NCBI GenBank assembly: GCA_009103225.1
Contig: RHPI01000638.1
Span: forward strand, 496,001-560,000
DNA: 64,000 nt
Reading direction: 5' to 3'
Source: Chlorokybus atmophyticus
Taxonomy: Eukaryota; Plantae; Mesostigma and Chlorokybus algae
The notes under the pieces were generated by a model. It had not been told where the DNA came from. It made no database searches and saw nothing but the letters and a program-made list of their open reading frames with translations. Positions 1 to 64,000 of this stretch are shown here, one piece after another. A program made the position numbers and the translations under genes. How positions within the stretch are numbered: the stretch's first letter is position 1; each line of letters begins with the position of its first letter.

Positions 1-2571
1 GCGGGTTTTAAGCCATGCTGGACACTATGAACGACGACGGCAGGGGGGACACTCTCCGCCAAATCATCGCCCGCTGTCGATACAGATGTGGCGAGCAGAA
101 TCCTAGACTTCTGCAAAGCCCCTGGTGTCGCGGGAGAGATGGCGTAGTATTACGCCAAACTGCTTGCAACCATGTTGGCTGTTGTTAATTGCAACATTGA
201 CATAGCCATGGCTAAGGTGCAACAAATTGTGCGGAGAAAAGCAGTATACGTGGAGCACCTGCAAATGACCATGTTTTTCAACAAGCTGGGCTTGTTGATT
301 GGCTGCGGAACCGTTTAGCGTGAGCATGGGGAGTGGGTGCTACGGCCCGTCAGCGCAGTTTGGGTTGGAAATAATGAAGCCCCCAACTCAGTCCTCGTGG
401 TGGGCACTGCTTCTGATGAGCTAGAAGCACACCTTTGGCTGCTCAAGCCTGCAAGCACCGAACAATGGTCGTGGCCTATGCATGAAGCGCCACCGAAGGT
501 AATAGACTTAATCAGAGAGTATCAAAATGGCGTTGCCAATCCCCCTCTACCACCGGCTGCTCCCCAAGATGCTGCGCCAACGCCTCAGGCCTCGCCTTCG
601 TGTGCTAGACAAGAAGTAGCCGACTGTTTTGCACCATCCTACCTCCCCTCAACCACAGCCACATGCTTGCAATAACAATTCAGCACCCTCCCTTCCTGCC
701 GCGGAGACTCACTTGCCACCGTACTCTGACCATCAGGAGGCATCTCCATTAAGAAGCAATAGTAGCTCGCCCTCTCCCTCTAAGCTTGCCACATTGATCT
801 CAGCCTGTCTTGTCGGTAAAGAGATTGATTGAGGTGTCCTAAAAGCTGCGCTGAAAGACAAAAGTTGCATGCTCGACCTCATGAAGCAACATGAGGTCGT
901 GGAGGAACATGAGGCAACGAACAAGCGCAAGGCTGTGGAGCAAGAAGACAACGCCTTACCTCCTCTGAGTAACAGTGTCACGGAGAGCGTCTGCCATGAT
1001 GTGCAGGTTGTTCGAATAAAAAAGATGAAGGTTGTTGGAACAAGGGACGCTGACAGGATCAAAAAAGCAAAGGTGAGGCATCGTTATTATGTAGTTAGAA
1101 GAAGCACGGCGCCTTGAAGCCTCACTGGAGCTGACTGTGTTTTTAGAGTAGGCACAAGTGGGTTTACAGCATTATGTGGCTGCTCAGCATCGTCCGAAGA
1201 GACAGCCGGTACGGCACGAGCTTCTTAAGCTTAAAGCACCGATGCGCAGACGCTTTAGGGGGCTCGTAGTGCAAAGGAGTTGATCGCCCTACAATACGCT
1301 CAAGATGCGCTGCATCACCGCATGCGGCATGCCTCGAGGTGGGTGACAAGAGTATGCAATAAGTGGGAGCAAACGCGGAGAGTGCGGTCTAAACAGACCC
1401 CTAGGATTGGCCATGGTTGGAACCCAAACACGATATGGACATCCGTGGTACGTTGTTGCCCCTCGCCGTCCTCGTTATAATGGTGTAGTTGCTGCCGCAG
1501 CAACCCGGCAATGTGCAAAAGCTCTGCCCGCGGAGTAGAACTTCGACCTGCTGCAACAGATGTACATGTTGATGTCGATTAATGCGGGTCGAGATGTGTG
1601 CCACTACCAAAGCAAATATACTAAGTGGCAAGTAAAACCATTCAAGCTGTACTTGGCATGTTTTAGCTAGCAGTGGATGTATGTTATACGGCACGTCGAG
1701 CTGATTCTATGAAACCTCGACAAAGATCACGATGCAAGCGATTACACCAATCACAACAGCCATGTCGAGGGCCTGATTAAACGCATGCTGAACGAGACCA
1801 CAAGAATCAGCAGGTGGTGTATGGCGGCAGATGGGCGTCAGGTGATCGAGCAGGCAGTGGAGCATTATGCTGCGCCATTTGAGTGGGAGTCGCTGCGCCT
1901 GTAACGCGATTACAAAGTTTGGTGGCAGAGGCAGCTTGCACATCCGCGTGCACCGTGCGTGCTGAATTGTTGCATTGAAGAGCCACCTCCCCCAGTGATT
2001 GGGGAGACGCCCTGTTGCAAGCAAATGATGTGCCATATCTGCATAATATCATAGCAGAAGAACGTGGCAATTAAATCAATGCAGCTACAAGCGTGTCCCA
2101 TGTGCAAGCAATCTCACCCATTTTTGTCGCCACGCCTGCTGCAAGACGCCAATGTGTCGACGGTGATTTGGCCCCCGCCTTGATGAGAATTGTGCATGTA
2201 TTGGGATTTTGTGTTGAATACATGTGAACAACGTAGGTACATGTATAGTTGCAGCATGGTGCATGGTGCACCCGAGATCTGCTGTTGTCGAAAGCATTGG
2301 CTATACATGTGTATGATGACTGCCGGCGCATGAGTCAGTGCATGGCTTGTATACCTTGCTGGTTCAGAGCATGGTTGACAGCAACAAACTCGGACAGCGC
2401 TGGGTTCCATGGAATGACAGCATAGTATTACTCTACGATCGTGGTAGTATGCGAGTACCCCTGTACTGCGGTACCATTAATGCATTAATGCATGGAATAC
2501 CATTCATGTTGATATAGTACCATGCATGGTACTGTAATATTGTCCATGGTACAGTCACGCTTCACTTGAAA

Positions 2572-3059
2572 TGTGACTCGTTTAGGGTTTGTAAGCTAGC
2601 AACCTTAAATTGATGCCCATACCCTAAAGTCTTGCTCAGTTTGTGGGCAGCCGTGCCAATTTATATTATGCATGATTTTGGCGGCAGTTGTTGAATCCCC
2701 CTCACCTAGGAGACCATGCTTGGTGTGAGGGGGGAAGTGCTCCCTCCTCCCTTAAATCCCCTACCCCAACACCACCACTAGCCACGACGCCGCTACCGCC
2801 GCCGCCAGGGCAACTGCCGGAGCTGGAGATCCCCTGGCTATGGCGGTCGCTGCGTTAGCAGCGCCGCCATGCGGCTGATATCGACATGAGACTCGTGTCT
2901 CATGTCGATATCAATATTACAGATAAGTAACACTACATTGGGGCCGTAACATAGGTTAACGGCCCTAATATGGCTTAATAGGCTGTATAATCCCGTTGGG
3001 ACCCTCATTTAATCCTAAATAAGGGCGGGGAACCTCTATGGAGGTAGCACACCGTTACA
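2572..3059 (-). repeat. 3' LTR (488 bp) of a truncated Gypsy/chromovirus element
   Basis: On the minus strand it begins TGTAAC (3059) immediately after a polypurine tract AAGTGGGGGGAA (about 3060-3071) and ends GTCACA (2572). It lies directly downstream of the chromodomain-ending pol. No partner LTR is present. Confidence 0.8.
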
Positions 3060-4961
3060 TTCCCCCCCACTTAGGTTTTAATGTCCTCATTGAAGGGTTA
3101 GCAAAGCCCCACCACGAGTAAAGGAACGAAAGTAGTAAGAGAATTAGGGCCGAATCGGTAAAGATGTCTGCCAGCACCCTTTTACCGTCCGCGTGTGGAC
3201 ATAGTATTCCAGTACCCTCGAAGAATCTCCTGGCAGTTGGTAAGATTCCTTTTGGGCTCCCATGTATTGTGCTCAACACCATACCCTTTCCATTTCATCA
3301 AGTAAGGCGGCGCTCGTCCGCGTCGAGGCTTACAATGACTTAGCATTGCTTCCACCTCATGCTCGAAAGTACTGTCGCCATCCACTGCAACGGGGGGTAG
3401 AGGAGGTTGAATTCAACCGTCAAAACAGTACGGTTTCAATACACTCACATAAAACACATTGTGAATGCGTATCAATTTTGACAAGTGCAAACGATACGCG
3501 TGAGTGCTGACCCGATCAATCACTTTAAAAGGGCCTATCCAGCGAGGGAAAAACTTGCGGGTACCCACTCCCTTAATGGATATGTCTTTGGTGCTGAGAA
3601 GCACCGAACAGCCCACATCGTAGTTGGCCTCTCTACGATGCGCATCAGCATGGGCTTTTTGTCTGTCTTGCGCTGCGCGCAAACAGTCCTTTGCCAACGC
3701 TAACCTATCCTGCATGGCCGAAGCCATCTCGCGCGCTGAAGGTACGCGAGTTATGTCGGTAGCGGGCAACTTAATGTTTGCAGGACTCAGTGGATGCACT
3801 CCATAATTCAAGAAGACCGGAGTTTCCTGCACACTCTCTTGCCATGCATTGTTAATCGCGAACGCAGCCATTGGGAGATAAACATCCCAATCAGATTGGT
3901 TCGGACTCACATAATGCCGGAGTGGTTTCCTCAATCACTTGATTGGCGCGCTCTGTCTGACCATCCGTCTGTGGATGGTAAGCTGTGCTCATGTTGAATA
4001 TGTAAGAAGCTGCATAGCGACTTCTAGAGCTGAGCTACAAATCGCGGATTGCGATTAGACACGAAGTTACGAGGCAAGCCATGTAACTTAAACACATAGG
4101 CGACAAAAACCATTGCTAACTCACGGGAGCCTATTTTCGTGCGGCAAGGGACAATGTGAACCATTTTTGTTAAACGGTCCACAAAAACTGCAACCGCAGT
4201 GTGCCCCAATGCTATCTCCGGGAGCTCAGTAATTGGGTCCATACTCACACTTTCCCACTTGCCATCAGGAACAGGCAAAGGTCGCAGCAACCCAGCGGGT
4301 TTCTGACGTAACGGCTTGTCACGCTGACCTTTGTCACACGTGTCAACATATGCTTCACGTCAACAGGCAACGATGGCCACCAGTACAATTGTTGCGCTGC
4401 CTTAGTAGTCTTGAGACCGCCAAAGTGCCCAGCATAGGTGGATTGTGTACTTCAGCTGTGCATTTTATGCGCAACCCAGCATGGTCAGATATCACCAAGG
4501 CTGGCGCCCATATAATATAAGTTGTCTCTTTTGTCAAGCTGTTGTACATTCTCTTGTATAGAGAACCATGGGTCCAATGCATACCCCTGTGAAACAGCTT
4601 GCACAAATTTATCATCATGAGGCAATGTACCCTGCGTTGCAAGCAACTGCGCACGCATAACTGTTAACAATGACGGACAGCGACTTAGGGGATCTGCCAC
4701 GTTGGTTCTGCCCGGCCGGTATATCCATTCAAAGGTAAACCGCGACAGGAACTCATTCCAGCGAGCTTGCCTACGCGACAAGTTTAGTTGTGTTGAGAAG
4801 TACACCAACGGGTTGTGATCGGTCACCACTGTGAACTGAACTCCCTTTAAGTAACATCGCCATGTTTCAAGAGCATGCACTATACCAAGCAATCCCTGCT
4901 CAGTGGTAGTGTAGTTTTCACCTGTGGAGGTAATCTGGCACATTGGATAGCGATGTAACAC
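3060..4961 (-). pseudogene. Truncated Gypsy pol remnant: RNase H, integrase and chromodomain
   Basis: RNase H NYTTTEQGLLGIVHALETWRCYL..VVTDHNPL (4485-4961); integrase PLPVPDGKWESVSMD..VFVDRLTKMVH (4024-4290) and WDVYLPMAAFAINNAWQESVQETP..GPFKV (3413-3934); chromodomain YLMKWKGYGVEHNTWEPKRNL (3182-3385). Broken by frameshifts; gag, protease, RT and the 5' LTR are absent. Confidence 0.92.
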
Positions 4962-5160
4962 TGCACGTTATGTTGAGCGTATGCTTATCTCATGCATGTT
5001 GAAGATGTTGTCGCATTCAGAGTAGTCTTTTCAGTGGTAGTGTAGTTATCACCTGTGGAGGTAATCTGGCACACTGGACAGCGACGTATCACTGCATGAT
5101 ATGTTAAGCGTATGCTTATTTCATGCATGTTGAAGATGTTGTCGCATTCAGAGCAGTCTT
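4900..5160. repeat. Tandem duplication of a 131-bp unit
   Basis: 4900-5030 and 5031-5160 both start TCAGTGGTAGTGTAGTT and end CATTCAGAG(T/C)AGTCTT; about 90% identical by eye. Confidence 0.9.
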
Positions 5161-5257
5161 CCACGTTGTGGGCGTGGGTAGTTCAACCCCCTGGCCGCTG
5201 TAACGGAGGCAGACCATCAACCGTTGGAGAGTGCACTGAATTGGCTGCAGAACGCAT

Positions 5258-5614
5258 TTGATGGAATGCGAGCAGCTGATCGGTGTGAGTGTTATGGTGC
5301 ATTGGCCGCGGGATGGGGAATGGTATGCGGGCATTGTTGAATCATTCAAGCAAGCATCAGGCCAGCATCGCTTCTTGGCGTGCGAGATTGGCGACGCATT
5401 ATATATGCATGGTGCAATGGAAATTGGCTTTGCAGGGCAGCACCGTATAGTATTTGATAACGATGACCGACCACAAACCATCAATTTTAAATGGCACAAC
5501 GTATTCGCGTACAGGTACACATCAGCTGACGGGGCACGCCATGTTCTGCGCGCCGGAGGGGAGAATGTCAGTCGCAAAATAAGCCCGGACGGCATCATGT
5601 TAGTCCCTGGCTAG
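5258..5614 (+). pseudogene. Tudor-like (royal family) domain fragment with a probable in-frame GC-AG intron (5361-5435)
   Basis: LIGVSVMVHWPRDGEWYAGIVESFKQASG|QHRIVFDNDD resembles the plant PTM/MSH6/PDS5-type Tudor pattern (V.V.WP.D..WY.G.V..Y....G.H.V.YDDGD). Removing 5361-5435 (GCCAGC...TTTGCAG) brings the GQHR half-motif into Tudor spacing. Confidence 0.62.
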
Positions 5615-5670
5615 CACCACAGCTAGCCTTGACCACATACACGCCAGTTAATTACAATCTTGGACGCACA

Positions 5671-6416
5671 CGCCGACCAAAGGCACTTAATTAATTCTGC
5701 GGCAGTGGCGGTGCTAGTGGCGGTTTATATCACGCAGGCTTTGACGTGACCGGGATGGACATAAGTCCCTCCTTTAAGTACACGCTGCCCTTCATACATC
5801 GCGATGTATGCACCCTGAGTGCAAGAAAACTGAGTGAGTACGAGCTCATATGGGCCATCCACCATGCCAGGCCTATTCAGATGCTATCTCGGCACCTCAA
5901 TGGGCGGCACATGGCACATCCTCGAGACACCAGGATATGATACCACTCGTCCGACATCTGCTGCTTGCAAGCCAGGTCAAGTTTATGATTGAGAATGTGC
6001 CAGGAGCAGCTTCCTCTTTCAGACCCAATTTGTCCCTTTGTGGCACGATGTTTGGCCTACCAACCTTGCGACACCGTCTGTTTGAGACACAACCAGTGGT
6101 AGCAACCCCATCAGCACGCTGCTCGCACGCGGGCAAGGCCGTTGGATTGCTATCGCCGCACCTGTCCGCTAGCGCGAAGAAGACAATCGTGACATCAAAC
6201 GCGCCACAGCAAATGTACCCGGCCTATGGCCTTTCAAGCACTAGGGGCGGCATTGCTGCATGGCAAACAGCGCTGGGAGTGCCATGGATGACCTCGGCCA
6301 TTACCATAGCGAATACAGTTCCTCTGGCAATAGCGGAGTGCATAGGGCGTCACATGCTTGAAAAAATGGATATGCGCTATAACTACCCTCATATGTTATG
6401 GCACTATGAGGCTTGA
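5671..6416 (+). pseudogene. Compact bacterial/phage-type C5 DNA cytosine methyltransferase, disrupted by one nonsense codon and one frameshift
   Basis: Motif I RRPKAL(N)(*)FCGSGGASGGLYHAGFDVTGMDI (stop at 5692-5694 where LDLFCG is expected); IWA then a 1-nt frameshift into motif IV PPCQAYS (5859-5879); motif VI FMIENVPGA (E at 5991); motif VIII LCGTMFGLPTLRHRLFE; then ALGVPWM and motif X IANTVPLAIAECIG. The variable region is very short. Confidence 0.9.
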
Positions 6417-7070
6417 GTGTGGTGCACTATTTTTAGGCTTAATGTCACACAGCTGAGTGATCGTTGACTGTTGCATTCAACATTCGATTGTGGTGACAGT
6501 TGTGCGGTAACAGCTGCCCGGTATTGTATACGTCTACATGCGAAAGTCTTAGCATACGATTAGCAATGCCTAACTGACTGATATGCTCCGAACTTAGAGT
6601 ATTGAGACTTTTGAAGGATTAGCATGCACATGTAGCTGAGGCAAGCATAGACACACAGAGACAAAGCTACCGCCACCAGAGCATACACAAGTCACATCAC
6701 ATTCATCTATTACAAGTTGTCCGCTGGTTCTTATACCAGCTAGTTACACACACGTCTACGTTTGCAAGCACTGCGTAAGCTATACTCAACCTTTTGACGC
6801 GCTCTAAGCTGTGTTGTCTTCCTTACAACCAGAGCTTTTCAACAAGCTCTTACACGCCTAATACGAGTAAGTATACGCGGAGAAGCAGTTGGTAAGGCTC
6901 TAGTCTGGAGTCAGGAGTCTGGTCCGACGACGCCATCTTGCTAAGTCCGGACCTAGTGCTCGTCCTTACGACCTTCTATTCTTGTGTGGAGGGTCGATGC
7001 TGATCGTATGTAGGAATGACTCTCAACACTCCCACGCGAGCAGCTTGACCTCCAACGCTTGCTCCTGTAC

Positions 7071-10000
7071 TCAAACACAGATGCCAAGTCCTGCGCAACA
7101 AGTCCTGAACTTGAGCGGTGACAATGGCTTTGTCATAAAGTACGCTAGCATGCCCTCAGTGTTGCAGTACCGGAACTCCACCTCCTTCCTTGTGACTCTG
7201 TCACGCACAAAGTGATGCATGACATCAATGTGCTTCGTCCTTGCCGAGGCGATAGGGTGCTTCAACAACTTAATGGCTCCTTGGTTGTCACAGTTGATGA
7301 CGATGCACGCCATGGGGTGCTCCAAGTCTGCCATGAGCTTGCGAAGCCAGAGTGCCTCCTTCACTGCTGCTGCCGCTGCCATGTACTCAGCCTCTGATGT
7401 AGATGCTGCTGTTGTTGGCTGCAGCCTGCTGTTCCAGCTCACCACGCCTCCGTTCAGCTTGAAGACGTAGCCTGTAGTGGACCTCCTGCTGTTGAGGTCA
7501 CCAGCAAAGTCTGAGTCGCAGTAGCCCTCCAACGCAATGCTTCCAAACTTGATGCCAACTGTTGCGCTCCCAGCAACATAGCGTAGTACTCCCTTTGCTG
7601 CCTTCCAGTGCTCCATGCTCGGTGCAGACATGTAGCGAGCAAGTACTCCCACAGCATGTGCAACATCGGGACGTGTGCACACTGCCAGATAGAGCATGCT
7701 GCCTACCAGCTCACCATATGGATACTGAGCCTTGTCGAGTACCTCCTCATCCTTTGCCTTGATGAGGGCAGTGCCAAGTGCCAACGGTGTGGTCTTGGTC
7801 TTCGCTTCATTGAGCGAAAACTTGGTGACGAGTCTTCTCACCATTTGCTCCTGACTAATCTTGATTGTGCGTGCAGCCCTGTCGCGCTCAACCACCATGC
7901 CAAGGAACCACTTAGCCTCTCCAAGATGACGAACTGAAAATGCTTGCTGTAGAGCAAGTTTCATCTCCTGCAGGTGGTGCACCTGCCTGGCGGTGATGAT
8001 GTCATCAACATACACGAGCAGCCAGACCTTGTTGTCTGCATGGATGAAGAGCCCAGGGTCTGCAGAGGATGCGGTGAAGCCAAGTGCCTCCAGCTCCTTG
8101 GTGAGCTTGATGTGCCACATACGCGGTGCCTGTCGCAGCCCGTACAGTGCCTTGATCAGCTTGCACGCTGTGCCTCTCTCCCCTTCTTCATATCCAGGTG
8201 GTTGCTCGATGAAGATCTCCTCCTCCAGCTCTCCGTAGAGGAAGGCAGTCTTCACATCCAAGTGATGCAGCTCTAGGTCTTCAGCAGCAACCATAGCTAG
8301 CAGTGCACGGAAGGTGGTATGCTTACTTGCAGGTGCAAACACTTCGTTGTGTTGAGATTCGGACACTACTGACCATGCATGAAGTTGGTGCAAGCACAAG
8401 TACACACACTCTACCAGAGCATACACACAAGGTTGATCCAAAAGGCTTTCTAAGGATTACAACAAAGTCACACCGCGGGCTTTTATACCCGCCAGTTCTG
8501 CACCTGTCTACTCTAGAAGCCACCACGACTTCTACACTCAACCGATTCCTGCGCTCTAAGTTGCACCACGTAGCTACTTTTAAGAGCTTTGCAACAAGCT
8601 ATGACACGCGCCATACAATGACGTAACCACCGAGCTACAACGTTTCTTCTACAGCGCCTGGAAGTCTCCAGACTCCGGACTCGACTCCGCGCCTGGAACC
8701 TTCTCGACTGAAGTCCTCGCCTGGACCTTTCTCGACTGGCACCTTCTCGCGCCTGAATCTTCTCGCGGCTATTCTTATCCACAGGGCAAGCTGACCGGAT
8801 ACAAAAATATCCTCTACACGTTGAAGTCCACACCTTCCTGCTGCAAGAAGCTCTTTGCCACCAGTCTTGCCTTGTAGCGCTCAATGTTGCCCTGACCATC
8901 ACGCTTCACCTTGAAGACCCATTTCACTGGAATGGTCTTCACTCCTTACGGTAACCGCTCTAGTGATCAAGTGTTGTTGGCATGGAGTGACGCAATCACC
9001 TCGTCCATAGCACGCTGCCATTGCTCCGCATCTGGTGCTAATAATGCCTCCTCGTAGGTGCTTGGCTCCTCATTGTGCACACTGGCGACATGTGCCTTGT
9101 GTAAGAAGTCAGGTGCCTTTCTCTCCCTCATTTGGTATCTCCGAGCTGCGTGCTCCTGCTGCAGGTGCGGCTCCTTCTGGCCTGCTACAACTGAGTCTCG
9201 CTCACCCTTGTTGTTGATGACTGCCTCGCCCTCAGCCTCCACTGTCTTAGGATGCTCATGTGGCTGTACTTCATCGTCATCTCCCGGAAAGAAGCCTGCT
9301 TCTGGTTGTGATAATCCCTCATGGAAAACCACCTCTCTGCTCACGATGATCTTCTGAGTATCCTCGAGCAAGATCCTGTAAGCCTTGGAACCCGGTTCAT
9401 AGCCAACGAAGATGCCCTTCTTGCTGACCGGCTCCAGCTTGTGCCTGAGCTGTTTAGGCACTAGTGCATATGCCGTGCATCCAAACACACGCATACCACT
9501 CACATCTGGTGTGGCTCCATAGAAGTGCTCCCACGGAGTCTTCTGCTCTGAGCTCACCGGAGACCTGTTGCGGATGTAGTTGGCAGTGAGTACCGCCTCC
9601 TTCCACAAACTGTCTTCCATCTTTGTGTCGTTGAGCATGGCTCGAACACGCTCCACGAGTGTCCTGTTGAGGCGTTCAGCTGCTCCATTTCTGCTGCGGG
9701 GTGTAGGGTGCCGTTGTCTCGTGGCGTATGCCCTTGCTGGCGAAGAATTCCTTCAACTCCTTGTTGATGTACTCCCCTCCTCGGTCACTCCTCATTGCCT
9801 TCATCTTGTTGCTAAACTGTGTCTCCAACAAGGCCACAACTGTGCGCACAGCTCCAGCAATTTCTGACTTGAGCGTTAATGGAAAGATAATGGACAGCTT
9901 GCTATAGTTGTCGAGGAATGTAGCAAAGTACCTGGCCCCTCCCTTCGCCACAATGCGCATAGGGCCACTGACATCCATGTGCACAAGCTCGCAAGGATGC

Positions 10001-11439
10001 TGACTGCTAGAAGAGGATGTTGGGAATGGCATAGCATGCTGCTTTGCAACCAGGCATGGTTTACAAAGTGCACCTGATGCATTCTTGAGTTCTTCTGTGC
10101 TGAGATTGATGCCCTTCACCATCTTCTCAGCGACAAGGCGAGTGAGGTTGACGTAGCTGAGATGCCCGAACCTTCAATGCCACAACATTGGCGAGGCCTT
10201 GTCCTTCACCACCATGGCTTGAATGTCAATGTCCTTGGGGTGCTGCTCCACGTGGTAGAGCCCTCCTGGATCAGCGATTCCAACCATGTGCACGACCCCA
10301 TCAAGGATGACTGTGCAGCCACCCTTCCGAAATAGGATCTCCGCGCCTAAGCGCTCCGCAACCCTCACAGAGAATAGACTCGCAATAGCCTTAGGAACAT
10401 GCAGGACGTTGCGTAACAACACCTCGCGTAGTGTGTTACCAACCTTGCACTGGAGTCGTACGTTGCCAACTCCCTCAGCCACCAGTACTTTGCCACCGAA
10501 GCCCGCCACCTTGATTGTGGACGTCAGCTTCCTGTAGCCCTCCATCTCCTCCTTGGTTGGTGTGAGATGACGATTGCAGTCAGAGTCCACCACCCAGAAA
10601 GCTGTGCCCGCCCTCGAACTGGATGCAGTGAAGGTGACATGTTTCTCCTTGTGTTGGTGCTCGTTGCCGCTGTTGCTGGTGCTTGTTCTAGGTTGCCCCT
10701 GTTGTTTCTTCGTACAGTCCCACACAATGTGCCCCTTCCAACCACACCAGTGGCATGTGAGGTCTTTGTGACGAGGAATGCCTGGCTTGTTGCCTTTGTA
10801 CCTCTCTTCATGGTTGCTCTTCTTTGCGTGCTTGCCGGTGTAGAAGGCGACGGCATCCGCTTGCTCGTCCTTCTTCACAACCCTCTGCTCCACGGTGAGC
10901 AGCTTCGGTAGCACATCGTCCAACGTCAACTCCGATGATGACGTCTCCAGCAGGGTTGCGACGACCTCGTACTCTGCTGGTAGCCCTGCAACAATGGCCA
11001 GCACTACCTCCGTCTCCCCCATGTTGTGGCCGACGTTGATGAAGTCCGCCCATAGCTCTCTCGCGCGCGCAACATACTTTGTGATGGGTTCTGCTGCCTC
11101 TTTCCTGAGTGCGCTCAGCTGCTTGCGTAGCTGCAATTTTCGAGCGTTGTTTTTGGCTCTGAAAACGGCTGATAGCTTTTCCCAAGCTTGTCTACCATCT
11201 TCACATGCAGTGAGCATGGGAAAGTGATGCGGTTTGCTGTTCAACACAAGCAAAGAGTGTGCTTCTGCTGAATGCTCTGACCACACAGTGTTCGCTCCTG
11301 GTGTTGGTGGTGGTGCCTTCGGATCAACGTACTTCCACACCTTCTTGTGGATGAGCAAGGCCTTCATCTCCACGCACCATGTGTTGTAGTTGTCGGTGTC
11401 CAGCTTTGCAATCTGCCCCTTGTCGTAGGTCGCCTCCAT
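7071..11439 (-). pseudogene. Copia gag-pol, frameshifted and interrupted by a solo LTR
   Basis: Gag MEATYDKGQIAKLDTDNYNTW.. with CHWCGWKGHIVWDC knuckle; protease WVVDSDC (DSG mutated); integrase ELVHMDVSGP..RSDRGGEY..ETTAPYTPQQ; RT WVFKVKRDGQGNIERYKARLVAK, HHLDVKTAFLYG, LLVYVDDI; RNase H YCDSDFAGDLNSRRSTTGY..RTKHIDVMHHFVR. Confidence 0.95.
8350..8818. repeat. Solo LTR (469 bp) inserted in the Copia RT
   Basis: TGTTGA...CTACA termini; TSD CGTTG at 8345-8349 and 8819-8823. Excision restores RT GVDFN|EVFAP. Shares blocks with the LTRs at 60893 and 63212. Confidence 0.92.
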
Positions 11440-12035
11440 TTCTGTCGAGCCTGCCTTTCTTGCAGTTGACACCCAAGGCTCTGCTACCAACAAGCTACCG
11501 TAGTGTAGAACTACTATGCACACAAGCTAGTCTCACACTTTTCAAGCGTAGTGTGGGCCCACAACCTGTTGAAGGATTAGCATGCACATGTAGCTGAGGC
11601 AAGCATAGACACACAGAGACATAGCTACCGCCACCAGAGCATACACAAGTCACATTACATTCATCTACAAGTTGTCCGCTGGTTCTTATACCAACCAGAT
11701 ACACACACGTCTACGTTTGCAAGCACTGCGTAAGCTATACTCAACCTTTTGACGCGCTCTAAGCTGTGTTGTCTTCCTTACAACCAGAGCTTTTCAACAA
11801 GCTCTTACACGTCTAATATGAGTAAGTATACGCGGAGATACAAAGCAGTTAGTAAGGCTCCAGTCTGGAGTCAGTCAGGAGTCTGGTCCGACGACGCCAT
11901 CTTGCTAAGTCCGGACCTAGTGCTCGTCCTTACGACCTTCTACTCCTGTGTGGAGGGTCGATGCTGATCGTATGTAGGAATGACTCTCAATAGAGACAAG
12001 TACATGTGGCACGTGGCAGTGCAGTGAACGTTCAC

Positions 12036-14503
12036 CTAATACTTGTCCTCTTGTACACGGGCGCTGTCTTTGTCAAACATGGGGAGCAGTTGGACAATGT
12101 CTTGTACTGGCTCCAGAGTCACGATATCGAGATGTGGACTCTCTCGACGCTTTTCCCATTCCATAGCGATGCACTTTGTGTCGCTCGTCACATCCAGCTT
12201 CATGTACCAGCGGACAAACACAACCTCCTTCCATACGCGCCCGCCACTATCACCCCACGCCACCACGCGCAGTAAAAGGAGTGCCTGAGCCCACCACGTC
12301 ACGTTCACACCGTCCTCATCACCTTCAGAGAACCATGGCCGACTAAAGAACATTCCAGTTGCGCGCGCCATGCTGACGCCTGATGTCATGTGCACCGCTG
12401 CGCCTCCGTTCACCACGCAAACAGCACGCCGCCCATCGGCTAACTCCAATTGTTCCCTCCTCAACCAGCTGTCCAAGATGGCAGGCGGCTTGTCGGCGAA
12501 TGGAGTCTACAGGGCGACTTGGCGGCTTCGCGCAAAACCGCTCCAGTACGGGCTGGACTCCCTCATTGTCAGCACATCCATCCATAGCAACTTGTCCATC
12601 TTCTCCATTACATTACATTGCTGCTGCGCCATGACCGTCGTGCATCTCGGGATCCACGACCATGCCGTCCTCTCTCACATATTCCGCACAGCTCCATGCC
12701 TTCCAGATTCGCGTTTGATAGTCCCGGTTGTTGCCACCACGCGCCCATTATTTGGTTTATTGGGCATGCGTCTGCTCCATGCGATTGGCGCTGAACCAAT
12801 CTGAGTGTCCACTACTGACAACTGCCGACGCAAGATAAGTGAGCTAATAATGCATATTCTCGATCTTCCAACTTAACTTTTGTGCTAAATATGACGACAG
12901 TAGCGGGTGCAACACTGCGGATTTAAAGGCAGCCAGCTCGTTGTCGGATGTGATCAGGGTCTCGCTTGTGTGTTCATGGGCCTTGAGCAACTTCTTGTTC
13001 CACTGGGCAAGCGATGCAGCAGCAATGGTGAGGAAATCGTTGGCCTCACTATCGAGCAGCACACCATCTGCAAGGGCCGGCAGCAGCTGCAGCACCGCCA
13101 CTTTCTCCACCACCTTAAAGGAGTGGTTAAACAGAGAGAAATCCACTGTACTTGTGGGTACCTTAAAGTGCAAAACCCGTAGTGTCGCCTTACATGCATT
13201 CAGCCTGTGCACATTTGCTTGTGAGCACGTGTCGTTGGCTTTTGTTGTAACATAAATGCAATGCCAAAGACGTGCCTGGTTTGCAGAATCCGTCTCGTGA
13301 ATGGACGCATGCGTTCCTTCGTAGCGTCGTACACAGCAGCAAGCAGGTGGTCAATGATGCCTCTCAGCACATGCATTGCGTCAGGGGCAAGGCGAGAGTA
13401 GCAATCAGCTCCCAGCATCCGCGATTGTTGCCAACCCCATAGTGCATTCTGTTGCCAAACATCAGTGCCTGGTTACGCGCAAAGCCATTCATCTTCACTG
13501 CCGGTGATTTGACCATTATCTTCTAGACATGCAAGGAGAGCTGCTATTTAAAAGCCTTGGCTGTTTGGCGTGCATTTTAAATAATGCTATGCAGGTACAC
13601 CCGCAGCTGTCGTATGAATGATGTGTAGAAAGCCTCGGGTTTCAGTTTCGCGTCCTCATCCATCTCCAACAGATTTAATTTGGTGACGAGACAAACATTG
13701 CAAGGATGTCGTGTTTGGTTGCCCGACACAATGCGTGCGAGTGTGGCAGTCTTCTGCAAATACACATCTCGGATACTCCACTGACATCCTCCATGCACTG
13801 TTTGCCGGCAGGTTGCATCCGGTTACAACCACGCATGTCCACTACCTGCAAATCGCTGATGTAGTTGGCAAGCGCGGGAAACGTACAACGTTCGATGCCA
13901 TTCGGGTCGATGAGCTACAGCCCTTCTTAGCTCGCCCGCTTCACATCCCCTAACACTACATTTAGCATCATGAAAAATCTCACATTTTCGAATTGGGAAC
14001 AATTCCTTGCCCTGCGCCCAAGTGGGATGCCCGGCCACTGCGTGAACCACCGGCAGAAGCGCTATCATAACAATTCCCATGTTACTAGCATGCATGTCCC
14101 AATTGCCAGTGTAGGTGGCAAGCAATGCCATTGGAGGGTAGCTAGAGCGCTTGCCCGCGCTGTTTAGCGTAGTCTAATCACTCTACGAAATGGCAGGCGC
14201 CAAGTAGGACGCTTCCCTCACCTCTCTCCGCAAATCCGCCTCAACATCCACCAATCGCCCGTGGAAGGATGGCCAAAGCTGTGTGGGTTCCACTGTACTG
14301 AACATTGAAGCCATTAGCGGCATGTGGATTGCCATACAACCGCGCGAGCCATACCTGCTCCGACCAAGCAATGACAGCCATGCTGGCCTCAGATTAAACA
14401 TTGCATTTTACAGACTTTGGCCGGCATATATGTGACGCTGATGTCCCGATCCTGAGGGTCTTCAGGCTTGCGCAGGTCAGCCGTCACGTAGTTCTGATAC
14501 GGC
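12036..14503 (-). pseudogene. Plavaka-type (EnSpm/CMC-related) DNA transposase, core and C-terminal part, decayed
   Basis: Across frames: HPSTGDWWML; LAPAIS*SD*TTLNSAGKRSSYP; IVMIALLPV; ATLARIVSGNQTRHPCNVCLVTK; PDAMHVLRGIIDHLL; FSANRMEQTHAQ*TK*WARGGNNRDY; RATGMFFSRPWFS..WWAQALLLL..VFVRWY..DIVQLLPMF. These match the motif order I recall for Plavaka transposases. Confidence 0.78.
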
Positions 14504-15199
14504 AGCACTATGACGGTGCTCGTGCCTTGTCATCTGTGAGTTGGTCCAATCAACAACCCTCTCACCAAGACACAGTATTTACACCAGAACCTTGCCCCCT
14601 CTGCCAAGCACACACGCGCGCCTCGCCACTCGCGTACGCACGCGCATGCGCTCGAAGCTACACACCCACTTGTGTAGCGCCTTGGATCGTGACACAAGCA
14701 AGCACACACCGGTGGACACTTGCTAGCAACCCCTGCTAACCACCACCAAGCTTGCACATAAGAAACTAGGGAGCTAAAGGTTGTATTGCAAATTGTAGAG
14801 TGTCACTTTTATACCTACCAGTCTGCACATGCTACTGTCTAGACGATTCTAGCGCTAGACGGAACTAGAAGCTAAAATATATTTGCAGAATCTTGTAGTA
14901 CACTTCTAGACCTTTCCAACGCACCAAAGATCTTCTAATTTGCTGCTCATATGGTCAAGTTATACTACTTGGCGCCAGGCCCTTCCAGAAATCTGGTCGA
15001 GCCCTTCTCGACTGGCCCTCCGTTTTCTGGCACCTTCCGGACTGGTCTTGGGGCCCCGGTCGATATCCGCGGCAGACTCATAACTCGCCGATATCCACTA
15101 GAAGTCATAAAAAACATGTACCTTACAAATAAGGCCTAAAGCGGCCATGAAAATCACAAAATTTGGCCTTGACTGTTACACTCCTCCCCCCCCAGGTGA

Positions 15200-18100
15200 G
15201 CTTCGTCCTCGAAAGCTCGCGAGGTTGTCGTCAAGCAAGATAGGCACGCACAACGTCTTGAGCATTAGTCAAGTGTGCCTCTGGCTCCCAGGATGCTTCA
15301 TGCAACGGATAGCCCTTCCATTTTACTAAGAACTTGCGTACGCCATGCACAAACTTCACACAAGGATGTCTTCTACCTCCCCCTCTGGTTCACCGTCCGT
15401 GCCAACTTCGGAGGGCGGCCTTTCTGGCGGTTGTCCTCGATATGCTTTTAGAAGGGAGACGTGAAAAACGGGGTGCACACGCATGGTGTCGGGTAGCTCC
15501 AGCATGTACGCTACGTCCGAGACAACTTGCTGACCTTAAATGGTCCCAACCAGCGTTCATTCAGCTTGCGAACTCCCGTACGCACCTATACGTGCTTCGC
15601 GGAGAGTAACACAATGTCGCCTTCCTGAAACGTGAGGTGTCGGCGATGCGCGTCCGCGTACTGCTTCTGCCGATTTTGTGCCACCAATAGCGCCTCCCTA
15701 GCTGCCTGATTAATGTCCGCGCACTTTGTAAGGAAGTCATTGGTTGCCTCCACACGCACGTCATGTCGTCGCGGTGTCCATGTCGTCAACGGTGTCAATG
15801 GATGTTGCCCGTAGTTCATAAGGAAGGGAGTGACACCTGTGCTTGCATTGTGGTGGTTGTTGATTGCAAACTCCACCAACTCAAGCAGCTCCGCCCAATT
15901 GTCTTGTCGCGCGTTAACGTAGCAACGCAACATGTCCTCAATCACACGGTTGGCCCGCTCCGTTTGCCCATCAGCTTGCGGGTGGAATGCCGTGCTAAAC
16001 TTCATTGTCGTACCAAGTGCACCATGCAGCGCCTCCCAAAACTTACTTGTAAAGCGCGGGTCGCGATCACTCACAATGCTTCGTGGTAATCCATGAAAAC
16101 GAAACACATGCTTCACGAACAAGCGTGCTGCCTCCGGTGCCGTGCAAGACTCACTACCCGGTGCCAAGCGTACCATTTTGCTGGTTTTGTTGACGAACAC
16201 AAGTATAGCGTCGTACCCTTCTTTTGTCTTTGGTAGCCCCGTGATAAAGTCCATGGTAACTTGCTCCCACTTGGATAATGGCACAGGGAGAGGTTGCAGC
16301 AACCCACCTGGCTTTTGGTTGCTTGCCTTCACCCTTTGGCATGCGTCGCACAACGCCACGTAGTCGCGCACATCGCGATGCATCTCTCGCCAGTAAAAAC
16401 GGTGCTTAAAGCTTGCCAAAGTCCTCTCCAACCCTTGGTGACCAGCAATGGGCACGTCGTGAGCTTCCTTCAGCAACTTCACACGGATATGCGTGACGTT
16501 GGGGATGTAAAAGCGCCCGTGGTGCCAAAGCAGCCCGTCGCGCATTGACCAATGCCCACTTGTGTCCGTAGCTGCATTTTCCAGCTCTTGCAACACTTTC
16601 ATACCCTCCGTGTCTTCACGAAGCACTTGCCGAATCTGGTCGGTCCACTCGGGCTGCACTCGAGCCAGGGCCTCAATTGCATTAAGCCGGCTTAGCGCGT
16701 CAGCAACACCATTTGACGTACCGGGCTTGTACTTGATATTGAAGTTAAAAAGTTGAAAGAACTCAAGCCATCGAGCTTGTCTACAACTTAGATGAGGTTG
16801 TGTTTGTAAGTACCTCAGTGGAGAGTGATCCGTCTCAAGCACAAACTTTTTGCCTTTCAAAAAACAACGCCATTGTCGTAGCGCCATGACTTGCGCTAAA
16901 AGTTCCTTCTTGTGCACGGGGTAGTTCAGCTCCGCACCACTCATCTTCTTGCTGAAGAACGCTACTGGATGAAGGCCATTGCCATGGTCTTGCTGCAAAA
17001 CAGCTCCTACGGCTGTGTCGGACGCGTCGCAAGCCAAAATAAATGTCTTTTCCATGTCGGGGTGAGCCAGGACCGGTGCCTCCATCAGCGCCTTCTTCAA
17101 CGCAGCAAATGCATGTTCCTCTGTTGCTGACCAGCGCCAAGGCTTTCCCTTCTTGAGTAGGGCAGTTAAGGGAGCAGCTATGCGCAAAAACCCCATGATA
17201 AACTTGCGATAATACCCCGCAAGGCCTAAAAAGGACATCACCTCTTTTACGTTGGTTGGGGAAGCCCACTCGCGCACCACCTGCACTTTGTTGGGGTCCG
17301 GCTTGATGCCTTCATGCGACACGATGTGGCCTAGGTACTCCACCTCTCAAAGCAAGAATTTGCACTTTCGTAGCTGGGCGTACAACTTGTGTTCGCGCAA
17401 ACGCTGCAACACGCGCCGTAGAAGTGCCACGTGCTCCTCCTTTGTTTTCGCGTACACCAAAATGTCGAGGTACACGAGAACTCCCTTACCAATCAAATCA
17501 GCAAAAACGCTGTTCATAAGCGTTTGAAATGTTGCCGGTGCGTTCGTAAGTCCGAAAGACATGACCAACCACTCGTAGTGCCCATAACGTGTGTTAAAAG
17601 CTGTTTTCTCCACATCCTCGGGCGCGATGCGGATTTGGTGCCTCCAGCAAGATCAAGTGTTGTGAAGTACTGCGCACCTTGCAATTGCTCCAGCAACTCG
17701 TCGATACGTGGGAGTGGAAAGCAATTCCTCTTCGTGATGTTGTTGAGAGCTCGGTAGTCGACGCACATGCGCAAGCTCCCGTTCTTCTTTCGTACAAACA
17801 AAATAGGTGCACCATAGGGGGACTTACTAGGCCTGATGTAGCCTCTTTTCAGCAAGTCCGCCACCTGCCTCTCGACCTCTTCCAGCTCCAAAGGTGACAA
17901 CTTGTATACGGGTCGATACGGTGGCTTGTGCACGCCCTCAATTAGCTCCACACGGTGGTCTACGCTCCGTGGAGGTGGTAGACCAGATGGAAGTCCGTCC
18001 ACCATGATATCTTGGTATTCTTTAACAAGTTTACACACCTTGGGGTCCATTGTAGCCGTCTTAACATCGTCACTCAGCTCTGGTGCTGATTTTGCAGTGT

Positions 18101-18750
18101 TTTCGCGCACCACGCACAACCATGCAGCCTTTGCCTTCCGTGCAGACAATAACTTCCTCAATTGCACATAACAGATCTGGGCAATTGTCGTACCACCTGA
18201 TTGTGCGTGCCGCGCCTCGATGACGTCCGACGCAGCTTGAATGGATTCTCCACCATTTCGTTCGATGGTGAGCGCGCGCTTCCTCCAATTGATGGATGCA
18301 TTATGTTGCCATAGCCACGGCAGTCCCAATATCCCGTCAAACCCGTTCCGTAGGGTGATGCAGCAAAATCGCTTGTTCTCCTTCATCTTCCCAATGCGAA
18401 CGCACAACTCTTTGGTCATAAACGCAGCGCCATCACCTCCAGAGGGTGGCTCTCCATTAGCGAGCTTCACTTCACCTCCTTGTAATGACGAATGCCAACC
18501 GTGACGCCGCGATATCAATACTCATGAAGTTGCTGTTGGCACCGCTATCAATCATGAGCTTACACTCTCTCCATCGTCCTTGGTCAAGGCAATTGTGTGC
18601 TCGAAGCCCAAAGTACTTTGTTGTCTCCTCGTTTGCATAACTCACCACCATTGGCGCGTTCAAAGCCATCTCCTCTTGCTTCTTTAATGGAAATGTCACA
18701 GCATCCGTCCGTGCATGAGGCTTCTTCCTATCCCCAGCAGTAGCCTCCTC
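15200..18750 (-). pseudogene. Gypsy pol: PR, RT, RH, IN and chromodomain
   Basis: PR LMIDSGANSNF; RT SPYGAPILFVRKKNGSLRMCVDYRALN, a frameshift after LDLAG, and YLDILV (one Asp of YxDD deleted); RH CDASDTAVGAVL..TDH; IN KEAHDVP..GHQG..CDACQ, MDFITGLP, SDRDPRFTS, DGQTERAN; chromodomain KFLVKWKGYPLHEASWEPEAHL at about 15240-15350. Confidence 0.95.
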
Positions 18751-18752
18751 AC

Positions 18753-19820
18753 CTACTGGGGGAAGTCCTTTTCTTGCTCCACGCCATTTTGCTCCATCGT
18801 GTTGACGCGACGATCACGGCGAGGGTTGCCATCCGGTGTTGGCCTTTGCGTGCTTCGTTTGGGGCATCCGTACGCAAAATGCTCCGTCGACCCACACGCA
18901 TAACACTTGCGCACACCTTTACCTCTTTCACCACGTCCGCCGTGCTTCGCCTCACTTCCATGCGTGTGTATGGCACCCACCTCCATTGGTGCAGGCCCAG
19001 AGTCAGCTCCACCTCCATTGGCAAGTGCTAAACTTGGTTCTCCTCGTCTCCATGCATGTTGAAAGCCTCCCCGGGGCTGATCACCATGCCTTTGCCTCCA
19101 GTCAGTGTTTCTTGTGGTGGACTTGAAGTACAACGCGTCGAGACGCTCCGCGAGTGTTTTTTTCTTCGGGTCCCGTAGCTCCACTTCTTTACGCCTCAAA
19201 GGTTGTAACCCACGTGCATACCTGTCCAGCTGCTCCTCCTCGGTCATATTGGGTATGGACATCACCAATCGCTGAAACGCGGCCGTGTACGCCATCACCG
19301 ACCCCATTTGCACAAGGGCTGCAAGTTTGTCGCGTGCGGCCTTCACGCTCTCAACGGGAACAAATTGATGCCTGACCTCCAGTGCCAACTCTTCCATGGT
19401 GGTCAATGGTAGCGCCAACCCGTTTGCAACACGCGTACATCGATGCCTCCACCACACAAGTGCTGCACCTTCAAGCAATGTCGCTGCAACCTCCACGTGC
19501 AGATGCGTGGGCACCTCCGTGAGCTTCAACCAAGACGATACTTGAAAAATCCATTCATCCACTGCATTTCCATCATGTTGACCCCTGAATGGCTTGGGCT
19601 TTGGCACTTTCACATGCACGCGCGAGCTTGATGCCATGGGAATTTGTATACGCGCCATCGCATGCTCATACGCCTCGCGTTGTGCTTGTGACGTCGCTTG
19701 CGTGTGATGAAGCTCTTCTCTTAATGCTAAGATGGCAGCTTGAAGCTCTTCCATACGAGCATCCTCCATCTCCACTAACACACTACACTCCGGTTTCGAA
19801 TGAAAAGTGTAAACGCCCAC
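18753..19820 (-). CDS. Gypsy Gag (355 aa) with a CCHC zinc knuckle
   Basis: Open ORF with PKPFRGQHDGNAVDEWIFQV, AARDKLAALVQMGSV, QLDRYARGL and CYACGSTEHFAYGC. Pol starts in the -1 frame overlapping the gag end. Confidence 0.9.
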   Translation of the reverse strand: MGVYTFHSKPECSVLVEMEDARMEELQAAILALREELHHTQATSQAQREAYEHAMARIQIPMASSSRVHVKVPKPKPFRGQHDGNAVDEWIFQVSSWLKLTEVPTHLHVEVAATLLEGAALVWWRHRCTRVANGLALPLTTMEELALEVRHQFVPVESVKAARDKLAALVQMGSVMAYTAAFQRLVMSIPNMTEEEQLDRYARGLQPLRRKEVELRDPKKKTLAERLDALYFKSTTRNTDWRQRHGDQPRGGFQHAWRRGEPSLALANGGGADSGPAPMEVGAIHTHGSEAKHGGRGERGKGVRKCYACGSTEHFAYGCPKRSTQRPTPDGNPRRDRRVNTMEQNGVEQEKDFPQ

Positions 19821-20539
19821 ACACTTCCTCTCTCACCTTCGTAAACCGTGCTCCGATACCAGTTGTGACGGTGCTCGTGCCTTGTCACCTGTGAGTTGGT
19901 CCAATCAACAACCCTCTCACCAAGACACGGTATTCACACCGGAACCTTGCCCCCTCTGCCAAGCACACACGCGCGCCTCGCCACTCGCATACGCACGCGC
20001 ATGCGCTCGAAGCTACACACCCACTTGTGTAGCGCCTTGGATCGTGACACAAGCAAGCACACACCGGTGGACACTTGCTAGCAACCCCTGCTAACCACCA
20101 CCAAGCTTGCATATAAGAAACTAGGGAGCTAAAGGTTGTATTGCAAATTGTAGAGTGTCACTTTATACCTACCAGTCTGCACATGCTACTGTCTAGACGA
20201 TTCTAGCACTAGACGGAACTAGACGCTAAAATATATTTGCAGAATCTTGTAGTACACTTCTAGACCTTTTCAACGCACCAAAGATCTTCTAATTTGCTGC
20301 TCATATGGTCAAGTTATACTACTTGGCGCCAGGCCCTTCCAGAAATCTGGTCGAGCCCTTCTCGACTGGCCCTCCGTTTTCTGGCACTTTCCGGACTGGT
20401 CTTGGGGCCCCGGTCGATATCCGCGGCAGACTCATAACTCGCCGATATCCGCCACAAGTCATTATAAAGATGTACCTTACAAATAAGGCCTAAAGCGGCC
20501 ATGAAAATCACAAAATTTGGCCTTGACTGTTACAAGCAC

Positions 20540-20960
20540 ACTCGCATGTGTATATGTGACATGGCTCCAATGGTTGAAGCACATGCGCCGCACACCGTTA
20601 ACACACTTCAGACTGAGAGAAAGCAATGGTGGTCCGGAGGTAGCTGGCCACATGCACACCGGTCTTACACTGGAGCTTTTCTGTTAGAAAGTGTGCATTT
20701 CGGATGCACTTGATGATCCGCCCCATGTCGGAGGCCGACAGGCCTTGGCCGTTGTTGCACTGCACGAATGCCACTGCAAGAGCATGCTCCGAGCCATACC
20801 ACTTGGATTCCGACGCGTGCGAAGGGACGCCTCTTCCATGTTGGCGTGCCACAGGTTTCTCAGGCACACGCACACATTGAAAGCCCTCGTTCACTTCCTC
20901 CTCCTCCTGTTGCTGCTGTGCGTGTGTCTCATGGAGGGGTCATTCAGCATAAAGCATGTG
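20540..20960 (-). pseudogene. N-terminal part of the Plavaka-type transposase, separated from its core by the Gypsy insertion
   Basis: SEHALAVAFVQCNNGQGLSASDMGRIIKCIRNAHFLTEKLQCKTGVHVASYL. Removing 14509-20539 joins THASV|LPYQNYVTADLRKPEDPQDRDISVTY in one frame. The outer boundary is approximate. Confidence 0.6.
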
Positions 20961-21230
20961 CGCATCCTTGATTGAACTCCCCGGTTCAATATGACCCGCA
21001 CTGTACTGTAATGGACGCTAACCGTCATACAGCTTGATCGGCTTGCACACCCTGCTGCTAACAATGTGCATGTAGACCGAGATGCGTGTGACGAAACTCA
21101 TGTGGTAATACGGACAAAGGACTCCCATAGCTTGATACTGATGTTGACACAGGTGTCGCCAATGTAAACTGCCTCATCATATCCAGCAACACGCACAACC
21201 GCCGCCGCCGCCGCTACCTTTGCATGCCAG

Positions 21231-22415
21231 AGGTGGGAAACTTGGCCGCTATTCACTGGGGTGACGGCTCCGGCATACCATTACTATGGTACGATCGAGC
21301 CATTGCATGTCCAAGGTGGGGTGAGTTTGCATCAATATCCTGATTGAACCATTTCAATGGTACGAAGATGCCTTTGCAAAAAGGTACCATTGATATGGTA
21401 CCTTTGTACAGTGGCAATAGCAGTTCGTACCATTGACAGGTGCTGGCAATGCCAGTCCCTGCGCATGAAGACACCATCAATGGCTCCGCCAAGCTATGCC
21501 CGTACAGGGCGGTGATGCTTAGGGTATGTGGCTTTTGGTGGATCGTTGGCGGCGCTGCTAGGAGCGTAGTGGGCGTTGTGGTCGATGTCCGGGATGAAGC
21601 CCATGTTTGCAAAGGGCGGGCAAGGTGCCGGTGGGGTGTCCTGGGTGTAAAATCCCACCATGCCTACCAAGGGCACAGCCAATGACAACGTGATTTAGGC
21701 AATATCTTTCAGGGCTCCCCCTCCGAGTGGGCACAGTACAATACTGCCTTCAAGAATATCCGACCCACTAGCAGCTGCGACCACAGCGACATAATTAAAG
21801 GGATCAAACAAGACTGGCATAACCAAGGTGGGTTATAATGCACTGTCAATGCCACATGCTAGGGTTCTTTTATCTTGCACATCCACAGCCACAAGAGTCT
21901 TGCACATGACATACACTGTCAATACCACATGCACACCCTCATGCACAGCCTCTAGTGTCATATACATGAACAGCATGACCAATCTTGCAAATGCACAGCC
22001 TATTTCTACTTGCGGGAGCTCACAAGCGCAAAAGAGAAGCTGCGGAGCAACACAAATGGGTGATTCATGCTCTGGTTTGATGTTTTAAGCAGTATGCTTG
22101 CAGATTGCTAAGTTGGTCAGCGTAAACCAAGAGCAGCGCGGCAGGCTGACTGTCTGCCTAGCGGAGTGCAACAAAGCGGAAGACAAGGTAAGCATGTGTA
22201 TGCTAATGGGCTAGTCCTCTGGCAGCACACCACTCTTACAACATTACCAAATGCAGGTGGTCACTCTCAAAACGACCACCAAGCGCATGCGCGTGCACGG
22301 CGAGGTGCTGACATTTAAACTGAAGGACGAAGTAGCCGCTGTATTGTTAGCGAGCGAAGCAGAAGATGAAGATGACTCCGATGTTGAAGTAGAAGACTTG
22401 TCGGAGGAGGAATAG
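21231..22415 (+). CDS. Candidate spliced gene of unknown function with an acidic C-terminal tail; may be a pseudogene
   Basis: Exons 21231-21320, 21440-21523, 21713-21827, 21999 to about 22059, about 22107-22187 and 22257-22415, with GT-AG boundaries. Four of five junctions keep the frame; one (about 22059/22107) does not. Ends ...EAEDEDDSDVEVEDLSEEE*. The 5' end was not found. Confidence 0.4.
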
Positions 22416-23884
22416 GAGGAGGGGGTTAAGGAGGAGTTTCGAGGCCGGCATCACGGGTTGACAAGCTGCGCATGAGTGCGACAGCTAGATTCAATGTTGT
22501 AGGTAGTTTCATGTGCAAGTCGGCTGCTCAGTTGCAAGTGGACATACTCTCACCACTCATAGTACGTTGTATATATTGTGGGCTTCTATGTGTGGAAGAC
22601 CAAACAATCAGTGCAAGGTTTGTACAAGCTGCATGGCATGTTAGTGTTGCCTTACGACGAGTATTGCCAACTTTTATCAAAAGGTAAGGGTCACATATTA
22701 ACAGCAGCGTAACGGCAAGGAAATTGCCGGCTATTGCTGTTGTCTGTTCGTAACCACCGGCTAACGGCCATCTGTGCACATCGAGCAAAGGGTAATTGGT
22801 TGACAACTCTGGGCCGGTCAATGCCGCAGACAACCACTTTCGGCCCGCGGCCGTCTGCGTCAATCCACATGAGCCAACGGCAAATCTAACAGTCCAATAT
22901 ATCATTTCAGGCAGGCTCATGCACCCGTCAGTCCTTAATTGATCACCGTGTAAGATGTGCGACGTTTCTGCACGCTTATGATGATCATATTTGTGTGTAA
23001 TTGTTCATGCTGCGATGCCATGTACTCTTGCCACAAGGCTTTTATGGTGTTTTGATTAAACAAGGGTCCACATGGGGCTGGGTTGTGACTGCACAGCTAT
23101 CTACCATGATATCACTGAAGGCATCACACATGCTTCCCTTTTCAGCATACAGATGGTGGTAAGCAAATGAAGTGGCGGATTGAGGCACACAACTACAACT
23201 CAACGTCATCGTTACCAGCAGCATAGACAACGAGATGAGACTCGATAATCACCCTTATACTATTTATACGAAAATAAAATAAATAACAACAATAAAAGTA
23301 AATAATAAAAGGATGATACCACATAGGCGAATGCGGTGCTTGCGGAAGGCGCCGCGTCCGCCCATGTGTAGATAGTCAGCCGCTGTGTATGCATGGACCA
23401 CTGTGATGTAGTGTGCGGTGTGTGTGCGCGTATGTGGTTTGATAAGGGAGCGTTTTGCGCAGTGTGCCATTGCGAGGGATGGAAAGCGCAGCAAAGGTGG
23501 GATGGCATCGTGCCATGTGACATGTTTGGTGGGTAGGCTGCCAACGACATGTAGGGGGCTATTTATTGCATATTTGTAGGCTATTGCTGACATCATGTTA
23601 TAGTGTGAGTGCACATGCTTTTTAGCTGTGCACTATTGCCGTTTTGATTACTTACCTAGCCATCAGCTAGCTGAGACCCCATATTGCTGATGCTGATAAC
23701 ATGCATATTCGTATGTGCGACAATGTGTCATTATGCATAGTGTTGTGGGTACCACCTACAACACCATAGCGTGCTTTACATGATGTCTGGGTGTGTGTTT
23801 ACACTGCATGGCATTGCAATACTAATGCCGACATGGCTTTTGTGTTATACACATGTGTGATGTGGTACAATAGTTGCTGTATGT

Positions 23885-24025
23885 AACATTTGCATACATG
23901 TATATATAAAAATATATATATGTATATATACATTATACATATACATGTATATATGCACATATATATACATATATATGTATATATATAAATATATATATAT
24001 ATATCATGTGTCATTAACATCATAT
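23885..24025. repeat. Compound (TA)n/(TACA)n microsatellite
   Basis: Run of TATA/TACA/CATA units seen directly in the sequence. Confidence 0.9.
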
Positions 24026-24237
24026 ATTATACATTGAGTTACTGCATAAGATAAAACGGTACATTGGTACATGATAATTCGTTGCACAGCATTTATGTAT
24101 ACATGTTTATGTATACACATACTATATGTGCCCCAATGCACTCCCTCGGGTTTTATTTAAGTTCCCCCCTTCATTTGCCTGAGGGGATTGTACACCGGGT
24201 GGGGGGGGGCGGGGGGGTATGTATCTTATATCACATG

Positions 24238-24282
24238 TGTACAGATGTGTTTATACCTGTCAGGTATAAACACATCTGTACA
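24238..24282. repeat. Perfect 22-bp inverted repeat with a 1-nt spacer
   Basis: TGTACAGATGTGTTTATACCTG-T-CAGGTATAAACACATCTGTACA. Confidence 0.95.
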
Positions 24283-24685
24283 TGATGCATGCATATGTAC
24301 ACATCTGGTATATATAGTAGAGGTAGGCATGTGCACTCACTTACAGTCTTATGTAAGAAATGGTCGGCGCAAGCTGCATCGCGGGCCCTCCGCCGACGCG
24401 TGGTCAGAGAGGCTAGGCTAACCGCGACGCCGGCGGAACGACGGCCGCCGCGCGAACAACCCGCCGGTCGCGACTCCGTGTGAGAGTGTCCTGCTCTAAC
24501 CTCCACAGCCCTCTTGCGGCGCATTCATGGTTCCGACTCCGGACATGTAGCACACTTCATAGCTAACCACGACTGATTACAGACTACGATCGACGATCTT
24601 GGCAATCTCGAGAGGACAATCTGATCCAACGGCGCGTGAGACGCAGCGAAGGGTGTTGCAACTTGCAAGCGGGTTGGGCCGCGCA

Positions 24686-24900
24686 ATCGCCCAATCAGCA
24701 CGCGACTGGTGTGTGGACTTATCCTGACAATGTTGCAGCTACTGGTGTGCCCTAACCGGTTACATTGATAAGGTTACCACTAACCGTCCATAAACAACAA
24801 TAAGAATGATTGCTGCGAAAACCTGGGCCCTAACTGGTTGAGCTGATAAGATTGACGTTAACCATTAGGCAGCTGATTTAACCAGCACTCACTAACCGAA
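24686..24900 (+). promoter_or_regulatory. Putative Lhca upstream regulatory region
   Basis: I-box-like GATAAG at 24767-24772 and 24845-24850, and CTAACC at 24752, 24780 and 24892, about 160-310 bp upstream of the ATG. These are short motif matches only. Confidence 0.3.
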
Positions 24901-25062
24901 TTCTGACTATGGTTAATGCCCAACACTGCCCTTGAGCGATAGACTAGTGTACTCGCTTGCTCAACACGAGCTGTGGGTAAAGGCGTGGTTGGCGGCGGCG
25001 TAGGTGTTGGTGTCGGTGTTGGTGGTCGCCATACCGGTGGAGGTGGAGCTACAGCCGGCGCA

Positions 25063-26468
25063 ATGGCAACCGCTGCTCAGACCGTCGCTGTCGTCCGTGT
25101 CACCGCAAGGTCAGTGCCCAACTTGTGTAGTCGTGAGTGGCCCTGGCATGGGCGGTGCCTGGAGCTGATCGACTCACATGCATGTACAGAAGCACAGTTG
25201 CGCCTGCGGCTGCTCCGGCACCACTTGCCGGCCGCCCCTCCTTCGTAACTGGCCGTGCATTGCGCCTGGCCGCCCCCAAGGCTGCCGCCCGCTCTGCCGT
25301 GTTCGTCACCAGGGCCGCTAACCGCGACCTGTGGTTCCCCGGTGGCGATGCGCCTGAGTGGCTGGATGGCAGGTACGTGTGCATCGCATGAAGCGGTTGC
25401 TTGCTGTGCCACCCACCGCCCCTTCAGTTCCGATTCGGTTGAGTTGGTTGGGACACGTAAGGAGACCTCACGTGACGTGTTGCTTGCTTGCTTTGCGCGC
25501 AGCCTTCCCGGCGACTACGGTTTTGATCCCCTTGGTCTTGGTAAGTAGTTTGTCAACTTATTGCTGAGATGGTCAAGAGCATTGTGGCCAAGTGTATGGG
25601 CTGATGGCGTATGCGTTTGCAGGCTCCGACCCTGAGCTGCTGAAGTGGTTCGCACAGGCAGAGCTGCAGAATGGCCGCTGGGCCATGCTCGGTGTTGCTG
25701 GTATCATGATCCCAGAGCTCCTGACCAAGGTGGGTTGTGTTTCACAAACAGTGGCAAGGCAGTCTAGTACGGGCCTGAAGCAACAACTCTTATGTGCAGT
25801 TCGGCATCCTCAACACCCCATCATGGAACGTTGCTGGTGCCGAGCCCTACTTCGCTCCCGCCAATACCCTCTTTGCCTCCATGGTTGGTAGCATTGGTTG
25901 ATGGTCTTTCGTTGCGCTGACTGTCACGCTCATGCAAGCATACTGCAGATGCTCTTCTTCGCGTGGGCTGAGGGCCGCCGCTGGGCAGACATCATCAACC
26001 CTGGCAGCGTGAACGAGGTAGGTTGACTGCAGATCTTGGTTCCTGACCTTGCAGATCGAGGTCTTGTTGTCACCATGGGTTTGGTTCCTCAAGCTAGCTC
26101 CTAACACCGTATGCATGCATGGACGCAGGATCCCATCTTCAAGGGCAACAAGGTCACAGGCAAGGATGTCGGCTACCCCGGCGGTCTGTGGTTCAACCCA
26201 CTAAACTACGCCAGCGACCCCAAGAGCGAGAAGGAGCTTCGGCTCAAGGAGATTAAGAACGGCAGGCTTGCCATGGTTGCCTTTGTTGGTTTCTGCGCCC
26301 AGGCCTATGCCACGGGCAAGGGCCCCATTGACAACCTCTTCCAGCACCTGTCGGACCCCTCACACAACACCGTTTTCCAGGTCAGTTTGCACTATGCCCA
26401 TATATTCATGACTTGACCGCAGCACGTGTCCTGATTGTGCTGTTACGCAGACCTTCTTCCACAAGTGA
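25063..26468 (+). CDS. Lhca2: Photosystem I light-harvesting chlorophyll a/b protein, Lhca2/Lhca6-like, 265-aa precursor; the family is certain, the paralog label is tentative
   Basis: Exons 25063-25109, 25190-25372, 25503-25540, 25623-25729, 25800-25883, 25949-26017, 26129-26380 and 26451-26468; all introns GT-AG; 798 nt with the frame open. Ala-rich transit peptide, then [79 protein letters not shown] and [13 protein letters not shown]. Confidence 0.97.
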
Positions 26469-27940
26469 GCAATATGCCCCTTCACATCCAGTCTACAGTT
26501 TGGCACGCAGAAGCTGTGGCGATGCAGTTTATGTGCGGCATTAGGTCTAGTACTCGTGCGGCTGAACATACCATGTACATGTTGACAATGGACATATAAC
26601 ACTGGACATATAATAGTGTTTTCTCTACCTGCGAGCTTCTTGTCATGTGTGCTTGTCTACACCGCTCTTCAGTCCGTGCTCCTCTACTTTACCCTGTGCA
26701 TGTGCTGGCCTGTGAGTGTATACAAGCGCCGCACTAGTAGCCCAAATGTGGCGTCGTATCACAGCTCCCATCCATTGTTGACATGGAGTTTGGTATGGCT
26801 CGTGACTAGCTTGGCATGTTGACGTATCAGCTACTGCAGGTACAAAAGTTGAATGACTGCGCATGTAGTACGGTATGGAGGTATGTGTATAAATGCTGCG
26901 GCATGCAACTAGCCAATCCATGAACTGTTTTTGCAAGATGAACTATAGGCACACACATTCCACATTGCCATGTGCATGCTTTTGCCATCAAGTCATGAAA
27001 TTGTTTGAAGTGCAGGGTTTTTGTTGCGCATGAGCATGGTGTTTAAACCAGCACCACTGGTATCCAGCTAGGCATGCACTGTTCTTGCAACATCGCCAAC
27101 ACAGGGGTGAATGGGGACGAGGCGTATCAACTTTTACAGCTTCATGCTATCAAGCTATGAAAGCAGGCAGGTCAACAGTGTTTTGCATCGTTTGCGACGC
27201 GACAGTGGCGGCGGCCGTGGTGTTTGGGCAGCTTCATAGTGCCATCGAACCCTCCGACATCCATCCGGTCAGCACCTCGCCACGAAAATTTCCTTCAAGA
27301 TTATAGCCTAGGCCTACTACTGCCTTCACCAAGGGCATTCTCAACTCCTGCCCTGCCCCTGCTTCCCCTCTCCGCCCATCTGCAACCCTCGGGTAGATAT
27401 CTCGTTCGCCATATGTTTTTGGCCTTGCGCTGCATATAAGCGTAATGATCGATATGCGACTGTTGGGTTGCCTGCCTCGCTTGTTTGAGCGCTAGCTATA
27501 TCACATAATTACTAACAACTTGTTGGATGAGAGTGTGTTCTTGCTTCCCATGCCCGCTCGCGTCTGTCTCTATTATTGACATACAAGCATTCGTTGTCAA
27601 TGCTGTCACCATACCTAACCGCCACCATGCCCCATCAGATACAATTAGCACACATCCCTACATACACCCTATCATGTGAAGCAAGCGCCGCGTCTGCCTT
27701 ACTAGTCGGAGGGCCTTTAGCAAGACCTCATCCCCCGGCACCGCAGCCACCGCCGCAGCTCCTCGCTCCAATATCGACTTTGCATGCGCCCGCTGCAAGG
27801 TGGATGCCACGCGCTGACGGCAGATGCGGACTCGAAGAGGGCTTCCGGCGCGTGCTGCAATTGTGTGACGCACCGCATCACCTCAATGCGCGGGGTGGAG
27901 CCACGCCGTCTAGAGGCTCATCCGCATCTGCCGTGGCTCC

Positions 27941-30900
<2,960 letters not shown>

Positions 30901-31439
30901 TCGTACAGTACATGCCGCACGCAGTAAATACAGATACCGTCTTGCAGCAACACAGCAAACATGTTTCGTGCACGCAACCACACCCATGCCCCGACAGGTG
31001 ACGGGACAGGTGGCATGTTGCGCGCAGCCGAAGAATAAATTGTACGTGCGGGAGCAGCGCGATCCCATCGTGTTGTACACAATGTACAATGTGAGGCCAA
31101 ACCTGCAGCCGTGATGCAGGTTTTGTCGCACAAGTAGCATGTTCCTCCCCACGGCTCCCCCATGCACATTTGGTCGTTGCCATTGCAAGCACGTCACGGC
31201 TTGCAGGCAACATGCGCCTATTACATTTTGTCGCGGGGTGCACAAAATGCAAAAGGAGTTTGTGGCTGCTTTATTAAATAGGGCGTCAACTGACATTGCT
31301 AAAGATGCCCGGCCCCACATTGGGCAGGGCACAGTGCAAAATTTGTGCCGCCATTAATAAACAATGCCCTTCCCACGATTGATTGCACTTTGCATCGCGC
31401 GCCATTACAGTTGTGAGTCTCTTGTGACGCGCGGTGCCA

Positions 31440-32140
31440 CACGCCCCTGCCGTTGGGGCAGGGGCAATTCTCGATGGCCAAACGATTGGTGAACCGTTGG
31501 CCACGGCAACGGTTTAACATAGCTGCCAATGGTTGCGCGCGTCTCAGCCAGTTGCTGAATCTGGTCAACTCAGCTTGCGCGGCAGCACGCTAATGGTTGT
31601 CACACTTTACGTGCCTAATATATCACAAGTATCATGTGGCATATATATTTGCGATCCCATTGTTCCCGCCTCACGGCAACACTGTGGTATGCAATGCACT
31701 AACACATTCATTTACTCCCTTGCGGGCTCTATATCCCCACCTGCTGCTGCCAATAGCGCGACCACCGACGCCACATCTTGTTCTGCTGTGCCTCTGGCAT
31801 TGAGGGGTAGGGGCAATCCTTGATTGACCAAACGATTGGTAATCATTGGCCACGGCAGCGGTTCAACGTGGCTGCTAATGGTTGTAAGCGTCTCAATCAA
31901 TCTAAACTTACTCAGCCCGCGCGGCAGCAAGCTAATGGCTGCTGTCACATTTTACGTGCGTAATAAGTCCCAAGCATCATGTTGTGTTGAGACTTAAGAC
32001 TCTTGTGTTTTCACCTCATGGCAACACTGTGGCATGCATTGCACTAGCACATTTGTTTGCTCCCTCGCGGGATCTTTCCCCCCGCCTATTGCTACCGATT
32101 GCGCAACCATCGGCACCACATTTTGTTTTGATGTTGCAGC
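31440..32140. repeat. Diverged tandem duplication with a period of about 350 bp
   Basis: Shared anchors GGGGCAAT..CCAAACGATTGGT..TTGGCCACGGCA..GCGCGGCAGCA.GCTAATGG..CACTGTGG.ATGCA occur twice, from about 31460 and about 31810. Confidence 0.75.
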
Positions 32141-32149
32141 TTGCCTCGT

Positions 32150-34070
32150 TGCTATTTGCCTCGATACAGCACGCGTTGTAATTATTGTGGCCTCTGTTGT
32201 TGGTATGCGCGACAGCGTTATAAATGTTGCTGCAACATGCGTTGCTGCTCTATGCGCTTATACTTGTAGCAATGGCACAGGTGCTATGGTTGCTGCAGCA
32301 CTAGTTGCTGCAAATATCAATAGTAGTCGATGTTAGCGTGACATCCGGTGCAGCCGACAGTACAGCTGACACCTGCGCATTGGTCACCGCCGTTGCCATC
32401 ACCGCAGGCGATACCGGTGCTGCAGTCGTTGCAAACAATGGTGCTGCTGCTGCCGCACTAGCAGTGCTTGCCATTATTAACATTGTTGCAAGCGATGTTA
32501 CAGCTGCAGCCGTTGCAGACAATGCTAGTGCTGCTGCTGGCGCAAATATCACGGTGGTCAGCGTTGGTGGTAGCGTCGCGGCCGTTGTAGTCGATGTGGG
32601 CTCTACATTGGCTGCAATGTGGGGCCCACATCGACTGGAGTGGAGCACATTGCACGATAGCCACAGCACCGGGTGTGGCTGGCGTTAAGTGCGGCATCAC
32701 TGGCATTATCATTTGCTGTGTCGCTCATGCTGCTCCGAGTGTTGCTATTGATGTTGTTGCCGACTCCACAACTTGTTGTGCCGCACTTGCTGCTCTGGGT
32801 GACATTACTGGCATTGCAGCTAACCTCACATTTTGTTGTACCCCACATGATGCTTCATGTGTGGTTGTTGGCGTTGTCACCAACCTCACACCCACAGCCT
32901 CAGCTGGTACTTTCGGTCCGGCCGCTGAACTGGCAATGGCGATAGTGCACACTGCTTCAAGTGTTGTTAATGGTTTCGTCATTGACCCCTCCCTCATAGC
33001 CTCCGTTAGCCCCTCCGGGCTGCCAAATATTGACAATGGCGTTGTGGTGGTTGGCAATGTCAATGCTGTGTGTGCAGCGTCCGCATGCCATGCTGATGCT
33101 ACAGCCATTGCAGATAATGCTGGTGCTGCTGCTAGCACAATGCTTTGCGTCGTTGACATTGTTGCAGGCAATGCTAGTGCTGCAGCCGTTGCAAACGTTG
33201 TTGGTGCTGCCTACCAGCCTAATACTTGACATCATTGACAATGTCGTAATCGATGATAATGCTGCATCCGTAGCACCAGATGCTGGCATTTGTGCTGGCT
33301 CTTAGACAGCTGATGTCGTGGACATGCGGGCTTGTTGCCAGCGCAGTAACCAATGAGTTCCTAACGCATGCCACTCTCGCAACCTAATATTGATGCGCTA
33401 ACGAAGCAGGTATTATCGGCGCTGGCTCCGCTCGATGCCTCTATCAGCGCCTATAACGCTGCGTGTGTTGTCGGTGTTGCTGTCGCTGCTGTCGCTGCTG
33501 TCGTTGCTGTAATGCAATTAATGGTGTTGGCAATGGGTTCGCCATCACTATTATTAGTTTTGGGCATCCCTCTACTACCGTGCCACTTGCGGGAGCAGCT
33601 GCTCTGGGCGCCGCACTCAGAGCCGATGGGGATCTGCCATGGTTGTTGCCGACACTACAGCCGATTATGGCGATGTTGCGGCTGCCGTTGCCTCTGCCGA
33701 TGCTGGCTTGATACATGGTGCTACTGCTGCTGTGCGAGGTGCCAATACTAATGGCGCTATCGCTGCACCTGCCTCGGCCGGCGCTGGCTGTATACAAGCC
33801 ATTGATACTATTGGTAATGGCGCTGCCGCTACAACTGATGCCGCCGCTGCTGGCGCTGTACATGCCGCTGCTGCTGCATCGAGGTGCCGGCGCCACTGGT
33901 AATGGTGCCGGCGCCACTGTTAATGGCGGGCCGCTGCTGTCTGCCGCTGCTGGCGGTGTACACATGCATGCTGCAGCGGCGGCACGAGGTGCTGTTACTA
34001 ATGGCGCGGCGGCACCACGCCAGTGTGCAAAGCAAAATATAGGCAACACAGTGTGTTGCCCATTGCCTTA
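32150..34070. repeat. GCT/GTT-rich low-complexity region (Ala/Val/Thr-rich short ORFs on both strands)
   Basis: Dense GCT/GTT/GCC triplets; no frame stays open beyond about 210 aa and no domain was recognised. Confidence 0.6.
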
Positions 34071-36189
34071 GTTGCTTATTTGCATGCAAATGCTTGATGT
34101 CAACTGACCCATATAGCTTGCTTGTCTTTGATAAATCAACTACTTCCCTATACTTCTTTGCTTGCTTACCCTCTTCAAGGTTTACTTTTCCACCATGCCG
34201 CACGCATCACACACAACCCTAGGTGCACACCTCAATTTTTGCAAGCGCCGCATCGGTTTTGGTAATGGGATGGTTTTGGGCCACCTGACCCTATTTGGGC
34301 ATCACGGCCATCGCCGCTGCTCCTCGCTTTAAGATTGCCGTTGCTTGTGCCCGCAGCAAGGCGCATGTCACACAATAATGGTGGATGAGGATGAATACAC
34401 AAGGTGTCATGGCTTCGCTCCTTTAAAGATAGCGATGCAGCCCGCGCACGAACTCAGCACATGCTGAAAGTTCTTGCCCAATGTGCCTTGTGTCTCCATT
34501 ATGAATGATGATCGTCAGCTAGTAGCAGGTATCTGTTTGCGGATGGTCCCCGTACTTGCGACACTTAGCTGCCTCCGCTACTGTGCCATAATGTGTATGG
34601 TGGTTGTTGGCAAGCTCGACCAACAACGTATCCCTGTCAGCAAGACGCAACTTGAACCCTACTACGTTACATTATTACATAGTGTTATGTCCATAAGGTT
34701 GGTAAAAATCATTCTTTGTCAGAGAGAATGATAGCCTGACCTTAACGTAAGGCTGACAACTTATGTTGGTTACTTAACCAACATAAGTATAAGACGGTCT
34801 TTTACTGTTTTGTAAGTTATATGAGTCGGGTACGCTTTTATGTAGGTCTGCTTTTGAGCCGATCGGGACTTGAGTATGATAAACCACACAAGGTATTGAT
34901 AAGGGCTAGCTCAGAGCGGGCAACCCACTGCGGGTCCGTGCCGATGGCATGTAAGGTTGCAGTATGGTACCGTAAGCTATGATATGATGTGACAGCTTTA
35001 GTAGAGTGAGCCCATAAAGCAAACCATAGGTTGGCTTGCAGAGTGCCGCTGAGTGACAATTTGAGTATTTAGTCAAGTGGTGAGCTTTAGCAAATAATAA
35101 GTACACATATACTTGACGTATGTTATCGCGATATATATTATAAAACAAATTGACAATCTCACGTGGGTTGCTATTCGTAGTGTGGAGTTTGAATAATTAT
35201 AAACCCTACACCAGAAAAGTGTTAGCTATTGCTGACGGGTCAGCGCACACCATTTAAGGCCATATGAGCCCAAAAAAAGTGTGTCTTGTCGGAGAGCAGC
35301 GAGGGTACAAGAGTTGAGTGGCAGCTGAGAATGGGCGTGAGGTGTGTGCATTGCTCGTCTTATTGTGTATGTGTGGGGTGCCTGGCTAGTAGCTGTTCGA
35401 AGGGGCTCTCCCCCTCATCCCTTACGGAGTGGGGTGGGGTGGGATGGAGGGGTGATTGTGCGTGTGTGTGTCTAGTGCTGAGCTGCGTAGAGAGGCTGGT
35501 GGTCACCCTCCCCTTCTTTTATGCTGAGCTGCTACGTCCCCTAGGCATACGCCACGCTGCACTGCTTGTGGATTTTCACTATACGTCCTTAATGCATGTG
35601 CATAAGTGCCAAGCCGATCAGCATACAAGTGAGGTGTTACATTGTTATATTGATGAACATCAATTCAAATAACTATTTTTTTTTTGTATCATATCCCGTG
35701 CTGCCACGCATCAATTGTGGTCAACCAAGGATGAGGTGAGTGATTAGCACGAGGTATGACAAGGGTTCAACGCCCACATATGATAGCCAAGGCTAGAGTA
35801 AGGTCAATGCAACCATAACAAGACAACAGAAAGCCTTGAATATAGTTATTATGGGTTTAAGGTTCAAAAGCGGGGGTACAAAGCGGGGGTACAAAGCGGG
35901 GGTACATGATAGGTTTTAACAAGTGTTGGGGCAGCACGGCATACCCGCCTCTTGTGTGTAGGGTGCTAGCTTTGATTATTTTAGGGGCTCTTTAAGAGGG
36001 CCACTCATCCCATATGAGGTGTGATGTTCGTGGCAATTGTGCACATATAGTGCGGGGAGGGGGGAAGTTGAGAGATTGGTGTCATTGTCTCCTTCCTTGG
36101 TGTGGTGTTGCGACTTCCTCTGCAAAGCGCTACACGCTCGGTGCTGGGACTTCCAGTTGGAAGTCTTAGCAGCTTGTGCATAACTTTGC

Positions 36190-36708
36190 CAATATTGCAA
36201 ACTTATTTACAACTCATGCTTCAAGCCGTGCAATAAGTAAGCTGCGGGGTCGCTATAGGTTGGTAGCTTGGTGGCTATGCCCAGCATCTAAGTGCATCAT
36301 TATACGAATGTACACGTGTATAGATTTAGGCTGGTCTATATAACAGTCCGCGCTAGGGGGCTAGGCTACAATTATAAAAACTACTTCTTACTACTTCTTT
36401 ACGGTAGGTGCGACAGTCACGCGCTTCTTTGATCTTCAATATGTCGCCGTGGCTGGCGGCGTGGAGGTCAAAGCTTGAGAAGCATGTACACCTGCACAGT
36501 AAACCACACTCGCCACCCACGCCAAAGATGGCGCCGCCGTGCTAGGGTTTCTAGCGACTAGATAAGGAGCTTGTGACTTACAACTCACGCCTAATAAGTG
36601 CTTGTGCCCCCCAAGTGCATAGGGCACTAGGGGCACAAGAGTCTAATAACTCATTAACAAACTCTTGAGTTTATGGGCATGCATTTCATGCGCTTCATGA
36701 ACACATAT
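36190..36708 (-). mobile_element. Solo terminal unit (A-spacer-B) of the DIRS-group family
   Basis: The reverse complement aligns with 44812-45313 (A repeat, spacer GAAGCGCGTGACT..GTAGCCTAGC..TAGCCACC, then B-like GCGACCCC). No ORFs or B1 adjoin the A start. Confidence 0.8.
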
Positions 36709-37298
36709 CAAGTGATACACGTCACAATGGACTTGTGGAACTTGTGTTTTTAGCCTTGCATGCTTGCCAATCAGCTTAGGCGCTTACTGCACCATGTGTG
36801 CATTGTATGCTTTGCTTGCACGCATCACATGATAATATTTTAAGCTATTTATGCATGGTAATTGGTAGTCCAAGCTGCATGCATGCACATTTGCATGCGT
36901 GGTATGGGCCATAATCTATGCTAATTGTGCATCGATTGTATGCTTACGCTGCACATGTACGGCCTTGCACACACCTTTGTGCTTAATGCTGCACCTGCCA
37001 CGCGTGCGTTTGAGTGCATTTGTTGCAGTGACCTCATTATGTGGTGTTGGTGCAACCCACTGTGGAATGGCCAAACAACATATGTATATAAAGGAGGTAT
37101 TTTGGGGCAGTGATCTTGCCAAGCCCACATTGGTTGCCACATTGTATGAGCAGATAGTAGGGTGACAACAACATGAGGTAACCACATATTAACGGCAGCG
37201 TTCAGATGACAAACCCAACCATGCCATCTCAAATGAGGGACATGTGGGTGCAACTTGATATGACTGCAAAGTGCATTATCGTTGTCGTGAAGCTCAGC

Positions 37299-37828
37299 TG
37301 TAACGGGAAGGTACATTGTTACCACAAATCGACCATAAAAGCACCAAGTCTTTTGTGGTCGAGTGGGCTGTGACATTGGTCATCGGAGCTTGGGACCCGG
37401 GTTCGATTCCTGCCTTGCACACGAATTCCGCGGTCGTTGTTTCTCGATCCAATAATCGTAAATGGTCACTTTATGAGTGCCATCATCGATGGGTCGCGAC
37501 CTGCCTAATGGCAGTCGCGCCGAAGTGACCTGACCAGTTCAGTCGGCGCGGCAGGGCGCGACCTGCCTATCGCGGCGACGCGACCTGTGGGGCCGGCAGC
37601 GGAGCGCTATGCGCGCGTTGACCGGTATGGGCCTATATTGGCCGGTCCTTGGCTGTGGGGCCGGTGACCGACCCTAACAGACCCCTTGGGTAATTCACCA
37701 GCTGACCGCGCAGCTGCCGAGGACGTCAGCGTTCTTAAGTGGGGGGGAATGTAACGGGAAGGTACATTAAATTACCACAAATCGACCATAAAAGCACCAA
37801 GTCTTTTGTGGTCGAGTGGGCTGTGACA
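37299..37828 (+). mobile_element. TRIM (terminal-repeat retrotransposon in miniature), 530 bp
   Basis: LTRs 37299-37375 (77 bp) and 37750-37828 (79 bp), TGTAAC...GTGACA; PBS-like TGGTCATCGGAGC at 37377-37389; PPT AAGTGGGGGGGAA at 37737-37749; TSD TCAGC at 37294-37298 and 37829-37833; non-coding interior. Confidence 0.93.
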
Positions 37829-38337
37829 TCAGCACTATAAAGGTGAGATAGGGTGCTCGGGGCCATGCTGTGATATATGAAAGGCATGAAGAAGCCATCA
37901 TGGTCTTTATTAATAGACATTGCCAATGGCTAGGTGCTTTATCAACACCAATAAGCAATGTGCTTTCAGCAACTTGATGTCACGCCATCTCAAATTATGC
38001 GACGGTACTGTGTTGGAGAACAAGGTGGCATTTGTAAATTGACCGCATATAGCAGGGCTATGCAAGCAAATGTGCTTCACTTAATGCGCCTTATGAGGAG
38101 TTGTAAAACATGCTAACGCACCATAAGAAGTGCAAGAGTAAGAGTGCGCACAATAGGAATGCATGCATTGCTGTGTTCGAGCATCTTGCGTGGCGAATTT
38201 GCCTTATCAAAGATTTGTTTACAATCATGAAGTGCTCAAGCATTTGCATAAGCAATTGATAACATGGTTGCCATATGGGAGCACGATATTGTCTCTGGGG
38301 AGTTGTGCACTTGTCCATGCGTGCCCAAGGTTGACAT

Positions 38338-38918
38338 GAGCTTATGAAGCGCATATAATGCACGCCCATGAACTCAAGAATATGTTGTAATGAGATATGA
38401 GACTCTTGTGTTAAATGTTATAGGTTGTTGAAAGTACAGATATTGGCGGCTCCTACATGTAGTTGGTACGATCAGCTTAATTATTATACTTACGGGAGTT
38501 ACGAGAGTTAGGAGAGTTACGGGAGTTACGGCAGTTATGGTCAACCATAGTCAACTTTCACTTTGACCGTTGACTTTGACCATTGACTAATGTTGACTAG
38601 TGTTGACTTTGACCAGAGTTGACTGGAGTTGACTAGTGCTTAGTAGCATAGTATATAAGACACTGTATACTGCTTAATACAATGGGTCGCGCATTATCTC
38701 TATAGTTGGCGTGCTTGCTGCACTTGTCCTTAGTGTGTGCACACTTGTATGTAAGAGGAATACACACACACTAGGCGCATCACTAGTTCTCAACATCTTG
38801 TGCCTCCAGTGATCTAAGCACGCACGGGGTAACAAGCATGCACTAGCTCATAATAATACTAATATGTGAGTCACAAGCTTTTTATTTGATTGCTTACAAC
38901 CCTAGCACGACGGCACCA
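38338..38918 (+). mobile_element. Old DIRS A-repeat remnant interrupted by a solo LTR
   Basis: ATGAAGCGCAT..CCCATGAACTCAAGAA..TATGAGACTCTTG|TGCC..GTGAGTCACAAGCT..ACCCTAGCACG is collinear with 39562-39740. Confidence 0.75.
38409..38795 (+). repeat. Solo LTR, family L1 (387 bp)
   Basis: TGTTAAATG...CTCAACA; TSD TCTTG at 38404-38408 and 38796-38800; same family as the LTR at 58262-58646. Confidence 0.93.
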
Positions 38919-39799
38919 ATGCCAAAGCTTTCTTCCCTTCTTTCGCCCAGGTTGCCTCTCTGCCCGAAGGCACATCCTCCGCGGGGTCCACATACTTCCA
39001 CATGTCCTTGTGTACCAGCAACAGCTCCATCTTGATGCTCCAGGTGTTGTAGTCGTCCACGTCCGGCGGCTCAATCGTGATTTTTATGTTGTCCATGCTT
39101 CCTTGGCGTTGGTTGCCCTTCTGCTACACACAGAGCCCGCAACCTACTCCCCTCAAGCAACCACAACTTCCTACACGACCACAACACACTTACACTCTAA
39201 GCATGTGTGGGCCCATAACCTATTAAGAACTAGTGTGCATGTATGCGCCCTACTTCATACATGCACTCACACTAGGGGAACAACAAGTGCAATAGCATGT
39301 CAACAACAACGAGAAGTATGTTCCTATTGCAGTTCCACCTGTATGCGCCACATACAGTGACTTATATACTAAGCTAGTTAACATTAGAAAAGACTAGTCA
39401 ACCCTAGTAAAAGTCAACTCTAGTCAACACTAGTCAATGGTCAAAGTCAAAGTTGATCGTAACTCTCGTAACTCCCGTCACTCCTGTAAACTGTAACTCC
39501 CATTGCATAACCGCCGCACATGGTCTAAGCAACAAGCTGACTGTACTATAAGCATATTATAATATGAGTTCATGAAGCGCATAAAATGCGCGCCCATGAA
39601 CTCAAGAACTCGTTGATGAGTTATGAGACTCTTGTGCCCCTAGTGCCTTGGGCACTTGAGGGCACAAGCACTCACTAGACGTGAGTTGTGAGTCACAAGC
39701 TCCTTATCTAGTCGCTTGAAACCCTAGGACGGCGGCGCCATCCTTGGCGTGGGGGGCGAGTGTGGTGAGGAGGTGTGGACGGAGGAGGACCTCCACCAT

Positions 39800-41322
39800 G
39801 GTTACACGATCACAAGCGAGTGCCCAAGATGATGGAGAAGAGGTGGCGGCCACGGCCGCGGCGGCGTTGCTAGCCGCCAATCGCTTGTCGCGGGCTAAGA
39901 GTCCGCGTCGCCACACCTTGAGTGAGGAGGAGGAGAGGCGAGCGGCGAGGGAGGAGGGAGAGGTGCGCCCCCCCGTGGGGAGGGGAGAGGAGGAGGTAAA
40001 CAAGGAAGGTGACGGTGGTGAGGAGGATGAGGACGACGAGGACCCGCCCTTCGTCACCTACAAGCGTAGGAAGAGGGAGGCAAGCCCGTTCTCCAACGCT
40101 TCTACCCCGTCCATGACACTACGGAGGCAATGGCACGGAGGTTGGAGGAGTTGGAGGCGGAGAACATGCGCCTCAGGCGTGGGAAGGCGGCCGCCATCCC
40201 TCGTGATGAGCCCGTTGACGAGCCCAACCACCCCCTACTTGTGAGCATCCTTCGTCGTGACAACGGCGACTCCACCAACCCCAATGCTCGAGTGGGAGCC
40301 ATGGCCACCCGCTTCAGCGAGCCCGTTACCCCTTGGAAGGAAAACTTGAAGAAGCGGGCGCGACAACACCTTGAGGTTGCGGCTCATCTCGGCTCGGCGG
40401 CATCCTCTTTCGATCGTGTGCCCGCTCACCTCGCCGAGGACCCCCACTTTGCTAAAGGAGAACATGAAAGGTGGGCTCATTCTTTGTTGTGCATCACCAT
40501 ATGCACGCGCATATTGGCAAATCATTATGTGGGTGCGGACTTAGCCCACGCACACTTGCACATGCGTGCATCATGGGCCTTTTGAAGGCGCCAGCCCGAC
40601 ATCTATATAGATGCACAGTCATTCCATTAGTTACATGTGTTCGGCATCTCTCCTCCCCCCATGTCCGGAGGGGGGGGAGGGGCCCGCACTTAACCTTATT
40701 GTATGTTCACCCCTTTATTCACATTATGACTACCCCACAGCAAGGGAACGAGCACAACAGGGCACAACATCTGCATTTGCATGCGCATATGCACATGATA
40801 GGTACGGGAATGGAATAGGGGTGCGCTTGGCGCTAGACCCGGTGGCTTTGAGCCCGTATGAACATGCAACGCGTGTTGCTCATATGTGCTCTGTGCGCAG
40901 CATTGGATGAGGTGTGTAAGCAATTCCACTATGTGGAAGTGGCCAACAAGCATGACTGGAAGGTCGTGGATGAGCTGGTGCGCAACCCCCTCGCCGTGGA
41001 TGATGATGAGGCAAAGCGCTTGAAGAAGGCGTTGAAGGACGTGGCTGCGGCGCAGCCCAAGCCCAAGGCAAAGCCTGCCTACCATCCCAACAAGGGGCGG
41101 GGCCAGTACCCCCCCCCCGCTACTCTGGGTCCTATGCATCTGGTGCGGGGCATACCAGTTATAGGACCGCTCCTATGCAGTCTCAGGCCGCTTCCACTGG
41201 GGGTCAACGCGACTCCCGCACTTGCTACAATTGCGGGGAGCCAGGGCACCTGCGTGCCTATTGCCGTAAGCCCTCTGCAGGCCGTGGCGGCCATTAGTTT
41301 GGTAGCACAGCTCTGTAGATGA
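39800..41322 (+). pseudogene. DIRS gag-like ORF, frameshifted and possibly intron-containing
   Basis: Acidic/basic N-terminus, KHDWKVVDELVRNPLAVDDDEAKRLKKA, and a CCHC knuckle CYNCGEPGHLRAYC at about 41223-41264 in another frame. Confidence 0.7.
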
Positions 41323-41667
41323 TGTGACAGCCTTGTAGCTGTACACTTGTGCGCATGTAGTGCCTATAATTTCTTGTTAAGGTCTCAGATGACCTCTGAA
41401 TGGCATGAAACTTTGAGTTCGTTATTGTGGCACAGCGACGCTTGTGCAGAGCCAAGAAACGTGAAATTGAACGCGGTTTGCTATGGTTGCACATTGTTTG
41501 GCTTATAACTTTCGTTTGCGGCCTCGGCTAGACGCAAATTCCTATTATTTAGAGCCGCTCTTGAGTTTGAGCGCTGAGAAACGCTTTCTTTTGACACCTT
41601 AAACGTCATAATCGAACATCGTTTGCGAAAATTATGCCCGTTATAAAGTGGGAGTGCTTGCACTCAC

Positions 41668-43698
41668 TTGTTGCACATGCGGGGGCCAGAAACGAAGGCA
41701 GTGTGCACTGTGGCCCTTGACTACACTTCCATTGAGTCGGAGTTGGTGGAGGATTGGATGAAACACCATGAGTTTGCACGCGCACCTAGCAACTTGGTTG
41801 TGGAAGGTCCTTATATGAGGCACCGCTTACGGGAGGCCTTGCCCGCATGGCAGCAATTCTGCGAGTCTACTATGGTCTTGTCCTGAGTGGAGTACGGGTA
41901 CAAGCTACCATGGGCGGCTGACCCACCCCCCGAATGGGCGTTCACCAACCATAAGGGTGTACATGAGTTTTCGGACTTCACTGCAGCGGCCATTGCCAAC
42001 TTGGTGCATAGTGGGGCTGCACAAGAGTGTGTGACACCCCCCCTCGTGGTGAGCCCACTCAATGTGGTGGACGATGGCCGCAAGTTGCGCCTCATTATGG
42101 ACTTGCGCTATGTTAACTCCTTCTTGGTGAACACGCCATTCAAGTATGAGGATGTGCGCCGCATTCCAGACTTGCTGCAACGTGAAAACTGGTTGTTCTC
42201 AACGGACTTAAAGTCCGGATATCATCATGTGGACATTCACCCCGCCTTTTTGGGCTACCTGGGGTTCTCATTTGCGGGCAAAGCATACAATTTCTGCTCG
42301 TTGCCATTCGGTTTGAGCACGGCGTGATTCGTGTTCACGAAGGTGATGAAGCAGTTGGTGCGACGCTGGCGTGTGCAAGGCATCCGGGTATTGCCATATA
42401 TCGACGACTTCCTCTTTGCTGCTCGTTCACGGGCAGCGCATGCTTCCACCCTGGCTGTGGTGCAAGCAGATGCAGCATGGTGCGGGCTGGTGATCAACAC
42501 CAAGGCACAGACTGTACTCAGCAGAGTCATCGTCTTCCTCGGCTTTGTGTGGGATACACACGCTGGCACTGTTCGTGTCCCCGGCAAGAAGCGCGATGGG
42601 TTGCTCAGAGACTTGCAACGCGCATTTGGTGATAGGCGCCATGTGCCAGTAAAGTTGCTGGCCCGCATCTGTGGCAAGCAACAATCCATGTTCATGGTGC
42701 TGGGCCCTGCCGTCAAACTAATGACTTGGCATACACGCCGTTTGATTGAGACACGCCGATCGTGGAGCTCACACATGGTACTGCGCAAGGCGGAGATTGA
42801 TGAGCTCACGTGGCTGCGAGACCATTTTGAGGAGCTTAATGTGGCGCCCATATGGCCTACTGTGCAGCCGGACATTGTGCAGTTTGTGGATGCTAGCGGC
42901 ACCGGTTGGGGACTAGTGCGCCATGGCACAAATACCCCGGTGGCGAAAGGCACATTCACATCGGGTGAGTGCTTAACTTCATCAACATATCGCGAGTTAC
43001 TCGGACTTGAGCGTGCCCTACTCACTGTGGAGGAGGAGCTACATGGACGCACGGTGCTGTGCTATGGCAATGCCCGCAATGTGTACTACATTATGCGCAA
43101 AGGGGGCAGTGAGGCCGAGCACTTACAGCAAGTGGCATGCCGTATTTTCTTACATTGCCACCGGCATCGCATCCGCTTGCACGTGGAGTGGTTGCCACGT
43201 GAGCTCAATGAGGAGGCGGACGCGCTCTCCAAAGCACCGGAGTGGAACGGTTGGACCTTGCAAACCCCATGGGTCCGCTTGCTCGCTTGCAAGTGGGGCC
43301 CCTTTGATGTGGACCGCTTTGCCACGCATGCCAACACTGTGTGTGTGGCCTTCAACTCGGTGTTGCCATGTCCGGGCTCATCCGGCAATGCCTTTCATTG
43401 TGACTGGAGTGGTTGCAACAACTGGTGCCATCCCCCACCACACCGGGTTGGCACTGTTCTGCGTCATGCCCGCGAATGCAAGGCTCGCATGTGCCTCATT
43501 GTGCCCGAGTGGACAACCCAAACTTGGTGGCCCGTGCTCTGCCCCGGCGGCGTGTGGGCACCATTTGTCTCAGACGTTTTGAGCCTACCCAGAGGCCCAG
43601 CCTGCTTGTTGCCCAGCCCGCAAGTCACGGAACTTCAAGGGGGCTTGCCGGACAGTCGTATGTGGGCATTGCGGATTGACTTGCGTCCTGGCCATTGA
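41668..43698 (+). pseudogene. DIRS RT, RNase H and Dam-like N6-adenine methyltransferase domain; two in-frame stops
   Basis: HRLREALPAWQ..VLS*VEYGYKLPW; SPLNVVDDGRKLRLIMDLRYVN; FSTDLKSGYHHV; LPFGLSTA*FVFTKV; LPYIDDFL; RNase H FVDASGTGWG..YRELLG..WLPRELNEEADALSK; MT-like FDVDRFATHAN..NAFHCDWSG.NNWCHPP..LIVPEWTTQTWWP. Confidence 0.93.
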
Positions 43699-44720
43699 CA
43701 CGTGCTGTGTGCAGCTGCAATTGAGCGTAGCCTTCAGTCGCTCATGCCCAACGTCCCCGGAGACTACGAGATTGAGCGCCTGCACCTTATACCCGGCAGT
43801 GGCAGCGGCGTCACGTGCTACTAGCACCCTGCGGGGCCATGAGGGCTACTGGCGTCGCTTTGTGGAGTTCTGCACGCCTCGTGGTTGGGCTGCCCTGCCA
43901 GCCGACCCTGGCACAGTGGCCCTGTTCTTGACCAAGGTGTTGGTGGATTCCACCACCCCGGCACCTGTGAAGCATGCCTCTTCGGCCATACATGCTGCGC
44001 ATACCATGGCAGGCCGGGCTTCTCCCACTGCGCATGCACTCGTTACGGTGGTTCGTGAGGCCGCTGCCAGGCTGCTACCCTTGAACACACGGAAGAAGGA
44101 CGCCTACACGCCCGAGCTCCTGCGAGCCATGGTGTCGCACTTTGCTCGCGACGGGTGGGACTTGGTGGCCAGGTTGCAAACGGTGGCGGTGCTGCTGAGG
44201 TTTGCGGGCATGATGCGGTATTCCGACCTGGCGGAGGTCAACGCGCATGACATTGTTTTTCGCCCAGGCCGCATGGATCTCGTCATCCCGCGCAGCAAAA
44301 CCGATCAACGCGGTGTGGGCGCCACAGTGCATATAGCTGCTGCGGGCGGTGACTTGTGCCCTGTGATGCACACCAAAAAGTTGTTATTTGCCTCGGGATT
44401 TCGGCACGCGGGCCCAGGCAAGTTGCTGCGCTCCATCATCCGAGCGGGGGGGACGTGCGTCATACGCAACACTGTGGTGCCATACGGCACCATCCTTGGT
44501 TGGGAGAAGGCAGCCATTAAGGCGGCAGGGGAGGACCCCACGCATTTTTGGCACACACTCTGCCCGTTCGAGAGCTGCGACCCAAGCCGTGAAGGCTGGT
44601 GTGCCCCAGCACCTGTGGCAGCAGTTTGGGCGTTGGAAGTCTTCCACTGCAGCTGAGGGCTATATGCGTGCAGCGTTGCCTGAGTTGCACACGCTGACGA
44701 GGAGCCTCGGCTTGGGTGGT
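43676..44720 (+). pseudogene. Tyrosine recombinase (integrase) of the DIRS element with a 1-nt frameshift
   Basis: STLRGHEGYWRRFVEFC; FAGMMRYSDL (catalytic R); RSKTDQRG (K); after a frameshift at about 44550, GTHSARSRAAT (HxxR), FGRWKS and AEGYMR (Y). Confidence 0.92.
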
Positions 44721-45412
44721 ACGTGCTCTCACGGTGGGGGGTTATCCATCTATCGACCCATCGCGACCCCCCAGCATGAGCTGTGTGTCGCATATAACTC
44801 GTGTGTGAGTTATATGAGTTCATGAAGCGCATGAAATGCGCGCTCATGAACTCAAGAACTCGTTAATGAGTTATGAGACTCTTGTGCCCCTAGTGCCTTG
44901 GGCACTTGAGGGCACAAGCACTCACTAGACGTGAGTTGTGAGTCACAAGCTCCTTATCTAGTCGCTTGAAACTCTAGCACGGCGGCGCCATCCTTGACGT
45001 GGGGGGCGAGTGTGGTTTACTTTGCAAATGTACAGGCTTCTCAGGCTTCGAACTCGGCGTCGGCAGCAGTGGCGCCATCGACAAGTCGAAGACCGAAGAA
45101 GCGCGTGACTTTCGCACTTGGCGTGAAGAAGCAGTAGTTCCCGTAGTTGTAGCCTAGCACCCTAGTGCAGACCTTGTGTATAGATCAGCCTATATCTGTA
45201 CACTTGCGCATTTGTATTGTAATGCACTTGGGTGCTGGGCGTAGCCACCGTGCTATCGACCCATCGCGACCCCCCAGCATGAGCTGTTTGTCGCATATAA
45301 CTCGTGTGTGAGTACTATAAGCATACTATACTAGCAAACCTCATATGCTTAACCTTCAACATGTATTATAAGCATACTATACCAGCAAACCTCATATGCT
45401 TAACCTTCGACA

Positions 45413-45895
45413 CACAATAGTACAACTGACCCTCTCCCCAAGAACACTCAACTAGTAGGCGCCTATGCTCAACACTTTCTCTCACTAGCACAAGCGATCA
45501 CACAAGCGAGTGTGGGCCCATAACCTGTTGAGAACTAGTGATGCGCCTAGTGTGTGTGTATTTGCCTCTTATATACAAGTGTGCACACACTAAGGACAAT
45601 TGCAGCAAGCACGCCAACCATAGAGACAATGTGCGACCCACTATATTAAGCGGTATACAGTGTTTTATATACTATGCTACTAAGCACTAGTCAACTCTAG
45701 TCATCTTTGGTAAAAGTCAACACTAGTCAATGGTCAAAGTTCACGATCAAAGTCAAAGTTGATTATGGTTGACCATAACTGCCGTAACTTCCGTAACTCT
45801 CATAACTCCCGTAACTATAAAGGTTAAGCTGATCGTACCAACTACATGTAGGCGCCGCCTATACATGTAATTTCAACAAGCTATAACATTTAACA
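45413..45895 (-). mobile_element. 5' LTR (45526-45895), PBS and leader of a truncated L1-family element
   Basis: The LTR and the leader GGTTATGGGCCCACACTCGCTTGTGTGATCG.. match 58262-58758. Confidence 0.9.
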
Positions 45896-47429
45896 GCTGG
45901 TACACAAGGACATGTGGAAGTATGTGGACCCCGCGGAAGATGTGCCTTCGGGGAAGGAGGCAACCTTGGAGAAAAAAGGGAAGAAAGCTTTGGCATTGCT
46001 GGGTTTGCACGTTGCTGAGCATCATTTGGTTATGGTGAGAGAGTTCAAAGGTGCAAAGGAGTTTTGGGCAAAGTTTGAGAGCCACTTCAAAGCTCGCAAC
46101 ATGGCGAGGAGGCTGCAGTTGAGGCAAGAGCTGAACGTATTGCGGAAGGAGAGTGGAGAGCCAATCACCAAGTTTGGAGCGCGTGCAAAGGCGTTGTGGA
46201 AGGACTTGCTGGGTGTAGGGCACGAGTTGAAAGAGCAAGAAGTGGTGTGGGTTGTGCTATCAGGGTTGCCAAAGGAGTACAGGGTGGTGGTGACCATTAT
46301 GGAGTCTGCAACGGAGGAGTTGACACCTGATGGCGTAATACCACGGCTTCTTCAAGTAGAGCAGCGCTTGCAGAAGGAAGGCTGGGAAGAAAGACCAGAT
46401 TCAGCTACGGCTTTTATGGTATAGAAAGGCACTTATGGTAGCGGCAAGGAGGAGGAGTGTTGGCGTTGTAGCGAGCGTGGTCACTTCAAGTATCAATGTC
46501 CCCAAATGAAGACGTCCACCAACGGGAGCACCAACAGCAAGGAGGGTGAGAGAATTGCACTCAAGGGCTATGATGTAACTTGGAGAAGGAGGAGGAGATG
46601 GTGTCAATCTCCTTGTAATGAAGCTGGGAGGATCTAGCTTGGTGCGAGCAGTATTTGGTGGAGGAGGCGTCCTTCATATGTGGGAGCTAGTGTATTTCAG
46701 CTTAGAGTGTTGCAGTGCGTGAAGTACTTGCGGGGCGTGCCAAGAGCGCGTGGTTGCTGTCTACTCAACAGCTTGGTGTTTGAGCGTGATGCTTGAACAT
46801 GGATATGAGAGGAGTAGCTGAGCGCGAGAAGTGTGGAGGTTACACTCTGCGAGCATGGTATAGTGCTCACGGTATGCTATATGCAAGTGAGCAGTTTGCA
46901 GGGTGACAAGCATTGGGAGCGAGCAGCTTGAGATGCTAGCGTCATGTATTGGAGCGAGAAGTTCCAAGTCAACTTGAAGGCAACGAAGGTGTGGGAGCTT
47001 GTGCATGCTGATATGGAGATGCGGACAAGAAGCTGCCTGCGTGGGAGTGGTGAAGGTTAAGCATATGAGGTTTGCTAGTATAGTATGCTTATAGTACAGT
47101 CAGCTTGTTGATGTTACTTGGACCATGTGCGGCGGTTACGCAATGGGAGTTACAGTTTACAGGAGTTATGGGAGTTGCGAGAGTTATGGTCAACTTTGAC
47201 TTTCGCCATTGACTAGGGTTGACTAGGGTTGACTAGTGTTGACTAGGGTTGACTAGTCTTTTCTAGTGTTAACTAGCTTAGTATATAGGTCACTGTATGT
47301 GGCGCATACGGGTGGAACTGCAATAGGAACATACTTCTCTTTGTTGTTGACATGCTATTGCACTTGTTGTTCCCCTAATGCGAGCGCATGTATGAGGTAG
47401 GGCGCATACATGCACACTAGTTCTTAACA
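45896..47429 (+). mobile_element. 3' part of an L2-family Copia derivative: gag (45896-46424), eroded pol, PPT and 3' LTR (47048-47429)
   Basis: VHKDMWKYVDP..ARRLQLRQELNVLRKESGEPITKF..LSGLPKEY; PPT GCGTGGGAG at 47039-47047; the LTR ends CTTAACA. Confidence 0.87.
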
Positions 47430-48429
47430 GTTAGGCCCCTGCTTAAAAGAATTTTGCACAAAATTATGCCACCACGCGTGAGTGATCTCACGCAAAGTGT
47501 CTCATTTTCCACTCGCTGTGATAAGTCCCCTTTATAAACTTCAGCGCTTTTACACGCTTGCAATTAACCATAATCACTCAACTCATATTATCAATATCAA
47601 TCAACCTAGTAGTCTCACATCTACACAATGCATACAGCTTGGAATTAGCTTCGTGACAACAATTTTGTATACTTGCATTGGAATGCACTTGGATGTTGGA
47701 CATATCCACCTTTTCAACTAATTGCAAATCCCCAGCATGAGTGTGTGTCGCAATTAACTTATGTGTGAGAGCTTATATGATGCCCAACGCAAGTTCTTGG
47801 CTTTTGGTTGTAGTATAGGTGCCAGGCAAGTAATCTTTGATGGCAGCCAGCAGGAGCCATTATAAGCAAGTATGGACATGAAGATTTGCAGTGTATGCAA
47901 AGGGCGAGGTCATGTGACCTTGCAAATAGATGGGCGCAATGTAGCACCTAGTGCTTACTCCATTATTATGCACTAGGTACGGAATGTCGAGTTCTCCATT
48001 GTGCGTGTCATGCAGTTCCACAGGCCTATTCGCCAATTGGCTCAACCCCTTTCAGTGCTTATGTAATTTGTTGCTAGCGACATCACTTTCACCTTAATTG
48101 ATGAGATCAATGGCAACCCACGCGACACGTTACAACGTGGGGAATGACGAGCCAACAAACCTCAGGGCTTGAACCTCGTTTCGCTTGGGTCATTAATTAA
48201 CCGGATCCGTAAGGCCTTATGTAAATCTGCGGCCCTTAAAAGCTCTTTTGTCGCAGTTTTCAGCGTGTTGCAAGCTACATTGTGAAGTTGCCACTTAAGA
48301 GGGACAACAGGCTTATGCTCCCATGCAACTTTGACGTGCAGCCTCTATTTAGCCATGAATTTGGGCTGAGTTGAGCTAAGCATGTGAACATAGAGGTGTA
48401 CATCATAATCTTAAAAAGGGAGATCTCAT

Positions 48430-48515
48430 TTTGGAGCACATGTTCTGTTCTTGCCCCAAAAGGACGGCATGCTATGTATGTGCATGGACTACAAGACCTT
48501 AACACGCCCACCAAT
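48430..48515 (+). pseudogene. Small Gypsy RT fragment
   Basis: Reads QKDGMLCMCMDYKTL (KDGxLRMCxDYxxLN motif); the surrounding sequence is too decayed to extend. Confidence 0.5.
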
Positions 48516-48730
48516 ATAGCTGGGATGTCCGTTGAAAATTGAAGCATAGGCAACGTGTTTGATTCATTAAGCTTAAAATAGCATTATGTACGCTTATAAG
48601 CCGCATCTGGTACAAGGTGTTGCTGATTGGACCCATGAATGCACCAGCCATCCTATGAAAGTGTGCTTTAGAAGTCAACTGGGAAGACAGTACTATCATA
48701 TGTTGCTGTTGTATTTATGTTCAGCAGAGA

Positions 48731-49111
48731 TGTTAAGAACTAGTGTGCATATATGCGCTCTACCTTATACATGCGCATCATATTAGAAGAACCAAGTGTA
48801 ACATACAAGCATGTCAACACCAAAGAGAAATGTATTGTGGTTCCACCTGAATGCACCATGCGATGACTTATATACCGAGCTAGTCAACACCAAAAAGAAC
48901 TGGTCAACTCTAGGTAAAGTCAACGCTAGTCAACAATGGTCAATGGTCAAAGTCAAAGTTGACCATAACCGTGATAGCTCGCATAACTCCCATAACTCCT
49001 GTTAACTGCAACTCCCATAGCATAACCGCCGCACATGGTCTAAGTAACATCAACAAGCTGACTGTACTATAAGCATATTATACTAGCAAACATGATATGC
49101 TTGGTTCAACA
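48731..49111 (-). repeat. Solo LTR, family L2 (381 bp)
   Basis: TGTTAAGAAC...TTCAACA; flanks AGAGA and AAAGA (a TSD with one mismatch). Confidence 0.85.
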
Positions 49112-49659
49112 AAAGATGCTGACTTACATGCTGTATATATGCGCAACGTGAGGTAAACATGATGTGAGCATTACTGGTATGCTTACATTCTCAAGTGTTC
49201 CACAAGCACCTTCAGCGAGTAAGTGCAGAGGGCGTGCGCATTGCCCTAATAAAGGTTGCCAAGGTCACGGATTGGCCTAGTGAGTCAACAGAATATGCAC
49301 AAGTTGCGCGCATGCTAAAGCTTTAGCAATTAGTTTTGCAAGTACATAAGAAGTTATTCATTGTGTGATATGAGTTTATAAAGCTTAAATAACCCGTGCA
49401 CAATTGAACTTGAAAAACTCAAATACGAGTTATCTGCAACACACAGCTCGGCGGTCGCTATGGGTCACAATATATCACAAAGAATTATGTAGCTACAAGC
49501 TCCATGACACTAAGCCATTACTGCTATTGAGCTATTTTAGATTGCTTACTCGCCTCCCCGCCCAGCCGAGGGCTTGCGGCGGTAGGCGCATAGGTGCTCA
49601 GGCTCCCCACAATAACAACACATGCAGGAGAGTTATCATAACCCCCAGGAGAACTTAAG

Positions 49660-50600
49660 AATGCATATGAGCGGTGTTATAATTGCTATACCCCGCATTA
49701 TATGCGAGGGACCCAGTACAGTGGGGGGTGGGGAAGGGGGAACTAGCCCCGCCCCTTAATGGCATTGCAAGCATCTGTTGGTTTGGAGCTTGGGCTGTGC
49801 CGCAGCCGCCTGTGCTATTGCCGTTTTCAGGCGCTTCACTTTTGCACCGTGTGTGGCTAAAGGGTTTCTCTCAAGCCTCACTACCACCTTTTTGCCATGC
49901 TTGCTTAATGATGTGCCACTTTCATATAATGGAACTGCTGGCACACCTCTTTAGGCACTGGTGCATAGAGCACATATGAGCACACCGTAATTGGAGCAAC
50001 CACACATGGGCTTGAAGCCATTAGGTTTAGCGCCAGGCGCACCCACACTCTCATCACCACCCCACTAGTAATATACAAGTGCAAACTTGTGTTGTGCCTT
50101 ACACCTTGCTGTCATTATGTGAATATAGAGGGTATTCAGTTGTACATGTCATCAAAGTGGGGCCCTCCTCCCTCAACAAGCGTGGGGGCAATAAGGGATG
50201 TGTTACCACCTGGACCTACATGTAGGTAAATGGAGATGCATCCATACATCAACAGCGTCATTATTGGCCAAGTATGCACGCATGCGTATGGACAAAGGCC
50301 AGACCCACATGCGTACGTGCCTACATGTATGCTTATGCATTTGGCCGTGCCATAGAGGATGACCCCACCCTTTCATATTCCCGATGCGGCATTTGGTGAA
50401 GTGGGATTCGGTAGCGAGGTAATCGTGCACATGGTCAAAGGAGGCCGCTGTGGCGCCGAGGTGAGCCGGCATATTGATGTGTGGTCTAGCCCGCATGCTC
50501 TTTTTAAAGGTTGGCTAGGTCAAGCGCAAGACCAACACCTCCACGCGAGCATTAAGTTAATCAGGTTGCTTTTACACCCCCACGCGCCTGCGCGTTAATC
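49660..50600 (-). pseudogene. Degenerate DIRS gag remnant
   Basis: SKHGKKVVVRLERNPLATHGAKVKRLKTAIAQAAAAQPK and HLGATAASFDHVHDYLATESHF parallel the gag at 40300-41250. Confidence 0.78.
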
Positions 50601-50842
50601 TTCTCCGTTGTATTAGACGCTTTGCGGTTCGTTTCGGTCAAGAAAACCAGTAGCTTTGCAATTTGCTTCATGCCTCTACTAGCGGCGCTGATGGTGGGAA
50701 TTCGCTTGGTTGTGTTGGTAGCAGACGGGCATTGCCACCCCGCCCCTCAGCCTTGACACCATACACCCCTCCACACACCCCACCCCCACCCACCCACCAC
50801 CACCATGCAATATACAATAATAGTGCGCACTTGCCCCCTTGC

Positions 50843-50900
50843 NNNNNNNNNNNNNNNNNNNNNNNNNNNNNNNNNNNNNNNNNNNNNNNNNNNNNNNNNN
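50843..50900. other. Assembly gap (58 N)
   Basis: Run of N seen directly. Confidence 0.99.
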
Positions 50901-51117
50901 CCCCCTTTCAAGTGTACAATTTCAACAGCTTGGCTAACCAGGTAATCAAGCCGCCTGTGCCTTAATGTCGGCTGCGTTCCCTTGTCCTACATCCCATACG
51001 CGGTGCAAATGTGAAGCGGGCATATATTGCATGCACATCATGCATATGAGATAGGTTATAAGGCAACATATGAGAAATAAAACACCATATGGATATTCCA
51101 TATGAAATATGAAATAA

Positions 51118-51322
51118 CATATACATATTACAAAACCTAATATATGTATATATATATATATATGTGTGTGTGTGTATGTGTGTGTGTATATATGTACATA
51201 AACAAAACAATAGATACATACACTACATGTGTATGTGTCTATATATACATGTACATGTGTATGTGTATATATATACATATGTTTAAATGTACACAAACAA
51301 AAAAATGGATATGTACAACATA
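51118..51322. repeat. Compound (TA)n/(TG)n/(TACA)n microsatellite
   Basis: Seen directly in the sequence. Confidence 0.9.
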
Positions 51323-53299
51323 TAGGGTGTGTTGCTCTAACTTCGGACGTTTGCGTAACTTCAGATACACTGAGTGCTGGCCGGTTGTAATGCGTACTGG
51401 CAGCCAAGACGGGCAAGTAATATCTTGTCTTGTAGCTATTGACGCGACACCACTAACTATAAAGTTTCAAATCAATTGCTAAAGTATCAACGCCGCAAAA
51501 GTAGTTAAGAGTGCAATTTCAACGTTACTTGCAAACTTGAAACCCCCAAGGATAGCGTCAAAAATGGCGGTTTGCGGTGATTTTTAGCTGTATGTGACCG
51601 CCTTGTTGTCTATAATCGGTCCTCAAAAGGGCTGGCTAAATGGTCATCCATTGCAAATGTTACGGCGAAAATAGGTTTATAACCCTGCTACCGCCTGTAA
51701 CAAGTCACGGTCAGTCTGCCCTTGTCCGAAGTTAGGCAAAGTTACTTTCTCAGGAGACTTCAGCACACCCTCACCTTTGAGAGGGTGTGGTGAACGCAAT
51801 TGTTAACCAATAATTGAGCAAAACAGTTTGTCGCAAAGCTCATAAAGTCGGCGTTCCAACGAGCCAACCCACTCTGAAAAACGGACCGGCAATGGGCCCG
51901 TGGCGACCTATCCTTAAATAAGTGTCCGAAGTATGGGCACTTTACCCTAACATATTGGTAAACAACATTACAGAAGTATTAGTCTCATGTATTGCAATAT
52001 ATTATGTGTATACTAGAAGCATGTGCCTTTGTGCGCGCATGCATGTGTGTATCATGTATTTCAATGTAGAAAGTGTATATCATATAAATGTGCGCGCGTG
52101 TGCATGTGTGCGTGTCATAGTGTTAAACCAAGCAATTTTTAGCGATACGATTGAAGTGCACACACATGTTAAAGTTTGCACACAAATACAAGAAGTCATG
52201 TGGGTGAAGAGACTTGCACACCATACTGCATGCATTACATCATCATTTTGGTTATATGCTACACAATAGCATATCATATTGAGCTTGAACATGCAAATAT
52301 ATGCCCATTAATGATATGGTGTACAAGTTGAGGTGCTATTTTCACTTATTGCCTATTATGCTTGCCAGTGCGGTTGCATGATTCGTGCGCGAGCACAAGT
52401 CCCTTGCTATAGCACAAAGCAAGAACTGCTTGCTACATATTGTGCTCATGAAGACCTTGGTGTGCAACTACCGCAGTAAACCGCTTACAATGCCCCCTCT
52501 ATCACAATAACCCCCCATTCATTTTTAGAGGGGGCACACTACTAGGCTGTACGTTGCCCCTTGCTCGTGTATAATGCCCCCTTGCTATGAGGTTACATAG
52601 AAAATGCAATAAGTTACACTTAAGTTACGCTTATACTATTTTTTTTTGTCCATTAGGTTACGTAAGATACAGTGAAATACGGTCAGTCACCGTAACTTTG
52701 ATCTAATTCAATGCCCCCTTTCGAGTGGAATGCTCCCTTTATTACAATTACCCCCCCACATACATTTTGGGGGGGCACTACATTGGAAGGGGGGCACTGT
52801 AAACGGGTACAAAAGGTATTCGTACTTGCAATGGTTACATTATAAATTAGCGAACATTGTGCATAGCTCAGCTTAAGGATACGATGTGCATGAGTACACC
52901 TCACAATCATTGCACATGCTTGTGCATTATGTTTCTTACACATCGTGACTTGCGACCATAAGTAATGCCCTGGCCTATAAGCGTGCTCATAATGTATTCA
53001 TAGCAATATGCACTTCAAAGGTCTTAGAGTTGGGGTTGCACTCTATGCTCACATAAAGAATGCTTCACGCCTGGTAACGTGGATGAGTCCTACACACAAA
53101 TGCACAAATCCATGCTATGGTTGGGCTATGTAATACATGATGCATGTTAGGAACTATGAAGGCCTTTTTATAAACCTAATACAAATCACACCATTTTGAA
53201 GTGGGAGCCACAAGCATTCAAGCGTAATAGCATGCAATTTTGCCGCTAATCGTTATTTGCCGCTTATGCACATATGTTAAGGTGCACGTTATATTTAGA

Positions 53300-55250
53300 A
53301 TAATACACATGCGGTTCGATGTGTGCATGACAATTGCACTGCTGGCTAGATGGTTTAATAAAATCCAGAGCAAGTGATGTAACGGAGACAGCGTGGACAT
53401 GCAAGTACTAAAGTTGCTCAACAGCCGTTTTTGGGGCATGTGACTTGAGTTGCCAAAGATAGCACAAAATGATAGTATGCTCGCGCTGACTTTTCCAACT
53501 AACGGAATGCACCGCGGCAAGTGAAGTTACGTGCATATCATGTGCATGCAGGCTGTAAAGGCACACAAGTGGACGACGTGGTTGCACGTATCATACAAAT
53601 GTCTCATATTTGTTGCTTACAACCTTTAAGATTACTTACCGCATTAAGTTCACAAATTGGCATGATAAAGACCCCGCTTGCCCCATTATCAAGTTTAAAA
53701 TATTATTGTTGAGCTTATCAGACACTCTACTCTAACCCTGTTGCAAGTTCTGTATATCGTCCACAGCGATGTGAGCAAGACATGCATCTATTGGTGAAAA
53801 GATTACCACGAACATAGTCCATGTACATTTGCTGCAGAAGTGTGAAGCCCGGTGCTGGATGGCCTGGGTGTGCCTGACATTGCTGCAAATGCACCAACTC
53901 CATAGAGGAGGAAGACATTATGATGAGCAAGGAGAACCAACCCTTTGCAGTTGCCATGATAAGCATTATCAACATTTACCATATCAATGTCACCATTATC
54001 AATAACATTATTGACATGTTAATATGAAGTCACCCACTTGCAATGCTGCTGCTGCTGATGGTGGCATACAACAAACATTAAACTTGATGTTATCCACCAG
54101 GAGGCTGGCCAACTGCATGGCAATAATAAAAACACAACATGCATAAATGCAGTGCTGTTTCGACCTACCATCAAAACGCCACATTGTATGTAATACAAGC
54201 TTAAAAGGCCGAGCTTGTAGCCAAAGAAGCTGCCATGAATATGCGCACATTAAAGGCATCCCCCAAAAAGCTGGAAGCCATAACGGAAAAGGTCCTAACG
54301 AGCTGCATAGCATTGTTATTATAACGGTGTATAATAAAAGGTTGCATTAATAGAAAAGCAAAATGTTAAGGCCGCGGAGTAAGCTGCCAAATAGGCCGCA
54401 TTGTTAGCACAGGTCAATGCTACAGAGCAAGCCCAACCCACATTAGCACACCCCTTGGCGCGAGGCCTTGCATTATTGCTTAAACACCGCAAGCACATCA
54501 TGTAGCCTACCTCGCCAACCCTTTGAGTGACCCTTTGCTGATGCCCAGCCAAACCTCATATAGCGCATCACCTGTCATTGTTTTGAATTTATGTGAAGAT
54601 GCCGCAGGCACACCACACTGCAAATGTAATAGCTATATCCGCAACTCCTACTCGCACCTTGTTTAATGTAACAACTGCACAAGTAAGGGTTTTCGATGAT
54701 CTTAATATAGAAGTAGACCCATATATAGCACCGCTACCCTTGCTAATATAACATGCTACCAATAATCTTGGTCGTTTGTACATTGTGCGCTGTTGCGTGT
54801 TACATGAATGCATGCACACATCAGCTTGCAGTTATGGGATGCCCAAATGGTATGCACGCATACAAATATTATCGCTACAACAGCTCTTAAGAATTGTACT
54901 TTGCCAGTAGGGCTGTTTACAGGGTGAACGACGCCAAGGGACATTACCACCTAGGCGCAAAGTTCTCCCAAAAATATTGTGTGCGCTGAGCATCAAGTTT
55001 ACAAACATTCATGTTTGCTCACCCCGAGTTGCAACTTGCAAGGTAATATAGCAATGCAAAATGCAATCACACTTGTATCGCAACATGGTGTAAGAGATGT
55101 GCTGCATGGTATTTTTGCACGTTCGCCGAAACGCTGCGCGTACGTGTTTGGGCTTGAACCAAATGGTACACCGTTGACAATCTTGCTTATGGCCAATCTT
55201 CTATTGGAGGTGAGATCCAATGTTCTTCATTCTTGTATATATGAACATGT
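53300..55250 (-). pseudogene. Possible highly decayed Penelope-like (PLE) RT remnant
   Basis: Scattered fragments in the expected order: KIIENPY, TFYYTP, LLVDNIKFN..VGD, GNC..LA..FLLY(E), (R)xVDDI. Many frameshifts; weak support. Confidence 0.3.
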
Positions 55251-55569
55251 AATTCAAGTATGCTGTACCAACAAATTTATGGTGTCCACTTATATTTCAA
55301 AAGTTTCACACTGTTCTATGCGGTCAGCAAGCAGAGATGGTAGCTCAATGGTAAGGGTTCTTATTGTGGTTTATAAACATCACCACCGCAATTGAGCGGC
55401 TGAGCGCGGTTATTCACCATTGCATGCGTTAGGAATATTTTTCCATTGCCGCAGTTGCAACCGCCGCCGAGAGGATTGTGAAGACATGCATACCCCTGCT
55501 TTGGGACCCAAAGCTGATCGCCGCGCGCCCGCCCTTCACTATAACTGCAACCTCACACACAACAAAACT

Positions 55570-56140
55570 TGCTCTGTACCTCACATTCATGCCTTAAGCA
55601 CGAGAGGGCACAAGCACTCATGAGATGGTAACTACAAGTTTGCAGCTTTTTAATATAGTCACTTGAAACCTAAGCATGGCGGGGCCATCTTTGATGTGAG
55701 TGGGCCGAGTGCGGTGATGAGGTGAGGGGGACAAGACACTTTACTATGCCTATTGTATAGATGCAACCAAATTATGATATTGATGTAGAGGAGGTGGAGA
55801 CTATGGCCGCGGCGGATAGGCTTGCTGTTAAGTGCTCGGTGTGCACTTAGAGGCAACCTTGTGAGGAGGAGGAGGGAAGGAAAAGAGAGCGGATTGAGGT
55901 GCGCGCCCCAAATAGTGGAAAACAGGAGGAGGTGAACAACGAGTGTAATGGCGGCGAGGAGGAGGAGAAGGAGGAGACGAATTTTCGCTTCAAGCACACG
56001 ACGCAAGCTTGTAATTCACAAAGCCGCTTTTCCACCCCACTAATGACGATGTCGGACGCCATGGTAAGGAGGTTGACAAATGATGACGGCGGAGACAAGC
56101 GCCTCCAACATGAGACGGCGCCTCGCGCATCGCTGCTTTG
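55570..56140 (+). mobile_element. Old DIRS left-end remnant (A-like repeat plus gag start)
   Basis: GAGGGCACAAGCACTCA..CTTGAAACCTAAGCATGGCGGGGCCATC..GAGTGCGGT followed by GAG-rich gag-like codons; collinear with 39650-40200. Confidence 0.7.
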
Positions 56141-56217
56141 TACGTCGCCTCATGCATGGGATTGCCATGTTAAAGGTTAGAAGTTGTTATTAATGGTACA
56201 TGTATTGGCGGCGCCTA

Positions 56218-57330
56218 CTATGTGTACATGTATAGACGCCGCCTATATGAATTTGGTACAATCAGCTTATTTGAAATATAGAGTTTACCCAACTCCACTG
56301 GAGTAGGTCCCGAACCAGCCCCCGCAGCTGTTGCAACTCCCAGAACAGCTCCAAATAGTGTATATGAGTAAAACAAACCTTCACGTGACTGAGTGAAGCG
56401 CCCACGATCAGTGTCATTGGCAGTACCCTTGAAATACAACACATTCGTAAGCTTGGCAATGCCAATGGCCTCTGCAAGAGACTTGACGTCACGAAGCTCA
56501 ACTTCATTGCGACAAAGAGTCTTCAACCTATGCGTGTAGTGATCCAGCTGCTTCTTTCCAATCATATTGGGTGTGGCGAGCACAAAGCGCTGAAACATAT
56601 ATATGTAGGCCATTAGGGACTGCATTAACACAAGTGTAGGGAGCTAATTGCGCGCCGTCATCATGCTTTGCATGAATACAAACTATTTCTTCACCTCGGC
56701 GAGCTTAGCCACGATGAGAGAGGGAACCTTAAGACCAGCTTCCACACGAGCACAATGATGACGCCACCACACAAGTGCAGCTCCCTTTAAGGAAATGGCA
56801 GCCACATCGGCATGAAGATGTATGAGTACCTTAATGAGCTTCAACCATCAGGAGACATACAACATTCACTCCTTCACGCGGTCACCATCCCTCTAGCCCT
56901 TGAATGGCTTTGGTTTTGGCACTTTCACATGACGAGAGGCTGCTGGGAGAGCCACAAACGCAACAATAGGCGTAGCCGCGCACTTGCGCCAAGACTTCCT
57001 AAAGTTGTGCCATTCGAGCTTGCTTAAATGCTTGAACACGTTGCGGCTGCTCATGAGCAGCAAACACTTGCTGAAGCTCCACAACACGTGCATCATCCAT
57101 GGTAGCATTTACACAAAAAAAAATAACCTCACACACCAAACACATAGATGAAATCCCCTATTGACAAGAAACCCAACCCTTCTAAGGGCTCCAACCATTG
57201 TAACACTGCTCGTGCTCACATGTGTTGAACACAGATCATGCAACATATGTGTGCAATTGAGTTTAGTTTTTATACGCTAACCTTGCCTTCTCGCGCGCAC
57301 GCATCCATGCGTCAAGCACGTACACGCACA
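56218..57330 (-). mobile_element. Old Gypsy gag, PBS and 5' LTR remnant related to the element at 14509-20534
   Basis: SRHVKVPKPKPFKG; FQRFVLATPNM..QLDHY..RNEVELRD; an eroded PBS and LTR edge CTCCAACCATTGTAACACTGCTCGTGC at about 57190-57216. Confidence 0.8.
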
Positions 57331-58261
57331 TGAATACAACTACTTCTCAAGTTAAACAAGAACGCAGCAGGTGCCTTGGACCACGCCTCTTTGAATCATA
57401 CACTAGTATACTCACAACAGAGAGCGATAAGATAAGGTTGGTATCACACAGGGGTTTTTCCGTTTATAAAGCAAAAGGAAATAGCAGCATAACTAACAGC
57501 AATTGACTCAACATCAAATTAAAAAAAGAAGTCCAAGTGCAGGCTGCTGCCACTCGCTTTGGGTCGGCGCACTGTGTAGTTTGCGTTACATCATGTGCCT
57601 CCCGTGTCGCACATTGGCATTTACTTGTGTAGTCTACATTACTTAGCACTGCATAGCGCGGGTCCAATTAGCAATGACGTCACTGCTGTTTGGCATTAGG
57701 TCACATCGCTGACAGGCAGCTGCTACTGGGTAGGTTACAGGAGCAGTCGCGCGCTGCAATTGAGCCGGCGCCATAAGGGCGTCATAAAGCTTCACAAAAA
57801 GCCTTCATTACACCAGCCATGACGGCAAAACAAGCGCTTTATGCACAACATACAAATAAATACAAGAATGCTCAAGGTTGCTACAAGTATGAGTTATTCA
57901 TGGTCTGCACGTTGATGTTGACACATTTGTGCATGGTGCGCTTCTCGCGTCCGCCCCATTTAAACATTGACGCACGGACTATCCCGCGTCCCTTCGTTCG
58001 TGATGACACATGGACATTGATCAATAACTACAAAGTAACCGTACATGTTAACAAAGTACGCCAAGTCCGTTCTCGAACTTATAGCAAGAGCAACATTTTT
58101 GCTAATGCAACCTACATGCTATCACGGGCGATAGCGGATGTGCTAAAGGTAAAGGTGCTATAAACCATGTAATTGTTTGCATTATTAATTGTTGTGTAGT
58201 GGTGGTTGTTGCTTTGTTACAAGTTGCACTGGCAGCGGCTTTCAATGCCTCAGCTACTGCC

Positions 58262-60584
58262 TGTTAGATGTTATAGCTTGTTGAAAGTACATGTATAGGC
58301 GGCGCCTACATGTAGTTGGTACGATCAGCTTAACCTTTATAGTTACGGGAGTTACGAGAGTTACGAGAGTTACGGGAGTTACGGCAGTTACGGCAGTTAT
58401 GGTCAACCATGGTCAACATTGACTTTGACCACTGACTAGTGTTGACTAGTGTTGACTTTGACTAGAGTTGACTAGAGTTGACTAGTGTTTAGTAGCATAG
58501 TATATAAGACACTGTATAATGCTTAATACAGTGGGACGCACATTATCTCTATAGTTGGCGTGCTTGCTGCACTTGTCCTTAGTGTGTGCACACTTGTATG
58601 TAAGAGGCAATTACACACACACTAGGCGCATCACTAGTTCTCAACAGGTTATGGGCCCACACTCGCTTGTGTGATCGCTTGTGCTAGTGAGAGAAAGTGT
58701 TGAGCATAGGCGCCTACTAATAGAGTGTTCTTGCGGAGAGGGTGAGTTGTACTATTGTGTAGCAAGCAATGGCTGACACAGATAGGATGCCCATTGAGTC
58801 CCTTGATCTGCACAACTATGCTTCATGGTCGCTGAAGATGAAGTTGGTGCTGATCCGCAAGAAGCTCTGGAGTTATGTCGATCCCACCTCCTCCACATCA
58901 TTGCGGCCAAGAACAGGTGACACTGGTACCTGGACAGAGAACTCACAATCAGCTTTTGCGCTGATAGGCTTGCACGTCAAAGACTTCCATCTCCCTCTTA
59001 TTGCGGATTGCAAGATTGGACGTGAGGCGTGGGAGGTCTTCGACACCCTTTTCAAGGCCAATAGCAACTCGCGCAAGTTGCAGCTGAGACGCAAGCTGAC
59101 ACTTCTGAAGATGGAGCACAAAGAGCCAATCCAGAAGTACATCTCGCGTGCAAGGGAGCTCTGGCAAGACTTTACAGCAGTGGGCCACGATGTGAAGGAA
59201 GAGGAGGTGATGTGGGCAGTCTTAGCTGGCTTAGGAAAGAGCTTTGCTACGCTAGTGACTGTGTTGGAGTCCTCAAATGTGGTTTTAAAGTTTGCTGATG
59301 TAGTGCCTAAGCTGCTAGCTGTGGAAGGCAAGTTGGATGTTCAGGAGATAGAGAATGGTGGAGAACCTATCGCACTTTCTGCCTCATCTTCTCAACACAC
59401 ACGAAGCAGGAGCAAAGCAGGTGGTGGGAAGCCATCACGTGACAAAGAGTGTCATTATTGCAAGATGAAGGGCCACTTCATTCGCGAGTGCCAGAAGAGG
59501 ATCCACGATGAGGCAACCAAGGAGGAGCACGCCACGATGGCGATTGCTTTCTAGCATTGGTGAGGACCTCAAGGAGTTGCAGTGGATGGTGTTCGTCCGT
59601 CCTCTCCCACTGCAAGGGCGCGTGAAGGACATGCGCAGACGGAGGTCGTAGACACAAAGGTCTGTAAGAGTTACTGCTAGCCTATGAGTAGTTGCTGGTG
59701 TTGAGCTGCATACACCAGAGGTTGCATTGCTGTGGAGTTGTTTTTTGGTAGCACACAGGTGCGGTACTAGTTAGAACACTTCACTTGATTGGCATGCAAG
59801 GACTGGGTTGTATAGCTAGCTAACAGGAGATGGGAGGGGTGCTTTCCTTGGTAGAAGGGTCTGATCAACCCTTGCACGGCCTACACTCTGGTACAGCATT
59901 GCTAAGGTAGAGAACTCAGTGTAGTTTATAGCATAGTTTGCCATTGAGGGAGTCCTCGAAACCACCTGAGCAAGGTCAGGCGTGGCGTGGTGGAACCTGA
60001 TGCGACAACTATGAGGAGGAAACAAGGAGTATTGGAACCTTGTAGTTTTGGTGGCAGCATGAGGAGAAGATGGTGTCATGGAGACAAGCATCAAGTCCGT
60101 GGGAGCAACAGATCCGTGGGAGTGTTCAATGGAGTAAGTTAATGTGGGTAAGCTTGCGAGAAGGACTTGAAGTTCAAGGTCAAGCTGCTCGCGTGGGAGT
60201 GTTAGATGTTATAGCTTGTTGAAAGTACATGTATAGGCGGCGCCTACATGTAGTTGGTACGATCAGCTTAACCTTTATAGTTACGGGAGTTACGAGAGTT
60301 ACGAGAGTTACGGGAGTTACGGCAGTTACGGCAGTTATGGTCAACCATGGTCAACATTGACTTTGACCACTGACTAGTGTTGACTAGTGTTGACTTTGAC
60401 TAGAGTTGACTAGAGTTGACTAGTGCTTAGTAGCATAGTATATAAGACACTGTATAATGCTTAATACAGTGGGTCGCACATTATCTCTATAGTTGGCGTG
60501 CTTGCTGCACTTGTCCTTAGTGTGTGCACACTTGTATGTAAGAGGCAATTACACACACACTAGGCGCATCACTAGTTCTCAACA
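58262..60584 (+). mobile_element. Young non-autonomous gag-only Copia derivative (TR-GAG-like, family L1), 2323 bp
   Basis: LTRs 58262-58646 and 60200-60584 (385 bp, 2 mismatches); TSD CTGCC at 58257-58261 and 60585-60589; PBS GGTTATGGGCCCAC at 58647-58660; PPT GCGTGGGAG at 60191-60199. Confidence 0.95.
58769..59554 (+). CDS. Intact Copia-type Gag (261 aa) with a CCHC zinc knuckle
   Basis: LDLHNYASWSLKMKLVLIRKKLWSYV; SRKLQLRRKLTLLKM; VLAGLGKSFATLVTVL; CHYCKMKGHFIREC; ATG to TAG uninterrupted. Confidence 0.92.
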   Translation: MADTDRMPIESLDLHNYASWSLKMKLVLIRKKLWSYVDPTSSTSLRPRTGDTGTWTENSQSAFALIGLHVKDFHLPLIADCKIGREAWEVFDTLFKANSNSRKLQLRRKLTLLKMEHKEPIQKYISRARELWQDFTAVGHDVKEEEVMWAVLAGLGKSFATLVTVLESSNVVLKFADVVPKLLAVEGKLDVQEIENGGEPIALSASSSQHTRSRSKAGGGKPSRDKECHYCKMKGHFIRECQKRIHDEATKEEHATMAIAF

Positions 60585-60892
60585 CTGCCACCTTACTATT
60601 GTATTAATCATTGGTGCTATTGCGTGGCTTATGCTTTGAGAGCAAGTATTACATGCGCAGAAGCATTCATCAACAGCAGCAGCTGCAACAACTACAGCAG
60701 CCTCCGACGTAGCCTACGACTTGTAGGTGGGCTTTTTGTTGCACTCCACACATGCGGTTGTCTGTATTGTGTGCATACGATTGCCATCTAGCTACGCATA
60801 GTGTTTTATAGGCTATAGATTGTTGAAGGGACACGTATAGGCGGCGCTTACGTGCAGTTGGTATGATCAGCAGAACCGTAATATATACATGA

Positions 60893-63494
60893 TGTTGAGT
60901 TTCAGATAAACTACTACGAATGCATGGAGCTGGTGCAAACACCGTTACACACACGCATGCTAAAGTATGAGCATAAGCACGCACAACAAGCTTCATTTAC
61001 CGAGTTTACGCGTTATAGTACCCCGACAGTCTCTGCACATGTTTACTCTAGCAAGCACCACATAAGTTATACTCAGCTTAACGCGGCGCTGTACTTTTTG
61101 CCATGTAGCTAGCTTCACACGTTTTTCAACAAGCTATGCCACGCGCCATAAGATTATCTACACGGAGTTCTTGCCATCCTTTTTGAGCTCTGGGCTGCAC
61201 CAGCCTGCGCCAAACTCAACCAAGACCGGAGTCTTTGGGCTTGCTCACACTCCGCGTTGCATGCTGTTAAGGTATTGGCCATTCGACTCACAACTCCTCG
61301 ATATCACTTTCTTTACCATACCCACTGGTACACACAGAACTTAGCCATTTTAAGCTGACCGAACTTGTCCATGATATGCACTCAATAGTGCAACCATGCA
61401 AGCCAACTTCTAACACTCCCACGTGGGCAGCTTGGAACGCTTCACTTCATATCTCCAAGTCTTCAGTCCAATAGTCATCATCTTCAACATGCTCCCCACT
61501 CCTCTCATAAGCGCCTCCTTAAAGCTCATCACTTGCAAACCTTTGTTGTAGCTCATATGGTTCTTCATATTATCAAATGCATTTACTCCCACATGCACAA
61601 CTCTTCTGGCAACGTCACGCACTCCTCTTTGCACATTAAAAGCTCCACCATTCTCCTCCTCCTTTTTCTTGCTGACGCCACAAGCTCTTTCAGCTCCCAC
61701 GGGCTCCGGAACCTTCTATCCCCCTGTCTTGTGACCTTCATCAGCAATTCTCACATGAGCAACCGTCTTCCCTTCCCAGCCGTCTTTAAAGCTCTAGCTT
61801 CAAGTTGAGCTTCGAGCACCATAGCAGTGGCCTTCTTCATCTTTTTCGCAACCGGTGCTAACTTGGACACCTCCACATCTCTAGTCTTTTTGTGTAGCTC
61901 CGCACCCTTGACCGCTTCCCTGATGTAATAAAGCCCTCCATCATTAATACCAACTAACCATGTGACACCATCCAGCACAACCTTGCCTACGTCCCCACAA
62001 CACACTGTCATGGCACCTACTCTAGCCGCAGTACGCACAAAATACAGGCTAGCTTCTAGGCCTAGGACATACAACACCTCTGCCGAAATTACTTGCCTCA
62101 CCGCTCTTCCAACCTTGCTTATAATCTTGGCCGTTCCCACACCAACCGCAAGCTCCACCGTGCTCCCAATCTTCACTGTCATAGGCTTTTCAGGACTTTG
62201 TACTCTGCCAACCTCCATTGCTCCCCAATCATATACCTCATGCAACTAGGGTCCACCACCCAACCAGCTGACTCACCATCCGTTGTTGCATGAAAGGCTA
62301 TTGGCTTCTCCTTCACATGTCCTACCATAGCTTGAGCCTTGTCACCATCATTTTCCCCTCCAGCTACTTCTTCAACCAGCAGTGCATCTTGATGTGGCCC
62401 TTGTTCCCCGCAATAGTAGCAGTCACCTTTGAACACTCTTCGTTTGCCACCACCGCCGCCACCACCAGCACCTTGCCCTTATCCTGAAGTCATTCAGAAT
62501 GCCATACCATCCGGGCATTCCTCATGCTTCTTTGCCAGCCTCGACTCCACTTGCAACAATTTTCAAACCACCTCGTCCACCGTGGGTTCCACCTCCAAGC
62601 CCTCAACCACCGTGATCACCATGTCATAGTTGTCAGGGCACAACCTGACAAGCCTTGCCACACCAACTCGAACTCTTTCACCTCATAATCTACTCCTTTA
62701 AGGTCTTTTTGCACCTCTTGTGCATGCGACACATACTTGGTGATAGGCTCGCCTGCTCCTTGCTTCTTTAGCCCAACAAGCTCCCTCTTGAGCTGCACCT
62801 TCGTTGCGCTATTATTCGCCTTGTGCGATGCTAGCTTCTTTCAAGCTTTTATAAGCGTGTTGCAGCCGTCCACCAACACAAAATCATAATCCTTCACGTT
62901 GAGGCCAATCAAAGCAAGCGCTCTCTCACTCTGCTGCTTGAACTTCGAGCTTTGCCTTATAAAAATGGGGTCAGCCTCTACCTAGTCCACCCACTCCCAC
63001 AAACTGTTGTATACCAGCAATATCTTCATGCGCACACATCATGTGTTGTGGTTATCCACGTCCAAAAGGCTCCACCGTCACCTTATCGTAGTTGTCATTT
63101 TTCAAGACTCAACCCAATCTCACAAGACTCGGCTAGAACTCCATGCCTAGCCTACTGCCGCATTCATATCTCTACACGCATGGTTGATCAGCGTAGTGTG
63201 GGTCCATAACCTGTAAAGATTTTGACACACTTCTACACATGCATGGAGCTGGTGCACACACTGATACACATATGCATGCTAAACCATAAGCATAAGCACG
63301 CACAAGAAGCTTTAATTACCATGAGTTCACAAGCTTTTGTACCCCGCCCGTCTTTACACACGTTTACTCTAGCAGGCACCACGTGAGCTATACTCAGCTA
63401 AACGCGGCGCTGTAAGTTTTGCCATATAGCCAGCTTCACGCGCTTTTCAATAAACCATGTCACGCGCCATAAGACCGACTACACATGTAGTTCT
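60893..63494 (-). mobile_element. Old internally deleted Copia element (family L3): 3' LTR 60893-61415, decayed gag-PR, PBS, 5' LTR from 63212
   Basis: PPT CGTGGGAG at 61416-61423; gag QLKRELVGLKK..EPITKYV; CYYCGEQG; WVVDP..RYM; PBS GGTTATGGACCCAC at 63198-63211. The LTRs are clearly related but diverged; no IN or RT. Confidence 0.8.
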
Positions 63495-63869
63495 TGTTAA
63501 GAACTAGTGTGCATGTATGCGCCGTAACTCATACAAGCGGTCTCATTAGAGGAACACCAAGTGTAACATACAAGCATATTAACACCAAAGAGAAATGTAT
63601 TGTGGTTTGACCTATATGCACCACATACAATGACTTCTGCACTAAGCTAGTTTACACTAGAAAGAACTAGTCAACTCTACTCAACACTAGTCAAAGGTCA
63701 AAGTCCACACTAGTCCACACTAGTCAACGGTCAAAGTCAAAGTTGATCATAACTATTATAGCTCCTATAACTTCCATAACTCCCATTAATTGTAACTCCC
63801 ATAGCGTAACCGCCGCACATGGTCTAATAACAAGCTGACGGTAATATAAGCGAACAATACCAGCAAACC
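63495..63869 (-). repeat. L2-family LTR inserted in the L3 5' LTR
   Basis: TGTTAAGAACTAGTGTGCATG.. collinear with 48731-49090; inserted after AGTTCT, which continues TGCCATCC in the other L3 LTR. Confidence 0.85.
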
Positions 63870-64000
63870 TGGTTAAATGTTATAGCTTGTTGCAAACCTA
63901 CATGTATAAGTGGCGCCTACATGTAGTTGGTACGATCAGCTTAACCTTTATGGTTACGGGAGTTGCGAGAGTTAGGAGAGTTACGGCAAATTTGGTCAAC
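63870..64000 (+). repeat. Start of an L1-family LTR running off the window
   Basis: GGTTAAATGTTATAGCTTGTTG..GGCGCCTACATGTAGTTGGTACGATCAGCTTAACC matches the LTR at 58262 onward. Confidence 0.88.

Follow-up and report, generated by a model that had tools for sequence, protein, structure and literature searches.

A broken Tudor-methyltransferase gene beside a Plavaka-like transposase

The plus-strand gene that can be read from Met 5261 is not a lone gene: it belongs to a repeated family, is broken in this copy and adjoins a Plavaka-like transposase. The reading that we prefer, with a probability of roughly 0.7, is that this copy belongs to the cargo of a Plavaka-like transposon and that the common form of the gene encodes a single protein in which a Tudor domain is joined to a C5 cytosine methyltransferase (C5-MTase). 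The window (the whole 64-kb stretch of DNA that was analysed) is a field of nested transposable elements, whose types suggest an algal host, and the features that bear on this reading are collected in Table 1.

Table 1. Features of the Tudor-MTase gene and of its putative carrier, with the evidence for each (X1, public sequencing run described in the text).
Feature	Positions	Strand	Evidence
5' part of the repeat family, left-truncated against a Gypsy remnant	4922..5260	+	X1 contigs; 131-bp tandem duplication
Tudor exon 1, from Met 5261; a further upstream exon is possible	5261..5360	+	phmmer match to 7de9_A
Predicted intron of 75 nt, in frame, with acceptor TTGCAG; its donor is GC in this copy and GT in the common form	5361..5435	+	X1 contigs, acceptor scan, Tudor register
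Remaining Tudor domain (HRIVFDNDD) and linker; frameshift 5597/5598	5436..5673	+	extra X1 base behind 5597
C5-MTase motifs I-III, with TAA 5692-5694	5674..5857	+	phrog_363 48-121, tblastn of homologues, extra X1 base behind 5857
C5-MTase motifs IV (PPCQ), VI (ENV) and VIII (RHRLFE), short variable region, motifs IX-X, stop	5859..6416	+	profile and homologue matches
Copia LTR retrotransposon in the MTase-transposase spacer	6609..11992	-	LTR pair, RVT_2 and gag Pfam matches
3' part of decayed Plavaka-like DDE transposase gene	12036..14508	-	PF18759 match, spacer length
Gypsy LTR retrotransposon within the transposase gene	14509..20534	-	LTR pair (97%), pol Pfam matches
Likely 5' part of the transposase gene	20540..22500	-	continuity on both sides of the Gypsy target duplication
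Candidate right end: CTAACC/GGTTA-type short-repeat cluster with a terminal TAGTG (minus strand: CACTA)	24300..24949	.	hexamer counts, repeats

The methyltransferase half

A C5-MTase can be read on the plus strand from 5674 to 6416 across an in-frame TAA (5692-5694) and a frameshift (5857/5858), as the initial annotation had proposed, and every motif that it named was found in its place. Motif I (F-C-G-S-G-G) lies immediately 3' of the TAA, followed by PPCQ (5859-5870), ENV (5991-5999), RHRLFE (6069-6086), NTVP (6312-6323) and the stop codon (6414-6416), with motifs I, IV (PC), VI (ENV), VIII (RxR) and X in canonical order. In the PHROG profile search, phrog_363 was the sole match of both pieces of the gene, the N-terminal one covering profile positions 48-121 (E 6.1e-8) and the C-terminal one positions 120-214 (E 7.5e-6). 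Because the pieces match consecutive parts of the same profile, the likeness is not a chance one. Pfam PF00145, the profile that had been put forward as a check, was reached by neither piece.

At E<=0.001 the C-terminal piece retrieved 1554 cluster representatives. Its matches also comprise 12 compact proteins of 188-238 aa (29-44% identity) and 267 phage records, mostly from actinophages, 261 of them aligned over at least 80% of the piece. The relatives that carry a name are PHROG 363 and actinophage genes annotated as "DNA methyltransferase", in agreement with the prokaryotic or phage type assigned to the enzyme at the outset; judged by these homologues, the MTase family is phage-type. With the PHROG 363 phage C5 MTases (Gordonia phage Yakult gp45, Mycobacterium phage U2) the window gene has in common the whole catalytic domain and a short variable region, and its two pieces are 36-40% identical to Yakult gp45. 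However, gp45 is a stand-alone protein of 217 aa that adjoins a DNA polymerase, whereas the window MTase shows a Tudor fusion, a predicted intron and a eukaryotic transposase as neighbour.

In C5 MTases, the target base is flipped, the cysteine of the PC motif attacks C6, and the ENV glutamate and the motif VIII arginines are used. The catalytic Cys of PPCQ, the Glu of ENV and the Arg-x-Arg are all retained here, which suggests that the intact MTase would be catalytically competent. Motif X of this copy departs from the family at two well-conserved positions (P and Y), and homologues carry Leu, Ile or Val at the site of the TAA (a genetic code in which TAA encodes Gln was considered). A demonstration of activity for this short MTase family was not found in the papers retrieved.

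One frame in the common form

The evidence on the frame comes from X1, a single public run from one study and of unstated kind, possibly the source of the window itself. From this run, 103 contigs cover all 30 bins of 5100-6620, many of them divergent, as expected of dispersed copies of the gene; in runs X2 and X3 nothing aligned to the gene region. Contigs of the common form have a depth of ~140-150 and one contig identical to the window copy has a depth of 4, depth not being equivalent to copy number.

Two extra bases distinguish the common form, one behind 5597 (depth 109.7/118.9 in one contig, with the same base in the loose end of a second) and the other behind 5857 (depth 148.7/148.7, five contigs). 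The only other high-depth indel is an in-frame loss of 6 nt at 5509; two further insertions, at 5255 and 5258, are seen in a single contig (depth 4) and precede Met 5261. With the X1 indels, Tudor, linker and MTase share a single frame, which spans 359 codons between Met 5261 and the MTase stop. Thus, in the common form the extra bases behind 5597 and 5857 place both domains in a shared frame, which supports the fusion initially proposed. A single 1-nt indel near 5605 had been expected to join the two halves; the joining indel does exist, and its position is 5597/5598 instead of 5605. Of the 45 X1 differences, 40 are listed and none of these falls on the TAA; the tallies leave one unlisted A>T, its place not given, that would fit a Leu codon at this site; we infer that the common form lacks the TAA. 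From these contigs, the likely product of the common form is predicted to be a single protein of about 358 residues, translated from a spliced message and comprising Tudor and MTase.

It is very improbable that Tudor and MTase represent two independent genes or remnants brought together by accident. They do lie in different frames in the window copy, and searches among longer proteins yielded no fused protein, either for the MTase (none at E<=1 among 2279 candidates, a weak test since the search missed known long relatives) or for the Tudor domain (none at E<=10 among 22 candidates, likewise weak). Nevertheless, the common form restores a single frame at both shifts, and the phage homologues (e.g., P0001) start with a Met just ahead of the residues that match RPKAL, whereas the MTase frame of the window has no Met of its own there.

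The Tudor half and its predicted intron

The Tudor-like ORF (5240-5614) had no match in Pfam, PHROG or NCBIfam and no usable one in the ESM Atlas. Its single PDB sequence match at E<=10 is 7de9_A (E 2.7e-4, residues 11-52), which corresponds to the Tudor domain of Arabidopsis RDM15 (PDB 7DE9; PMC8184781). With phmmer, exon 1 alone matched the same chain (E 5.9e-4), and the second exon alone had no PDB match. A single-sequence structure model of the unspliced ORF was poor (pLDDT 43.5), its best Z score of 3.3 being to unrelated chains.

Position 5362 is changed from C to T in six X1 contigs (depth 320.5/324.5), which creates a GT donor at 5361, and the acceptor scan located TTGCAG at 5435, delimiting an intron of 75 nt. 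Once these 75 nt are removed, the residues W, Y, H, F and D are spaced at exactly 0, 7, 21, 25 and 29 residues, the same spacing as W616, Y623, H637, Y641 and D645 of RDM15 (mapped from the 7de9_A alignment with the numbering of PMC8184781), and the three-residue aromatic cage W, Y, F is retained in register. Both the upstream Tudor-like reader and the intron of the initial annotation are thereby upheld, the latter as a prediction. No spliced contig or joint was found among the contigs of X1, a run of unstated kind, and a deep contig that spans the intron carries it unspliced; donor and register together point to a 75-nt intron that would be spliced in the common form.

According to the description in PMC8184781, the RDM15 Tudor domain binds H3K4me1 through its cage and two aspartates, with D643 and D645 selecting this mark and E647 serving H3R2. 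RDM15, the sole PDB match at E<1, resembles the window protein in the cage (W616, Y623 and Y641 correspond to W, Y and F) and in D645, which is also D here. In contrast, Asp643 is Asn in the window, Glu647 is lost (P in this copy), and RDM15 is, in that description, a host RdDM factor without an MTase domain. By analogy with RDM15, the retained W, Y and F would be consistent with methyl-lysine binding, most likely of H3K4me1. Further upstream, the X1 common form reads as a potential splice acceptor at 5198-5204, and from 5204 on its Tudor frame is open; the gene may therefore include an upstream exon that this copy has lost.

The probable carrier

On the left side, a 131-bp tandem duplication (4900-5029 and 5031-5160) spans the junction with a Gypsy remnant, and the left edge at 4922 is deduced from the 131-bp period. 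The X1 contigs fit the window from 5053/5058 and their letters upstream of that point are absent from it; since the contigs leave the Gypsy letters there, the copy is truncated at about 4922 and merely abuts the Gypsy. On the right side, the Copia element is flanked by a 5-bp target duplication (GAGAC at 6604-6608 and 11993-11997), and three X1 contigs pass from 6608 into sequence resembling 11998 onward. Without Copia, the MTase and the transposase gene lie tail to tail, with 230 bp between their stop codons. This heavily broken minus-strand gene has PF18759 (Plavaka) as its sole family match, with an E of 8.3e-5 and 22.4 bits, below the 26.3 cut-off, over 60 of the 325 profile positions (109-168). 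The Gypsy element inserted in it is also bounded by a target duplication (AGCAC at 14504-14508 and 20535-20539), and the stretch beyond (20540-22500) gave no transposase Pfam match.

The candidate right end contains 9 CTAACC/GGTTA-type hexamers in 24300-24950, versus 0-2 in five other stretches, and the TAGTG at 24945-24949 is a candidate end of the CACTA type; neither a partner left end nor a target duplication of the whole element was found within the 64-kb window. In the classification given in PMC12730594, CAC..GTG ends belong to EnSpm and not to PlavakaA/B. The distance from 4922 to 24949, minus both insertions, is 8.6 kb. Overall, the Tudor-MTase gene is likely cargo of a multi-copy cut-and-paste (Plavaka-type) DNA transposon, and the arrangement suggests that gene and transposase moved together.

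The gene could instead derive from another mobile or viral element, either the Gypsy remnant to its left or a giant virus that became endogenised, and lie beside the Plavaka transposase by chance, a scenario that we regard as quite unlikely. It would account for the contact with the Gypsy pol remnant at about 4921, for the presence among the best-scoring relatives of long-insert proteins encoded on contigs of up to 245 kb, and for whole-element ends found on one side only, as a candidate. However, the X1 contigs exit the Gypsy at 5053/5058 and cross the Copia site toward the 3' end of the transposase, and the gene carries a predicted spliceosomal intron and is oriented away from the Gypsy pol.

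The Gypsy remnant itself (about 2560-4921, minus strand) is the chromodomain-bearing 3' half of an element, with RNase H, integrase, SH3 and chromodomain (PF00385, E 9.8e-12), in which RT, gag and the 5' LTR are missing. The possibility that the Tudor-MTase gene is part of this remnant was rejected, as the gene lies on the opposite strand and the contigs of its family exit the Gypsy at 5053; on the same grounds, it is not a retrotransposon-borne DNMT within a pol ORF. Beyond the remnant, a decayed plus-strand frame (1353-2150) ends in a RING-like Cys/His pattern (about 1955-2115) and has no Pfam match; it may represent an additional cargo gene of the Plavaka-like element, severed by the Gypsy remnant.

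Relatives and origin of the methyltransferase

Some of the best-scoring representatives form a group characterised by a long insert within the variable region. When the window protein, with X at the breaks, was compared with a profile built from 13 proteins of this insert group, the score was 224.9 bits, whereas all 15 random 13-member profiles of plain compact proteins gave 172.7-199.1 bits; the insert group had been selected among the top matches of the same search, a bias towards the higher figure. A YG..RG signature was discarded as a marker of the insert group, since it is present in phage Yakult gp45 too. The profile of the 13 long-insert relatives had M.HaeIII as its best match (E 7e-9) and matched DNMT1 over only 27-34 positions.

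Phylogenetic placement varied with the method and the sample. FastTree with 149 sequences located the window protein in an 18-member group with long-insert and RT-fused proteins (0.74), and an incomplete IQ-TREE run with 54 sequences gave a different placement. With 38 sequences, IQ-TREE put it beside plain compact proteins (supports 0-86/45-59), whereas FastTree, run with these same sequences, grouped it with the insert-bearing proteins. These trees omit four tandem two-domain proteins, sequences shorter than 180 aa and the eukaryotic DNMT families. As they disagree and their support is low, no donor is claimed. Of the horizontal acquisition initially suggested, what stands is the part that would follow from family membership only.

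Two scans of viral contigs, with P0016 and P0013, gave no match, and a scan with the insert-group alignment gave 80 viral loci, counted as raw matches. The Tudor domain was matched in none of 3 viral records, and the metagenome loci L033 and L034 were rejected as chance matches in frames of other genes. Entry of the MTase via a virus of eukaryotes is plausible. Among 30 long relatives scanned for chromatin readers, three have an MBD within the insert and one has an N-terminal zf-CW, and in a further cluster member, a 1591-aa polyprotein with RT and OTU, the MTase domain comes first (relatives of these kinds are P0015, P0023, P0045, P0054 and P0164). These architectures suggest that the compact MTase family may have been fitted repeatedly with chromatin readers, and that an undescribed retroelement-borne form may exist.

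Comparison with known systems

A full-text search, with most subscription papers outside its reach, found no account of a Tudor-C5-MTase in a DNA transposon. Plavaka elements are described from green algae (PMC13519894). Red-algal Plavaka PAG2 consists of an N6-adenine methylase plus SET (10.1101/2025.02.11.637652), and fungal PlavakaB comes with TET/JBP, which oxidises 5mC (PMC12730594). As in the window, a Plavaka/EnSpm-type transposase is accompanied in both cases by an accessory gene acting on DNA marks; in contrast with the window, neither is described there as bearing a C5 MTase or a Tudor domain, and the word "tudor" is absent from the Bostrychia text. Fusions between readers and transposons have also been described (10.1101/2021.11.30.470311).

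Mobile elements with a C5 MTase of their own are known among retroelements, including SymbioLINE-Dnmt, SymbioDIRS-Dnmt3 and KnitGypsy-Dnmt3 (PMC5890265), as well as the EpiLTRs, which encode a C5 MTase and a chromodomain reader too (10.64898/2026.05.21.726589). As reported in these sources, however, the retroelement DNMTs are located in pol and are mostly DNMT3- or DNMT4-related, whereas in the window the MTase belongs to a phage family, has a Tudor domain on the same chain, and is encoded by a separate, predicted spliced gene with a DNA transposase as neighbour.

The bdelloid N4CMT, presented in PMC8885841 under the term "histone-read-DNA-write", is likewise a bacterial-type DNA MTase fused to a Royal-family reader; unlike the window protein, it writes 4mC, bears its chromodomain at the C-terminus and is encoded by the host, in which it silences transposons. 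Lineage-restricted DNMTs, often with a Royal-family domain (PWWP), are also found in green algae, namely ChloroDNMT and the "orphan" DNMTs, the latter thought to be of viral origin (PMC12344493), and giant-virus and orphan DNMTs have been described (PMC11244446; PMC12344493). These algal enzymes, compared here by description only, are not stated there to have a Tudor or DNA-transposon link, and "tudor" does not appear in the supplement.

Possible function of the intact protein

The plant-type Tudor domain is predicted to bind methylated histone lysine, most likely H3K4me1 by its likeness to RDM15. Once recruited, the intact protein would write 5-methylcytosine on nearby DNA through its compact phage-type MTase, with a loose sequence preference expected from the short target-recognition region. 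Known retroelement cytosine MTases can mark new cDNA, and a DNA transposon has no unmarked cDNA stage; a reader-guided C5 enzyme would therefore need another purpose, such as self-silencing, landing-site marking or mimicry of host gene-body methylation. Our tentative proposal, somewhat short of an even bet, is that the element uses the enzyme to methylate itself or the site where it lands, wherever the mark lies, which would keep its copies quiet or make them tolerable to a host able to read 5mC.

More speculative still is the broader evolutionary reading, in which a transposon assembled a minimal histone-read/DNA-write enzyme out of a virus-type C5 MTase and a host Tudor domain of the RDM15/PDS5 type, laying 5mC at H3K4me1, and in which the same MTase family acquired Tudor, CW and MBD readers on several occasions, in mobile elements and in viruses of eukaryotes. 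If true, a viral enzyme would have entered eukaryotic chromatin control via a transposon, and reader-fitted small MTases would constitute an unnamed parallel to CMT and DNMT3 targeting.

An unlikely alternative, though the least so of those considered, accepts the fusion as real and transposon-borne and assigns it a different role, either as a methyl-arginine or nucleic-acid tether or as a catalytically weak DNA-binding decoy against host silencing. VANDAL anti-silencing proteins, which act against host silencing, offer a model for such a decoy. The Asn in place of RDM15 Asp643 and the loss of Glu647 would suit this role, as would the very short target-recognition region. The retained catalytic Cys, Glu and Arg-x-Arg and the intact aromatic cage argue instead for the proposed reading and writing of marks, as do the CW and MBD readers fused to relatives. 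At about 358 residues, the predicted protein is small, which makes the link from histone mark to de novo 5mC easily testable and the protein a possible compact scaffold for epigenome editing.

Decay of this copy and other features of the window

Among the 61 substitutions that are listed, C>T and G>A changes in this copy account for 32, and changes in the opposite direction for 6. By context, the 32 changes comprise 9 at CG, 6 at CHG and 17 at CHH, versus 180, 175 and 469 sites, respectively, with no preference for CG. A substitution bias of this kind would be expected from the decay of a methylated dead copy.

Elsewhere in the window, a run of roughly 400 C with one N (about 29930-30330) is probably an assembly artefact. 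On the plus strand, 40070-44862 contains a DIRS-like retroelement of a known kind, with RT, RNase H, a Dam-like adenine methylase (PF05869, E 1.1e-5, below the cut-off) and a recombinase-like ORF.
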